64,000 bases of DNA from Pristiophorus japonicus. Taxonomy: Eukaryota. The notes beneath the pieces are model-generated. The model had not been told where the DNA came from. It did no database searches and saw nothing but the letters and a program-made list of their open reading frames with translations. Of the stretch, positions 1-64,000 are shown piece by piece. The stretch covers positions 86,800,001 to 86,864,000 of the forward strand of contig NC_091997.1 in NCBI RefSeq assembly GCF_044704955.1, read 5' to 3'. Positions within the stretch are counted from its first letter, which is position 1, and each line of letters starts with the position of its first letter. Made by a program: the position numbers and the translations under genes.

Positions 1-270
1 CTGATTTATTTTTCTTTTTTAGGTATTTATCCAATTCCTTTTTGAAAGTTATTATTGAATCTGCTCCCACCCCCGCGCCCCCCCCCCCTCCCCTATCAGG
101 CAGCGCGTTCCCGATCAGAACAACTTACTTGTTGGCCTGTGGGGTTCCCTGCCGTGGAGAGTTGTTGATGCCCATTCATTGGATGTGTTCGGGAGGGAGT
201 TGGATGTGGTCCTTGTGGCTGGGGGGGTCGGGGTGTGGAGAGGGCGTGGGGGGGGGGAGGTGCTGGGGTG

Positions 271-361
271 GGTGATCAGCCACGATCTTGTTGAATGGCG
301 GTGCAGGCTCGAAGGGCCGAATGGCCTACTCCTGCACCTATTTTTTATGTTTCTATGTTTC
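271..361 (+). mobile_element. CR1 LINE 3' UTR/tail fragment
   Basis: GATCAGCC..GAATGGCGGTGCAGGCTCGAAGGGCCGAATGGCCTACTCCTGCACC followed by (TTCTATGT)n, the same tail as the long CR1 copies in this window. Confidence 0.85.
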
Positions 362-377
362 TTAAATAACTTTTCCT

Positions 378-590
378 CAAGTCACCTCTGGTTCTTTTGC
401 TAATTACCGAAAATCTGTGTCCTCTGGTTGCCAACCCTTCGAACTGGAAACAGTGTCTCCTTATTTACTCTATCAAAACCGTTCATGATTGTCAAACCCT
501 CCACCAATTCTCCCCTTAACCTTCTCTGCTCTCAAGAAAACAGCCCCAGTTTCTCTAGTCTCGCCACAGAACTGAAGTCCCTCATCCCTG
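378..590 (-). mobile_element. CR1 LINE ORF2 3' fragment
   Basis: Reverse strand resembles the CR1 ORF2 C-terminal region (LGLFS..RRLRG); cut by the SINE at 591. Confidence 0.7.
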
Positions 591-1055
591 AAAGAAAAGA
601 CTTGCATTTATATAGCGCCTTTCATTATCTCAGGACGTCCCAAAGTCTTTTACAGCCGATGAAGTACTTTTGGAGTGTAGTCACTGTTGTAATGTGGGAA
701 ATGCGGCAGCCAACTTGTGCACAGCAAGCTCCCACAAACAGCAATGTGATAATGACCAGATAATCTGTTTTTGTTATATTGATTGAGGGATAAATATTGG
801 CCCCAGGACACCGGGGATAACTCCCCTGCTCTTCTTTGAAATAGTGCCATGGGATCTTTTATGTCCACCTGAGAGAGCAGACGGGGCCTCGGTTTATCGT
901 CTCATCTGAAAAACAGTACCTCCGACAGTGCGGCATTCCCTCAGCACTGGAGCGTCAGCTGAGATGTTTATGCTCAAGTCTCTGGAGTGGGACTAGAACC
1001 CACAGCCTTCGGACTCAGAGGCGAGAGTGCTGCCCACCAAATCACAGCCGACACT
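591..1055 (-). mobile_element. tRNA-derived SINE, DeuSINE/SacSINE1-like, full length
   Basis: tRNA-like head with B-box GGTTCTAGTCCC, central AAAGATCCCATGGCAC domain, and a 3' tail AAGGCGCTATATAAATGCAAG shared with L2 tails; several copies in the window. Confidence 0.8.
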
Positions 1056-1246
1056 GTGCCACTCGAGCAAATGCCCTCTGCAGCCTTTCCAAGGCCTTGG
1101 CATCCTTCTGAAAGTGCGGTGGCCAGAATTGAACACCGTGCTCCAACCGAGGCCGAACCAGAACTAAATGGTTTAGCTGTACTCTCTGCCTTTATTTACA
1201 AAGCCAAATAGAGCCTCATTGCCAGGTTGTGACTGTCCAAGGAGCC

Positions 1247-1533
1247 TCCCCACCGACACCTGGGAGTCCCTGACCGCCCTAAATGGAGGAAGTGCATCCG
1301 GGAGGGTGCTGAGCACCTCGAGTCTCATCGCCGAGAGCATGCAAAAACCAAGCGCAGGCAGCGGAAGGAGCATACGGCAAACCAGACTCCCCACCCACCC
1401 TTTCCCTCAACGACTATCTGTCCCACCTGTGACAGGGACTGTGGTTCTCGTATTGGACCGTTCAGCCACCTAAGGACTCATTTTAAGAGTGGAAGCAAGT
1501 CTTCCTCGATTCCGAGGGACTGCCTATGATGAT
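1247..1533 (+). mobile_element. RTE LINE 3' end
   Basis: PTDTWESL..CPTCDR zinc-finger region, GGAAGCAAGTCTTCCTCGATTCCGAGGGACTGCC and a (TGA)n tail. Confidence 0.85.
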
Positions 1534-2224
1534 GGCTGTCCAGGAATTGGCTGCAGACAGCTTTTGTCTCACTTACAGCTTTCAGACCACAGCTATTTAC
1601 CATACACTCGCGTTACCTACAAATCCCCATCAAGTAAATATATGGCTCCTCATTATCTTCGCATTAATCTTCATTGCGTTCCTTGGATGTTTGACAGGAA
1701 ACAGTTCACCAGCTAACAGGGTGAGCCACTGAGTCTTAAATCATGTGACTGATAGGCTTTCCTTGGAAGAAGCCCTTAGGCAAACTGACCTACAGCCCAA
1801 GGATAGCCGAGGGTTCCGGGAGTAATTAGTTGTACCCAGGTGGCGATTCAGGAGTATCCCCGTAATGTCGTGTTGTGCGTAATGTCGGAGGGGCTTTCGC
1901 TCGCTCAATGTGCAGATGGAATGTGGCCATTACATTAATAAAGTTGACACCGGATCAATACCCGAGTGTACAGTGCTAAAGGAGATAACTTCAAGGAAAT
2001 GAGGGAAGAGCTTTAAAAAACCCATCTGGGGAATGAAAGACTGAGTTGAGGACAAATGAAATAACTTTCAGGACATTGTACTGAGCCGGAATGCACAAAC
2101 ACTGCCTAAACACATTAACAAGACAATACAAGATGAAACTAGACAAACAAGCAAAGCAATTGAATAGCGGAGAAGTTATGTTCAACACATATTGATTCTT
2201 GGTTACATCACAACATGTTCTTCA

Positions 2225-3100
2225 TATTATAGAAAGGATTATAGAGGCACTGGAGAAAGTGCAATAAAGATTTACAAGGATGATACCAGAACCGCTCCAG
2301 TGCAGTGCTGAGGGAGTGCCGCACTGTCGGAGGTGCCGTCTTTCAGATGAGACGTTAAACCGAGGCCCCGTCTGCTCTCTCAGGTTGATGTAAAAGATCC
2401 CATGGCACTATTTTGAAGAAGAGCAGGGGAGTTATCCCCGGTGTCCTGGGCCAATATTTATCTCTCAATCAACATGACAAAAACAGATTATCTGGTCATT
2501 ATCACATTGCTGTGTGTGGGAGCTTGCTGTGCACAAATTGGCTGCTGCGTTTCCCACATTACAATAGTGACTACACTCCAAAAGTAATTCATTAGCTGTA
2601 AAGCGCTTTGAGACGTCCGGTGGTCATGAAAGGCGCTATATAAATGCAAGTCTTTTTCTTTAACTGAGAAGCTTTAACTATCAGAAAAGATTGAGCAGGC
2701 TGGGGCTCTTTACTCTAGAAAAGAGAAGGCTGAGGGGTGATCTGATAGAGGTCTATAAAATTATGAAGGGGTTCGATAGGGTAGTTTTAAGGAAAATGTC
2801 TCCATTTGTGGGAGAGACCAGAACTAAGGGCCATAAATATAAGATAGTCATTAATAAATCCAATGGGGAATTGAGGAGGAACTTCTTTACCCAGGGAGTG
2901 GTGAGAATGTGGAACTCAGTACCACCTGGCATAGTTGAGGCGAATAACATAGATGCATTTAAGGGGAAGCTAGATAAACATATGAGGGAGAAATGAATAG
3001 AATAATTGGTGGATAGAGTTAGATGACATAGGGTGGGAGGAGGCTCATGTCGAGCATAATCACCAGCATGGACCTGTTGGGCCAAATAGCCTGGTGCTGT
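2225..3100 (+). mobile_element. CR1 LINE 3' fragment interrupted by a SINE
   Basis: ORF 2691-2996 (RLGLFTLEKRRLRGDLIEVYKI..WNS) is a CR1 ORF2 C-terminus; sequence is collinear across the SINE. Confidence 0.8.
2292..2660 (+). mobile_element. DeuSINE-like SINE, 5' truncated
   Basis: Reverse-complement match to 591-950. Confidence 0.8.
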
Positions 3101-3103
3101 GGT

Positions 3104-4143
3104 ATCATCATATCATCATAGGCAGTCCCTCGGAATCGAGGAAGACTTGCTTCCACTCTAAAGTGACTTCTCAGGTGACTGTACAGTCGAGACGCGAGGT
3201 GCTCAGCGCCCTCCCGGATGCTCTTCCTCCATTTTGGATGATGTTGGGCCAGGGATTCCCAGGTGTCGGTGGGGATGCTGCACTTTATCAAGGAGGCTTT
3301 GAGGGTGTCCTTGAAACGTTTGCTCTGCCCACCTGGGGCTCGCTTGCTGTGTAGGAGTTCCGAGTAGAGCGCTTGCTTTGGGCGTCTCGTGTCGGGCATG
3401 CAGACGATGTGGCCCGCACGGAGCTGGTCGAGTGCGGTCAGTGCTTTGATGCTGGGGATGTTGGCCTGGGCAAGGACACTGACTTTGGTGCGTCTGTCCT
3501 CCAAGTGGATTTGCAGGATCTTGCCGAGGCAACGTTGGTGGTAATTTTCCAGTGCTTTGAGATGTCTGCTGTATATAGTCCACATCTCTGAGCCATACAG
3601 GAGGGCGGGTATCACTACTGCCCTGTAGACCATAAGCTTGATGTCAGATTTGAGGTTCTGACACACTGCGCTGGCACATTGGGAGCGGTGTTGGACCTCG
3701 TCATCGATGTCTGCCCTTGCTGATAGTAGGCTCCCGAGGTATGGAAAATGGTCCACGTTGTCCAAGGCCGCACTGTGGATTTTAATAACCGAGGGTGGGG
3801 GGGGGGGCAGGGTAATACTGTGTGGTGGGGCCAGGTTGGTGGAGGACCTTTGTCTTACGGATGTTTAGCGTAAGGGCCATGCTTTCATATGCCTCAGTCA
3901 AGCAGGGCTGCGCCATTGCACCAATGCTCTTCTCGATCTCCCTCGCTGCAATGCTCCATCTCACACTCAACAAGCTCCCCGCTGGAATGGAACTAAACTA
4001 TAGAACCAATGGGAACCTGTGTAACCTTTGCCACCTCCAGACTAGCTCCAAGGTCGTCTCATCTTCTAGTCATCGAACTACAGTACGCGGACGACGCTTA
4101 CGTCTGCACACAGTCAGAGGCTGAACTCCAAGCCATCGTCAAC
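3104..4143 (-). mobile_element. RTE LINE 3' portion with inverted 5' segment
   Basis: Minus strand runs from TEAYESM..DHFPYLGS to an (ATC)n tail at 3104; plus-strand 3897-4143 encodes the immediately upstream RT segment VKQGC..QYADD..IVN. Confidence 0.85.
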
Positions 4144-4161
4144 AGTTCTGGGGTGTACATC

Positions 4162-4565
4162 GGGTACGGTAGCATAGTGGTTCTGTCACTGGATTAGTAC
4201 TCCAGAGTCCTGGACTAATGATCCAGGGACATGAGTTCAAATCCCACCATGGCAGCTGGGGAATTTAAATTCAGTTATTAATAAATCTGGAATAAAAAGC
4301 TGGCATTAGTAATGCTGACCATGCACCTACTGGATTGTTGTTAAAGCCCATCTGGTTCACTAATGCCCTTCAGGGAAGGAACTCTCTGCTGTCCTTCCCC
4401 GGTCTGGCCAATGTGTGACTCCAGACCCCAGCAATGTGGTTGACTCTTAACTGCCCTCTGAAATGGCCCAGCGAGACACTCAGTTGTGTAAGGTGGCCGT
4501 CATCTCAAGAGCAAGTAGGGACTAGTTGCCGTTGACGCCCACATCCCAGGAACGAACAAATAAAA
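4162..4565 (+). mobile_element. Second tRNA-derived SINE family
   Basis: A-box TAGCATAGTGG and B-box GAGTTCAAATCCC; 3' tail resembles the LINE 3' end at 49200-49295. Confidence 0.75.
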
Positions 4566-4761
4566 CATAAAAATGTTGTGCAAAAAACAAGCTCCGCAAA
4601 GCTCGTAGGAAGAAAGGCGAGGAGGGCGAGGGGGAAGAATTCAAAAAATGTTAAAGATGATAGTCAAAGAGGCACGAAATATAAAAGCCGACACAAGTAA
4701 TTATTCTAACAGCAAGAGGTTTGTCAAAGGGGGTGGGTGGTTTTTGTGCGGCGTCAAAATA

Positions 4762-5340
4762 AGGGCCGAAATCTACAAAATGCTGATAGCAAACATGGGG
4801 GAGATTTTCGGTGGTTTTCTCGGCGAAAGTTTCCTCCCTTACTTTTTAAATGGAACCGCCCAAATCTCGAAACGTCCGCCGGGTAGCACACCGCCACCGA
4901 GAGATTTGCCAGGCCGTAAGTTTGGCCCCAACGCAAGCCCGTCCAGGTCGTCATGGGAACCTCCCGGTGAAAGCTGCTTAAACAGGGCGGTAGGTGAGTA
5001 CTCTGTAAAGGAAGGTAAATTAAAGGTCCTTTATTTATATTTAAATTGTAAAGCAGCGGTTAGGTGTAAAACTATCTTGAGATAGTTTTTTTTTAGTGAA
5101 ATTTTTTAAAAGGTTTTCCCCCCCCTCCCTGGGCCCAACCATAGCCTCGGAGTAAATTTAAAAATAACATTTTAAGAAACGCCCGTTTCACCTAGTTTTG
5201 CCTTTAACTGCTGATAAACCGCCGAGAATTCTGGTGCAAGATCCATTTTCTCGCCAGGCAAAATTCTTACCTTTATTATGAGAATTTTTACCAGCGATAG
5301 TTGCAAACTGTTAGCGATGCTTCTGGGCGGCAATCGAGCG
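4762..5340. mobile_element. Non-autonomous DNA transposon (MITE-like) remnant
   Basis: Begins GGGCCGAAAT like the TIRs at 13673 and 61541; CpG-rich arms around an AT-rich centre containing GAAGGTAA; right TIR not found. Confidence 0.45.
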
Positions 5341-5568
5341 GTGAGGGGCTGTCGGGAAAGTCTAGCTAGTCCATTCTGCTGCTTACCACACCACTGGTAT
5401 AGAGGTGCTGGCATCCGTTGTCAGATTAGTCAGGGCTCAAAGTTATACCAGTCGGGGCACTCATGACCAGCTAATCACTTCATTCATGTTTAACATGAAA
5501 AGCCACATCACAAACAGAATGCAGGCCCTTGGTTAAATCTGGAGTGGCAAGGAATCGGCTGGTGAGTG

Positions 5569-6836
5569 GGGGCAATGATTACTCACTAGGGGAGGGGCAA
5601 TGATTACCCATTGGGGAAGGGGGCAATGATTACCCATTGGGGGAAGGGCAATGATTACCCATTGGGGAAGGGGGCAATGATTACCCGTTGGGGGAGGGGC
5701 AATGATTACCCATTGGGGAAGGGGGCAATGATTACCCATTGGGGGAGGGGCAATGATTACCCATTGGGGAAGGGGGCAATGATTACCCATTGGGGGAGAG
5801 GCAATTATTACCCGTTGGGGAAGGGGGCAATGATTACCCGTTGGGGGAGGGGCAATGATTACCCATTGGGGAAGGGGGCAATGATTACCCGTTGGGGGAG
5901 GGGCAATGATTACCCATTGGGGAAGGGGGCAATGATTACCCATTGGGGGAGGGGCAATGATTACCCATTGGGAAAGGGGGCAATGATTACCCGTTGGGGG
6001 AGAGGCAATTATTACCCGTTGGGGAAGGGGGCAATCATTACCCATGGGGAAGGGGGCAATCATAACCCGTTGGGGGATGGGCAATGATTACCCACTAGGG
6101 GAGGGGCAATGATTCCCACTGGGGGAGGGGCAATGATTCCCACTGGGGGAGGGGCAATGATTCCCCACTGGGGGAGGGGCAATGATTACCCACTGGGGGA
6201 GGGGTAATGATTACCCATTGGGGAAGGGGGCAATGATTACCCATTGGGAGAGGGGCAATGATTACCCATTGGGGAAAGGGGCAATGATTACCCGTTGGAG
6301 GAGAGGCAATTATTACCCGTTGGGGAAGGGGGCAATCATTATCCATGGGGAAGGGGGCAATCATTACCCGTTGGGGGATGGGCAATGATTCCCCACTGGG
6401 GGAGGGGCAATGATTCCCCACTGGGGGAGGGGCAATGATTCCCACTGGGGGAGGGGCAATGATTCCCCACTGCGGGAGGGACAATGATTACCCACTGGGG
6501 GAGGGGTAATGATTACCCACTGGGGGAGGGGCAATGATTACCCACTGGGGGAGGGGCAATGATTACCCACTGGGGGAGGGGCAATGATTATCCACTGGGG
6601 GAGGGGCAGTGATTCCCCACTGGGTGAGGGGGCAATGATTACCCATTGGGGAGGGGCAATGATTACCCACTGGGGGGGGCAATGATTCCCCACTGGGGGA
6701 GGGGCAATGATTACCCACTAGGGAGAGGCAGTGATTCCTCACTGGGTGAGAGGGCAATGATTACCCATTGGGGAGGGGCTGTGATTACCAGTTGGGAGAG
6801 GGGCAATGATTCCCCACTGGGGATTACCCGTTGGGG
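5569..6836. repeat. Minisatellite, 25-26 bp unit GGGGCAATGATTACCCATTGGGGA(A/G)
   Basis: Direct tandem array; a 25+26 bp dimer gives the 17-aa periodic ORFs. Confidence 0.95.
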
Positions 6837-6844
6837 GTTACCCT

Positions 6845-8130
6845 GGCGTACAAGCAGGATGATAAGACAGGACATGCTGCGAATACTCAGCAGGTTATGC
6901 AACATCCCTGGAGAGACAAACAGAGTTCACAGCTCGGGTCAAGATGCTGCTGGATCAAGTATTTTCCAGCATTTTATGCTGTCATTTCACACTTACAGCA
7001 TCCGCTTGCAGAGGGAAGAGAAAGACACAGAAGAGGAGGATTCAGAGGGAAAGATGTATCACAGAGAGCCACTTTGTGGCCGGGACATCCAGGATGGAAT
7101 CATTTACCTGCGGTCCCAATGAACACAACCCCAATTCTCCTTTCAACATTAGTCCCACACCTTCCCTTCCCTCTGTTACTGACCATCGCAGCGTCCTCTT
7201 GGCGTGAATGCTGAAATAAAAGCCACCGCAAAGCAAACGTTCCAATCCATCTATATACATCTATCCATCCAATGTGACATCAATCAACTCATCACCCTCC
7301 TCGTGACTGTCTGGTGTGTGCCTTTGCCTAGCCTGCTGATGTCACGCAGTGCTACCCCAGTGGCTGCAGCGAGGCTGCTGGAAGGCTGCTGACTTTCAGT
7401 GGGGGGACACTGCAGATGGCCTTGCTGGTCGACCTTGAGGAGCTGGTGACTGGGAGTGTGAAATCAATCATCTTGTTCTTCTTCAGTCTCCTCTCTCTCT
7501 TCTTGTTGACCCACTGACTGGGCAAGCTGCTTTTCTTAGGTGTGTGAAATGAGGAAGGCACAAGGGCGGATTGAGGTGACATGAGGGTGGGGTAGGGGGG
7601 GTGGGAAAGAAAGTGGTGTATGCGAGAAGGAGGGTAACGTATGAGGATACCGGCATCTTGTATCCTTTTAGCCCCACCGCTGGCTAAGGGCCCAGCCTTG
7701 CCCCTGCCAAGAATGACCAGCATCGTCTCCTTCAATGGGGTGAGGAATGGGAGATGTGCCTCGTGATTGGTGCAGATTGTTGGTAGGTGAGTGATTGGGG
7801 GTCTTACATTGAGCAGTGTGTGATGCTAGTACTGCAGTTGGTGGGAGACGACTTTTGACGATGCATTCACTGACCTTGAGGTCATGAAGCCTCTTTGGAC
7901 ACTGACGCCAGGTGGTGGGGACAACACTGCCGGCAGTGACAGCCTCGGTGATGTACTCCCACACCCTTCTCTCTGGAGGGCATCCTGGCCCCCTGTGGGG
8001 AGAGGGCCATTCTTGCAGTGTTGTACCCCTGCACAAAGCTGGAGTACTGCGTGCGAGATCCTGGGTGCCCCCTCCCTGGCTTGCTGAGCCAATTGTGTTA
8101 GTGCTGAGGAACTTTTCCCATTTTTTGAGA
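6845..8130 (-). mobile_element. Decayed PIF/Harbinger element, Myb/SANT gene remnant
   Basis: Minus strand RRVWEYITEAVTAGSVVPTTWRQCPKRLHDLK resembles the Myb/SANT-like W..I...V......RT..QC.K...DL motif, followed by a GTCAGT donor; an acidic tail on the plus strand near 7010-7050 may be the convergent transposase end. Confidence 0.55.
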
Positions 8131-8144
8131 TGAGAAAGCGAATT

Positions 8145-8430
8145 CGTCCGTCTCTGCTCCTGCCTCAGCTCATCCACTGCTGAAGCCCTCATCCATACCT
8201 TTGTTACCTCTAGATTTAACTATTCCAATGCACTCCTGGCTGGCCTCCCACATTCTACCCTATGTAAACTTGAGGGCATCCAAAGCAGCCCGTGTCCTAA
8301 CTCGCACCAAGTCCCGCTCACCCATCACCCCTGTGTTCATTGACCTACATCGGCTCCCGGTAAAGCAACGCCTCGATTTCAAAATTCTCCTCTTTGTTTT
8401 CAAATCCCTCCATGGCCTCGCCCCTCCCAA
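8145..8430 (+). mobile_element. L2 LINE ORF2 fragment
   Basis: AEALIHTFVTSR.NYSNALLAG..ARVLTRTKSRSPITPV..LH.LPVKQR.DFK. Confidence 0.8.
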
Positions 8431-8436
8431 TCCGAC

Positions 8437-8911
8437 AGGCGGGATGTATAATGAGCGGGGTGTATAATAGGCAGGTGTATAACGGCGGGTGTATAACGGG
8501 TGGGTGTATAACGGTGGGGTGTATAATGGGTGGGGTGTATAACTGGTGGATGTATAACGGGCGGGGTGTATAACGACGGGGTGTATAATGGGCAGTTGTG
8601 TATAACATGCGGGTGTATAACGGGCGGGTGTATAATGGGCGGGGTGTATAACGGTCAGGTTGTATAACAGGCGGGGTGTATAATGGGTGGTGTGAATAAA
8701 GGCAGGGTGTATAATGGGCGGGGTGTATAACGGGCAGGGTGTATAACAGGCGGGGTGTATAATGGGTGGTGTGAATAAAGGGGGGGTGTATAATGGACGG
8801 GGTGTATAACGGGCAGGGTGTATAACAGGCGGGGTGTATAACATAACGGGCGGGGTGTATAACATAACGGGCGGGGTGTATAAGGGCGGGGTGTATAAGG
8901 GCGGGTGTATC
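8437..8911. repeat. Minisatellite, ~16 bp unit GGGCGGGGTGTATAAC
   Basis: Direct tandem array. Confidence 0.95.
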
Positions 8912-9153
8912 TACTATCGGCAGGTTGCACCGAAGTTGAAAATTACGCCCAGATAAAATATTTCTTTCTTTGCAGAACTCTAAGAAAATCAGCGCACGCT
9001 GATATCCATGACTTGGGGTAGTAGGTCTGGGATATCTGACTCTGACTGCTTTACATAGAAACATAGAAACATAGAAAATAGGTGCAGGAGTAGGCCATTC
9101 GGCCCTTCTAGCCTGCACCGCCATTCAATGAGTTCATGGCTGAACATGCAACT

Positions 9154-12060
9154 TCAGTACCCCATTCCTGCTTTCTCACCATACCCCTTGATTCCCCTAG
9201 TAGTAAGGACTTCATCTAACTCCTTTTTGAATATATTTAGTGAATTGGCCTCAACAACTTTCTGTGGTAGAGAATTCCACAGGTTCACCACTCTCTGGGT
9301 GAAGAAATTCCTCCTCATCTCGGTCCTAAATGGCTTCCCCCTTATCCTTAGACTGTGTCCCCTGGTTCTGGACTTCCCCAACATTGGGAACATTCTTCCT
9401 GCATCGAACCTGTCTAACCCCATCAGAATTTTAAACGTTTCTATGAGATCCCCTCTCATTCTTCTGAACTCCAGTGAATACAAGCCCAGTTGATCCAGTC
9501 TTTCTTGATAGGTCAGTCCCGCCATCCCGGGAATCAGTCTGGTGAATCTTCGCTGCACTCCCTCAATAGCAAGAATGTCCTTCCTCAGGTTAGGAGACCA
9601 AAACTGTACACAATACTCCAGGTGTGGCCTCACCAAGCCCCTGTATAATTGTAGCAACACCTCCCTGCCCCTGTACTCAAATCCCCTCGCTATGAAGGCC
9701 AACATTCCATTTGCTTTCTTAACCGCCTGCTGTGCCTGCATGCCAACCTTCAATGACTGATGTACCATGACACCCAGGTCTCTTTGCACCTCCCCTTTTC
9801 CTAATCTGTCATCATTCAGATAATAGTCTGTCTCTCTGTTTTTACCACCAAAGTGGATAACCTCACATTTATCCACATTATACTTCATCTGCCATGCATT
9901 TGCCCACTCAACTAACCTATCCAAGTCGCTCTGCAGCCTCATAGCATCCTCCTCGCAGCTCACACTGCCACCCAACTTAGTGTCATCCGCAAATTTGGAG
10001 ATACTACATTTAATCCCCTCGTCTAAATCATTAATGTACAGTGTAAACAGCTGGGGCCCCAGCACAGAACCTTTCGGTACCCCACTAGTCACTGCCTGCC
10101 ATTCTGAAAAGTACCCATTTACTCCTACTCTTTGCTTCCTGTCTGACAACCAGTTCTCAATCCATGTCAGCACACTACCCCCAATCCCATGTGCTTTAAC
10201 TTTGCACATTAATCTCTTGTGTGGGACCTTGTCGAAAGCCTTCTGAAAGTCCAAATATATCACATCAACTGGTTCTCCCTTGTCCACTCTACTGGAAACA
10301 TCCTCAAAAAATTCCAGAAGATTTGTCAAGCATGATTTCCCTTTCACAAATCCATGCTGACTTGGACCTATCATATTACCTCTTTCCAAATGCACTGCTA
10401 TGACATCCTTAATAATTGATTCCATCATTTTACCCACTACCGATGTCAGGCTGACCGGTCTATAATTCCCTGTTTTCTCTCTCCCTCCTTTTTTAAAAAG
10501 TGGGGTTACATTGGCTACCCTCCACTCTATAGGAACTGATCCAGAATCAATGGAATGTTGGAAAATGACTGTCAATGCATCCACTATTTCCAAGGCCACC
10601 TCCTTAAGTACTCTGGGATGCAGTCCATCAGGCCCTGGGGATTTATCGGCCTTCAATCCCATCAATTTCCCCAACACAATTTCCCGACTAATAAGGATTT
10701 CCCTCAGTTCCTCCTCCTTACTAGACCCTCCAACCCCTTTTATATCCGGAAGGTTGTTTGTGTCCTCCTCAGTGAATACCGAACCAAAGTACTTGTTCAA
10801 TTGGTCCGCCATTTCTTTGTTCCCCGTTATGACTTCCCCTGATTCTGACTGCAGGGGACCTACGTTTGTCTTTACTAACCTTTTTCTCTTTACATATCTA
10901 TCGAAACTTTTGCAATCCGTCTTAATGTTCCCTGCAAGCTTCTTCTCGTACTCCATTTTCCCTGCCCTAATCAAACCCTTTGTTCTCCTCTGCTGAGTTC
11001 TAAATTTCTCCCAGTCCCCGGGTTCGCTGCTATTTCTGGCCAATTTGTATGCCACTTTCTTGGCTTTAATGCTATCCCTGATTTCCCTTGATAGCCACGG
11101 TTGAGCCACCTTCCCTTTTTTATTTTTACGCCAGATAGGAATGTACAATTGTTGTAGTTCATCCATGCGGTCTCTAAATGTCTGCCATTGCCCATCCACA
11201 GTCAACCCCTTTAGTATCATTCGCCAATCTATCCTAGCCAATTCACGCCTCATACCTTCAAAGTTACCCTTCTTTAAGTTCTGGACCATGGTCTCTGAAT
11301 TAACTGTTTCATTCTCCATCCTAATGCAGAATTCCACCATATTATGGTCACTCTTCCCCAAGGGGCCTTGCACAACGAGATTGCTAATTAATCCTCTCTC
11401 ATTACACAACACCAAGTCTAAGATGGCCTCCCCCCTAGTTGGTTCCTCGACATATTGGTCTAAAAAACCATCCCTTATGCACTCCAGGAAATCCTCCTCC
11501 ACCGTATTGCTTCCAGTTTGGTTAGCCCAATCTATGTGCATATTAAAGTCACCCATTATAACTGCTGCCCCTTTATTGCACGCACCCCTAATTTCATGTT
11601 TGATGCCCTCCCCAACATCACTACTACTGTTTGGAGGTCTGTACACAACTCCCACTAACGTTTTTTGCCCTTTGGTATTCTGCAGCTCTACCCATATAGA
11701 TTCCACATCATCCAAGCTAATGTCCTTCCGAACTATTGCCTTAATTTGCTCCTTAACCAGCAATGCTACCCCACCTCCTTTTCCTTTTATTCTATCTTTC
11801 CTGAATGTTGAATACCCCTGGATGTTGAGTTCCCAGCCCTGATCATCCTGGAGCCACGTCTCCGTAATCCCAATCACATCATATTTGTTAACATCTATTT
11901 GCACAGTTAATTCATCCACCTTATTGCGGATACTCCTTGCATTAAGACACAAAGCCTTCAGGCTTGTTTTTTTAACACCCTTTGTCCTTTTAGAATTTTG
12001 CTGTACAGTGGCCCTTTTTGTTCTTTGCCTTGGGTTTCTCTGCCCTCCACTTTTCCTCAT
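9154..12060 (-). CDS. CR1 ORF2: AP endonuclease and reverse transcriptase, 968 aa, uninterrupted
   Basis: LNARS, GITETW, GDFN and SDH (APE); YLDFQKAFD and FADD (RT); the conserved PQG motif reads PKG in this copy. Confidence 0.93.
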   Translation of the reverse strand: MRKSGGQRNPRQRTKRATVQQNSKRTKGVKKTSLKALCLNARSIRNKVDELTVQIDVNKYDVIGITETWLQDDQGWELNIQGYSTFRKDRIKGKGGGVALLVKEQIKAIVRKDISLDDVESIWVELQNTKGQKTLVGVVYRPPNSSSDVGEGIKHEIRGACNKGAAVIMGDFNMHIDWANQTGSNTVEEDFLECIRDGFLDQYVEEPTRGEAILDLVLCNERGLISNLVVQGPLGKSDHNMVEFCIRMENETVNSETMVQNLKKGNFEGMRRELARIDWRMILKGLTVDGQWQTFRDRMDELQQLYIPIWRKNKKGKVAQPWLSREIRDSIKAKKVAYKLARNSSEPGDWEKFRTQQRRTKGLIRAGKMEYEKKLAGNIKTDCKSFDRYVKRKRLVKTNVGPLQSESGEVITGNKEMADQLNKYFGSVFTEEDTNNLPDIKGVGGSSKEEELREILISREIVLGKLMGLKADKSPGPDGLHPRVLKEVALEIVDALTVIFQHSIDSGSVPIEWRVANVTPLFKKGGREKTGNYRPVSLTSVVGKMMESIIKDVIAVHLERGNMIGPSQHGFVKGKSCLTNLLEFFEDVSSRVDKGEPVDVIYLDFQKAFDKVPHKRLMCKVKAHGIGGSVLTWIENWLSDRKQRVGVNGYFSEWQAVTSGVPKGSVLGPQLFTLYINDLDEGIKCSISKFADDTKLGGSVSCEEDAMRLQSDLDRLVEWANAWQMKYNVDKCEVIHFGGKNRETDYYLNDDRLGKGEVQRDLGVMVHQSLKVGMQAQQAVKKANGMLAFIARGFEYRGREVLLQLYRGLVRPHLEYCVQFWSPNLRKDILAIEGVQRRFTRLIPGMAGLTYQERLDQLGLYSLEFRRMRGDLIETFKILMGLDRFDAGRMFPMLGKSRTRGHSLRIRGKPFRTEMRRNFFTQRVVNLWNSLPQKVVEANSLNIFKKELDEVLTTRGIKGYGEKAGMGY

Positions 12061-12137
12061 CTCCTTTCTGTCTTTTGCTTTTGCCTCCTTTTTGTTTCCC
12101 TCTGTCTCCCTGCATTGGTTCCCATCCCCCTGCCATA

Positions 12138-12520
12138 TTAGTTTAAATCCTCCCCAACAGCACTAGCAAACACTCCCCCTAGGACATTGGTTCCGGTCCT
12201 GCCCAGGTGCAGACCGTCCGCTTTGTACTGGTCCCACCTCCCCCAGAACCGGTTCCAATGCCCCAGGAATTTGAATCCCTCCCTGCTGCACCACTGCTCA
12301 AGCCACGTATTCATCTGCGCTATCCTGCGATTCCTACTCTGACTATCACGAGGCACTGGTAGCAATCCCGAGATTACTACTTTTGAGGTCCTACTTTTTA
12401 ATTTAGCTCCTAGCTCCTTAAATTCTTTTCGTAGGACCTCATCCCTTTTTTTAACTATGTCGTTGGTACCAATATGCACCACGACAACTGGCTGTTCTCC
12501 CTCCCTTTTTAGAATGTCCT
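12138..12520 (-). pseudogene. CR1 ORF1 C-terminal SGNH/GDSL esterase-like domain, truncated
   Basis: VVHIGTND and DGLHL motifs. Confidence 0.85.
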
Positions 12521-12720
12521 CCATTGACACTCACCACTTGGCCCAAAAACTGCACTGCTCATTGGATTAATGTACATTTCTCTCAGTCACAGAGGAGTTC
12601 TTATCATATGGGCCTCCGGGACCAGGCGTTGGAAGCTTTGAATCATTGAGAGGAATGGGAGAACAATCCAATGTGTTCCATGTATGAACTGCAGCGCTCA
12701 AACAGCATTGTCTCCCCCTC

Positions 12721-13132
12721 CCCCGTTACATCTTGTTACACCTTGTTACACCCCGTTACACCCCGTTACACCCCGTTACTCATTGTTACACCCCGTTACA
12801 CCTTGTTACACCTTGTTACACCCTGTTATATCCTGTTACACCCCGTTACACCTTGTTACACCCCGTTACATCTTGTTACACCCTGTTACACCCCGTTACA
12901 CCTTGTTACACCCTGTTACACTTTATTACACCCTGTTACAACCCGTTACACCTTGTTACATCCTGTTACACCCCGTTACACCCTGTTACATCCTGTTACA
13001 CCCTGCTACAACCCGTTACACATTGTTACACCCTGTTACACCCCGTTACACACCGTTACATCTTGTTACACCTTGTTACACCCCGTTACACCTTGTTACA
13101 CCCCGTTACACTCTGATATACCCCGTTACACC
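12721..13132. repeat. Minisatellite, 10 bp unit CC(C/T)(C/T)GTTACA
   Basis: Direct tandem array. Confidence 0.95.
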
Positions 13133-13164
13133 CTTCTGAAAAACAAGTTTTCCAATGAGTCACA

Positions 13165-13613
13165 TGACATTGCTCTTTCCCCACAGCCCTGTTATTTTTT
13201 CCTTCTGACGCACATATCCAATTCCCTTTTGAAAGTCACCATTGAATCTGTGCAATCCATAACACACCTCGCTGTGTAAAACGAATTTCCTCATCTCCCC
13301 CCTGGTTCTTGTGCCAATGATCTTAAACCTGTGCCCTCTGGTTACTGACCAGGGAAACAATTTCTCACTATTTATGTCGCAAAACCCTTCATGATTTTGA
13401 ACGCCTCAATTAAATCTCCCCTTAACCTTCTCTGCACTAAGGAGAACAAGCCCAGCTTCTCCAGTCTCTCTACAGAACTGAAGTCTCTCAACCCCGGCGC
13501 CATTCTGGTCAACCTCCTCTGCCCCCTCTCCAAGGCCTTCACATCCTTCCTAAAATGCGGTGCCCAGAATTGGACGCAATACTCCAGCTGCGGCCGAATC
13601 AGTGATTTATAAC
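13165..13613 (-). mobile_element. CR1 LINE 3' fragment
   Basis: YKSLIRPQLEYCVQFWAP..LGLFSL..RRLRGDLIE. Confidence 0.85.
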
Positions 13614-13672
13614 GGATTGTTCGCGAATTGCTCGACCAGAGAGTGTCCTCTTCAGGGCTGAAGGACACACAG

Positions 13673-14295
13673 GGGCTGAAATTCGCTTTGTAAAGCTGCC
13701 CGTTAACGCCGCAGCAAAGACCGACCTTCAAAGTTAAGCGGCGTCGACGCCTCGCTCTACATTCAGTCAGCTCTTTGGCAGAGGGGCCAAGAGGCAATGC
13801 CGCACGGCTAATGCCGCCCGCGTGGTAAGGTCATCCAGCGTACAACGCCTCTCTGACGCCTCTGTTGCGACATGTGCTTTGTGCGGCTCCCCATACCGAC
13901 AGGCGGCCGTAGAGCCTGGACAAAGGGGTCGTTAAACAGCGGACCTCGGGAGGAATGGCCCAGAAAGGAAGGTAAGTTTTCCCCTTTATTTATTTCTGCG
14001 TGGTTTCACTCGTTTTCAGAGCGGGGAAGTGTGAGTGTGGATCATTTTTTAGTCATTTTTTTTTTTCTTCACGTCTTACTTCTAGCATGGTGGCAGCCTC
14101 CCGTGGGGAAATTCAGTCGGCCTCCTGAGCTCCCGCCCGAGGGTGGGTGCACAACGCCACGTTTTAGCGCTGCCCTCTCATCTTTGGACGTGAAAACTGA
14201 ATTTAGTAGTTTGAGGCTGTGCCTGACGCCCGGTGTTAAAATCGACACTCAGGCACTGACACTGCCTCAAACACGGCCATAACCAATTTCAACCC
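13673..14295. mobile_element. MITE-like element, probably Harbinger-derived
   Basis: TIRs GGGCTGAAATT / AATTTCAACCC; flanks CAG and CAT fit a 3-bp TSD with one mismatch. Confidence 0.6.
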
Positions 14296-14760
14296 CATCA
14301 TCTTAAAGTGATGACGATCCTCTCGAGTCGTGAAGACTGTCGAAAGCAGCTCTTCCTCTGATCTTCCAGTCGTCACTCTGAAGAACTTGAATTGAAGAGG
14401 ATTGAAGGTTGTAATAAAGAACCTCCCTGGGCTGAGGCATGGGGCAAGAATGGCCCTCGGTTCCTGCCTTGGCCTCTGTGCGACCCACACAACATCTGGA
14501 CTGAAGATCCTTCCCTTCTTGCCTTGCTCACGTGTCAGCCCATGGACTCCCCGTTGTGTTTCTTTCAAGAAGAAGAGTGGGATCCATCATCCTGCTGTCA
14601 GACCCACCCCTACCGCTCACAGACACATCAGTCACAAGTCCCAGAGCTCCCACCGTCAACAATGTACACCCGAACGATGCAACCGAGGTTCACTACATTG
14701 GTTCCTGGGTTGAGAGGGGCGTCTTATGATGAGAGACTGCGTAGAATGGGCTGACACTCT

Positions 14761-16490
14761 TGTAATATCTTCTCTACAATATCACAAACACACACTTACA
14801 CGATGGCTCCATTACGCAGGAACTTATCATGTGACCAGGTTACATAATCCTTTATTGTATTTATCTCAGCAGTTGCATTACCACAGTTGTCCACTAGGTG
14901 GATCTAGGTGGAGGCGGCGAAGGTTGAACAGGTTCCCACTGGTTCTGTACTTTAGTTCCACTCCAGCGGGGAGCTTGTTGAGTGTGAGGTGGAGCATGGC
15001 AGCGAGGAAGATTGAGAAGAGGGTTAGAGCGATGACGCAGCCCTGCTTGACCCCGGTCCGGACATGGATTGGGTTGGTGATGGATCTGTTGGTCAGGATT
15101 ATGGCCTGCATATCATCGTGGAGCAGGCGGAGAATGGTGACGAACTTTTGGGGCAGCCGAAACAGAGGAGGATGCTCCATAGTCCTTCATGGTTGACAGT
15201 GTCAAAGGCCTTTGTAAGGTCAAAGAAGGCCATGTATAAGAGTTGGTGCTGTTCCCTGCATTTTGCTTGTTGCTGTCGCGCTGCAAAAATCATGTTCATT
15301 GTACCCCGAAGGGGACAAAATCCACACTATGACTCCGGGAGGAGCCCCTCAGCCACGGGGAGAAGACGGTTGAGGAGGATTCTAGCGACGACTTTCCCAG
15401 TGGCTGATAACAGGTAGATTCCTCTGTAATTACAGCAGTCGGACTTGTCCCCTTTTTTTAAAGATGGATTCCCCGCTGGAGTGCAACTAAACTACAGAAC
15501 CAGTGGGAACCTGTTCAACCTTCGTCGTCTCCAGACCAGATCCAAGACCATCCCATCCTCTGTCGGCGAACGACAGTAAACGGATGATGCTTGTGTCTGC
15601 GCAGATTCAGAGACTGAACTCCAAGTCATAGTCAACATCTGCACTGAGGCGTACAAAAGCATGGGCCTTACCCTAAATATCCATAAGACAAAGGTCCTCC
15701 ACAAACCTGACCCCACCCCACAGCACTGCCCCCCAGTCATCAAGATCCACGGTGTGGCCATGGACAACGTGGACCACTTTCCATGCCTCGGGAGTCTATT
15801 AACTGCAAGGGCAGACATCGATGACGAGATTCAACACCGCCTCCAGTGTGTCAGCACAGCCTTCGGCCACCTGAAGAAAAGAATGTTCAAAGATCAGGCC
15901 CTCAAATCTTCCACCAAGCTCGAGGTCTACAGGGTTGTAGTGATCTCGCCTTCCTGTATGGCTGAGAGACGTGGACCATATACAATAGGCACGTAAAATC
16001 GCTGGAGAAATACCACCAACGATGTCTCCGCAAGATCCTGCAAATCCCCTGGGAGGACAGACGCACCAGCATCAGCGTCCTCGACCAGGCCAACATCCCC
16101 AGCATCGAAGCACTGACCACACTCGACCAGCTTCGTTGGAAACGTTTCAAGGACATCCTCAAAGCCTCCTTGATAAAATGCAACATCCCCACTGACACCT
16201 GGGAGTCCCTGGCCAAAGACTGCCCTAAGTGCATCTGGGAGGGTGCTGAGCACCTCGCGTCTCGTCGCCGAGAGCATGCAGAAACCAAGCGCAGGCAACG
16301 GAAGGAGCGTGCAGCAAACCAGTCCCACCCTCCCTTTCCCTCAATGACTATCTGTCCCACCTGTGACAGAGACTGTAATTTCCATATTGGACTGTTCAGT
16401 CACCTAAGAACTCACTTTTAGAGTGGAAGCAAGTCTTCCTCGATTTCGAGGGACTGTCTATGATGATGACTAGGTGGAGCTATATTACCA
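14761..16490. mobile_element. Short solo LTR (14761-14913 and 16470-16490) split by an RTE
   Basis: Termini TGTAATAT..ATATTACCA; 4-bp TSD CTCT in the host CR1. Confidence 0.6.
14914..16469 (+). mobile_element. RTE LINE with inverted 5' segment
   Basis: 14914-15468 is RT on the minus strand (FDLTKAFD, VKQGC); 15470-16469 runs on the plus strand to a (TGA)n tail; TSD CTAGGTGGAG. Confidence 0.85.
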
Positions 16491-17621
16491 CTCTCTGGAG
16501 TTTAGAAGAATGAGAGGTGATCTCATTGAAACATACAAGATCCTGAGGGGGATTGACAGGGTAGATGCTGAGAGGATGTTTCCCCCGGCTGGACAGTCTA
16601 GAACCAGGGGACACAGTCTCAGGATAAAGGGTCGGCCATTTAAGACTGAGATGACGAAGAATTTCTTCAGTCAGAGGGTTGTGAATCTTTGCAATTCTCT
16701 GCCCCAGAGGGCTGTGGAGGCTGAGTCTCTGAATATATTCAAGGCTGAGATCGATAGATTTTTGGAGTCTCGGGAGAATCAAGGGATATGAAGATCGGGC
16801 GGGAAAGTGTTGGGGTCGATGATCAGCCATTGAATGGCTGAGCAGGCTCGAGGGGCCGCTGCTATTTCTCAGGTTCTTATGTTAAAATCCACTGACCATC
16901 GGCACCTACACATCACCTGGAGCAACAGTACCACTGTCTGATGACAAGAACATTTGGGGACTATCATGTCCTATTGCTGCCTGAGCAGTGCTGATTGCTT
17001 CACATTGTCGTGTGTGTGGCCCCTGTATCAATCTGTGCTCTTCAAGCCGTGTACCCAGCTATAACTGGCAACCATTAATCTGCCATCCCACGGAAGGTCC
17101 TGATAGTAAACAGCTTGCTCCCCTCCCTGGTGGGACCCGCAGCCCCAGGCTGCGCTCACTCCTCTGGTGTTTTGGGCACACCCTCATCCCATTGTCTGCG
17201 CTCCTCTTCCAGCTGCCAACTCCATGAAATGAACTCCTCCAGGGAGGCTGGTAATCGAGATCATTACTCACATCGGAGCAGGGAACATCAATAATAAACT
17301 GGGTGGTCTCCACTGCTGCTGAAGGGTGAAGTTTGTTCTAAGGCTCCCAGTGCGCCGTAATAAACACACCCAACTGCACCGCCGTGAGTCAAAATCCCAG
17401 ACACCGCTTTACAGACTAGGCCAAATATCCGAGGAGGTCTCTCAAGGAGGTGGACGCACCATGTCAGAAATTGTGAATTGGAAGAAGTAACTTGAGACCT
17501 AAAAGTCTCCTCAGTCTGGTGTTAGAATTGAAGTGTTCATTCCAGAGTACACCAGCTAAAGCGGTTTGAACAGCATGAACATAAATAACTGATCACAGGC
17601 AGCACCAAACATCTGAAACCG

Positions 17622-19803
17622 AGAAACATAGAAATTTACAGCGCAGAAGGAGGCCATTTCGGCCCATCGTGTCCGCGCCGGCCGACAAAGAGCCGCATGG
17701 CCCTTGGTCAGCAGCCCTGCAGGTTACATATACACCTATGAACAATGACGGAAAGGCAAAGAGCACCCAGTCTAACCAGTCCGCCCCACACAACTGCGAC
17801 ACCCCTTATACTGAAACATTCTACACTCCACCCCAACCGGAGCCATGTGATCTCCTGGGAGAGGCAAAAACGAGATAAAATCCCAGGCCAATTTAGGGAG
17901 AAATAATCTGGGAAAATTCCTCTCCGACCCATCCAGGTGATCGAAATTAGTCCAGGAGATCACCCTGGCTGTATTCTATTCCCTGCAGTACTTACCATTA
18001 TATCTGCGCCGTCCAACAAAAGGTCATCTAGTCGAATCCCAATTACCAGCTCTCGATCCATAACCCTGCAGGTTACGGCACTTTAAGTGCCCATCCAACC
18101 ATCTCTTAAAAGTGGTGATGGTTTCTGCATCCACCACTCTTCCAGGCAGCGAGTTCCAGATCTCCACAACCCTCTGCATAAAGAAGACCCCCCCTCAAAT
18201 CCCCTCGAAACCTTCCACCAACCACCTTAAAACTATGCCCCCTCATAATAGCCCCCTCCACCAATGGAAATAAACCCTTACTATCAACTATGTCCAGGCC
18301 AATCAATATTTTGTACACCTCAATGAGGTCTCCTCTCAACCTCCTCGGTTCCAATGAGAACAAACCTAGCCTATCCAATCTGTCCTCATCACTAAGATTC
18401 TCCATTCCAGGCAGCATCCTAGTAAATCTTCTCTGCACCCTCTCTAGTGCAATCACCTCCTTACTATAATACGGCGACCAGAACTGTACACAGTACTCCA
18501 GCTGTGGCCTAACCAAAGTATTATACAATTTAAGCAAACCTGCTTGCTCTTATATTCTATGCCTCGGCCAATAAAGGCAAGCATTCCGTGTGCCTTCTTA
18601 ATCACCTTATCCACCTGGCCTGCTACTTTCAGGGATCTGTGGACAAGCACTACAAGGTCCCTTTGTTCATCTACACTATTAAGTCGCCTACTGCTTAATG
18701 TGTATACCCTTTCCTAATTAGCCCTCCCAAAGTGCATCACCTCACACTTCTCTGAATTAAATTCCATTTGCCACTGCTCTGCCCACCTGACCAGTAGATT
18801 GATATCCTCCTGCAGCCCATGACTTTCCTCTTCATTATCAACCACACAGCCAATTTTAGTGTCATCTGCAAACTTCTTAATCATACTCCCTATATTCAAA
18901 TCTAAATCATTGATATATACCACAAAAAGCAAGGGACCTAGTACTGGGCCCTGCGGAACCCCACTGGAAACATCCTTCCAGTCACAATCATTACCCTTTT
19001 CTTCCTACCTCCAAGCCAATTTTGGATCCAACTTGCCACTTTGCCCTGTATCCAATGGGCTTTAACCTTCAAGTTAGATGAGGTCCTTACTACTAGGGGG
19101 ATCAAGGGGTATGGCGAGAAAGCAGGAATGGGATACTGAAGTTGAATGTTCAGCCATGAACTCATTGAATGGTGGTGCAGGCTAGAAGGGCCGAATGGCC
19201 TACTCCTGCACCTATTTTCTATGTTTCTATGTTTCTATGACCAGTCTACCATGTGGGACCTTATCAAAAGCCTTGCTAAAGTCCATATATACTACATCAT
19301 ACGCACTACCCTCATCGATCCTCTTGGTTGCCTCCTCAAAAAATTCAATCAGGTTAGTCAAACACGATCTTCCCTCAACAAATCTGAGCTGACTGTCCCT
19401 AATTAATCCATGCCTTTCCAAATGCAGATTTATCCTGTCTTTCAGGATTTTTTCCAATAATTTTTCCACCACTGAGGTTAGGCTGACAGGCCTGTAATTA
19501 CTCGGCCAATCCCTTTCTCTCTTCTTAAACAAAGATACTACATTAGCAGTTCTCCAATCCTCTGGCACCATGTCCAGATCCAAAGAGGACTGGAAAATGA
19601 TGGTCAAGGCCTCTGCTATTTCCTCTTTTACTTCGCTCAACAGCCTGGGATGCATTTCATCAAGGTCTGTGGACTTATCTACTTTCAAAGCTGCTAAACC
19701 CCTTAATACTTCCTCTCTCACTACAGTTATTTCATCCAGAATATCACACTCCTCCTTGATAGCTGTATCTGCATTGTCCCTTTCCTTTGTGAAAACAGAT
19801 GCC
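17622..19803 (-). mobile_element. CR1 LINE of a long-3'UTR subfamily, decayed RT half
   Basis: ORF pieces YMDFSKAFD, KFADDTK and RPQLEYCVQFWSP; about 400 bp of 3' UTR. Confidence 0.85.
19071..19239 (+). mobile_element. Short young CR1 3' tail inserted into the older CR1
   Basis: Near-identical to the 3' end of the 9054 copy. Confidence 0.85.
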
Positions 19804-20449
19804 AAGAACGGCCTGTCTGACTCCAACCTCGGGAGAATGTGAAGAGGCGGGTTTCACCCAAGAGTTGAGACAAAGAACCCGACATGTCACAGGTTAAATG
19901 GTCCTGTCTGTATCCTATACCAAGCCTACCCCTAAAAAGAGAATAAAAGTAAGATCTAGAAGGAATTTCAGGGCAGACGGTGAAGATAAGAAGAGTTCGT
20001 ACTACCAGCCGTCTCTCCGATCGGGACTAGTACCAGCTACTTGTCATGGTCGTATGTCTCCTATGCCTATCCTGATTGTGTGTTATGTTTAACGATATTT
20101 GAACTATCGCTCCCTTAATTAAATGCCTTTGGAGTTATAAGACATTTTAAGGTGTGTGACCTGTGATCCTAATCTTTTAACCAGGAGAGATTAGTCCGTC
20201 CCTGGGCCTGGCTGTATTGGATGTCCTGGGCACTATGGGTAGAGAAGGATTGGGTGGGAGGATCGCACATCCATAGGAGCCCACCTCCCCAACCGCCTGT
20301 AGCCTCAACATTGAGTTTAGTAAATCCAGACTTTCACTATAGCTCTCACTTTCTTCACACCAGGGCTTGCTGGTGATGGGTGTTATTGGTGTCTGGTGGG
20401 AGGTGCTTAGGCTGGAGAACTTTAAGCGGATGCCAGTACTGGTGGCATG

Positions 20450-20860
20450 GGGGAGGGGGGGTGGACGGTAGGGGGAGGAGGCGTGGGATAGGAGAGGAAG
20501 GGGTGGGGGAGGGCAGGAGGAGAGGAGGGAAGAGGAGGTAGGAAGGGAGGGGGAGAGGAAGGAGGAGAGGAGGTGGAGATGGAGGGGGAGAGGGAGGGAA
20601 GGGGAGAGAAGAGGCGGGGGAGTGGGACAGGAGAGGAAGGGGAGGGGAGGGCAGGAGGAGAGGAGGTGGGGACGGGAGAGGGAGCGAAGGGGAGAGGAAG
20701 GAGAGGGAGGATAGAGGAGGGTGAGAGGGAGGGGAGGATGAAGGTAGGGGAGTGGAGGGGAGAGGCAGGGGAAGGGGAGGGGGAAGGATGAAGGTAGAGG
20801 AGGGGAGGTGCAGGGGAGGGGGAAGGAAGGGGAATGGGGAGGGTTGGTGGAGGGAGGGTG
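20450..20860. repeat. Purine-rich (GA) low-complexity tract
   Basis: Almost pure G/A composition. Confidence 0.9.
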
Positions 20861-21032
20861 TCTGCCCCTTGTTGTGTGTCCTCCTCTCCTCTCTCTCCGA
20901 TTGTGTCGACAGTACTAGCCCTTGTGTGATCTCCTCTCCTGCTCCCATTTATCTCATTCTATTGAAATGCTGGTCCATCTATAATTTCTGCAGTTCTGTT
21001 GAAGGACGGTAAACTGAAATGCGAATGGACCT

Positions 21033-21397
21033 GCCCCCACCCCCTCTCCCCCACAGACACAGACTGCCCCCTCCCCACAGACGCAGACTGCCCCCCCCCA
21101 CAGACACAGACTGCCTTCCCCCAGACACAGACTGCCCCCCTCCCCCCACAGACACAGACTGCCCCCCTCCCCCCACAGACACAGACTGCCCCCCTCCCCC
21201 CACAGACACAGACTGCCCCCTCCCCACAGACACAGACTGCCCCTCTCCCCCCACAGACACAGACTGCCCCCCTCCCCCCACAGACACAGACTGCCCCCCC
21301 CCACAGACACAGACTGCCCTCCCCACATACACAGACTGCCCCCCTCCCCCACAGACACAGACTTCCCTCCCCCCCCGACAGACACAAACTGCCCCCC
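21033..21397. repeat. Minisatellite, ~27 bp unit CCCCCACAGACACAGACTGCCCCCCT
   Basis: Direct tandem array. Confidence 0.95.
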
Positions 21398-21546
21398 ATT
21401 ATATTACACATTTCATCGGGAACAGGCTGGAGAGGGGTGTAGTTGCAACTTGTAGCGGTGTGTACATGGCCGTCAGTTCCTCAGTAAATTCTAAATCCTG
21501 GAAGTCCCAATAACTCTCTTCCAGGATATTAAAGCGGACGGCAGAT

Positions 21547-21580
21547 TTAAACCTCAGCATCTGGCAAACTTGGGAAACGT
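21547..21580 (-). CDS. Candidate terminal coding exon of an unidentified host gene, (R)RFPSLPDAEV*
   Basis: Strong acceptor CTCTTTCATCATTTTCAG in non-repeat DNA; phase 2 matches the upstream candidate exons. Confidence 0.5.
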
Positions 21581-21944
21581 CTGAAAATGATGAAAGAGCA
21601 AAAAGTTTATTTGAATATCCAAGAAACAGTTAAGATTAATTAGGCTCCCACTGTAATAAGAAATTTCAAGGAAAATAAATCTTCAATTATTTACCAATTG
21701 TTTGCAAAGGATTAGCATAGATCTTGGAGTTGCAATCTTTGCACTGTCTCCTCAAAGAGTTTGGTGGGAGGGCCTGTTGTATAATTATCACTTGTGTGTT
21801 TATCTCTCTTCAGTAGAGCAACTATTAATGACTTGGATGAAGGGACTGAGTGTAATGTAGCCACGTTTGCTGATGATATAAAGATGGGTGGGAAAGCAAA
21901 TTGTGAGGAGGACACAAAAAAATCTGCAAAGGGATATAGACAGG

Positions 21945-24085
21945 CTAAGTGACTCGCCTATCCCTTTTTCCTTTTTTAAACAAAGGTACCATGTTAGCAG
22001 TCTTCCAGTCCTCCAGCACCAGTAAGGATTTGAAAATGATGGTCAGAGCCGCTGCTATTTCCTCTTTTGCTTCTCTGAACAGCTTGGGATACATTTCATC
22101 CGGGCCTGGGGATTTATCCACTTTCAAAGCTGCTAAACCCCTTGATACTTCCTCTCTCACTATGTTTATTTCATCTAATATTTCACACTCCTCCTCCCTG
22201 ATTGCAAAGTCTCTCTTTTGTGAAAACAGACGCAAAGTATTCATTAAGAACCATACCCACGTCTTCCGCCTCCACACACAGATTACCTTTATGGTCTCTA
22301 ATAGGCCCTCCTCTTTTTTTAATTAGCCTCTTGCTCTTAATGTATTTATAAAACACCTTTGGGTTTTCCTTGATTTTACTTGCCAACATTTTTTCATGCT
22401 CTCTCTTTGCTGTCCTAATTTCCTTTTAAATTTCACCCCTACACTTTCTATACTCCTCTAGAGTTTCTGCAGTACAGGTTGAATCTCCATTATCCGGAAC
22501 CCTTGGGACCTGGCCTGTTCTGGATAAGGGATTTTTCCAGACAAGGGGTGGTCACGTTAAATTGGATGGTACAGGTACTGAGCAAGGGGATATCGGGGCT
22601 GGCTGGCTTGGGGCTGGGAGTGCGGCAGAGAGATCGTGGTGGGGGGGGGCGGAGTGGGGGGGCAAGCGGTGGATCACGGGATCAGGCCAACAATTGCGGA
22701 AGTCGGCTGCAAGGAACGACTTCAATTTGTTCATGTTGGAGTTCTGCGCATGCGCCTTCTGGTGGCCGGGAATGGTTCTGGATGAGGGAGTTCTGGATAA
22801 AGGAGGTTCAACCTGTATTGAGCCTTCGGTATCTGTCATAAGTTTCCCTTTTTTTCTTTATCCTTCCCTGTATGTCCCTTGACATCCAGGGGGCTCTAGA
22901 TTTGTTAGTCCCACCCTTTTTCTTTAAAGGAATATACTTGCTCTGAACCCTCTGGATCTCCTCCTTGAATGCCTCCCACTGCTCTGACACCGATTTACCA
23001 TCAAGTAGCTGTTTCCAGTTCATTGTGGCTAAATCACCTCTCAGCTTATCCAAATTGGCTTTTTCCCAATTGAGAACTTTTATTCCTGGTCTATCCTTAA
23101 CCTTTTCCATAACTACCTTAAATCTAACTGAATTATGATCACTAGCACCAAAATGCTCTCCGACTGATACCCCTTCCACCTATCCAGTTTCATTTCCTAA
23201 AACTAAGTCCAGAACTGCCCCCTTCCTTGTTGGGCTTGCTGTGTACTGGCTGAAAGAGTTCTCCTGAACACATTTTAGGAATTCCACAACCTCTATACCA
23301 TTCACACTAATTTTATTCCAGTTAATATTAGGATAGTTGAAATCTCCTACTATTACTGCCCTATAGTTTTTGCACTTCTCAGAAATTTACCGACCTATTT
23401 GCTCTTCTATCTTTCTCTGACTGTTTGGGAGTCTATAGTACACTCCCAGCAGTGTGATTTCCCCTTTTCTGTTCTTCAATTTGACCCATATGGCCTCATT
23501 TGATTATACTTCTAACTATACATCCATCCTCATAGCTGTAATTGTTTCTTTAATCAATACTGCAATCCCCCCCCCCCCACCCCGCTGCCACCCCATCTGT
23601 TTTACCCCCCTCTCTATCCCGTCTGAAAATCCTGTAACCAGGAATGTTGAGCTGCCATACCTGCCCTTCTTTCAGCCATGTCTCAGTAATAGCTGTAATA
23701 TCAAACTCCCCAGTGTCAATCTGTGCTCTCAGCTTATCTGCCTTTTTCCAGAGATACTCCTTGCATGGAAGTATATGTAATTTAGTATTGCCAAACTCCC
23801 TTATTGTCTATTTTTGAGCCCTTGTTTCCTCTGCCTTCCAAATTCACTTTCTACTTTTTTACTTTCCAATTCCAGCTTTGCTTCTCTCCCTACTGAATCT
23901 ATTCTCAGGTTCCCATCCCATTGCCAAGCTAGTTTAAACCCTCCCCAACAGCAGTAGCAAACCCTCCCACGAGGATACTGGTCCCGGCTCTGTAGAGGTG
24001 CAACACATCTGGCTTGTACAGGTCCCACCTCCCCCAGAAACAGTCCCAATGCCTCAGGAATCTAAAGCCCTTGCTCCTGCACCAT
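21945..24085 (-). mobile_element. Old CR1 LINE 5' half (end of ORF1, APE and start of RT)
   Basis: GEHFGASDHN, NPKVFYKYIKSKR and DKSPGPD fragments with frameshifts. Confidence 0.8.
22475..22815. mobile_element. Tc1/mariner (Tigger/pogo-type) MITE
   Basis: 26-bp TIR CAGGTTGAA(T/C)CTCC(A/T)TTATCC(G/A)GAAC with 3 mismatches; TA on both sides; interrupts the CR1. Confidence 0.85.
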
Positions 24086-24817
24086 CATGATCAGGTAGAG
24101 AGCAGGCGGCAGCAACAAAATGTAAATGATGGTCGCGGCACTGTGTCACTGGAAATTGATCTGAATGACCCTGTGTATGTGCTAAACTATGGACATGGTC
24201 CCAAGTGGATCGCGGGCACGGTGATAGCTAAAGAAGGGAGTAGGGTGTTTGTAGTCAAACTAGACAATGGACAGATTTTCAGAAAGCACCTGGACCAAAC
24301 AAGGCTGCGGTTCACAGACTGACCTGAACAACCCACAGCAGACACCACCTTTTTCTAGCCCACAGCACACACACAAAGGATCAACGACACCACGCCGGAC
24401 CAGGAAATCGAACCCATCACGCCCAACAGCCCAGCAAGGACAGGCTCACCCAGCAGCCCTGCAGGGCCAACAACATGCCAGCCCAGCAAGGGCACAGCCA
24501 ACACACCAGAACAGACATTTGTACCAAGGCGGTTCACCAGGGAAAGAAAGGCTCCCGACCGCCTCACCTTGTAAATAGTTTTCACTTTGACTTTGGGGGG
24601 GGGGTGATGTTGTGTATCTGTAAAGCATGCACTCTCATGTTCCGCCACCAGAGAGCGCATCCTCTGAAGTCCCAAGGTTCCCAGCATCCCTTGGGAGCAC
24701 TGTATATAATCCGGTCCCTAAGGCCTGTTCCTCACTCTGGAGTGTCTTAATAAAGACTGAGGTCACTGTTACTTTAACCTCCCTGTGTGCAGTCTCATCT
24801 GTGTTAGGAACACAACA
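24086..24817 (+). mobile_element. Gypsy LTR retrotransposon 3' end: integrase C-terminus, PPT and LTR (24608-24817)
   Basis: DPVYVLNYGHGPKWIAGTV..RKHLDQ; G-run PPT; LTR TGTTGTG..CACAACA with TATATAA and AATAAA. Confidence 0.85.
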
Positions 24818-24821
24818 AGCG

Positions 24822-24912
24822 CCATGTCAGAGGTCAGCACCATTTTAGAGGTCAGCGTGATGTCAGAGGTCAGCACCAGGTCAGAGGTCGGCACCATGTC
24901 ACAGGTCAGCAT
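24822..24912. repeat. 18-bp tandem repeat CCATGTCAGAGGTCAGCA
   Basis: About five degenerate copies. Confidence 0.75.
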
Positions 24913-25399
24913 GAGGCTCTCCACATGTAGTGCTGGCTCTGACGAAGTCCCCCAAGTGCAGCCCTCTATATAGTGTGGCTGTGCAGGCTGGAGCCGTGTG
25001 TGACACATCCTGGAGCACAGTGCAGAGATCTCCTGACCAATGCAGGCTGCAGGAACATGTCCCCTCAATGGCCAGTGCTGCAGAGAGCAGTCAGGGCCTG
25101 TTCCGCTCACTCTTCCAGTAACACTTCCCTCATGGTACTTTATTGACAACAGTCCTGTTCCACTTCGGTGCTTTCTACCTTTATTACTTTACATGATGTT
25201 GGCTCCTGCGTCCTAGACCAGTGCCAGCTCTCTTTTACATGCAGAGGCTAGCTATCGCGGGCTTGAGATCCTGGATAGCTTCAGTGACAGGCACAGGATA
25301 ATGGAACAAGCACCAGCCCAGTCTGTTAATGGCTTTTAGCTCCAGGATTAATCTCTATGTCACATCGCTGATGAGCAATAGCGCATCGCACCCTCATAC

Positions 25400-25432
25400 C
25401 TCATTTTAACTTTAGAACCATTACATGAGTTT
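25400..25432 (-). CDS. Candidate 33-nt internal exon of the host gene, NSCNGSKVKM
   Basis: Acceptor TTATCTTTTCTTAAAG and donor AG/GTATGA; only the phase-2 frame is open. Confidence 0.5.
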
Positions 25433-26851
25433 CTTTAAGAAAAGATAAGCAAGCAAGTAAATAGCTAGTATAATCTAGTGATACATTGACGGGAGGAAAT
25501 CTCGTTCCTCGAGCCGACAAAGTAATCAAAGGAACTTTGAGAACTAGTCTTTTGCACATTAACCTTGAAGTTCAGACACAGGGCTCTGTGCGATAGTGTG
25601 AGACGCTGGTCGCCAGTCGGCAGCCCGTTTTACACTGAAGTCAGTGGAAATGAATATCGGGAGAGATGGGAAACGAGCTGTTACACACACGCACTCAAAG
25701 TCACAATCTAAACCGGCCGTGTGCCCCTTGCTGTGTCGCGTTTATCACATGGGGAGGCTGCGAGAATACAAAAGGGTTCTTTTGCAAACTCAAGTCAGTT
25801 TTACTCTTTCAGATGATTCTGGCCTAATTAAGTCTCACTTTCAACCATGCTTCAAGCTGACGAGTTGAACAGACGCCTGCTTGGAAAAGACTTTTTGGGA
25901 CTTCCTGGATAACGGGACAAAAGTGGTCCATTTACACACCCGGCCCTATTGTTCTAAACCAGCACCTTCTCACTCAGCACACGCCACTCCCGAGGTGCTC
26001 TGCTGGGATTGATCATTCCCATGAGCATATTGAATGGTGGTGCAGGCTCGAAGGGCCGAACGGCCTACTCCTGCACTTATTTTCTATGTTTCTGTGTTGT
26101 TGAGGGGGTCACACTTAAATGTCACAATGCACAGCACTCTAAGCAAAGGTGGGGAGGGGGAGGGGGGGGGGGGCTGGTGATTGATTTTCGCCCTTCCAGA
26201 ACAAGCCCAATTTTTATTCCAATGAAATTCAAGGACCCCCATCGGCTTTCCCGATTTCCAAACAGATGGCGAAAGGACGATATCCGCGGTGTGATGCTTC
26301 GGCCCCTTGATGGAGCAGCAGCCGCTGGGGAGCGGCTCCGGAGCTGGAGCCCAAACCCCTTTGCTGCCGTTCGAAGCGTGTTCACCTGCTGCTGCAGAGA
26401 GTTGGGCTGGCGTGCAGTGCCTGCAGGGCTTGGCGACCATGGGGGGCATCACAGTGTGGGTCCGGCATCAACCCAGTGCTCCGGCTCCGCGCCTGGTGTG
26501 TGTGTGTGTGTATGTGTGTACACAGAGTGATCCTCGGCAGTTGCAACACCACCTCACAGTCCCTGCCATCACATATCTGCCGCTCAGCGTCTGAAAGCAG
26601 CCAGTGTAATCACCATTAAAATATTCTACTTAAATATATGTGATGCAATCTCATTACAGACAGGCGTGCCTTGCTGCTTTGGGTGAATATATGTAGATAT
26701 ATATATATATATTTATGTATACATTCTAAGAAATACCCCTGAACTACATCACAGCTTGAAACTCTGGCGATGATAAGAAGGCAACTATTCCGACCCGTTT
26801 ATGTTCATTCCTTAATAGTTTAACATCCATAACAGGCCAACGCACTCTGAC

Positions 26852-26989
26852 CTTGACGAACTAACTAAGCAGGAACAGGCAATGATGTGTACAAGGTTAG
26901 TGGCTACCGCACAAATGATGATAAAATATATCTCCGTGCAGAAACAATAGCTGTACGTCTTGTCTGACATATTGCACCACTTCCAGGCT
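26852..26989 (-). CDS. Candidate 138-nt internal exon of the host gene, encoding a transmembrane segment
   Basis: AWKWCNMSDKTYSYCFCTEIYFIIICAVATNLVHIIACSCLVSSS; bounded by TTCAG/ and AG/GTCAGA; only the phase-2 frame is open. Confidence 0.55.
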
Positions 26990-27339
26990 CTGAATCACAG
27001 AGCAATTTATTTTGAATCTGCATTAAAGTATGGTTTATTGTTACAATAAAGGAGCTGCCAGGAAGAGGGGGGATTTTATCGTGTCCAATCTTCAAGTTGT
27101 TAGATTATCTTCACAGCTCAGAAATCATGGTATTCAAATTCATCCTTATAATAACTGTCATTAAAATAATGAAATCAATCTGAAAGGTATGACAGTAAAA
27201 TCTTGTCATGAAAATTTACAGCTTGTGATCAGCCTGTCAATCACTGTTGATAACTTGGTGCGGGGCGCAGGCTCCAATCACAGGCCGTCCCTTCGAGTCA
27301 CAGCTCTCTGAGACAATGTCCAACAAACCAGGCCTCAGC

Positions 27340-28737
27340 CTGGGGCCTGGTACTGAAGCAGGGGAGGCCTGGTACGGGAGCAGGAGGGGGCCGGGTACTG
27401 GAGCAGGGGGGCCTGGTATTGGAGCAGAAGGGGCCTGGTACGGGAGCAGGGGGAGCCTGGTACTGGTGCAGGAGGGGGCCTGGTATTGGAGCAGGGGGGG
27501 GGTCTGGTACTGGAGCAGGGGGGGCCTGGTACCGGAGCAGGGGGAGCCTGGTATTGGAGCAGGGGAGGGGTCTGGTATTGGAGCAGGGGGGGCCTGGTAT
27601 TGGAACAGGGGGGGCCTGGTATTGGAGCAGGGGGGGCCCGTACGGGAGCAGGGGGAGCCTGGTATTGGAGCAGGGGAGGGGTCTGGTACCGGAGCAGGGG
27701 GGGCCTGGTATTGGAGCAGGGGGGGCCTGGTACGGGAGCAGGGGGAGCCTGGTATTGGAGCAGGGGGGGCCTGGTACTGGAGCAGGGGGGGCCTGGTATT
27801 GGAGCAGGGGGGGCCTGGTATTGGAGCAGGGGGGGCCCATACGGGAGCATGGGGAGCCTGGTATTGGAGCAGGGGATGGGTCTGGTACGGGAGTAGGGAG
27901 GGCCTGGTATTGGAGCAGGGGGGACCTGGTACGGGAACAGGGGAAGCCTGGTATTGGAGCGGGGGGGCCTGGTACTGGAACAGGGGGGGGCTGGTATTGG
28001 AGCAGGGGGGGCCTGGTATTGGAGCAGGGGAGGGGTCTGGTACTGGAGCAGGGGGTGGGGGCTGGTACTGGAGCAGGGGGAGGGCTGGTACTGGAGCAGG
28101 GGGGGCCTGGTATTGGAGCAGTGGGGGCCTGGTACGGGAGCAGGGGGAGCCTGGTATTGGAGCAGGGGGGGGCCGGTACGGGAGCAGGGGGAGCCTGGTA
28201 TTGGAGCAGGGGGGGCTCGTACGGGAGCAGGGGGAGCCTGGTATTGGAGCAGGGGAGGGGTCTGGTACGGGAGCAGGGGGGGCCTGGTATTGGAGCAGGG
28301 GGGGCCTGGTACGGGAGCAGGGGGAGCCTGGTATTGGAGCAGTGGGTGCCTGGTACTGGAGCAGGGGGGGCCTGGTATTGGAGCAGGGGGGGCCTGGTAT
28401 TGGAGCAGGGGAGGGGTCTGGTACTGGAGCAGGGGGGGGGCTGGTACTGGAGCAGGGGGGGGGGCTGGTACTGGAGCAGGGGGGGCCTGGTATTGGAGCA
28501 GGGGGGGCCTGGTACGGGAGCAGGGGGAGCCTGGTATTGGAGCAGGGGAGGGGTCTGGTACTGGAGCGGGGGGTGGGGGGGGGGGCTGGTACTGGAGCAG
28601 GGGAGTGGGGGGGCTGGTACTGGAGCAGGGGAGGGGGGGTGGCGGGCTGGTACTGGAGCAGTGGGAGCCTGGTATTGGAGCAGGGGAGGGGTCTGGTACT
28701 GGAGCAGGGGGGGTGCGGGCTGGTACTGGAGCAGGGG
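27340..28737. repeat. G-rich minisatellite, ~22 bp unit GGGGCCTGGTA(T/C)TGGAGCAGG
   Basis: Direct tandem array that is stop-free in several frames. Confidence 0.95.
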
Positions 28738-28952
28738 GAAAGAGGAAGAGGTACGGAGGGTGTGGTTGGGGAAAACGAGAGGGGAGGAAAGGGGGGCAAA
28801 GAGGGCATGAGGATAACAGGCATCACAGCAAACTCCCAAAGTCCCTCCCCACAAATCAACAGCAGGCCCTCACAAGGCTATTTGCTTCGGGTTTTGTTTT
28901 GGTCAGTCTCTGCAGCTTTCATCCCACACCGATGCAGGGTGTGTAAAAACTA

Positions 28953-29545
28953 TCCGGTCGCCTGTCACTTTAATTCCCCGCTCCACTCCCACTCTGACCT
29001 CTATGTCCTTGGCCTCCTACACTGTTCCAATGAAGCTCAACGCAAGCTCGAGGAACAGCACCTCATCTTTCGATTGGTCACTTTACAGCTTTCTGGACTC
29101 AACATCGAGTTCAACAATTTCAGACCAGAACCTCTGCCCATATACTTTTTATACCCTTTCCTCTTTGCTTTACAACCTCCCTTGTTTCCTCTTTCCCAGA
29201 GCAGCTGGTGATCATTCCACCATTCACACTCTATCTAGACTCATCTTTTGTTTCTTAACTTGTCCCATTACCATCTCATTTCGGCCCATCATCCCTTTTG
29301 TCTCTCTAATCTCTCCTGCTTTCCATCCTATCACCGACCTTCCCTTTTGTTCTTTCCTCCCCTCCCCTTTTCCTTGCCCCTGCGCTTGCTTAAGAATTTG
29401 TTACATCGCAAACATTCGCCAGTTCTGACGAAGGGTCACAGAGGCGAAACGTTAACTTTCTCTCCACAGATGCTGCCATTGAGATTTCCAGCATTTTCTG
29501 TTTTTATTTCAGATTCCAGCATCCACAGTATTTTGCTTTAGTGTT
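28953..29545 (+). mobile_element. Penelope-like element 3' end
   Basis: PVACHFN..HS.SDL.VLGL..RKLEEQHLIFRL.TL...GLN is a GIY-YIG C-terminus; pyrimidine-rich UTR; 14-bp TSD GTGTGTAAAAACTA (28939-28952 and 29546-29559). Confidence 0.85.
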
Positions 29546-29724
29546 GTGTGTAAAAACTACTTGTAATGTCTCAGTCAAAACATCTCAAACAGCCCATGGG
29601 CAGCAGCTGGATTTATCTGGCCAAGCAAAGTTTGCCCTTTGACCTTTAACCCTGCCGTTTTGGCACCAGTGCCGTGGTGTCAGTTTCACTATGCTTGTGC
29701 CGAAAGTGCAGAGTGCCAATGTTG

Positions 29725-31330
29725 CACAGTATTTACAGCACTCAGACAGGCCGTTTGGCCAATAGGTCCGTGCCAGAGTTTATGCTCCACTTGAGCCTCC
29801 TCCCACTCCTCTTCATTTCAGCCCATCAACATAACCCTCGATTCCTTTCTCCCTCTGCCGCTTATCCAGCTTCCTCTTAACTGCATCTCTGCTGTTCACC
29901 TCAACCACCTCCTGTGGTAACGAATTCCACATTTTCGCCACTCTCTGGGTAAAGAAGTTTCTCTTGAATTCCCTATTGGATTTATTAGTGACTGTCTTAT
30001 ATTGATGGCCCCTAATTCTGGTCTCGCCGCAGGTGGAAGCATCTCTACATCTGTCCTATCAAACCCTTTCATAATCTTAACGATCTCTATCAGATCACCC
30101 CTCAAGTCTTCCCTTTTGTAGAGAAAAGAGACCCAGCCTGTTCAATCTTCCCTGATAGGTATAATCTCTCAGTTCTGACATCATTCCAGTCAATCTATTT
30201 TGTAGCCTCTCCAGTGCCTCGATATCCTTTCTTTAATATAGACACCAGAACTGTTCACAGTGCTCCAAGTGTGGTCTAACCAAACTATACAAGTTTAACG
30301 TAATGTCTCTGCTTTTCAATTCTATCCCTCTAGAAATAAACCCTAGTACTTGGTTTGCTTTTTTAAATCCTTATTAAACTACATTACTACTTCTAGTGAT
30401 TGGTGATTCTCTACTCCCAGATCGCTCTGTTCCTCCGCCTCATTTGACACTTATTTCCCAAGAAGTATGTGGCCTCTTTATTTCATCGACTAAAGTATAC
30501 CACCTCACACTTATCGGAATTGAAATCAAAACGGGAAATGCTGGAAATTCCAGCATCCGCAGTATTTTGCCATTGTGCTATCTATATTGAAGTTCATTTG
30601 CCAATTTGTCGCTCTCTGTGAACATAATAAGAATTAGGAACAGGAGTAGGCCATCTAGCCCCTCGAGCCTGCTCCGCCATTCAACAAGATCATGGCTGAT
30701 CTGGTCGTGGACTCAGCTCCACTTACCTGCCCGCTGCCCATAACCCTTAATTCCCTAATTGGTTAAAAATCTATCTATTTGTGACTTGAATACATTCAAT
30801 GAGCTAGCCTCAACTGCTTCCTTGGGCAGAGAATTCCACAGATTCACAACCCTCTGGGAGAAGAAATTCCTTCTCAACTCGGTTTTAAATTGGCTCCCCT
30901 GTATTTTGAGGCTGTGCCCCCTAGTTCTAGTCTCCCCGACCAGTGGAAACAACCTCTCTGTCTCTATCTTGTCGATCCCTTTCATTATTTTAAATGTTTC
31001 TATAAGATAATTTCTTAATGTCTCTATTGTATTTTGGCACAGTCCTCCTCTGCATTCACTGCACTCCCTGATTTGGTGTCATCTGCAAATTTTGAAATTG
31101 CACTTATAATTCCCGAGTGCAAATTGTGTATTTAAATGGTGAATAACAGTTGTCCCAGCACTGATCCTTATGGCATACCACTTCCTACCTCCCGCCAGTC
31201 TGAGTAAATATCTTTAACCCAATCCCTGTTTTCCATTTTGAAGCCAGCTTGCTATCCATTCTGCTACATCCCCTGGCTCCACATGTTCTGACATTATTCA
31301 TGAATCGACTACCTTATCAAAGGCTTTTTG
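29725..31330 (-). mobile_element. Old CR1 LINE fragments with a younger CR1 3' end nested at 30621-31007
   Basis: RGDLIE, FPLVGETRTRGH..VVNLWNSLP and FADD-region matches. Confidence 0.75.
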
Positions 31331-31599
31331 GACAGCCTGTGTCAGGACAAATGAGGTGATCTTTGACAGCTCTTGCACTGTGTTATTTGAATACCAGCCG
31401 TGCCGACTCTGCTAAACGCACCTCTGGAAACATTGGGAGAGATTTTCAACGCGCTGCCCAGGCCTAAAGCTGGCAAGTGGATCAGCCTGTTGTCAGCGGA
31501 AATGGAAACCAGGAGGTTTCATAACAGGTGGCTGATCCGGAACTCCATTTGCACACCCAGGCGTCAGGCTGGCAATCTGCCACCTTTGTTAACAGAAAG

Positions 31600-32385
31600 C
31601 TGTGTCAGTTTGATTCTCTCGCCTCTGCATCAGAATGCTGTGACTTCAAGACCCACTCCAGAGACTTGAGCACTCAATCCAGGCTGACACTCCAGTGTTG
31701 TCCTGAGGAGCGCTGCACTGTCAGAGAGGCAGTACTGGGAGAGTGCTGTACTGTCGGAGGGGCAGTACTGAGGGAGCGCCGCACTGTCAGAGAGGCAGTA
31801 CTGAGGGAGCGCTGTACTGTCGGAGGGGCAGTACTGAGGGAGCGCCGCACTGTCGGGGGGACAGTACTGAGAGAGCACTGGCTGCACTGTCGGAGGGCAG
31901 TACTGAGGGAGCGCTGCACTGTCGGAGGGGCAGTACTGAGAGAGCACAGGCTGCACTGTCGGAGGGGCAGTACTGAGGGAGCGCTGCACTGTCGGAGGGC
32001 AGTACTGAGGGAGCGCTGCACTGTCACAGGAGCAGTACTGAGAAAGTGCTGCACTGTCGAAGGTGCCATCTTTCAGATGAGACGTTAAACCTAGGCCACG
32101 TCTGCTCTCTCAGCCAGATGTAAAAGATCCCATGGCACTATTTCAAAGAATTGCAGGGGACTTATCCCCGGTGTCCTGGGCCAATATTTATTCCTCAATC
32201 AACATAACAAAAACAGTTTATCTGGTTATTATCACATTGCTGTCTGTGGGAGCTTGCTGTGTGCAAATTGGCTGCCGCGTTTGCTATATTACAGTCCTGA
32301 CTACACTCCAAAATGTACTTCATTGGCTTTAAAGCTGTGGGCTGTGCGGTGTCCGTGAAAGGCGCTATATAAAGTGTTTCTTTTT
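31600..32385 (+). mobile_element. DeuSINE-like SINE with an internal ~34-bp tandem expansion (31700-32060)
   Basis: Head, body and tail match 591-1055; expanded unit GCAGTACTGAGGGAGCGCTGCACTGTCGGAGGG. Confidence 0.85.
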
Positions 32386-33397
32386 GAAATGTCCACCCAT
32401 TGATCGTAGACTGAGCAGTGATTGGAGTTTAAAGGACTGGCTGATAGCTGCATAGTTCACATTGCTGTGATGTAGAGGGTGCTTGGAGCGAGTGGGTCCC
32501 ACCTGAGAGCCGTCTATTGTTTGCTCAAACTGCTGCTTTAACTATTTGGCAGCACCAGCAAACTTTCCATCTCACTGATTGTCTTTGCAATGAAGAGGAG
32601 GTCCTGCACAGTGCTGAAGGCGGAGGATTAATCACTGGTGCTGCTACACTGCACTTTAGCTATGGGCAAATGTTCGAAAGGACATAGTGAGTTAAAGCCT
32701 TCCAGTCTCCCAGCTCTGAAATAATTACAAGGTTGATTCATAAGAAATGACAGGATGTGGTTTTTTAAACAGAGATTTGAACTGGAGTCTTCACTCAATA
32801 TTTATCACTGCGCCTCTGTTAGTGACATGTTTAATAAAAGACTCTCTATTGTACATATTATTAATATTCTGAGTACATGAATTATTATCTCCCAGCGCAA
32901 GTGAATGTTGGGTTCCCAGCCCCGTACTGCCCCTGCTAGCTATTTAATATTCTCATCCTTCAGTTAAACGTAGTGATGGGTTCGACTTCAGTCGTGGTAC
33001 CGGCGATCTCTGAATACAGTGGTGGAGCTTGTTGGGTTTTGTCCAGGGCCCGGTGTCGTTGGTTCATAATGTGCCACGCTGAAGGATTTGCAGCCCTGGC
33101 ATCATTATTGCCAGCTGTAGTCTGCAGTGAGACGCTGCTGATTCTGCAGCCAGCGTGTGTCTGACCATTGCACCCATCTCGCCGCAGGTCAATCGCCTCC
33201 CCTGGCCCAGTTCCCTTCACCGCAGCGATTTCCCCCCCCCTCGCGCCCCCCCCCCCGATTATATCCCTCCCAGATGTGGTTATTTCCACAGCAGCCAGTG
33301 ATACCCAGTGACACTGTCAGGAGACACACTCGTGGGACCGACTCTGTGTCCTGATGGTGGGGAGAACAGCACTGGAATTCTGAGACTGGACTCCAAA

Positions 33398-34315
33398 AAC
33401 ATAGAACCATAGAAACATAGAAAGTAGGTGCAGGAGTAGGCCATTCGGCCCTTCGAGCCTGCACCACCATTCGATAAGACCATGGCTGATCATACAACTT
33501 CAGTACCCCCTTCCTGCTTTCTCTCCATACCCCTTAATGCCTTTGGCCATAAGGGCCATATCTAACTCCCTTTTGAATATATCTAACGAACTGGTCTCAA
33601 CAACTTTCTGTGTTAGAGAATTCCACAGGTTCGCAATTATCTGAGTGAAGAGGTTTCTCCTCATCTCAGTCCTAAATGGCTTACCCCTTATCCTTAGACT
33701 GTGACCCCTGGTTCTGGACTTCCCCAACATCGGGAACATTCTTCCTGCATCTAACCTGTCCAATACCGTCAGAATTTTATATGTTTCTATGAGATCCCCT
33801 CTCATTTTTCTAAATTCCAGTGAATATAAGCCTAGTCGATCCAGTCTTTCTTCATATGTCAGTCCTGCCATCCCGGGAATCAGTCTGGTGAACCTTCGCT
33901 GCACTCCCTCAATAGCAAGATTGTCCTTCCTCAGATTAAGAGACCAAAACTGGACACAATACTCAAGGTGTGGCCTCACCAAGGCCCTGTACAACTGCAG
34001 TAAGACCTCCCTGCTCCTACACTGAAATCCTCTCGCTATGAAGGCCAACATGCCATTTGTCTTCTTCACCGCCTGCAGTACCTGCATGCCAACTTTCAAT
34101 GACTGATGTACATGACACCCAGGTCTCATTGCACCTCCCCTTTTCCTAATCTGTCACCATTCAGATAATAATCTGCCTTCCTGTTTTTGCCACCAAAGTG
34201 GATAACCTCACATTTATCCACAAATTTACTGCATCTGCCATGCACTTGCCCACTCACCTAACTTGTCTAAGTCACCCTGCAGCCTCTTAGCTAACACTGC
34301 CACCCAGCTTCGTGT
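33398..34315 (-). mobile_element. CR1 LINE 3' portion
   Basis: ORF 33500-34129 is a CR1 ORF2 C-terminus followed by the tail. Confidence 0.9.
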
Positions 34316-34359
34316 CTGCTCATTATTGCCCATATCATCTTAAAACTAGTTGGCATTAC

Positions 34360-34748
34360 ATAGGAACACAGAAGCGGGAGGAGGCCATTCAATCACTCGA
34401 GCCTGCTCCGACATTCAATCAGATCACGGCTTATCTGCACCTTTGATCGGTATCTATTTATAACCTTACCCAACAAAAAACGACCAATCTCAGTCTTAAA
34501 AGCTCATATTATACCAGCATGCACAACCTTTCGGAAGAGAGAGTTCCAGATTTCCACTACCCTTGTGTGAACAGTGCTTCCTAAATTCAACCCTGAACGG
34601 CCGAGCTCTCATTTATGATCCTGCCATCTAGTTCTGAGGATAGTCTCTGTATCTACCCCGGCAAATCCTTCAATCATCTTAAACACCTCAATTAAATGAT
34701 CCCTCAATCTTCTAAACGCAAAGAATATAAACCAAGTTTATGCAACTG
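34360..34748 (-). mobile_element. Old CR1 3' fragment
   Basis: Degenerate CR1 tail and WNSLP-region match. Confidence 0.6.
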
Positions 34749-34952
34749 TGTTAAGAGGCAGGGTAAAAAGAAAAAAGGACTTGCATTTATATAGCGCCTT
34801 TCATGACCCCAGACGTCTCTAGCACTTTACAGCCAATGAAGTACTTTTGGAGTGCAGTCACTGTTGTAATGTGGGAAACACAGCAGCCAATTCGCGCACA
34901 GCAAGCTCCCACAAACAGCAATGTGATAATGACCAGATAATCTGTTTTTGTT

Positions 34953-37900
34953 AGAAAGGAGATGAGGAAAAGTGGAGGGCAGAGAAACCCAAGGCAAAGA
35001 ACAAAAAGGGCCACTGTACAGCAAAATTCTAAAAGGACAAAGGGTGTTAAAAAAACAAGCCTGAAGGCTTTGTGTCTTAATGCAAGGAGTATCCGCAATA
35101 AGGTGGATGAATTAATTGTGCAAATAGATGTTAACAAATATGATGTGATTGGGATTACGGAGACGTGGCTCCAGGATGATCAGGGCTGGGAACTCAACAT
35201 CCAGGGGTATTCAACATTCAGAAAGGATAGAATAAAAGGAAAAGGAGGTGGGGTAGCATTATTGGTTAAAGAGGAGATTAATGCAATAGTTAGGAAAGAC
35301 ATTAGCTTGGATGATGTGGAATCTATATGGGTGGAGCTGCAGAACACTAAAGGGCAAAAATCGTTAGTGGGAGTTGTGTACAGACCTCCAAACAGTAGTA
35401 GTGATGTTGGGGAGGGCATCAAACAGGAAATTAGGAGTGCATGCAATAAAGGTGCAGCAGTTATAATGGGTGACTTTAATATGCACATAGATTGGGCTAG
35501 CCAAACTGGAAGCAATACGGTGGAGGAGGATTTCCTGGAATGCATAAGGGATGGTTTTCTAGACCAATATGTCGAGGAACCAACTAGGGGGGAGGCCATC
35601 TTAGACTGGGTGTTGTGTAATGAGAGAGGATTAATTAGCAATCTCATTGTGCGAGGCCCCTTGGGGAAGAGTGACCATAATATGGTGGAATTCTGCATTA
35701 GGATGGAGAATGAAACAGTTAATTCAGAGACCATGGTCCAGAACTTAAAGAAGGGTAACTTTGAAGGTATGAGGCATGAATTGGCTAAGATAGATTGGCT
35801 AATGATACTTAAGGGGTTGACTGTGGATGGGCAATGGCAGACATTTAGAGAACGCATGGATGAATTACAACAATTGTACATTCCTGTCTGGCGTAAAAAT
35901 AAAAAAGGGAAGGTGGCTCAACCGTGGCTATCTAGGGAAATCAGGGATAGTATTAAAGCCAAGGAAGTGGCATACAAATTGGCCAGAAATAGCAGCGAAC
36001 CTGAGGACTGGGAGAAATTTAGAACTCAGCAGAGGAGGACAAAGGGTTTGATTAGGGCAGGGAAAATGGAGTACGAGAAGAAGCTTGCAGGGAACATTAA
36101 GGCGGATTGCAAAAGTTTCTATAGGTATGTAAAGAGAAAGAGGTTAGTAAAAACAAACGTAGGTCCCCTGCAGTCAGAATCAGGGGAAGTCATAACGGGG
36201 AACAAAGAAATGGCAGACCAATTGAACAAGTACTTTGGTTCAGTATTCACTAAGGAGGACACAAACAACCTTCCGGATATAAAAGTGGTCAGAGGGTCTA
36301 TTAAAGAGGAGGAACTGAGGGAAATCTTTATTAGTCGGGAAATTGTGTTGGGGAAATTGATGGGATTGAAGGCCGATAAATCCCCAGGGCCTGATGGACT
36401 GCATCCCAGAGTACTTAAGGAGGTGGCCTTGGAAATAGCGGATGCATTGACAGTCATTTTCCAACATTCCATTGACTCTGGATCAGTTCCTATCGAGTGG
36501 AGGGTAGCCAATGTAACCCCACTTTTTAAAAAAGGAGGGAGAGAGAAAGCAGGGAATTATAGACCGGTCAGCCTAACCTCAGTAGTGGGTAAAATGATGG
36601 AATCAATTATTAAGGATGTCATAGCAGCGCATTTGGAAAATGGTGACATGATAGGTCCAAGTCAGCATGGATTTGTAAAAGGGAGATCATGCTTGACAAA
36701 TCTTCTGGAATTTTTTGAGGATGTTTCCAATAAAGTGGACAAAGGAGTACCAGTTGATGTGGTATATTTGGACTTTCAGAAGGCTTTCGACAAGGTCCCA
36801 CACAGGAGATTAATGTGCAAAGTTAAAGCACATGGGATTGGGGGTAGTGTGCTGACGTGGATTGAGAACTGGTTGTCAGACAGGAAGCAAAGAGTAGGAG
36901 TAAATGGGTACTTTTCGGAATGGCAGGCAGTGACTAGTGGGGTACCGCAGGGTTCTGTGCTGGGGCCCCAGCTGTTTACATTATACATTAATGATTTAGA
37001 CGAAGGGATTAAATGTAGTATCTCCAAATTTGCGGATGACACTAAGTTGGGTGGCAGTGTGAGCTGCGAGGAGGATGCTATGAGGCTACAGAGTGACTTG
37101 GATAGGTTAGGTGAGTGGGCAAATGCGTGGCAGATGAAGTATAATGTGGATAAATGTGAGGTTATCCACTTTGGTGGTAAAAACAGAGAGACAGACTATT
37201 ATCTGAATGGTGACAGATTAGGAAAAGGGAAGGTGCAACGAGACCTGGGTGTCATGGTACATCAGTCATTGAAGGTTGGCATGCAGGTACAGCAGGCGGT
37301 TAAGAAAGCAAATGGCATGTTGGCCTTCATAGCGAGGGGATTTGAGTACAGGGGCAGGGAGGTGTTGCTACAGTTGTACAGGGCCTTGGTGAGGCCACAC
37401 CTGGAGTATTGTGTACAGTTTTGGTCTCCTAACTTGAGGAAGGACATACTTGCTGTTGAGGGAGTGCAGCGAAGATTCACCAGACTGATTCCCGGGATGG
37501 TGGGACTGACCTATCAAGAAAGACTGAATCAACTGGGCTTGTATTCACTGGAGTTCAGAAGAGTGAGAGGGGACCTCATAGAAACGTTTAAAATTCTGAC
37601 GGGTTTGGACAGGTTGGATGCAGGAAGAATGTTCCCAATGTTGGGGAAGTCCAGAACCAGGGGTCACAGTCTAAGGATAAGGGGTAAGCCTTTTAGGACC
37701 GAGATAAGGAGAAACTTCTTCACCCAGAGAGTGGTGAACCTGTGGAATTCTCTACCACAGGAAGTAGTTGAGGCCAATTCACTAAATATATTCAAAAGGG
37801 AGTTAGATGAAGTCCTTAGTACTCGGGGGATCAAGGGGTATGGCGTGAAAGCAGGAAGTGGGTACTGAAGTTTCATGTTCAGCCATGAACTCGTTGAATG

Positions 37901-37968
37901 GCGGTGCAGGCTAGAAGGGCTGAATGGCCTGCTCCTGCACCTATTTTCTATGTTTCTATGTTTCTATG
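34953..37968 (+). mobile_element. Young CR1 LINE, 5' truncated just before ORF2
   Basis: Same subfamily as 9054-12521; (TTCTATGT)n tail. Confidence 0.95.
34962..37868 (+). CDS. CR1 ORF2: AP endonuclease and reverse transcriptase, 968 aa, motifs intact
   Basis: [31 protein letters not shown] and FADD. Confidence 0.95.
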   Translation: MRKSGGQRNPRQRTKRATVQQNSKRTKGVKKTSLKALCLNARSIRNKVDELIVQIDVNKYDVIGITETWLQDDQGWELNIQGYSTFRKDRIKGKGGGVALLVKEEINAIVRKDISLDDVESIWVELQNTKGQKSLVGVVYRPPNSSSDVGEGIKQEIRSACNKGAAVIMGDFNMHIDWASQTGSNTVEEDFLECIRDGFLDQYVEEPTRGEAILDWVLCNERGLISNLIVRGPLGKSDHNMVEFCIRMENETVNSETMVQNLKKGNFEGMRHELAKIDWLMILKGLTVDGQWQTFRERMDELQQLYIPVWRKNKKGKVAQPWLSREIRDSIKAKEVAYKLARNSSEPEDWEKFRTQQRRTKGLIRAGKMEYEKKLAGNIKADCKSFYRYVKRKRLVKTNVGPLQSESGEVITGNKEMADQLNKYFGSVFTKEDTNNLPDIKVVRGSIKEEELREIFISREIVLGKLMGLKADKSPGPDGLHPRVLKEVALEIADALTVIFQHSIDSGSVPIEWRVANVTPLFKKGGREKAGNYRPVSLTSVVGKMMESIIKDVIAAHLENGDMIGPSQHGFVKGRSCLTNLLEFFEDVSNKVDKGVPVDVVYLDFQKAFDKVPHRRLMCKVKAHGIGGSVLTWIENWLSDRKQRVGVNGYFSEWQAVTSGVPQGSVLGPQLFTLYINDLDEGIKCSISKFADDTKLGGSVSCEEDAMRLQSDLDRLGEWANAWQMKYNVDKCEVIHFGGKNRETDYYLNGDRLGKGKVQRDLGVMVHQSLKVGMQVQQAVKKANGMLAFIARGFEYRGREVLLQLYRALVRPHLEYCVQFWSPNLRKDILAVEGVQRRFTRLIPGMVGLTYQERLNQLGLYSLEFRRVRGDLIETFKILTGLDRLDAGRMFPMLGKSRTRGHSLRIRGKPFRTEIRRNFFTQRVVNLWNSLPQEVVEANSLNIFKRELDEVLSTRGIKGYGVKAGSGY

Positions 37969-38230
37969 ATTTTGTGATAAATATTGGCCCCAGAACACCA
38001 GGGATAACTCCCCTGCTCTTCTTTGAAATAGTGCCATGGGATCTTTTACGTCCACCTGAGAAGGCAGACGGTGCCTCGGTTTAACGTCTCATCCAAAAGA
38101 CGGCACCTCCGACAGTGCAGCACTCCCTCAGCACTACACTGGAGGGTCAGCCTAGATTTTTGTGCTCAAGCTCCTGGAGTGGGACTTGAACCCACAACCT
38201 TCTGACTCAGAGGTGAGAGTGCTGCCCACT

Positions 38231-40395
38231 TTAAAAAAAAATGTAATCTATTCAACATTAAAAACATTTACAACATTGTGATCATTCCTTTGTATCACAC
38301 AAATCCTGTCCACCCCTCTGTACAGCGTTCCTCCAACACACAAACATCAAAAGCTGAAGTTTAATTTGTCTCCCGTAACATATATTAATCTATTGTACTT
38401 TAAAAAGTGATCATAACCAAACCTTCCGAACTCTTTCTAGGATATCCTCATCCCAAAAGGTTTCTTGCAGACACAACAGGTCTGTACCTTTAAAACACTT
38501 TAACAACTGCTGCAATTTCCTCTCCCCCCTCAGTCCGTTCACATTAATCGAGACCAATCATGGCTCCTAATAAAGGAGGTGTGCCTGATAATCCCCACCA
38601 TTATTCAATCTCGGACCTTCCCTCCTCTCAGGCTCCTTCCCAACTTCCTGGGCAGCTCTTGTTTTCTCCTGCAGCCTCTGGCTCTTTTTCACCTCCTGTT
38701 TGAATCTTCCCCGCGGTTTCAGCCTCTTCCTTACATTAGTTTAGGATGAGGAGCTGTCTCTTCTCCCTTCTTCTGCCCCTCACTAACCTTTCCCCTTCCA
38801 CATGATGCCTCCCCCCACCCCCATCCACCACTTCCATGTCTCCATCCCCCTCCTCACTCTCAAGCTCCTCTGTAATCTCCCTTCCCTGTTCCCTGTCAGA
38901 TACAGAATCTCCCTTAGAGAGTCCTCCTGCGATCACAGTTTCTCCAACAGTGCCACTCCCTTCGGCCTCAACTCCACCACTGACCCTTGCTCCCCGTTTC
39001 TTCTCTCTCTGGGACAATGGCGCGTCTCCACCCATCTTGCTCCCTTTTGGTGTCTTTGTCTCCCCGCTCTCGTCCTGCTGCCCCTTTAAGGCTCCTGCCT
39101 CTTGCCCCCTCTCCTTGTCTTGCCCCCTTCCTGCTCCCCAACATGTACAATTCCACGTCTCTCTTTGGAGTACTTATACTTACCCCGTTCCCGCCTCTGC
39201 TCCCCCCACGGACTCCTGATTCTTTCGGGAGAGCCGAGCCATACTATGGCCCGACTCTGCCCTTGACCCGTGCTGCCCCCCGTTGACGTTGTCCTTTTCC
39301 ACCATACTTGGTGTGTTTTCCACCATCGCCATCCTGTTCTCTGCGCCGCGATTTTCTGCCTCTTCTTGTGCTCTTTCCTCATTCCGTTCGGCGGCCGTGC
39401 CCTCCGCCTGCTCCGTTCCTCCGGCCACTCCACCCACACCTCCTGCTCCTTCTCCCATCTCCTCGTCACTCAAGGAGCTTCCTTCTGCCTCACACTCACA
39501 GTGGGTGGGGTCTTTGTGACACACCCCACAGCTCTCTGCCTTGCAGTTCCGAGCGATGTGTCCAGACTCGCCGCAATTATAACAGTACAGGTCTGGACAG
39601 CTTCTTACAAGATGGTCGTGACCAAGACAATAATAGCAAACTGTCACTTGGTTATCATGCAGTACCCAGGAGCACTGCACACCTTCCATTGGCTCGAATT
39701 TCATGCGGTAGGGTAATGACTTCACCCGCTCTTGGAACTGCACCTTTAAATAACAGGTTCCATCTTCTACCCACGTTCCAGGATAATATCTCCTCTTTAT
39801 TGCTGAGCAAATTTTAATGTCCCACAACTCCAGCTTTTTTGTTAGCACATCGTCCTCAATATAAACTGTTGGGTTTAAGAATGAGACCCCCACCCCCGCC
39901 ACCTTCAGAATACAGCATAGATACATCTAAGAACTTCTCACCGGCCTTCAAACTCAGTAAAAGTCTTTCCACCTCCTCTCTGCCACTGACCGTCACTTCG
40001 AACCCAACATTTGGTCAGTAGGCAAAGCAACTTCCCTCACCACGGTCCTCATGTACTGCCTCCCGGATAATATCCCAAGCTTGCATCTCCTTATCCTGGC
40101 AGTGAACCACCACCACGTTTTCTTTTCCAAACCTCCTGGGGTCCCGGCCCAAATCTTTGGGCCTTTGATTCTCCCTTCCTCCAAATATTTTCTCCCCTGA
40201 TTAAATTCATCCGGCGAACATTGTCCTCTGAGAGGCCTGGCACTCCAGGCCCTTCAGCAGCCACTGGCTGAACTTAATGGCCCAAAAAGGTCCTAAAACC
40301 TGAAAAAAAAAACAATCCAAAAACCACTTTTGACGAACTCACTTCTTTAATCAAATAACCAGCAGTACCTGCTCACTCCTATCCCTGCCCACCGA
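38231..40395 (-). mobile_element. Non-autonomous Tx1/L1-clade element: ORF1 plus internally deleted ORF2
   Basis: 16-bp TSD GAGAGTGCTGCCCACT; ORF1 with VSFLN..IED..IKRRYYPGT..DGT..SLPY and CCHC knuckles; ORF2 reduced to SINVNG..DLLCLQET plus a short C-terminus. Confidence 0.85.
38600..40184 (-). pseudogene. Tx1-type ORF1 (zinc-knuckle nucleic-acid chaperone), frameshifted
   Basis: CYYCLGHDHLVRSC, CYNCGESGHIARNC and CGVCHKDPTHCEC, then an acidic/basic low-complexity tail. Confidence 0.8.
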
Positions 40396-41086
40396 GAGAG
40401 TGCTGCCCACTGAGCTACGGCTGACACTAAATGGGATGAGAAATGAAGGGTGTGACACTTTTACCCAGGGGTTGAGCTGAACCAGCTCTTACCCATGTCA
40501 CAAATGACTATGTGACTATGAGCATGGTAAATTGTCCCCCCTCGTCCTTCTGGACCTGTCTGCAGCCTTTGATGTAGTTGACCTCTCCATCCTCCTCCAA
40601 CGCCTCTCCTCTGTCATCCAACTGGGTGGGACTGCACTCGCCTGGTTCCATTCTTGCCTATCCAGTTATAGCCAGAAAATCACCTGCAACGGCTTCTCTT
40701 CCCACATTGTTATCTCTGGTGTCCCCCAAGGATCTATCCTTGGCCCCCTTCCTAATTCCCATCTACAAGCTGCCCCTTGGAAACATTATTGGAAAACTCA
40801 ATGCCAGTTTCCACGTGTACATTGACGACACCCAGCTCTACCTCACCACCACTTCTCTTGACCCGCCACCATCTCTAAATTGTCAGACTGCTTGTCTCAC
40901 ATCCAGTGCTGGATGAGCAGAAATTTCCTCCAACTAAATATTGGGAAGGCCGAAGCCATTGTCTTCAGTCCCCGTCACAAACTGCGTTCACTAGCCACCG
41001 ACTCCATCCCTCTCCCTAACTTTTGTCTGAGGCTGAACCACACCGTTCACAACCAAGGTGTTCCATTTGACACCGATTACCCCAAC

Positions 41087-41398
41087 TGATAGAGAATTCA
41101 AACAGGCTGCATTTAGACAGGCTGTGAAAATTCACAGACAACAAGTCAGAGATGCTACGTGAGTGGTAGCATGTTGCATTAAGCCATCAATCAACTTGAC
41201 ATTTTCGGACCTTGGGTAGTGAGCCAATAAGGTCAAAGAAGGCGAGTTCTTTTCTGTAAATTGATCCATTTTGACCATGCGGTCTCAGTAAGACAAAGGA
41301 ACTGGCAATCAGCCAGCAGATTGTTGCTCTCTGCCAAGATTAAAAAGTTAAAACTACAATCGGAGTTCGTATTTCATTGGAAATTAAGAGATCTAACA
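41087..41398 (+). repeat. ERV 5' LTR (312 bp)
   Basis: Differs from the 3' LTR by 2 substitutions and a 16-bp deletion. Confidence 0.95.
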
Positions 41399-41402
41399 AT
41401 TT

Positions 41403-41420
41403 TGGCGCTGCGAGCAGGGT
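41403..41420 (+). promoter_or_regulatory. ERV primer-binding site, tRNA-Ser-like
   Basis: TGGCGCTGCGAGCAGGGT versus the recalled complement of the vertebrate tRNA-Ser(CGA) 3' end, TGGCGCTGTGAGCAGGAT. Confidence 0.65.
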
Positions 41421-41657
41421 TGCTGAGGAAAGAAACTGAATTTTGGACATCGGACCTACATATTGAGGTAAGGACACCTCTTTTTAAAAAAAAGTCCTCG
41501 GTCAAAAGTCTAAATTCGCCTCTCCTTCTACGCGATTCCGAAAGCCTCCGGTTTGCGAACCCTCCGGTTGGTAGTCGGCTCGAGGTCCCATAGACGTCTA
41601 AACTTCGGCGGTGTGTTAGTTAATTAATCACCGACCTATTGATCGGCTGGAAAGTTT

Positions 41658-43237
41658 ATGGCCCGAGACCCCAGTAAAGAAATGGCAGCAGGAGATAAGA
41701 GCAAAGAATTGCCTACAACAGTTAAAGGCGGGCGAGTACCACTTGAAGTTTCGCTAGCTTTAATTCTCGAACAGTTGAAAGAATACATAGAGCAACAATT
41801 CAACTTATCTAAAACCTGTATTAAGATCGAACAAAAGTACGGAACCTCCAAAGGACAATGGTCCTTGGACGAGATTAAAAAGGTCTGGGGATAAAGGACC
41901 CGTATGAAAAATAAAGAGTGAACTAGATGGTCCCTAGCAGTTATGGGCCAGATTCGAAAGCGGAATGAAATTATAATGCATTCCCAACATGATCGAGAAC
42001 TGACCAGTACAAAGGATCAATTGCAAGCAGTTTGCGACAGAAAAAGCTTGAACTTGAAAAGCTGGAAGTGGAAGTTAAAGATCTTAAAGGTGAAATTAAA
42101 GAATGGAAAAAATCATTAGGTCAAGAGACAGTAATAGGAAAAGGAAAATGTATTGATCAATTCCCAGGGTACCCATGTTTGGATAAATTAAAAGCGCAAA
42201 CCCGAAGACACGACTGAGGAATAAATACGTATTCTGAATCCTCCGACAATACAGTGTCGGAGGATGATGAAGAATTAGGGGTGCGCTTTGCCCCGTTTAA
42301 AAAAAGACGAGTTGTAGTCAAATCAGAAGAGACTGCGGATGAGGGCGGAACCAAAAAAACGAAGAAAAGGCTGTATGATAAATACTTAATTCATGCTCCG
42401 GCAGACCCAGAGAAAATTGATAAATGGTCCAAGGAATTGCCCAATCCAAAGAAAGGGGGAGTAAAAACGTGGGACCAATTGCACCGTTTAAGAAATATAT
42501 ATCAACTTCATCCCTGGGACGGAGTGCAAATTTTGACCATAATGGTGCCAAAAACACAGGGAAGAAAATTGCACGACAAGGTAGATGAAGCTTTGGGGCA
42601 GAATGAGCAAGAATTAGATGCAGGATGGGAGGTGATTAAACACTGGCTGCAAGCCTTCAGTCCAGCTAAGACAGATTGGGGAAAAATTGCAGCCTGCCAA
42701 CAGAAAGGAACAGAGGAGGTCCTGGAGTATGACGAGCGGTTTAGATGCACGTGGCTAGAACATTCGGGTATGAATAATACGGATGAGGAAATGGATGAAC
42801 AAGTGTTTGGACCCCTGAAAGCAGCTTTCGTGGCAGGTCTAAAGCCAGAACTGTCCAAAATGCTTAAGGTAGTGTTACCGGACTGGGAAGGTAGAGGAAC
42901 TACCTTTGCAGCATTGGTGGATCGATGTAACCAATTAGATCGGGATATGGGAGCTAAAGTCCGAGCTGTACAGGCTATGGGATGGAAATCCCAGGATTCC
43001 GATAAACAGTCATTAGGAAAATTACCCGGAAAATGTCATTATTGTGGGAAAGAAGGTCACTGGGCCAAGACGTGCAGGGCAAAACAGCAAGGTCATGGCT
43101 GGGGAAGAGAACGCAGCCAGGGATACAATTCAGCCAACAAGCCAGGCTTGTCACAAGATAATGACCTCATAGAAGCATTTAAGCGACTGACAATACAACA
43201 ACAGAAGGAGTTACTTGGGATAGCAAAAAACGATTAG
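41658..43237 (+). pseudogene. gag: ERV gag (5' part disrupted; 42254-43237 open)
   Basis: Capsid MHR-like CQQKGTEEVLEYDERF and the CCHC knuckle CHYCGKEGHWAKTC. Confidence 0.85.
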
Positions 43238-43305
43238 AGCCCATCCTGGCTCCCCTCCTCGCACTAATACAACAAAGGGGAGATGGGCTATATATAACTG
43301 TGAGG
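43225..43305 (+). promoter_or_regulatory. -1 ribosomal frameshift signal at the gag-pro junction
   Basis: In-frame A AAA AAC, 6-nt spacer and a bulged 14-bp stem; the -1 frame is open into LLDTGA. Confidence 0.8.
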
Positions 43306-46300
43306 GTGGGCGATAAGGATGTGGACTGTCTTTTAGACACAGGGGCGGAATTAACATGCTTACCCCTACAACATGGAGACTTTTTGCCGTTGGATGGTAG
43401 GGCACGTACAGCCTATGGAGTCGGGGGCCATAAAATGGAAATTAAAAGGACAATACCGGTACTTATAGGGCTGGGTCCACATGAACTAACCACACCGGTC
43501 TGGATAGGCCCAGTAGATCAACCCCTTTTGGGAATGGACGTTCTAATCCAAATAGATTCATCGTTGCATTTCGAGGATGACATGGTCAATTAGAACTTTG
43601 AAGAAAGAAGAATTGAAGGAACACCCGATATGGGCTAAAGATAAGAACGATTGTGGCCTACTCCAGATGGAGCCTGCGTCATTTACAGGGACCAAGCCTC
43701 CATGCACTAAACAGTATCCCATCAGTCCAACTGCCATCGCAGGAATCTTACCGGTTATTCAGCAATTGGAGAAACAAGGGATGCTTATTAAAACGCATAG
43801 CTCCTCCAATAGCCCCGTGTGGCCGGTACAGAAATCTAATGAGACTTGGCGTTTGACTGTCGATTATAGGAAAGCTAACCAGTGTATTGATCAAAAAGCT
43901 CCTTTGGTCGCAGATCCCTCCACCATTTTTAATGCCCTCAAACCGGAACATAAATATTTCTCGGTTATAGATATGGCCAACGGATTTTGGTCGGTGCCTC
44001 TGACACCGGAGGTTCGACAGTGGTTTGCTTTCACTGTCCAAGGACAACAGTATACTTGGACCCGGTTACCACAGCGTTTCCACAACAGCCCTACGGTATT
44101 CCACATGGCTTTACAAAGCCATTTGCGAGAATTACCTCCCCTGTCATCCACAGTCATCCAATATGTAGACGATATCCTGCTAGCTTCAAACACGGAAGAA
44201 CAGCATGAACATGATTTACGAGCTTTGCTGGATCACTTTCAGCTGAAAGGACATAAAGCCAGCATCGACAAAGCACAAATATCCCAAGAAGAGGTTGTAT
44301 ACCTGGGACAAAAGATTTCACAAGGAAAGAGAGAACTTACCCAGGATAGAACTGCAGCCATTCGGGCTGCTAAAAAACCCACCACTATTCAGGAACTAAG
44401 GTCTTTTTTGGGATTGTGTAACTTTAACAGAAATTGGATTGACTCCTTCACACAGCTTGCTCAGCCACTGAATGATATTTTAAAGGGGAAACGTGCCTCT
44501 AAAGAAGCCATCACCCTCACTAAGGAACAGCAAGAGGCCTTCCTGAGTTTGAAAAAGGCTTTGTGTTCAGCACCGGCTCTGGGAATCCCCGACAGTGGTA
44601 AGCCATTTACCCTGTTTGTCCATGAGAAAGAAGGATATATGACAGCTATACTGACACAAGAACATGGGGATCGGCAAAGACCTATTGGCTATTATTCGGC
44701 AAAACTGGATGCGGTAGCCCTCGGATAGGGAAGTTGCCCAAGGGCCATGGAAGCTACATGTCGAGCGGTAATGATCACTGCGGGTCTAGTCCTCGACCAA
44801 AAGCTGATTGTCAAGTGTCCCCGCACCGTACATGCTTTGCTGTCTATGAATAGAATGTCTCAGGTGACGGCAGCAAGATGGACCCGCTGGACAGCAGTTT
44901 TGGAAGCTCCTAATCTCCATATCGTCCGGGCCAGCCCGGTTAATCCCGCAACTATGCTCCCAATGTCAGAATCGAGGGAGCAAGAGGGGGGAGAATGTGT
45001 AAAACATGACTGCGTGGAGATTTTAAAAGAAACAGAAGAAGCAGCCTTAGCAGCAGAGGAGCCTCTGCACAACCCAGATCTCATCCTGTTTACAGATGGT
45101 TCCTCCTTTGTTGACAATGGTACCAGAAAAGCAGGATGGGCAGTTAGAACCTTATATGAGGTAGTGGCAAAAGGATGTTTACCCTCAGGAACATCAGCAC
45201 AACAGGCCGAGTTACGGGCCCTGTCAGAAGCATGTCGAATAGCAGAAGGACAGACAGCTAATGTTTACACAGATTCGCGTTATGCTTTTGGAGTCGCTCA
45301 CGACTTTGGTATGTTATGGCGGAAAAGAGGATTCCTCACTGCTGCTGGTACACCTATCCGAAATGGAAAAGAAGTCAGAGACTTACTGGAGGCCATACAA
45401 TTACCTCAGGAAGTGTCCATCCTGAAGTGTAAGGCCCATACCAAGGAAAATACCACAGAAGCACAGGGAAATGCCCTAGCCGACCAGGCAGCTAAAGATG
45501 CCGCCTCACAGGGCGTTCCTCCAGAAGAACCAACACAGATGTGCAGATTGAAAGCACTCAGGACTCTGACACGAGACCTTCAAACAATGCAAGGCGAGTG
45601 CTCCCGAGAGGAAAAATGGACATGGATTGAGGCAGGAATTAAGCTATGTGAAGATCGTGTCTGGAGACAAAGAGTTACCGACAAGCCAGTCGCGCCACAA
45701 GCGCTTATGCCTTTTTTAGCCCAACAGATCCACTCGTGAGGACACTTGACCTCACAACAGATGACAGCATGGTTCCAGAAAAGCTGGTGGGGTCGGGGAT
45801 TTAAAAAACATGCCCAGCTGGTAGCAGACCGCTGTGTGGTCTGCCAGAAAAATAATTCTGGACCCATCACGGTAATGCCCCAACTGAGGCCCCCTGCCCC
45901 TGTCGGACCATTCCAGCATCTGCAGGTTGATTATATATCTCTTCCTTCATGCCAAGGATACACTAACATTCTTGTCATGGTCGATAGATTCTCTAGATGG
46001 GTAGAAGCTGTCCCAACTAAAAGAGCCACAGCCAATCACACTGCAAAGGTCTTGTGTAAGGATTACATTCCCCGATGGGGAGTCCCGAGTAGCATTGACT
46101 CAGATCAGGGAACACACTTCACAGGTGCTGTCTGCTAAGAAGTCTGTAGGTTACTGAACATTACGTGGGATTTACACTGTCCTTATCATCCACAATCATC
46201 AGGACAAGTAGAGCGAATGAATCGAACTTTGAAACAACGGCTTGCCAAATATCACCAAGAAGGAACACCATGGCCCCAGGCACTACCAATAGTGCTATGC

Positions 46301-46702
46301 AGCATTAGGGCAACCCCGAACAGAACTACAGGTCTAAGCCCATTTGAAATTATAACAGGAAGACTCATGTCGCTGCCAGGAACTATCGATTTATGGAAAG
46401 CTGATGTTCACTTAATGAGTGACACTGTGTTATCATACTGTCAGAACCTAACCAATGCTATTAGTTCTGTTTCCCGACAGGTATCGGCAGCTTGGGATAA
46501 TCCACCCGAAGGAGGACACGACATCATCCCGGGAGTCTGGGTGTATGTGAAAAAGTTGCATAAAGAACCTTTGGGTGCCAAGTGGGAGGGACCTTATCAA
46601 GTGTTATTGACCACCCAGGCAGCTGTTAAAGTCCAAGGAAAGAAAGCCTGGATCCACGCTTCACACGTTAAATGAGCACCCGTAACTGAAGCTGAAATCT
46701 AA
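43231..46702 (+). pseudogene. pol: ERV pro-pol (protease, RT, RNase H, integrase) with a frameshift and stops
   Basis: LDTGA; NSPVWPV.K..WRLTVDYR; YVDD; FTDGS..AEL..YTDS; HHCC and LQVD..SDQG..VERMN; GPY. Confidence 0.92.
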
Positions 46703-46726
46703 TAAGGACAATTACTTTTTGCGAAA

Positions 46727-46983
46727 ATGTATAAATTTACTGTATTATTGATTGTAGGTAATCTAGGCATAGGCCTACTTCTTACTAGCCAACCCTCTGC
46801 ACCAAAGGGAAATAGTAGGGTAGCAAGGGAATTACATGTAAATACCTTTTACTTTTATATTGTTTGTTTATGTTGATTAAATGTTGTTGCGACCAGGCAG
46901 CTGTAGCTGCTGTCCCGCAGGTGAGACACCTTGCAGGTCCCAGCAGACCGTCTGTATGTGGCACAGGGGTATGTTATGCTTAA
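46727..46983 (+). pseudogene. env: env remnant: signal peptide fused out of frame to the membrane anchor and tail
   Basis: MYKFTVLLIVGNLGIGLLL..RVARELHVNTF joined at CTTTTA to LLLYCLFMLIKCCC.. Confidence 0.6.
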
Positions 46984-47258
46984 GGAAAGGTTGTTTACTG
47001 GTTGAATTAAGATATTGATTTGGATTAAATTGGTATAAGGTTAATTAACCTACTAAAACCAGACTTCCATTGTGGCCACGATGGAACTCGGGTTGGTGTA
47101 AATTTGTGTGGAAGCTACTAGTCCGGACATGTGGCGAAACACATCAACAAATTTTAGAAGGAAACTCTATTAACATGTATGAAATTATTTTGTAGAATGT
47201 TTAACCAGTGATACCTGATGTTTTATGATTCAGTTTGTGAAAGAATCAAAGGAGGGAT

Positions 47259-47586
47259 TGATAGAGAATTCAAACAGGCTGCATTTAGACAGGCTGTGAA
47301 AATTCACAGACAACAAGTCAGAGATGCTATGTGAGTGGTAGCATGTTGCATTAAGGCATCAATCAACTTGACATTTTCGGACCTTGGGTAGTGAGCCAAT
47401 AAGGTCAAAGAAGGCGAGTTCTTTTCTGTAAATTGATCCAGGTATAAGTACAGCCATTTTGACCATGCGGTCTCAGTAAGACAAAGGAACTGGCAATCAG
47501 CCAGCAGATTGTTGCTCTCTGCCAAGATTAAAAAGTTAAAACTACAATCGGAGTTCGTATTTCATTGGAAATTAAGAGATCTAACA
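47259..47586 (+). repeat. ERV 3' LTR (328 bp)
   Basis: Follows the PPT; contains CCAAT, TATAAG and ATTAAA. Confidence 0.95.
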
Positions 47587-48184
47587 CCAACACATAACTA
47601 AGTATGCCTATTTCCACCACAATAACATCGCCCGCCTCCGCCCCTGCCTCAACTCATCTGCTGCTGAAACCCTCATCCATTAATTTGTTACCTATAGACT
47701 TGACTGTTCCAATGCACTCCTGGCTGGCTTACCATCTTCCACCCTCCATAAACTTGAGCTCATCCAAAACTTGGCTGCCCGTGTCCTAACTTGCACCAAC
47801 TCCCGCTCACCCATCACCCTTGTGCTCGCTGGCATACATTGGCTCCCGGTTAAGCAACGCCTCGATTTTAAAATTCTCATCCTTGCTTTCAAAACCCTCC
47901 ATGGTCTCATCCTTCCCTATCTCTGTAATCTCCTCCAGCCCCACAAACCTCTGAGAAATCTATGCCTCTCCAATTCTGCCCTCTTGAGCATCCCTGATTA
48001 TAATCGCTCCACCATTGGTGGCTGTGCCTTCTGTTGCCTGGGCCCTAAGTTCTGGAACTCCCTCCCTAAACCTCTCTACCTCTCTAACTCGCTCTGCTCC
48101 TTTAAGATGATCCTTAAAACCTTCCTCTTTGACCAAGCTTTTAGTCATCTGCCCTAATATCTCTTTATGTGGCTCGGTCTCAAA

Positions 48185-48943
48185 TTCAGAGCGGCAGAAG
48201 GTGTGTAGTGGTGTCCCACAAGGATCAGTGCTGGGACCACTCTCGTTCACAATTTATATTAACGATTTAGACTTTGGAATCAAAAACACAATTTCTAAAA
48301 TTACAGATGACACTAAATAGCCAATACTGAGGAGGGCTGCAACAAATTACAGGAGGACATTAATAAACTTGCAGATTGGGCATATAATTGGCAAATGAAG
48401 TTCAACACAGATAAATGTGAGGTACTACATTTTTGTAGGAAGAATAGGGAGGTCACTTATTACTGGGAAATACAAATCTAATTGGGGTAGAGGAACAAAG
48501 GGATCTCGGAGTACAAATACACAAATCACCAAAAGTTAACAAGGCCATCGAAAAGAAACCTAGAGGTATAAAATGGAAAAGTAGGGAAGTTATGCTAAAC
48601 CTGTATCGAACCTTGGTTAGACCGCACTTGGAGTACTGCGTACAGTTCTGGTCACCATATTATCAAATGGATATAGAGGCACTGGAGAGGGTGCAGAGAA
48701 GATTTACAAGGATGATACCAGAAATGCGAGGGTATATCTATCAGGAAAGGATGAACAGGCTGGGTCTCTTTACTCTTGAAAAGAGAAGACTGTGGAGTGA
48801 CCTAAAATCATCAAAGGTTTTGACAGATTTTTTATAGAGAGAATGTTTTCACTTGTGGCGAAGACATAACTAGAGACCATTAATGTAAGATAGTCACCAC
48901 AAAATCAAACAGGGAATTCAGAAGAAACTTCTTTACCCAGAGA
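48185..48943 (+). mobile_element. CR1 LINE RT fragment
   Basis: [15 protein letters not shown] and RPHLEYCVQFWSP. Confidence 0.85.
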
Positions 48944-49295
48944 GTTACAAGATGCACTGCAGCAACTCGCCAAGGCTTCTTCAATGGCCCCACCCAAACC
49001 CACAACCTCGACCACCGAGAAGGACAAGGGCAGCAAGCGCACGGGAACACCACCACCTCCACGTTCCCCTCCGAGTCACACACCATCCTGAGTTGGAAAT
49101 ATATCGGCCGTTCCTTCACTGTCGCTGGGTCGCAATCCTGGAACTCCCTCCCTAACAGCACTGTGGGAGCACCTTCACCACACGGACTGCAGCGGTTCAA
49201 GAAGGTGGTTCACCACCACCTTCTCAAGGGGCAATTAGGGATGGGCAATAAATGCCGGCCCTGCCAACGACGCCACATCCTAGGAACAAATAAAA
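48944..49295 (+). mobile_element. 3' end of a different CR1/L2-group LINE
   Basis: MHCSNSPRLL..WNSLP..LQRFKK..HHHLL followed by a short UTR with AATAAA. Confidence 0.65.
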
Positions 49296-49329
49296 TAACT
49301 TCTCTTTCTGCAGGACAAGGCCACACGAG

Positions 49330-49600
49330 GCCATGGGGAGGAGTGGGTGTGGGGAGCGAGTCGGGCGAGTGAGACCGGGGGCGGGGGGGGGGGAGTGAGA
49401 TGGGAGGAGTGAGTTGTGGGGGGAGGCGGAGGGGTGGCGACAGGGGGGAATGAGTCGGGGAGGGCGACAGAGGGGAGTGAGTCGGGGGGGAGACAGGGGG
49501 GAGTGACAGGGGGGAGTGAGTCGGGGGGGGAGCCGGAAGGAGCCGGGCGATAGGGGGGAATGAGTCGGGGAGGGGGGGCAGTGAGGGGGCAACTGGGGGT
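49330..49600. repeat. G-rich degenerate repeat (GAGTGAGTCGGGGG motif)
   Basis: Composition and repeated motif. Confidence 0.75.
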
Positions 49601-50886
49601 GATCAGTGGGCCAGGCAGAGCCATGAGTATTGGCGATTTAACTCAGCAGGGTTTCCGTTCTTTATTGCCCTCAGCTGCACCCCCTCAAGCTGCTTTCTCT
49701 GAGCTGGCACCAGCCAATTGTCCAGCTTCTGTGTGCTGTCCAAACTCTGCTCACCTTCAAGGCTCTTCACAGCAGCCAGAGGCTTCCGCACGTGACACCT
49801 GGAGAGGGACAAAGGTCACTCGCTCCACCCCTCCTGGACCGGCTCAAACACTGGCACTTCGCACCGGTTAGATCGCGAGTTGGTGGATCCCACACTGGTG
49901 GGCAGCAGCAGGTACTGGTGGCAGGGTCAGCCCAGGGGAGGGTGTGCCAAGGGGGAGGCCCCGCTCCCAGCTCTGCTACACACAGCTATCGACTCCGGGG
50001 GCACAGCCATGAAACCTGCTGGTCTCGCACGGGTCATCGGAAGCCACACCGAGGAGTTTCAGCACGATGGTTGTGATTGTGGAAGAGTTCACACATTCAG
50101 CCAGTGTGGTACCACCGGGCAATGCCATTAGCATCTTGCCGTCTTCCCTGGAGAGTGGGGTGAGGGGCGGGGGGCTGGGTGGGTGGGGGGAGGATATCTC
50201 TTGTCCCGCAGCTGAATTCTTCACAGAGGGTCGAGTATTGGGGGCTTGATGGACTATTGCAGAATAAATGCATCGTGACAGACCCATGCCCGATCCTGCT
50301 TGTATAATGGACACTGGCTGCACGATGGTGAATTGTGGAGGTCTTTCTGCTGACGATTGGTGCTGGCTGATCTAGTGCCCTGACTGCAATGTGTGCTCAG
50401 ACAATGACCTGCTGGACACACAGGGAGCAGGGTACAGCTACAAATCAGTGTGCAATCGCAGTCTGCTCGTACAATCACAGTCTCTGCGTACAATCACAGT
50501 AACTTTGTGTATACTCAGTCTCCTCGAGCATTTGCAGCCCCCTTGTGTATTTGCATTTTCTTCGTGCAATCGCATTCTTCTCCTGCAATCACAATATTCC
50601 TGTGCAAGTTACTTTGTTAATGTCATGTATCCTACATGGTTACTGCTTGTACTATTACAAGATGTGCCACCAGAGGGCACAGCAGTGGGAGACTTGTAGG
50701 TTACCTGTACAGGTGTGCCTGGCCTGGTATAAAAGGCAGGCCACCAGTTGTGATCCTCACTGTGGAGTTACATTAAATGGACTAAGGTCATTACAGTTCA
50801 AGCACAACACATTGTCTCGTGGAGTCGTTATTAGAGCATCTGAAGACATAACAATTGGCGACGAGATTATGGACCTTCACGCGAAA

Positions 50887-53120
50887 ATGGCTAACTTTGG
50901 TACGTTGCAGCAGTTCGCCGATGGTGATGATTGGGAAGCCTTTGTGGAGAGTTTCGACCATTTCTTCACAGCAAACGACCTGGCAGGTGACACTCCGGCC
51001 ACACTGGCTGATAAGTGCAGAGCTATCCTGCTGTCCAGCTGAGGGCCCACCGTCTATGGTCTCGTCAGGGACTTTCTGGCACCAACGAAGACAACGACCA
51101 AGACGTACGAGGAGCTTGTAACACTGATCCAAGAACAACTCAAGCCCAAAGAGAGCATCCTCACAGCCAGACACCAGTTTTATACACACCGACGGCCTGA
51201 AGACCAGGAGATCGCGAAATATGCTGCAGATCCCAGGAGGCTGGCGGCACTGTGTGATTTCAGCGATCACCTCACCGAAGCACTGCGGGATATCTTTGTC
51301 ATCGGAATCAGCCATGAGGGTCTTCTTCAAAAGCTACTGTCGGCGGATACCACAGTCACACTGCAGATGGCCACCTCCGTGAGCCAAGCATTCATGACCT
51401 CGACCTGCAGCTCTAGGCTGATGACTCATCCTCAGGACTCAAACCCGGCAAGTACTGTGCACAGAATGGCGCCTTTTAGAGGCTGGACTGTAGAACGGGA
51501 ATCTTCTCAGGGGAGAGAGAACAGGCCCCTGAGTCCCTTAACTGAGGGGGGCTAGTCAAGTAGCTCCATACTGGCGTTGTGGAGGGAATCACAGGGCTCA
51601 CCAGTGCCGTTTTAAAGACTATGTGTGTAAAGGCTGCAGCACAAAGGATCACCTCCAGCGAATGTGTAAAAGAAATATGGCTCACTGTGTTGATGAAGAG
51701 TCTGCAGATGGCCATGAATCCAGTGTGGATTATGAAGCGATAGTCAGAGATGCAGCTCAGCCCTACGATGAGGTATATGGCATGTTTACCTGCACCACCG
51801 AATGTTCTCCATTGAGGATGGAAGTCGAGATAAATGGCGTTCTAGTCTTCATAGAAGTGGACACGGGGGCGAGCCAGTCAGTAATGAATCAAGAAGCCTT
51901 TGAGAGGCTATGGGACAATCAGGCTGAATGGCCCAAGTTTGTCCCGGTTCAGGCAAAGCTGCACACCTACACCAATGAACTTATCCCAGTCATTGGTAGT
52001 GCAGATGTAAAGGTACTCCATGATGGTGCGGTGCACTAGTTACCCCTGTGGATTGTTGCAGGTGATGGACCAACGCTACTTTATTGTACATTAATGATTT
52101 AGACGAGGGGATTAAATGTAGTATCTCCAAATTTGCGGATGACACTAAGTTGGGTGGCAGTGTGAGCTGCGAGGAGGATGCTATGAGGCTGCAGAGTGAC
52201 TTGGATAGGTTAGGTGAGTGGGCAAATGCGTGGCAGGTGAAGTATAATGTGGATAAATGTGAGGTTATCCACTTTGGTGGTAAAAACAGAGAGACAGACT
52301 ATTATCTGAATGGTGACAGATTAGGAAGGGGGAAGGTACAGCGAGACTTGGGTGTCATGGTACATCAGTCATTGAAGGTTAGCATGCAGGTACAGCAGAC
52401 GGTTAAGAAAGCAAATGGCATGTTGGCCTTCATAGTGAGGGGATTTGAGTACAGGGGCAGGGAGGTGTTGCTACAGTTGTATAGGGCCTTGGTGAGGCCA
52501 CAGCTGGAGTATTGTGTACAGTTTTGGTCTCCTAACTTGAGGAAGGACGTTCTTGCTATTGATGGAGTGCAGCGAAGATTCACCAGACTGATTCCCGGGA
52601 TGGTGGGACTGACCTATCAAGAAAGACTGGATCAACTGGGCTTGTATTCACTGGAGTTCAGAAGAGTGAGAGGGGACCTCATCGAAACGTTTAAAATTCT
52701 GACGGGTTTGGATAGGTTGGATGCAGGAAGAATGTTCCCAATGTTGGGGAAGTCCAGAACCAGGGGTCACAGTCTAAGGATAAGGGGTAAGCCATTTAGG
52801 ACCGAGATGAGGAGAAACTTCTTCACCCAGAGAGTGGTGAACCTGTGGAATTCTCTACCACAGAAAGTAGTTGAGGCCAATTCACTAAATATATTCAAAA
52901 GGGAGTTAGATGAAGTCCTTACTACTCGGGGGATCAAGGGGTATGACGAGAAAGCAGGAAGTGGGTACTGAAGTTTCATGTTCAGCCATGAACTCATTGA
53001 ATGGTGGTGCAGGCTAGAAGGGCTGAATGGCCTGCTCCTGCACCTATTTTCTATGTTTCTATGTTACTCGGAAGAAGGTGGATGGAGAAGATCCATTGGA
53101 GCTGGGAAGAGTTCATCCCT
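50887..53120 (+). pseudogene. gag: Gypsy gag-protease, disrupted by stops and a CR1 insertion
   Basis: DDWEAFVESF..LRDIFVIGI, two zinc knuckles, EVDTGAS, and GPTL|LGRRW across the insertion. Confidence 0.85.
52081..53064 (+). mobile_element. Young CR1 3' kilobase inserted in the Gypsy protease
   Basis: ORF 52084-52971 is nearly identical to the 34962 ORF2 C-terminus; TSD TACT. Confidence 0.95.
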
Positions 53121-53283
53121 CCAGCTATCGACTTCCTCCATGCTCAGAGGCAAAGCAAGCCCTCACCTGAGGTTGGATCCGGCACCAGAGAGCAGACCAG
53201 CACAGCACCCGAGACACAGACCGCTCAGCACGACTGTGTGGAGATGATCCAGCTGAGATGACCGAACGCATTTCCAGGCTCCA

Positions 53284-54354
53284 GTGGCAGGACTCCGGAG
53301 GAAGAAAATCGGACCCAGAGGCGACTTCCCAGCTTCGGTGGCAGAACCTGGGGAGAAGAGGATCACCACAGTCGACATCATGGATGGAAGAAAGATGGCG
53401 CCCAAACCACGAGGTGAGGCGCTGAAGAAAAAGATGGCGGCGGCCGGACCACGAGGGGCAGCGCTGATGGAGCAACACGTGGCACCAAGCAAAGAAGAGG
53501 ATTGGGGTAAAGATAGCAAGGCTCTCTTAAAGGAGGCCTGCAACCCACCACACTTAAAGGGACAGTTCCACACTCTCAATCAATGTAATAGCAACTGTGA
53601 GTTAGATGTAAAATGTGTAATTGATGATCAGAGTTGTGTACATGCAATAAGCAAGGAAAAGTCACGCGATTGCGATCGGAGCTCCAGGTTATTTACAATA
53701 AGTAATGAAACGTTGTGCGATGTAGGATTTCAACTGCATACAGTCAATGCAGCGGGCAAACACCCATCGGGAGCACACAGGTCCAGCGAACTACCCACTG
53801 CTGTAGCCTGCGTCCCTGGGACCAGAGTGATGCACCACGGAATGTGGCCACAAGCAGCTAATATATACAAGCTACAGAGCAAGCGATCTCAGGAGGGCAA
53901 CGGCACCGGTATCGATACCCTGCCCCCGATCGGCTCCACCTCTCAGGCACCCGACGGCACCAAACGCCACGAGCCTGAAAGAGCAAACTGTGCTAAGGCG
54001 CAGCCCCCAGACGCTATCACCACCAAGGCTACACCCGGGAACGAAGGGTCACCTGCAATGGTTCTCCTAAATGGGACTGGGACCAGCCAGGATCCTAAAC
54101 CAAATAACGCCCAGGTAAGCGAGTTAGCAGTTCCCTGTGCACTGCTACATGACTGCTGCTCAGGGAGCAGCAGCAACCTGGGGCGCAAGGAGAGGACAGG
54201 GAGGTCACAGGCATCTGTGAACCTGCCCGACACTAGAAGCAACGGCAAAGGCCCTGAGAGCAGGCAACTTGAGCCAACCGGGTTCCCACTGCCAGCACTG
54301 GGCATCGCGCCGCCACCAGACTACCTGGACACCATCCAGCAGTTCTGGCACTAG
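53284..54354 (+). CDS. Unknown 356-codon open frame inside the Gypsy element, in place of pol
   Basis: Non-repetitive open frame on the element's sense strand with no recognisable RT or integrase motifs. Confidence 0.4.
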   Translation: MAGLRRKKIGPRGDFPASVAEPGEKRITTVDIMDGRKMAPKPRGEALKKKMAAAGPRGAALMEQHVAPSKEEDWGKDSKALLKEACNPPHLKGQFHTLNQCNSNCELDVKCVIDDQSCVHAISKEKSRDCDRSSRLFTISNETLCDVGFQLHTVNAAGKHPSGAHRSSELPTAVACVPGTRVMHHGMWPQAANIYKLQSKRSQEGNGTGIDTLPPIGSTSQAPDGTKRHEPERANCAKAQPPDAITTKATPGNEGSPAMVLLNGTGTSQDPKPNNAQVSELAVPCALLHDCCSGSSSNLGRKERTGRSQASVNLPDTRSNGKGPESRQLEPTGFPLPALGIAPPPDYLDTIQQFWH

Positions 54355-55204
54355 TTTGTCCTCACGTACCAGCGCCAACCCCAGCACTGACTACAAGTAT
54401 ATTCCAAGTATGTATCTCACCATTCAAATGTACTTACCTCACCACGGTACCACGAATGCAATACTGCAAAGGCAACTTTTTTTTTGTATATGAATGTAAT
54501 GCGCCAACGGCACAATCTGTATGTGGAGGGGGGGAGAGAATGGAGTGGTCATGGACGCACAAACAGAAACCACCAGCAACACTACTGCCAACGAAACACC
54601 ACCTACTCACCCAAGATGGAAACGACCCTCCAAGGGTCAACCAGATAGAGCTAAGCCCAGAGCACAGTCAATGCAAAGGCAGTTTGCACTAAGAACTTGG
54701 GGGAGAGTGATGTCATGTATCCTACATGGTTACTGCTTGTACTATTACAAGATGTGCCACCAGAGGGCACTGCTGTTGGAGACTTGTAGGTTATACTAGT
54801 GCCAGGCCTAGTATAAAAGGCAGGCCACCATATGTGATCCTCACTCTGGAGTTACATTAAATGGACTAAGGTCACTACAGTTCAGGCACAACATATTGTC
54901 TCGTGGAGTCATTATTAGAGCATCTGAAGACATACCAGTCAATGCCCAGGTATAATTGTCATGCCTACAATCACGGGCGGTGGTGAGAAGCCAGAACTCC
55001 TGATTGCCCTGTCTCCTCTGATCCTCCTCCACAGCAGCAGCCCAGAGAGATAGCCATAGCTCCTATACAGGCAGCACACAAACATCCCCAGGGAAACAGG
55101 CATAGGGGGGGCCATCGGCTGCAGCTTTCAGCTGCTCTCAGTAAATGTGTTTCTGGAAAAACAGCAAAGCTGGTTATCAGTACAGCTCTGGAATAGCTCT
55201 TATT

Positions 55205-56916
55205 TATAATCAGGATCTGGCTCCAGGCTTTGCCCAGGATCCAGGTCCATGTTTTACCTTGGATCCAGTTCCATATCTTTCCTGGGATCTGGATCCAGAT
55301 TCCCACCAGGAAACAGTTCCATGCTTGGTCCAAATCTGGCTCACAGTTTGGCCCAGGATACAGCGCCACATTTTTCCCACAATCCAGCTCCATGTTATGC
55401 TCACAATCCAGCTCCATATTTTTCCCAGGATCCAGCTCCATGTTTTGCACTGATTCCAGCTCCAGGTTATGTCCAAGATTCAGCTCCATATTTTTCCCAT
55501 AATCCAGCTCTAGATTTTTCCAGGATCCAACTCCTGCTTTGCCCAGGATCTAGATCCAAGTTTTGCCGAGGATCCGGCTTCTTATTTATACTCAGGATCG
55601 GGCTACAGTTTTTGCCCAGGAACCAGCTCAATGTTTGGCCCAGGATATCGCTCCATGTTTTTCCCAGGATCCGGTGCCATATTCTGCACTGAATCTGGCT
55701 CCAGGACCACTCTCAAGGATTTGTCCAGGGTCCGGCTCCAGGGTTTTACAACATTTGATTATATATTTTGCCCAGCATCCGGCTATAGTTTTTGGCAAGG
55801 ATCCAGCTCCATGTTTCACCCAGGAGCCGGTTCCATGTTCTTCCCATGATCCGACTCCAGCTTTTACCCTGCAACCGGTTCCATGTTTGGTCCAAATCCG
55901 GCTCAATGTTTGGCCCAGTATACAGCGCCAAGTTTTTCCCAGGGTCCGGCTCCATGTTTTGTCCAAGATCTGGCTTCATGTTTTGCCCAGGATCCGACTA
56001 CAATTTATGGCCATGATCCAGCTCCGTGTTTTACCTAGGACCTAGTTTCCATATTTTTTCCAGATCCAGATCCAGGTTCGCTCCCCCCCACCGCCCCCCC
56101 ACCAACGCCCCAGAAAGATCCAACTCCATGTCTTGCCCAAATCCAGCTCCAGGTTTGACCCAGGCCCCGGCTCCAGGTTTTACCCAGAATTCAGCACTGA
56201 ATCCGGCTCCAGATTTTGGCCGGGATCAGGCTCAATGTCTGGCTCGGGATCGTGCTCGAGGTTTAGCCCAGGATACAGCTCCATGTTTTTCCAAAGAACT
56301 GGTTCCATTATTTGCCCAGGATTTAGCTTCAGGCTTTGCCCAGAAGCTGATTCTAGATTTTGCCCAGATCCAGCTCCAGGTTTTGCCCAGGATCCAGCTC
56401 CAGATATTGGCCAGATCCAGCTCCAGGTTTGGCCCAGGATCCAGCTCCAGGTTTTGCCCAGATCCAGCTCCAGGTTTTGCCCAGGATCCAGTTCCAGGTT
56501 ATGCCCAGGATCCACTTCCAGATATTGCCCAGATCCAGCTCCAGGTTTTGCCCAGGATCTAGCTCCAGGTTTTGTCCAGGATCCAGCTCCAGAAATTGCC
56601 CAGATCCAGCTCCAGGTTTTGCCCAGGATCCAGCTCCAGGTTATGCCCAGGATCCAGTTCCAGGTTATGCCCAGGATCCACTTCCAGATATTGCCTAGAT
56701 CCAGCTCCAGATTTTGCCCAGGGTCCAGCTCCAGGTTTTGCCCAGGATCCAGCTCCAGGTTATGCCCAGGATCCATTCCAGGTTATGCCCAGGATCCACT
56801 TCCAGATATTGCCTAGATCCAGTTCCAGATTTTGCCCAGGATCCAGCTCCAGGTTTTGCCCAGGATCCAGCTCCGGTTATACCCAGGATCCCGCTCTAGG
56901 TTTTGCCCAGATCCAA
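55205..56916. repeat. Minisatellite, 23-24 bp unit CCCA(G)GATCCAGCTCCAGGTTTTG
   Basis: Tandem array, degenerate on the left and homogeneous from about 56355. Confidence 0.95.
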
Positions 56917-57905
56917 ATCCTGACGGAGGAGCCAACACTGCTGTCCAATCCCATCCCTCCCTGGCTCAGGCCTCAGGTTAAAATTCATGACATCACGGAC
57001 TCGATCTGCATATTTAAACAGGACTCCTTTCGTTCCTGTAGGGTCACAGTGGGAAGAAAGCGGGTCGAAGGGCAGCTGACGTCTGTTACTTTAACTGCTT
57101 CACACACCCCTTGCCACTTGGTTTCCATCAGATGGGGACAGTTAAAATCAGGCCAAGGTGTCCGAAGGTGTGTGCTGCAGATTGCTCTTCATCATCTTCC
57201 TCCTCTTCATCATCATCAAAAGAACATAAGAATTAGGAGCGGGAGTTGGCCATTTGGCCCCTCGAGCCTGCTCCGCCATTCAATGAGATCATGGCTGATC
57301 TTCGACCTCAACTCCACTTTCCCACCCAATCCCCATATCCCTTGATTCTCCTAGTTTCCAAAAATCTATCGATCTCAGCCTTGAATATATGCAATGATTC
57401 AGCGTCTACAGCCCTCAATGCAAATTGATGATGTTTGGCATTCAGTCCCTTGAACCTGTTTCTCTGGTCTGTAGTGAGGTTGTTCTCGTGTTCGCGAATG
57501 CATTAGAAATCCTGGCCAGAGAACATAGCGGTGATCACACGCGGTGTCGGCACACACAGTGCCAGGAGGGGCCTGCCCACTCAAGCTCAGTGTCGGACTT
57601 GGCGCAAGGGAGTCCGGAGACAGTCCTTGTCTTAGTCCACAGGGGTTTCAGTGGGAATTGTAACTGAATAAGACCCCTCACATGTTACAATCGACCAAGG
57701 CATCCTCCCCCCAGTCTCCTCTCGGGTTGTAAATCAAAGAAGGCTGGAATACAAAGGGGAAAAAGTGATGCTTCAGCTGTACAGAGCCACGGGTCAGACC
57801 CCGTCTGCAGTAACTGTGTTCAATTCTGGGCCCCGCACCTCAGGGAGGATATATTGCCCACGGAGAGAGGAGCAGCCCAGATTCACCAGAATGTTACCGG
57901 GGCTG

Positions 57906-58297
57906 GAATCGTGGGCGGAGGTGAGGCGAATGTTGTGGCGGAGGAGCGGCACGAGATCGTGGCGGAGGTGCGACGAATGAGGGTATGGGACCCAGAAGAG
58001 GCGAGGGCCCAGGGGAAGCCTGGGCCAGCCCACACTGCGATATGTGTGCTCACTGGGTCCGTGCAGCAGAGCTGGTCTCCAGTCGTCCTGGTTAACCCTT
58101 GCCACTGGATAAAGACCTAGCTCTATCAAGCCCGTGTGGTGGCTGGTGTGCAACGGTCACCACACGTTAAAAAATTCCACGCACAGGCATCTTCCACCCT
58201 TCAATTGGAGTTCAGGACTGGAACATCGGTCATTGAAACATCTGTGCACTCATGCGGAAGCAAGTCATCCTCGTTCGAGGGACCGCCTATGATGATG
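57906..58297 (+). mobile_element. Non-coding RTE-dependent short element
   Basis: Ends GGAAGCAAGTCATCCTCG.TCGAGGGAC.GCCTATGATGATG like the RTE copies, but the body is not RTE ORF sequence. Confidence 0.65.
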
Positions 58298-58496
58298 ACA
58301 GCCCTCTTGGGCAGAGAATTCCAAAGATTCACAACCCTCCAAGTGGAGAAATTCCTCCTCATCTGTCTTAAATGGCCGACCCCTTATCCTGAGATTATGC
58401 CCCCTGGTTCCAGACTCTCCAGCCGGGGGAAACAACCTCTCAGAATCTACCCTGTCAATCCCCCTCAGAATCTTACATGTTTCAATGTGATCACCT

Positions 58497-58875
58497 GGTG
58501 TTAGTTGTGGTTCAGTGGGCAGCACTCTCGCCTCAGAGTCAGGAGGTTGTGGGTTCAAGCCCCACTCCAGGGGCTTGAGCACATAAACCGAGGCTGACCC
58601 TCCCAGTGCAGTGCTGCGGGAGAGCTGCACTGTCGGAGGTGCCGTCTTTCGGATGAGACGTTAAACCGAGGCCCCGCCTGCTCTCTCAGTTGGATGGAAA
58701 AGATCCCATGGCATTATTTTTTTTAACCAATAAGGGAATTAAGGGTTATAGGGAGTGGGCGGGTAAGTGGATCTGAGTCCACAGCTAGATCAGCCATGAT
58801 CTTATTGAATGGCGGAGCAGGCTCGAGGGGCTAGATGGCCGACTCCTGTTCCTAATTCTTATGTTCTTATTATGT
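58497..58875 (+). mobile_element. Chimeric retrocopy: DeuSINE 5' half joined to a CR1 3' tail
   Basis: TSD TCACCT on both sides; junction in a T-run near 58717. Confidence 0.75.
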
Positions 58876-59102
58876 TCACCTCTCATTCTTCAAAACTCCA
58901 GAGAGTATCAGCTCATTCTACATAATCTCTCATCATAAGACAGCCCTCTCATCCCAGGGATCAGTCTGGTGAACCTTCGTTGCTCTGCCTCCAAGGCAAG
59001 TATATCCTTCCTTAGATAAGGAGACCAAAACTGTGCACAGTACTCCAGGTGTGGTCTCACCACAGCCCTGTGCAATTGCAGTAAGATTTCCTTACTCTGT
59101 AC

Positions 59103-59695
59103 ACTGATGACACCCAGCTCTACCTCACTACCACTTCTCTCGACCCTCCACGGTCTCTAAATTGTTAGACTGCTTGTCTGATATCCACTTCTGGATGAGC
59201 AGAAATTTTCTCCAATTGAATATTGGGAAGACCGAAGCCATTGTTTTCGGTCCCCGTCACAAACTCCATTCCCCAGCCACTGACTCCATCCCTCTCCCCA
59301 ACTTCTATCTGAGGCTAAACCACATTGTTCACAAGGTTGGTGTCCGCCTATTTCCACCTCCGTAACATCGCCCATCTCCGCACCTGGAGTACTGTGCACA
59401 GTTTTGGTCTCCTTATCTTGCCTCAGCTTATCTGCTGCTGAAGCCCTCATCCATGCCTTTGTTACCTCTAGACTTGACTATTCCAACATACTCCTGGCTG
59501 GCCTCCCATATTCTACCCTATGTAAACCAGAGGTGATCCAAATCTCGGCTGCTTCGCACCAAGTCCCACTGACCCATCACCCCTGTGCTCACTGACCCAA
59601 ATTGGCTTCCGGTTAAGCAACACCTCGATTTCAAAATTCTCATTCTTATTTTCAAATCCCTGCATGGCCTCTGTTAAAGGTGCTATATAAATACA
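59103..59695 (+). mobile_element. L2 LINE 3' fragment
   Basis: DDTQLY..WMSRNFLQLN..LIHAFVTSRLDYSN and the tail AAAGGTGCTATATAAATACA. Confidence 0.8.
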
Positions 59696-60670
59696 TAAGG
59701 ACATAGTCGACATATTTACTGAGGAGCACGAAAGCATGGGCCTTACGCTAAACATCCGTAAGGCAAAGGTCCTCCACCAGCCTGTCCTCACCGCACAGCA
59801 CTGCCCCCCCAGTCATCAAGATCCATGGCGCGGCCCTGGACACCGTGGACCACTTCCCATATCTCGGGAGCCTCCTATCAACAAGAGCAGGCATCGACGA
59901 CGAGATCCAACACTCTTTTCCTCAGGCAGCCAAAGGCTGCACTGGCCTCCAGTGGGCCAGTGCAGCCTTTGGCTGCCTGAGGAAAAGAGTGTTTGAAGAC
60001 CAGGCCCAGAAAACTGCCACCAAGCTCATAGTCTACAGGGCTCTAGTAATACCTGCCCTCCTGTATGGCTCAGAAACATGGACCATGTACAGTAGACACC
60101 TCAAGTTGCTGGAGAAATACCACCAACGATGTCTCCGCAAGATCCTACAAATCCCCTGGGAGGACAGACGCACCAACATTAGCATCCTCGTCCAGGCCAA
60201 CATCCCCAACATTGAAGCACTGACCACACTTGATCAGCTCCGCTGGGCGGGCCACATTGTCCGCATGCCAGACACGAGACTCCCAAAGCAAGCACTCTAC
60301 TCAGAACTCCTTCATGGCAAACGAGCCAAAGGAAACATTACAAGGACACCCTCAAACCCTCCCTGATGAAGCGCAACATCCCCACTGACACCTGGGAGTC
60401 CCTGGCTCAAGACCGCCCTAAGTGGAGGAAGAGCATCTGAGAGGGTGCTGAGCACCTCGAATCTCATCGCTGAGAGTATGCAGAAACCAAGCGCAGGCAG
60501 CAGAAAGAGCGTGCGGCAAACCAGTCCCACCTACCCCGTCCCTCAACGACTATCCGTTCCACATGTGACAGAGTCTGTGGCTCTCGTATTGGACTGTTCA
60601 GCCACCAAAGAACTCACTTCAGGAGTGGAAGCAAGTCTTCCTCGATTCCGAGGGACTGCCTATGATACTG
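59696..60670 (+). mobile_element. RTE LINE 3' kilobase
   Basis: DHFPYLGS..LLYGSETW..LRWAGH..RLPKQ; TSD ATATAAATACA. Confidence 0.9.
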
Positions 60671-61130
60671 ATATAAATACAAGTTGTTGTTGTAGTCCAA
60701 CTCGCTTGCAATAAAGGCCAACATGCCATTTGCCTTCCTAATTGCTTGCTGTACCTGCGTGCTAACTCTCTGTATTTCTTGTATGATGACACCTAACTCT
60801 CTCTAAACACCAACATGTAATAGTTTCTCACCATTCTGTTTTCAATTGCTCCTCATCATCTTCCTCCTCCCATGCCCCTCATTGTTGTGGGGGATCTACA
60901 GGCGGGCAGAGCCTCAGCTTAGAATGGGTGAGCACGACTGCCTGTGGCTGTGCAGAGCTTCAGGGGATTGCCAGGGTGACTGTCAGTAACCCTGGGCAAC
61001 AATATACCCCCCCCACCAGCATCTCCCTCAGCAAGAGCGGAATGCCCCGCTGTGTGTTTCTCCCCATGGAGCGTGAGGGGTTTAAAGGGGCACCTGCACG
61101 AGGACTATGGAAATCAGGGAAGGCTGGAGT

Positions 61131-62292
61131 GAACATAAGAATTAGGAGCAGGAGCAGGCCATTCGGCCCTTCGAGCCTGCTCCGCCATTCAGCAAAATCA
61201 TGGCTGATCTTCAACCTCAACTCCACCTTCCCGCACTATCCCCATATCCCTTAATTTCCTTAGTTCCCAAAAAAATATCGCCCTCTGTCTTGAATATACT
61301 CAATGACTGAGCATCCACAGCCCTCTGGGGCAGAGAATTCCAAAGATTCACCGCCCTCTGAGTGAAGAAATTTCTCCTAAATGGCCGAGCCCTTATTCTG
61401 AGACTGTGACCCCGTGTTCTAGACTCCCCAGCCTGAGGAAACATTTTCTCAGCATCCACCCTGTCAATCCCCTTAAGAATTTTATATGTTTCAATTAGAT
61501 CACCTCGCACACTTCTAAACTCTTGGGAATATAGGCCTCCAGGGAGCTGAAATTTATCAATTCACCGCCGACTGCCGCCGACATTCCTATGGAAGATCCG
61601 CCCAGTGCCACTTTCGGGGCGGCTTGGAGCGGGAGGGAGGGGAGAGCCGCCGGGAAGCGCCCGCCGACGTCAGCGGACGGCCGAGTGGCGCAAATGAGTT
61701 CCCGCCCGCCGACGTCGGGACTCGGCGGGACTCGGCAGGACTCGGCGGCAGAACGTGGTGCACCGCTGGATGGAGGCTGGTCTGTCCCCGACGGTGAGTC
61801 TAAAGAACCTGAAAAAAAGGTAAGGGAACATTTAAAAAAAAAAAATGTCCACAGCGACTTACCTGCATGGGGTCCCCTGAAGGTCTTCCGATAGCTTTTG
61901 TATTTTTTTCTGACGATTCTATTTTCAGGTCTTCGACCCTCCGTGGACCCGACTCCATCCTCGGCGGCACTTGGGCGGTAAACGCCTCTGCCGCCGAGAA
62001 TGAGACCTCCCGCCTGCTGTCGCCCATATTGGTGGCGTACGTCTTCTATTTGCCGCCCGCCAATCTTCGAGGGACCTCCTTCATGACTATCCCGCCCAAA
62101 GTACCGTCCGGTACCTCGGTGGCCATCGGCGGCACTTGGGCAGGTGGAGGCCTTGATCAAAATCGGCCCCCGAGTCGACTCAATCTCTCCTCATGGGGTA
62201 ATCACTTCATCCCAGGAGCCAGTTAAATGAATCTTTGTTGCACTCCCTCTAAGGCAAGTATGCCTTTCCTCAGGAAAGGAGATCAGAACTGT
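61131..62292 (-). mobile_element. CR1 3' fragment split by a MITE
   Basis: ORF 61217-61510 (RGDLIETYK..WNSLP); resumes at 62171. Confidence 0.85.
61541..62170. mobile_element. MITE-like element of the same TIR type as 13673-14295
   Basis: GGGAGCTGAAATTT..AAAATCGGCCCC termini, CpG-rich arms and a central AAGGTAAG. Confidence 0.6.
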
Positions 62293-62482
62293 AGAGTGTG
62301 GGCCAAGAAGAATAGGGGAGCTGAAGTAAGAGATATCATGGAGCGTTCAGTTTGTTAAAGTGGAGGAAGGGATTTTAGGGATGTGCATGTTGTTAGGAGA
62401 GTTGGGTAATCATAGTGTAAGATCCTGTGTTTGAGCACCCCCACCCCATCGCCCCCTCCCACCCCCCCTCTGTTAACCAGAA

Positions 62483-62917
62483 TGCATCGTCCGCATGCCC
62501 AACACGAGACTCCCAAAGCAAGTACTCTATTCAGAGCTCCTACACGGCAAGCGAGCCCCAGGTGGGCAGAGGAAACGTTTCAAGGACACCCTCAAAGCCT
62601 CCTTGATAAAGTGCAATATCCCCACTGTCACCTGGGAGTCCCTGGCCAAACACCGCCCTAAGTGGAGGAAGAGTATCCGGGAGGGCGCTGAGCACCTTGA
62701 GTCTCGTCGCCGAGAGCGTACAGAAAGCAAGCGCAGACAGCGGAAGGAGCGTGCGGCAAACCAGCTCCACCCACCCTTTCCTTCAACCACCGTCTGTCCC
62801 ACCTGTGACAGAGACTGTAATTCCCATATTGGACTGTTCAGTCACCTGAGAACTCACTTTTAGAGTGGAAGCAAGTCATCCTCGATTTCGAGGGACTGCC
62901 TATGATGATATGATGAT
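62483..62917 (+). mobile_element. RTE LINE 3' end
   Basis: RLPKQVLYSEL..CPTCDRDCNSHIGLFSHLRTH and a (TGA)n tail. Confidence 0.9.
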
Positions 62918-63005
62918 TGTGAAAAGTTAATGTTGCTTTAAGAGGGTGAAGGGTGTGGTGCTGCCCAAAGTGGACAAGGATGAAAAGGAAGAGTGTGTTA
63001 CCTTA

Positions 63006-63340
63006 CCTGCCCTGGTGAGGTCATTAGAAACATAGAAACATAGAAAATAGGTGCAGGAGTAGGCCATTCGGCCCTTCTAGCCTGCACCGCCATTCAATGA
63101 GTTCATGGCTGAACATGCAACTTCAGTACCCCATTCCTGCTTTCTCACCATACCCCTTGATTCCCCTAGTAAACTTTTTGTGGGACTGATCTGCAGTCCT
63201 GAGGGGTGAGGGAGTTGGCAGTGGGTGCCAGTGCTTGCTCCCCGCAGGTTGCAAAGGTCCTGCCTTTCCTGGTGGCTTGGTGCCAGGCTCCGCTGCCGGC
63301 AAGCGTGAAATGCACGAGGAAGGGGTCACTGAGACAGAGA
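63006..63340 (-). mobile_element. Harbinger Myb/SANT gene remnant interrupted by a CR1 tail (63027-63170)
   Basis: Removing the CR1 tail gives RTADQSHKKF|NDLTRA followed by the donor GTAAG. Confidence 0.55.
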
Positions 63341-63442
63341 GTGAAGTATCGGAGCGTCAGTGAGTGAGGGGAGCAAAGCCCCTTCCTTACTCACATTCCC
63401 CCAGTCTGCTACAGAAGGCTTTGGGTTCAACTGGCTTTATCA

Positions 63443-64000
63443 CAACACCAACTTGTATTTATATAGCGCCTTTAACGTAGGAAACATCCCGAGGTGTTCC
63501 ACAGGAGTGCTTTAAGAGAATAATTTGACACCGAGCCACATAAAAAGAAATTACGGCAGGTGACCAGAAGTTTGGTCAAAGAGGTAGGTTTTAAGGAGCG
63601 TCTTAAAGGAGGAAAGAGAGGTAGAGAGATTTAGACAGGGAGTTCCAGAGCTTGGGGCCCAGGCAGCTGAAGGCACGGCTACCAATGGTGGAGTGATTAT
63701 AATCAGGGATGCTCAAGAGGGCAGAATTAGAGGAGCGCAGACATCTCGTGGGTGGGGAGGTTGTGAGGCTGAAGGAGAGTACAGAGATAGGGAGGGGTAA
63801 GGCCATGGAGGGATTTAAAAATAGAATGAGAATTTTGAAATTGAGGCATTGGTTTACCGGGAGCCAATATCGGTCAGCGAGCACAGGGGGTGATGGGAGA
63901 GCGGGACTTGGTGCGAGTTAGGACACGGGCAGCCAAGTTTTGGATCACCTCAAGTTTACGTAGGGTAGAATATGGGAGACCAGCCAGGAATAGTCAGGTC
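63443..64000 (-). mobile_element. L2 LINE 3' end
   Basis: WLPV..FKIL..LRSS..GSRAFS..GPKLWNSL and the tail AAAGGCGCTATATAAATACAAGT(TG)n. Confidence 0.85.

Follow-up and report, generated by a model that had tools for sequence, protein, structure and literature searches.

The analysed window, a 64,000-bp stretch of eukaryotic DNA rich in LINEs and SINEs, carries on its minus strand an old, decayed copy of an L1-group LINE, which keeps ORF1 and both ends and has lost about 3.6 kb of ORF2. This decayed insert lies inside the tRNA-like head of a SINE, and our analysis confirms that observation. In the fullest reading the insert would represent a non-autonomous family of ORF1-only elements. Undeleted partners would copy these elements in trans, with an endonuclease for which the A-box region of tRNA-like heads is probably the preferred site; we hold the case for this reading as a whole to be evenly balanced.

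Structure of the Insert and of the Split SINE

The insert occupies 2165 bp between two identical copies of a target site duplication (TSD), a 16-mer match that extends no further on either side, and it has the same orientation as the SINE that it splits. The features of its ends and of the SINE are as follows:

40396..40429, minus strand: tRNA-like SINE head on the 5′ side of the split, with A-box-like motif and the upstream TSD copy, from alignment to empty SINE copies; the 5′ start (40429) is approximate, being taken from loose ends of empty-SINE contigs
40396..40411, minus strand: 5′ copy of the TSD, 16 bp, GAGAGTGCTGCCCACT, identical to 38215-38230
40385..40395, minus strand: opening 11 nt of the insert, matching the target A-box segment at 10 of 11 positions (random 11-mer comparison)
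40211..40395, minus strand: 5′ UTR, ~185 nt, from the sequence; covered by family contigs in run X5 and weakly in run X1
38231..38346, minus strand: 3′ UTR, ending in T9 and AA, with no stable fold (z 0.52)
38215..38230, minus strand: 3′ copy of the TSD, 16 bp, GAGAGTGCTGCCCACT, identical to 40396-40411
37975..38230, minus strand: remaining 3′ portion of the split SINE, with the other part of the tRNA-like head, the B-box-like motif and the body; ~90% identity to empty copies

Two empty copies of the SINE are present in the window (789-1037, minus strand; 58514-58719, plus strand), with one 16-mer each against two at the split locus; a third copy of the TSD 16-mer is found in the empty SINE at 58514. 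Removal of the insert together with one TSD copy leaves an ordinary member of this SINE, and 181 of 201 aligned bases of the split copy are identical to the empty copy at 58514. The exact repeat and the empty copies with a single 16-mer bear out the preliminary description, which had proposed a 2165-bp insertion with a perfect 16-bp TSD in a SINE. The same description had put the insertion next to the A-box; the locale is right, but the TSD in fact starts inside the A-box-like motif of the head. The TSD and both ends are intact around the short form, which counts in favour of an ORF1-only family. The resemblance of the insert start to its target, also pointed out earlier, holds up: the match of 10 in 11 nt is equalled by 148 of 200000 random 11-mers from the window.

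No clear poly(A) tail closes the 3′ end of the element, which terminates in T9 followed by AA. Folding of the 3′ block (z 0.52) and of the 5′ junction (z 0.82) is no better than that of shuffled sequences, and no ribozyme or hairpin is therefore claimed. An Rfam search over the insert returned one chance match and nothing credible.

ORF1

The coding part upstream of the deletion comprises two listed features:

38567..40210, minus strand: decayed ORF1, from homologs and profile matches; ATG and stop were checked, the position of the start codon being putative
39492..39638, minus strand: three Cys/His knuckles of ORF1 (Pfam and alignment)

The whole of ORF1 and the 5′ UTR are retained. ORF1 is full length yet broken in this copy, with stops at 40017-40015, 39182-39180, 39176-39174 and 38738-38736 and a frame change near 39905-39925; it ends at 38567, five bases ahead of the ORF2 ATG. 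Its layout consists of an RNA-binding-type N-terminal half, the knuckles, a long acidic low-complexity tail and a basic end. Between 39638 and 39492 lie two knuckles of the form CX2CX4HX4C and one more Cys-rich motif, conserved in an alignment of 24 rows, and ORF1 matches Pfam zf-CCHC with an E-value of 1e-9. These findings, with at least four stops and the frame change, agree with the earlier account of a full-length but decayed ORF1 with three Cys/His knuckles.

The stretch 39926-39480 yields 1283 protein matches at E ≤0.001, the best 150 of which are 37-51% identical. Thirteen of these 150 align also to 40164-39871 in another frame, so the N-terminal half of ORF1 is present behind the frame change. 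Among ten clusters of ORF1 homologs, the named ones are CCHC-type, gag-like or hypothetical proteins; fishes occur in five clusters, and one bears a bacterial bin label. The first Atlas match of ORF1 (0.92) is a cluster with RBD_ZCCHC3_2nd and zf-CCHC. An exact look-up of the window ORF1 pieces in the protein collection gave no entry and word-index protein searches gave no match, both of which count as weak evidence.

Remnant of ORF2 and the Deletion Junction

What is left of ORF2 was delimited by comparison with three distant relatives (L001-L003), described below:

38417..38561, minus strand: ORF2 start and APE stub, ~48 codons (alignment to relatives; nine X5 contigs continue in the APE frame)
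38347..38415, minus strand: last 22 ORF2 codons and stop, out of frame with the stub (C-terminus of the L002 ORF2)

The deletion junction is at 38417/38416. In each of the three relatives the ORF2 N-terminus can be aligned with the stub (38557-38417); the score of the stub against L002 was reached by none of 5000 shuffles, and its match to the Pfam APE profile (E 0.0012) is below Pfam's cut-off. The C-terminal piece (38415-38347) best matches residues 1255-1273 of the L002 ORF2 (1277 aa), with a score reached by 108 of 5000 shuffles when the whole L002 ORF2 is used and by 14 of 5000 with its last 40 aa, and with a BLASTP E-value of 0.001. On these scores we judge the piece to be genuine, on what is admittedly a short alignment. 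Measured against L002, the loss amounts to ~1207 codons, or ~3.6 kb. The make-up proposed in the preliminary description, about 50 N-terminal APE codons followed by about 20 C-terminal ones, is close to the ~48 and 22 codons found on the two sides of the junction.

Relatives have five extra bases at 38555 that are absent in this copy, and its ORF2 start is consequently out of frame with the stub. A family-wide, frame-breaking loss of these five bases was considered and rejected, as the extra bases are present in contigs of runs X1, X5 and X14; depth at 38555 is too uneven to rank the forms with and without them.

Copies of the Element in Public Contigs

Pieces of the insert occur in 22 of the 24 runs listed, from eight studies and with eight organism labels, the best run containing 40% of the insert's words. 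No RNA run stands among those listed, though X21 may be one. Contigs of runs X1, X5, X14 and X21 (four organism labels) were placed on 38190-40470 at 80% likeness, where those of X1, X5 and X21 reach every one of the 30 bins and those of X14 reach 25. A single alternative letter at a place is common to up to 76 contigs in X1 and 91 in X5, and the longest contig pieces show 6-18% divergence from this copy; there are thus many further copies. For most of the 40 places listed, nearly all family contigs carry another letter than this copy, transitions predominating; the insert at this locus is therefore a decayed copy. The quotient of summed depth and single-contig depth (~1000 in X1, ~4000 in X5) was not used as a copy number: summed depth is no such measure, and bins swing more than 20-fold.

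The family contigs bear on the target-like 5′ end as well. Depth in X1 is 186 over the outer 5′ UTR against ~12,500 over ORF1, a low value that is not read as absence. This thin coverage, together with the frequency of added 5′ sequence in Tx1-mobilised elements (accessible text of PMC4494074), would suit an 11-nt mimic that arose only once, as a duplication of target DNA in second-strand joining at this locus, and that is no feature of the family. The mimic, however, has a single mismatch to its own target, and 121 X1 contigs of empty SINEs carry a variant with the insert's letter (G) there, which fits capture from another SINE copy. We rate the one-off origin only a little below an even chance.

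At 38417, nine contigs of X5 diverge from the reference and stay in the APE frame, as L001 does after the same tryptophan. An undeleted partner therefore exists and the break point is fixed; the autonomous partner that the preliminary description had envisaged is thus represented by these X5 copies. Loose ends at 38417 and 38558 are among the six loose-end rows listed for X5 and, as the 38417 row stands among only six, undeleted copies may be abundant or dominant in this run.

Other X5 contigs contain joints of 38410, 38411 and 38413 to 38556, in which the ORF2 start is joined to the C-terminal block in frame with the last ORF2 codons. They comprise at least four contigs in three letter variants (one joint with two contigs), at depths of 42-87 against ~30 for single contigs, and their 3′ break point is 3 nt from that of this copy. 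Because several variant contigs link the ORF2 start to the C-terminal block, the X5 organism carries several diverged copies of a second, shorter ORF1-only form, which may derive from the present form or be independent. The 3′ block of ~185 nt kept in this copy is nearly the same in that second form.

The ratio of summed depth over the 3′ block to that over the ORF1 bins is 0.91 in X1, 1.54 in X5 and 0.55 in X21 (X14, with empty bins, was left out), and the strong 3′ excess expected of mostly 5′-truncated autonomous copies is seen in none of these three runs; the ratio is soft evidence because of the more than 20-fold swings between bins.

A family of such elements has to be weighed against a one-copy event: at this locus, one member of an abundant autonomous family would have lost 3.6 kb, either through a template jump during insertion or through a deletion afterwards, and its junction would have founded no family. 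Such a loss would be in keeping with the lack of a contig bridging 38417/38416 among the 32 pieces listed of ~39,580, with the good representation of undeleted copies in X5, with the many private changes in the ORF2 start and ORF1 of this copy, and with the lack of a second copy of the insert within the 64-kb window. It is at odds, however, with the second X5 deletion form, present in several variant contigs and with a 3′ break point 3 nt away, and with the missing 3′ depth excess. Two weak signs, both dependent on the choice of rows, point in the same direction: no 38417 loose end stands among the six rows listed for X1, and the X14 depth would be explained by one contig that extends ~20 nt beyond the junction. 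The single-locus loss appears unlikely to us, and an ORF1-only family is what we consider probable. The non-autonomous ORF1-only family claimed in the preliminary description is accordingly upheld as regards a multi-copy element with a second form of near-identical 3′ block, while no bridging contig among the 32 listed supports the junction itself; that exactly 38417/38416 is common to family copies we regard as just marginally favoured.

Distant Relatives and Possible Target Preference

Relatives were sought by a pattern scan, which retained two of 71 candidate stretches from metagenomes, one of 14 from genome bins and none of 28 from viral contigs; the host SINE was likewise not found in the viral contigs. 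L002 is a complete autonomous element, with a 1277-aa APE-RT-zf ORF2 and an ORF1 37% identical to that of the insert. Among solved structures, its ORF2 is closest to human L1 ORF2p (E 5e-71), a structural match that points to the L1 group and to no finer placement. Rfam gave no credible match on L001-L003. L003 and the protein P0012 are animal-type LINE sequences filed in bacterial genome bins, where they are likely host contamination.

The 26 nt in front of L002 (28-53) repeat without mismatch the first bases of a tRNA-Ser gene (L004; pattern search and ARAGORN). The distance from AGTGG to the junction is 8-9 nt in L002 and 11 nt in the insert, which puts the L002 junction 2-3 nt from the equivalent position, in the same orientation; the 3′ flank of L002 lies off the contig. 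A phage BLAST of the tRNA piece gave no identification. The piece could be a captured head instead of a target, by analogy with Tx1-Mar and its U1/U2 heads; L002 is also a candidate tRNA-body-targeting LINE in its own right. By eye, the first bases beyond its junction include 9 nt that are reverse-complementary to a section of the tRNA piece. Neither L001 nor L003 has a tRNA flank at its 5′ end, leaving L002 as the only one of the three relatives with such a flank.

The target SINE, which we take to resemble SacSINE1/DeuSINE, is tRNA-like to a modest degree: the best Rfam hit on an empty copy is a weak match to a tRNA-clan model (E 0.22), the head has weak T-arm matches to phage tRNAs, and ARAGORN makes no tRNA call there. 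Together with the LINEs of the window, this SINE suggests a cartilaginous fish as the source. Heads of this SINE make up ~0.35% of the window and whole copies ~1.8%.

The latter figure leaves room for an ORF1-only family with no sequence preference, one copy of which struck a very abundant SINE by chance. Related SINEs exceed 200,000 copies in a chimaera genome (accessible text of PMC5499810), two of the three relatives are without a tRNA flank, and no flank of another family copy appears among the loose-end rows listed, with 1163 further rows beyond the listing. The heads, however, form only ~0.35% of the window, the 5′ end of the insert copies its target as few random 11-mers do (148/200000), and L002 adjoins tRNA-Ser at nearly the same position and in the same orientation; we think this combination of an ORF1-only family and a chance hit unlikely. 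Targeting of tRNA or SINE heads, as proposed in the preliminary description, gains from the distant relative at almost the same tRNA position and loses from L001 and L003 with no tRNA flank, and we incline towards it with some reserve. That the ORF1-only family and head targeting hold together we judge as open to equal weight on either side.

Neighbouring Elements in the Window

Two nearly identical open APE-RT ORF2 copies, at 34941-37868 (plus strand, 975 codons) and 9154-12162 (minus strand, 1002 codons), represent a young LINE that is presumably CR1-like. Further fragments are located at 33500-34153 and 52066-52971, and the tail repeat of the copy at 34941-37868 adjoins the split SINE near 37975. 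Also adjoining the split SINE is a decayed RT fragment of another LINE (40508-41089, plus strand; Pfam RVT_1, E 5e-6), so there are at least three nested layers. A retrovirus-like or LTR-type element at 42218-45739 (plus strand) contains a CCHC gag-like ORF and RT and RNase H pieces with stops between them. In a copy of the split SINE at 31616-32191, an internal segment of 30-36 bp is partly repeated in tandem, and an ARAGORN call of tRNA-Thr at 4163-4254 (plus strand) is probably the head of a second SINE family. Long tandem-repeat arrays (8260-9124, 12650-13279, 27229-29211 and 56046-57345) give spurious open frames.

Comparison with Known Retroelements

The comparisons below draw on the accessible text of the papers cited. 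The insert is likely of Tx1 type, judging from its knuckle ORF1 and its L1-group relative, the element itself being without RT. It possesses the Tx1-type combination of an RNA-binding and CCHC ORF1 with APE at the ORF2 N-terminus, and ORF1s with RNA-binding and CCHC domains in non-mammalian animals have been linked to Tx1 (PMC5203782).

Non-autonomous LINEs with ORF1 present include HAL1 of the L1 clade, HeT-A of Jockey and Ag-Sponge of CR1, and elements of this type have been proposed to supply ORF1p that joins the machinery of the partner (PMC5786205, PMC5753468). Like them, the insert keeps both ends and ORF1 around an internal deletion of ORF2; no Tx1-derived case is named in the lists given in the accessible text of these two papers. 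HAL1 proper is ruled out by the ORF1, which is of the zinc-knuckle type and not Transposase_22: Pfam zf-CCHC was found, and Transposase_22 in none of the window ORF1 pieces or homologs. Moreover, the accessible text does not describe HAL1 as sequence-specific.

The closest likeness is to TRE5-A.2 of Dictyostelium, a trans-mobilised element with a large ORF2 deletion, a retained ORF1 and a short 3′ cis element; the insert shares the deletion, the ORF1, a short 3′ block and a tRNA-associated target. TRE5-A inserts ~50 bp upstream of tRNA genes via contact of ORF1p with TFIIIB (PMC3159450), whereas the insert is placed within the head and its TSD begins in the A-box, and the TRE5 type is ruled out on this ground.

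Several Tx1 families target other repeats, such as Tx1-Mar in Mariner-N4_AMi, with SINEU passengers, as well as Kibi/Koshi, Keno and Mutsu (PMC4494074), and Dewa of the Tx1 clade targets the spacer of tRNA-Leu arrays (PMC3706591). The insert resembles these target-specific LINEs as an L1-group APE element that landed in another repeat, and their 5′ ends can carry small-RNA-derived sequence, to which its target-like start may be compared. They are, however, autonomous elements or protein-free passengers, and Dewa uses the spacer and not the tRNA body; a SINE head as a Tx1 target was not found in the accessible text of PMC4494074 and PMC3706591. Dada DNA transposons insert in the A box of tRNA genes (PMC3706591), a comparable site, but by a cut-and-paste transposase and thus by an unrelated mechanism. 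More generally, non-LTR elements are reported to target tRNA genes and other transposable elements (PMC8869645).

In the literature covered, neither an ORF1-only family of Tx1 type nor a shark Tx1 that targets SINE heads was found; this scope did not take in Repbase, Dfam or most subscription papers, so the element may already be catalogued. Each of the two habits is known separately, and what is likely new is therefore the combination of an ORF1-only form with landing in a SINE head, not a principle.

Proposed Mechanism and Implications

Target-primed reverse transcription is the established insertion route of LINEs and, with TRE5-A.2, serves as the model for the steps proposed here. A master copy would have lost most of its ORF2. 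Its short RNA, coated by its own ORF1p, would have kept the last ~185 nt as a cis element for the ORF2p of the partner; that ORF2 is borrowed in trans we infer from the anatomy and from precedent. The partner APE would nick one strand inside the A-box and the other strand 16 nt further on, and reverse transcription primed at the nick would lead to insertion in the sense orientation, after which the inserted copy would decay neutrally. The 11-nt target-like 5′ end may be target sequence carried on the RNA or may have been added in second-strand joining.

A bolder scenario, for which we see only a slim chance, is that an A-box-nicking Tx1-type lineage, comparable to L002, moved onto the plentiful SINE heads in this fish lineage and gave rise more than once to ORF1-only parasites, in two or more deletion forms that have a 3′ block in common. 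Selection would have kept the ORF1 of these parasites, maybe tethering the particle to Pol III promoters in the manner of TRE5-A ORF1p.

If confirmed, the element would add the Tx1 type to the L1, Jockey and CR1 clades as a source of ORF1-only LINE parasites. Its family, of probably hundreds to thousands of copies, would offer material for asking why a non-autonomous LINE keeps its ORF1. It would also help to define the minimal 3′ RNA needed for the partner ORF2p, a length that the two deletion forms suggest to be ~185 nt. An APE endonuclease specific for the tRNA A-box and able to use SINE heads as well, if truly present, would add a further target to those of sequence-specific LINEs.
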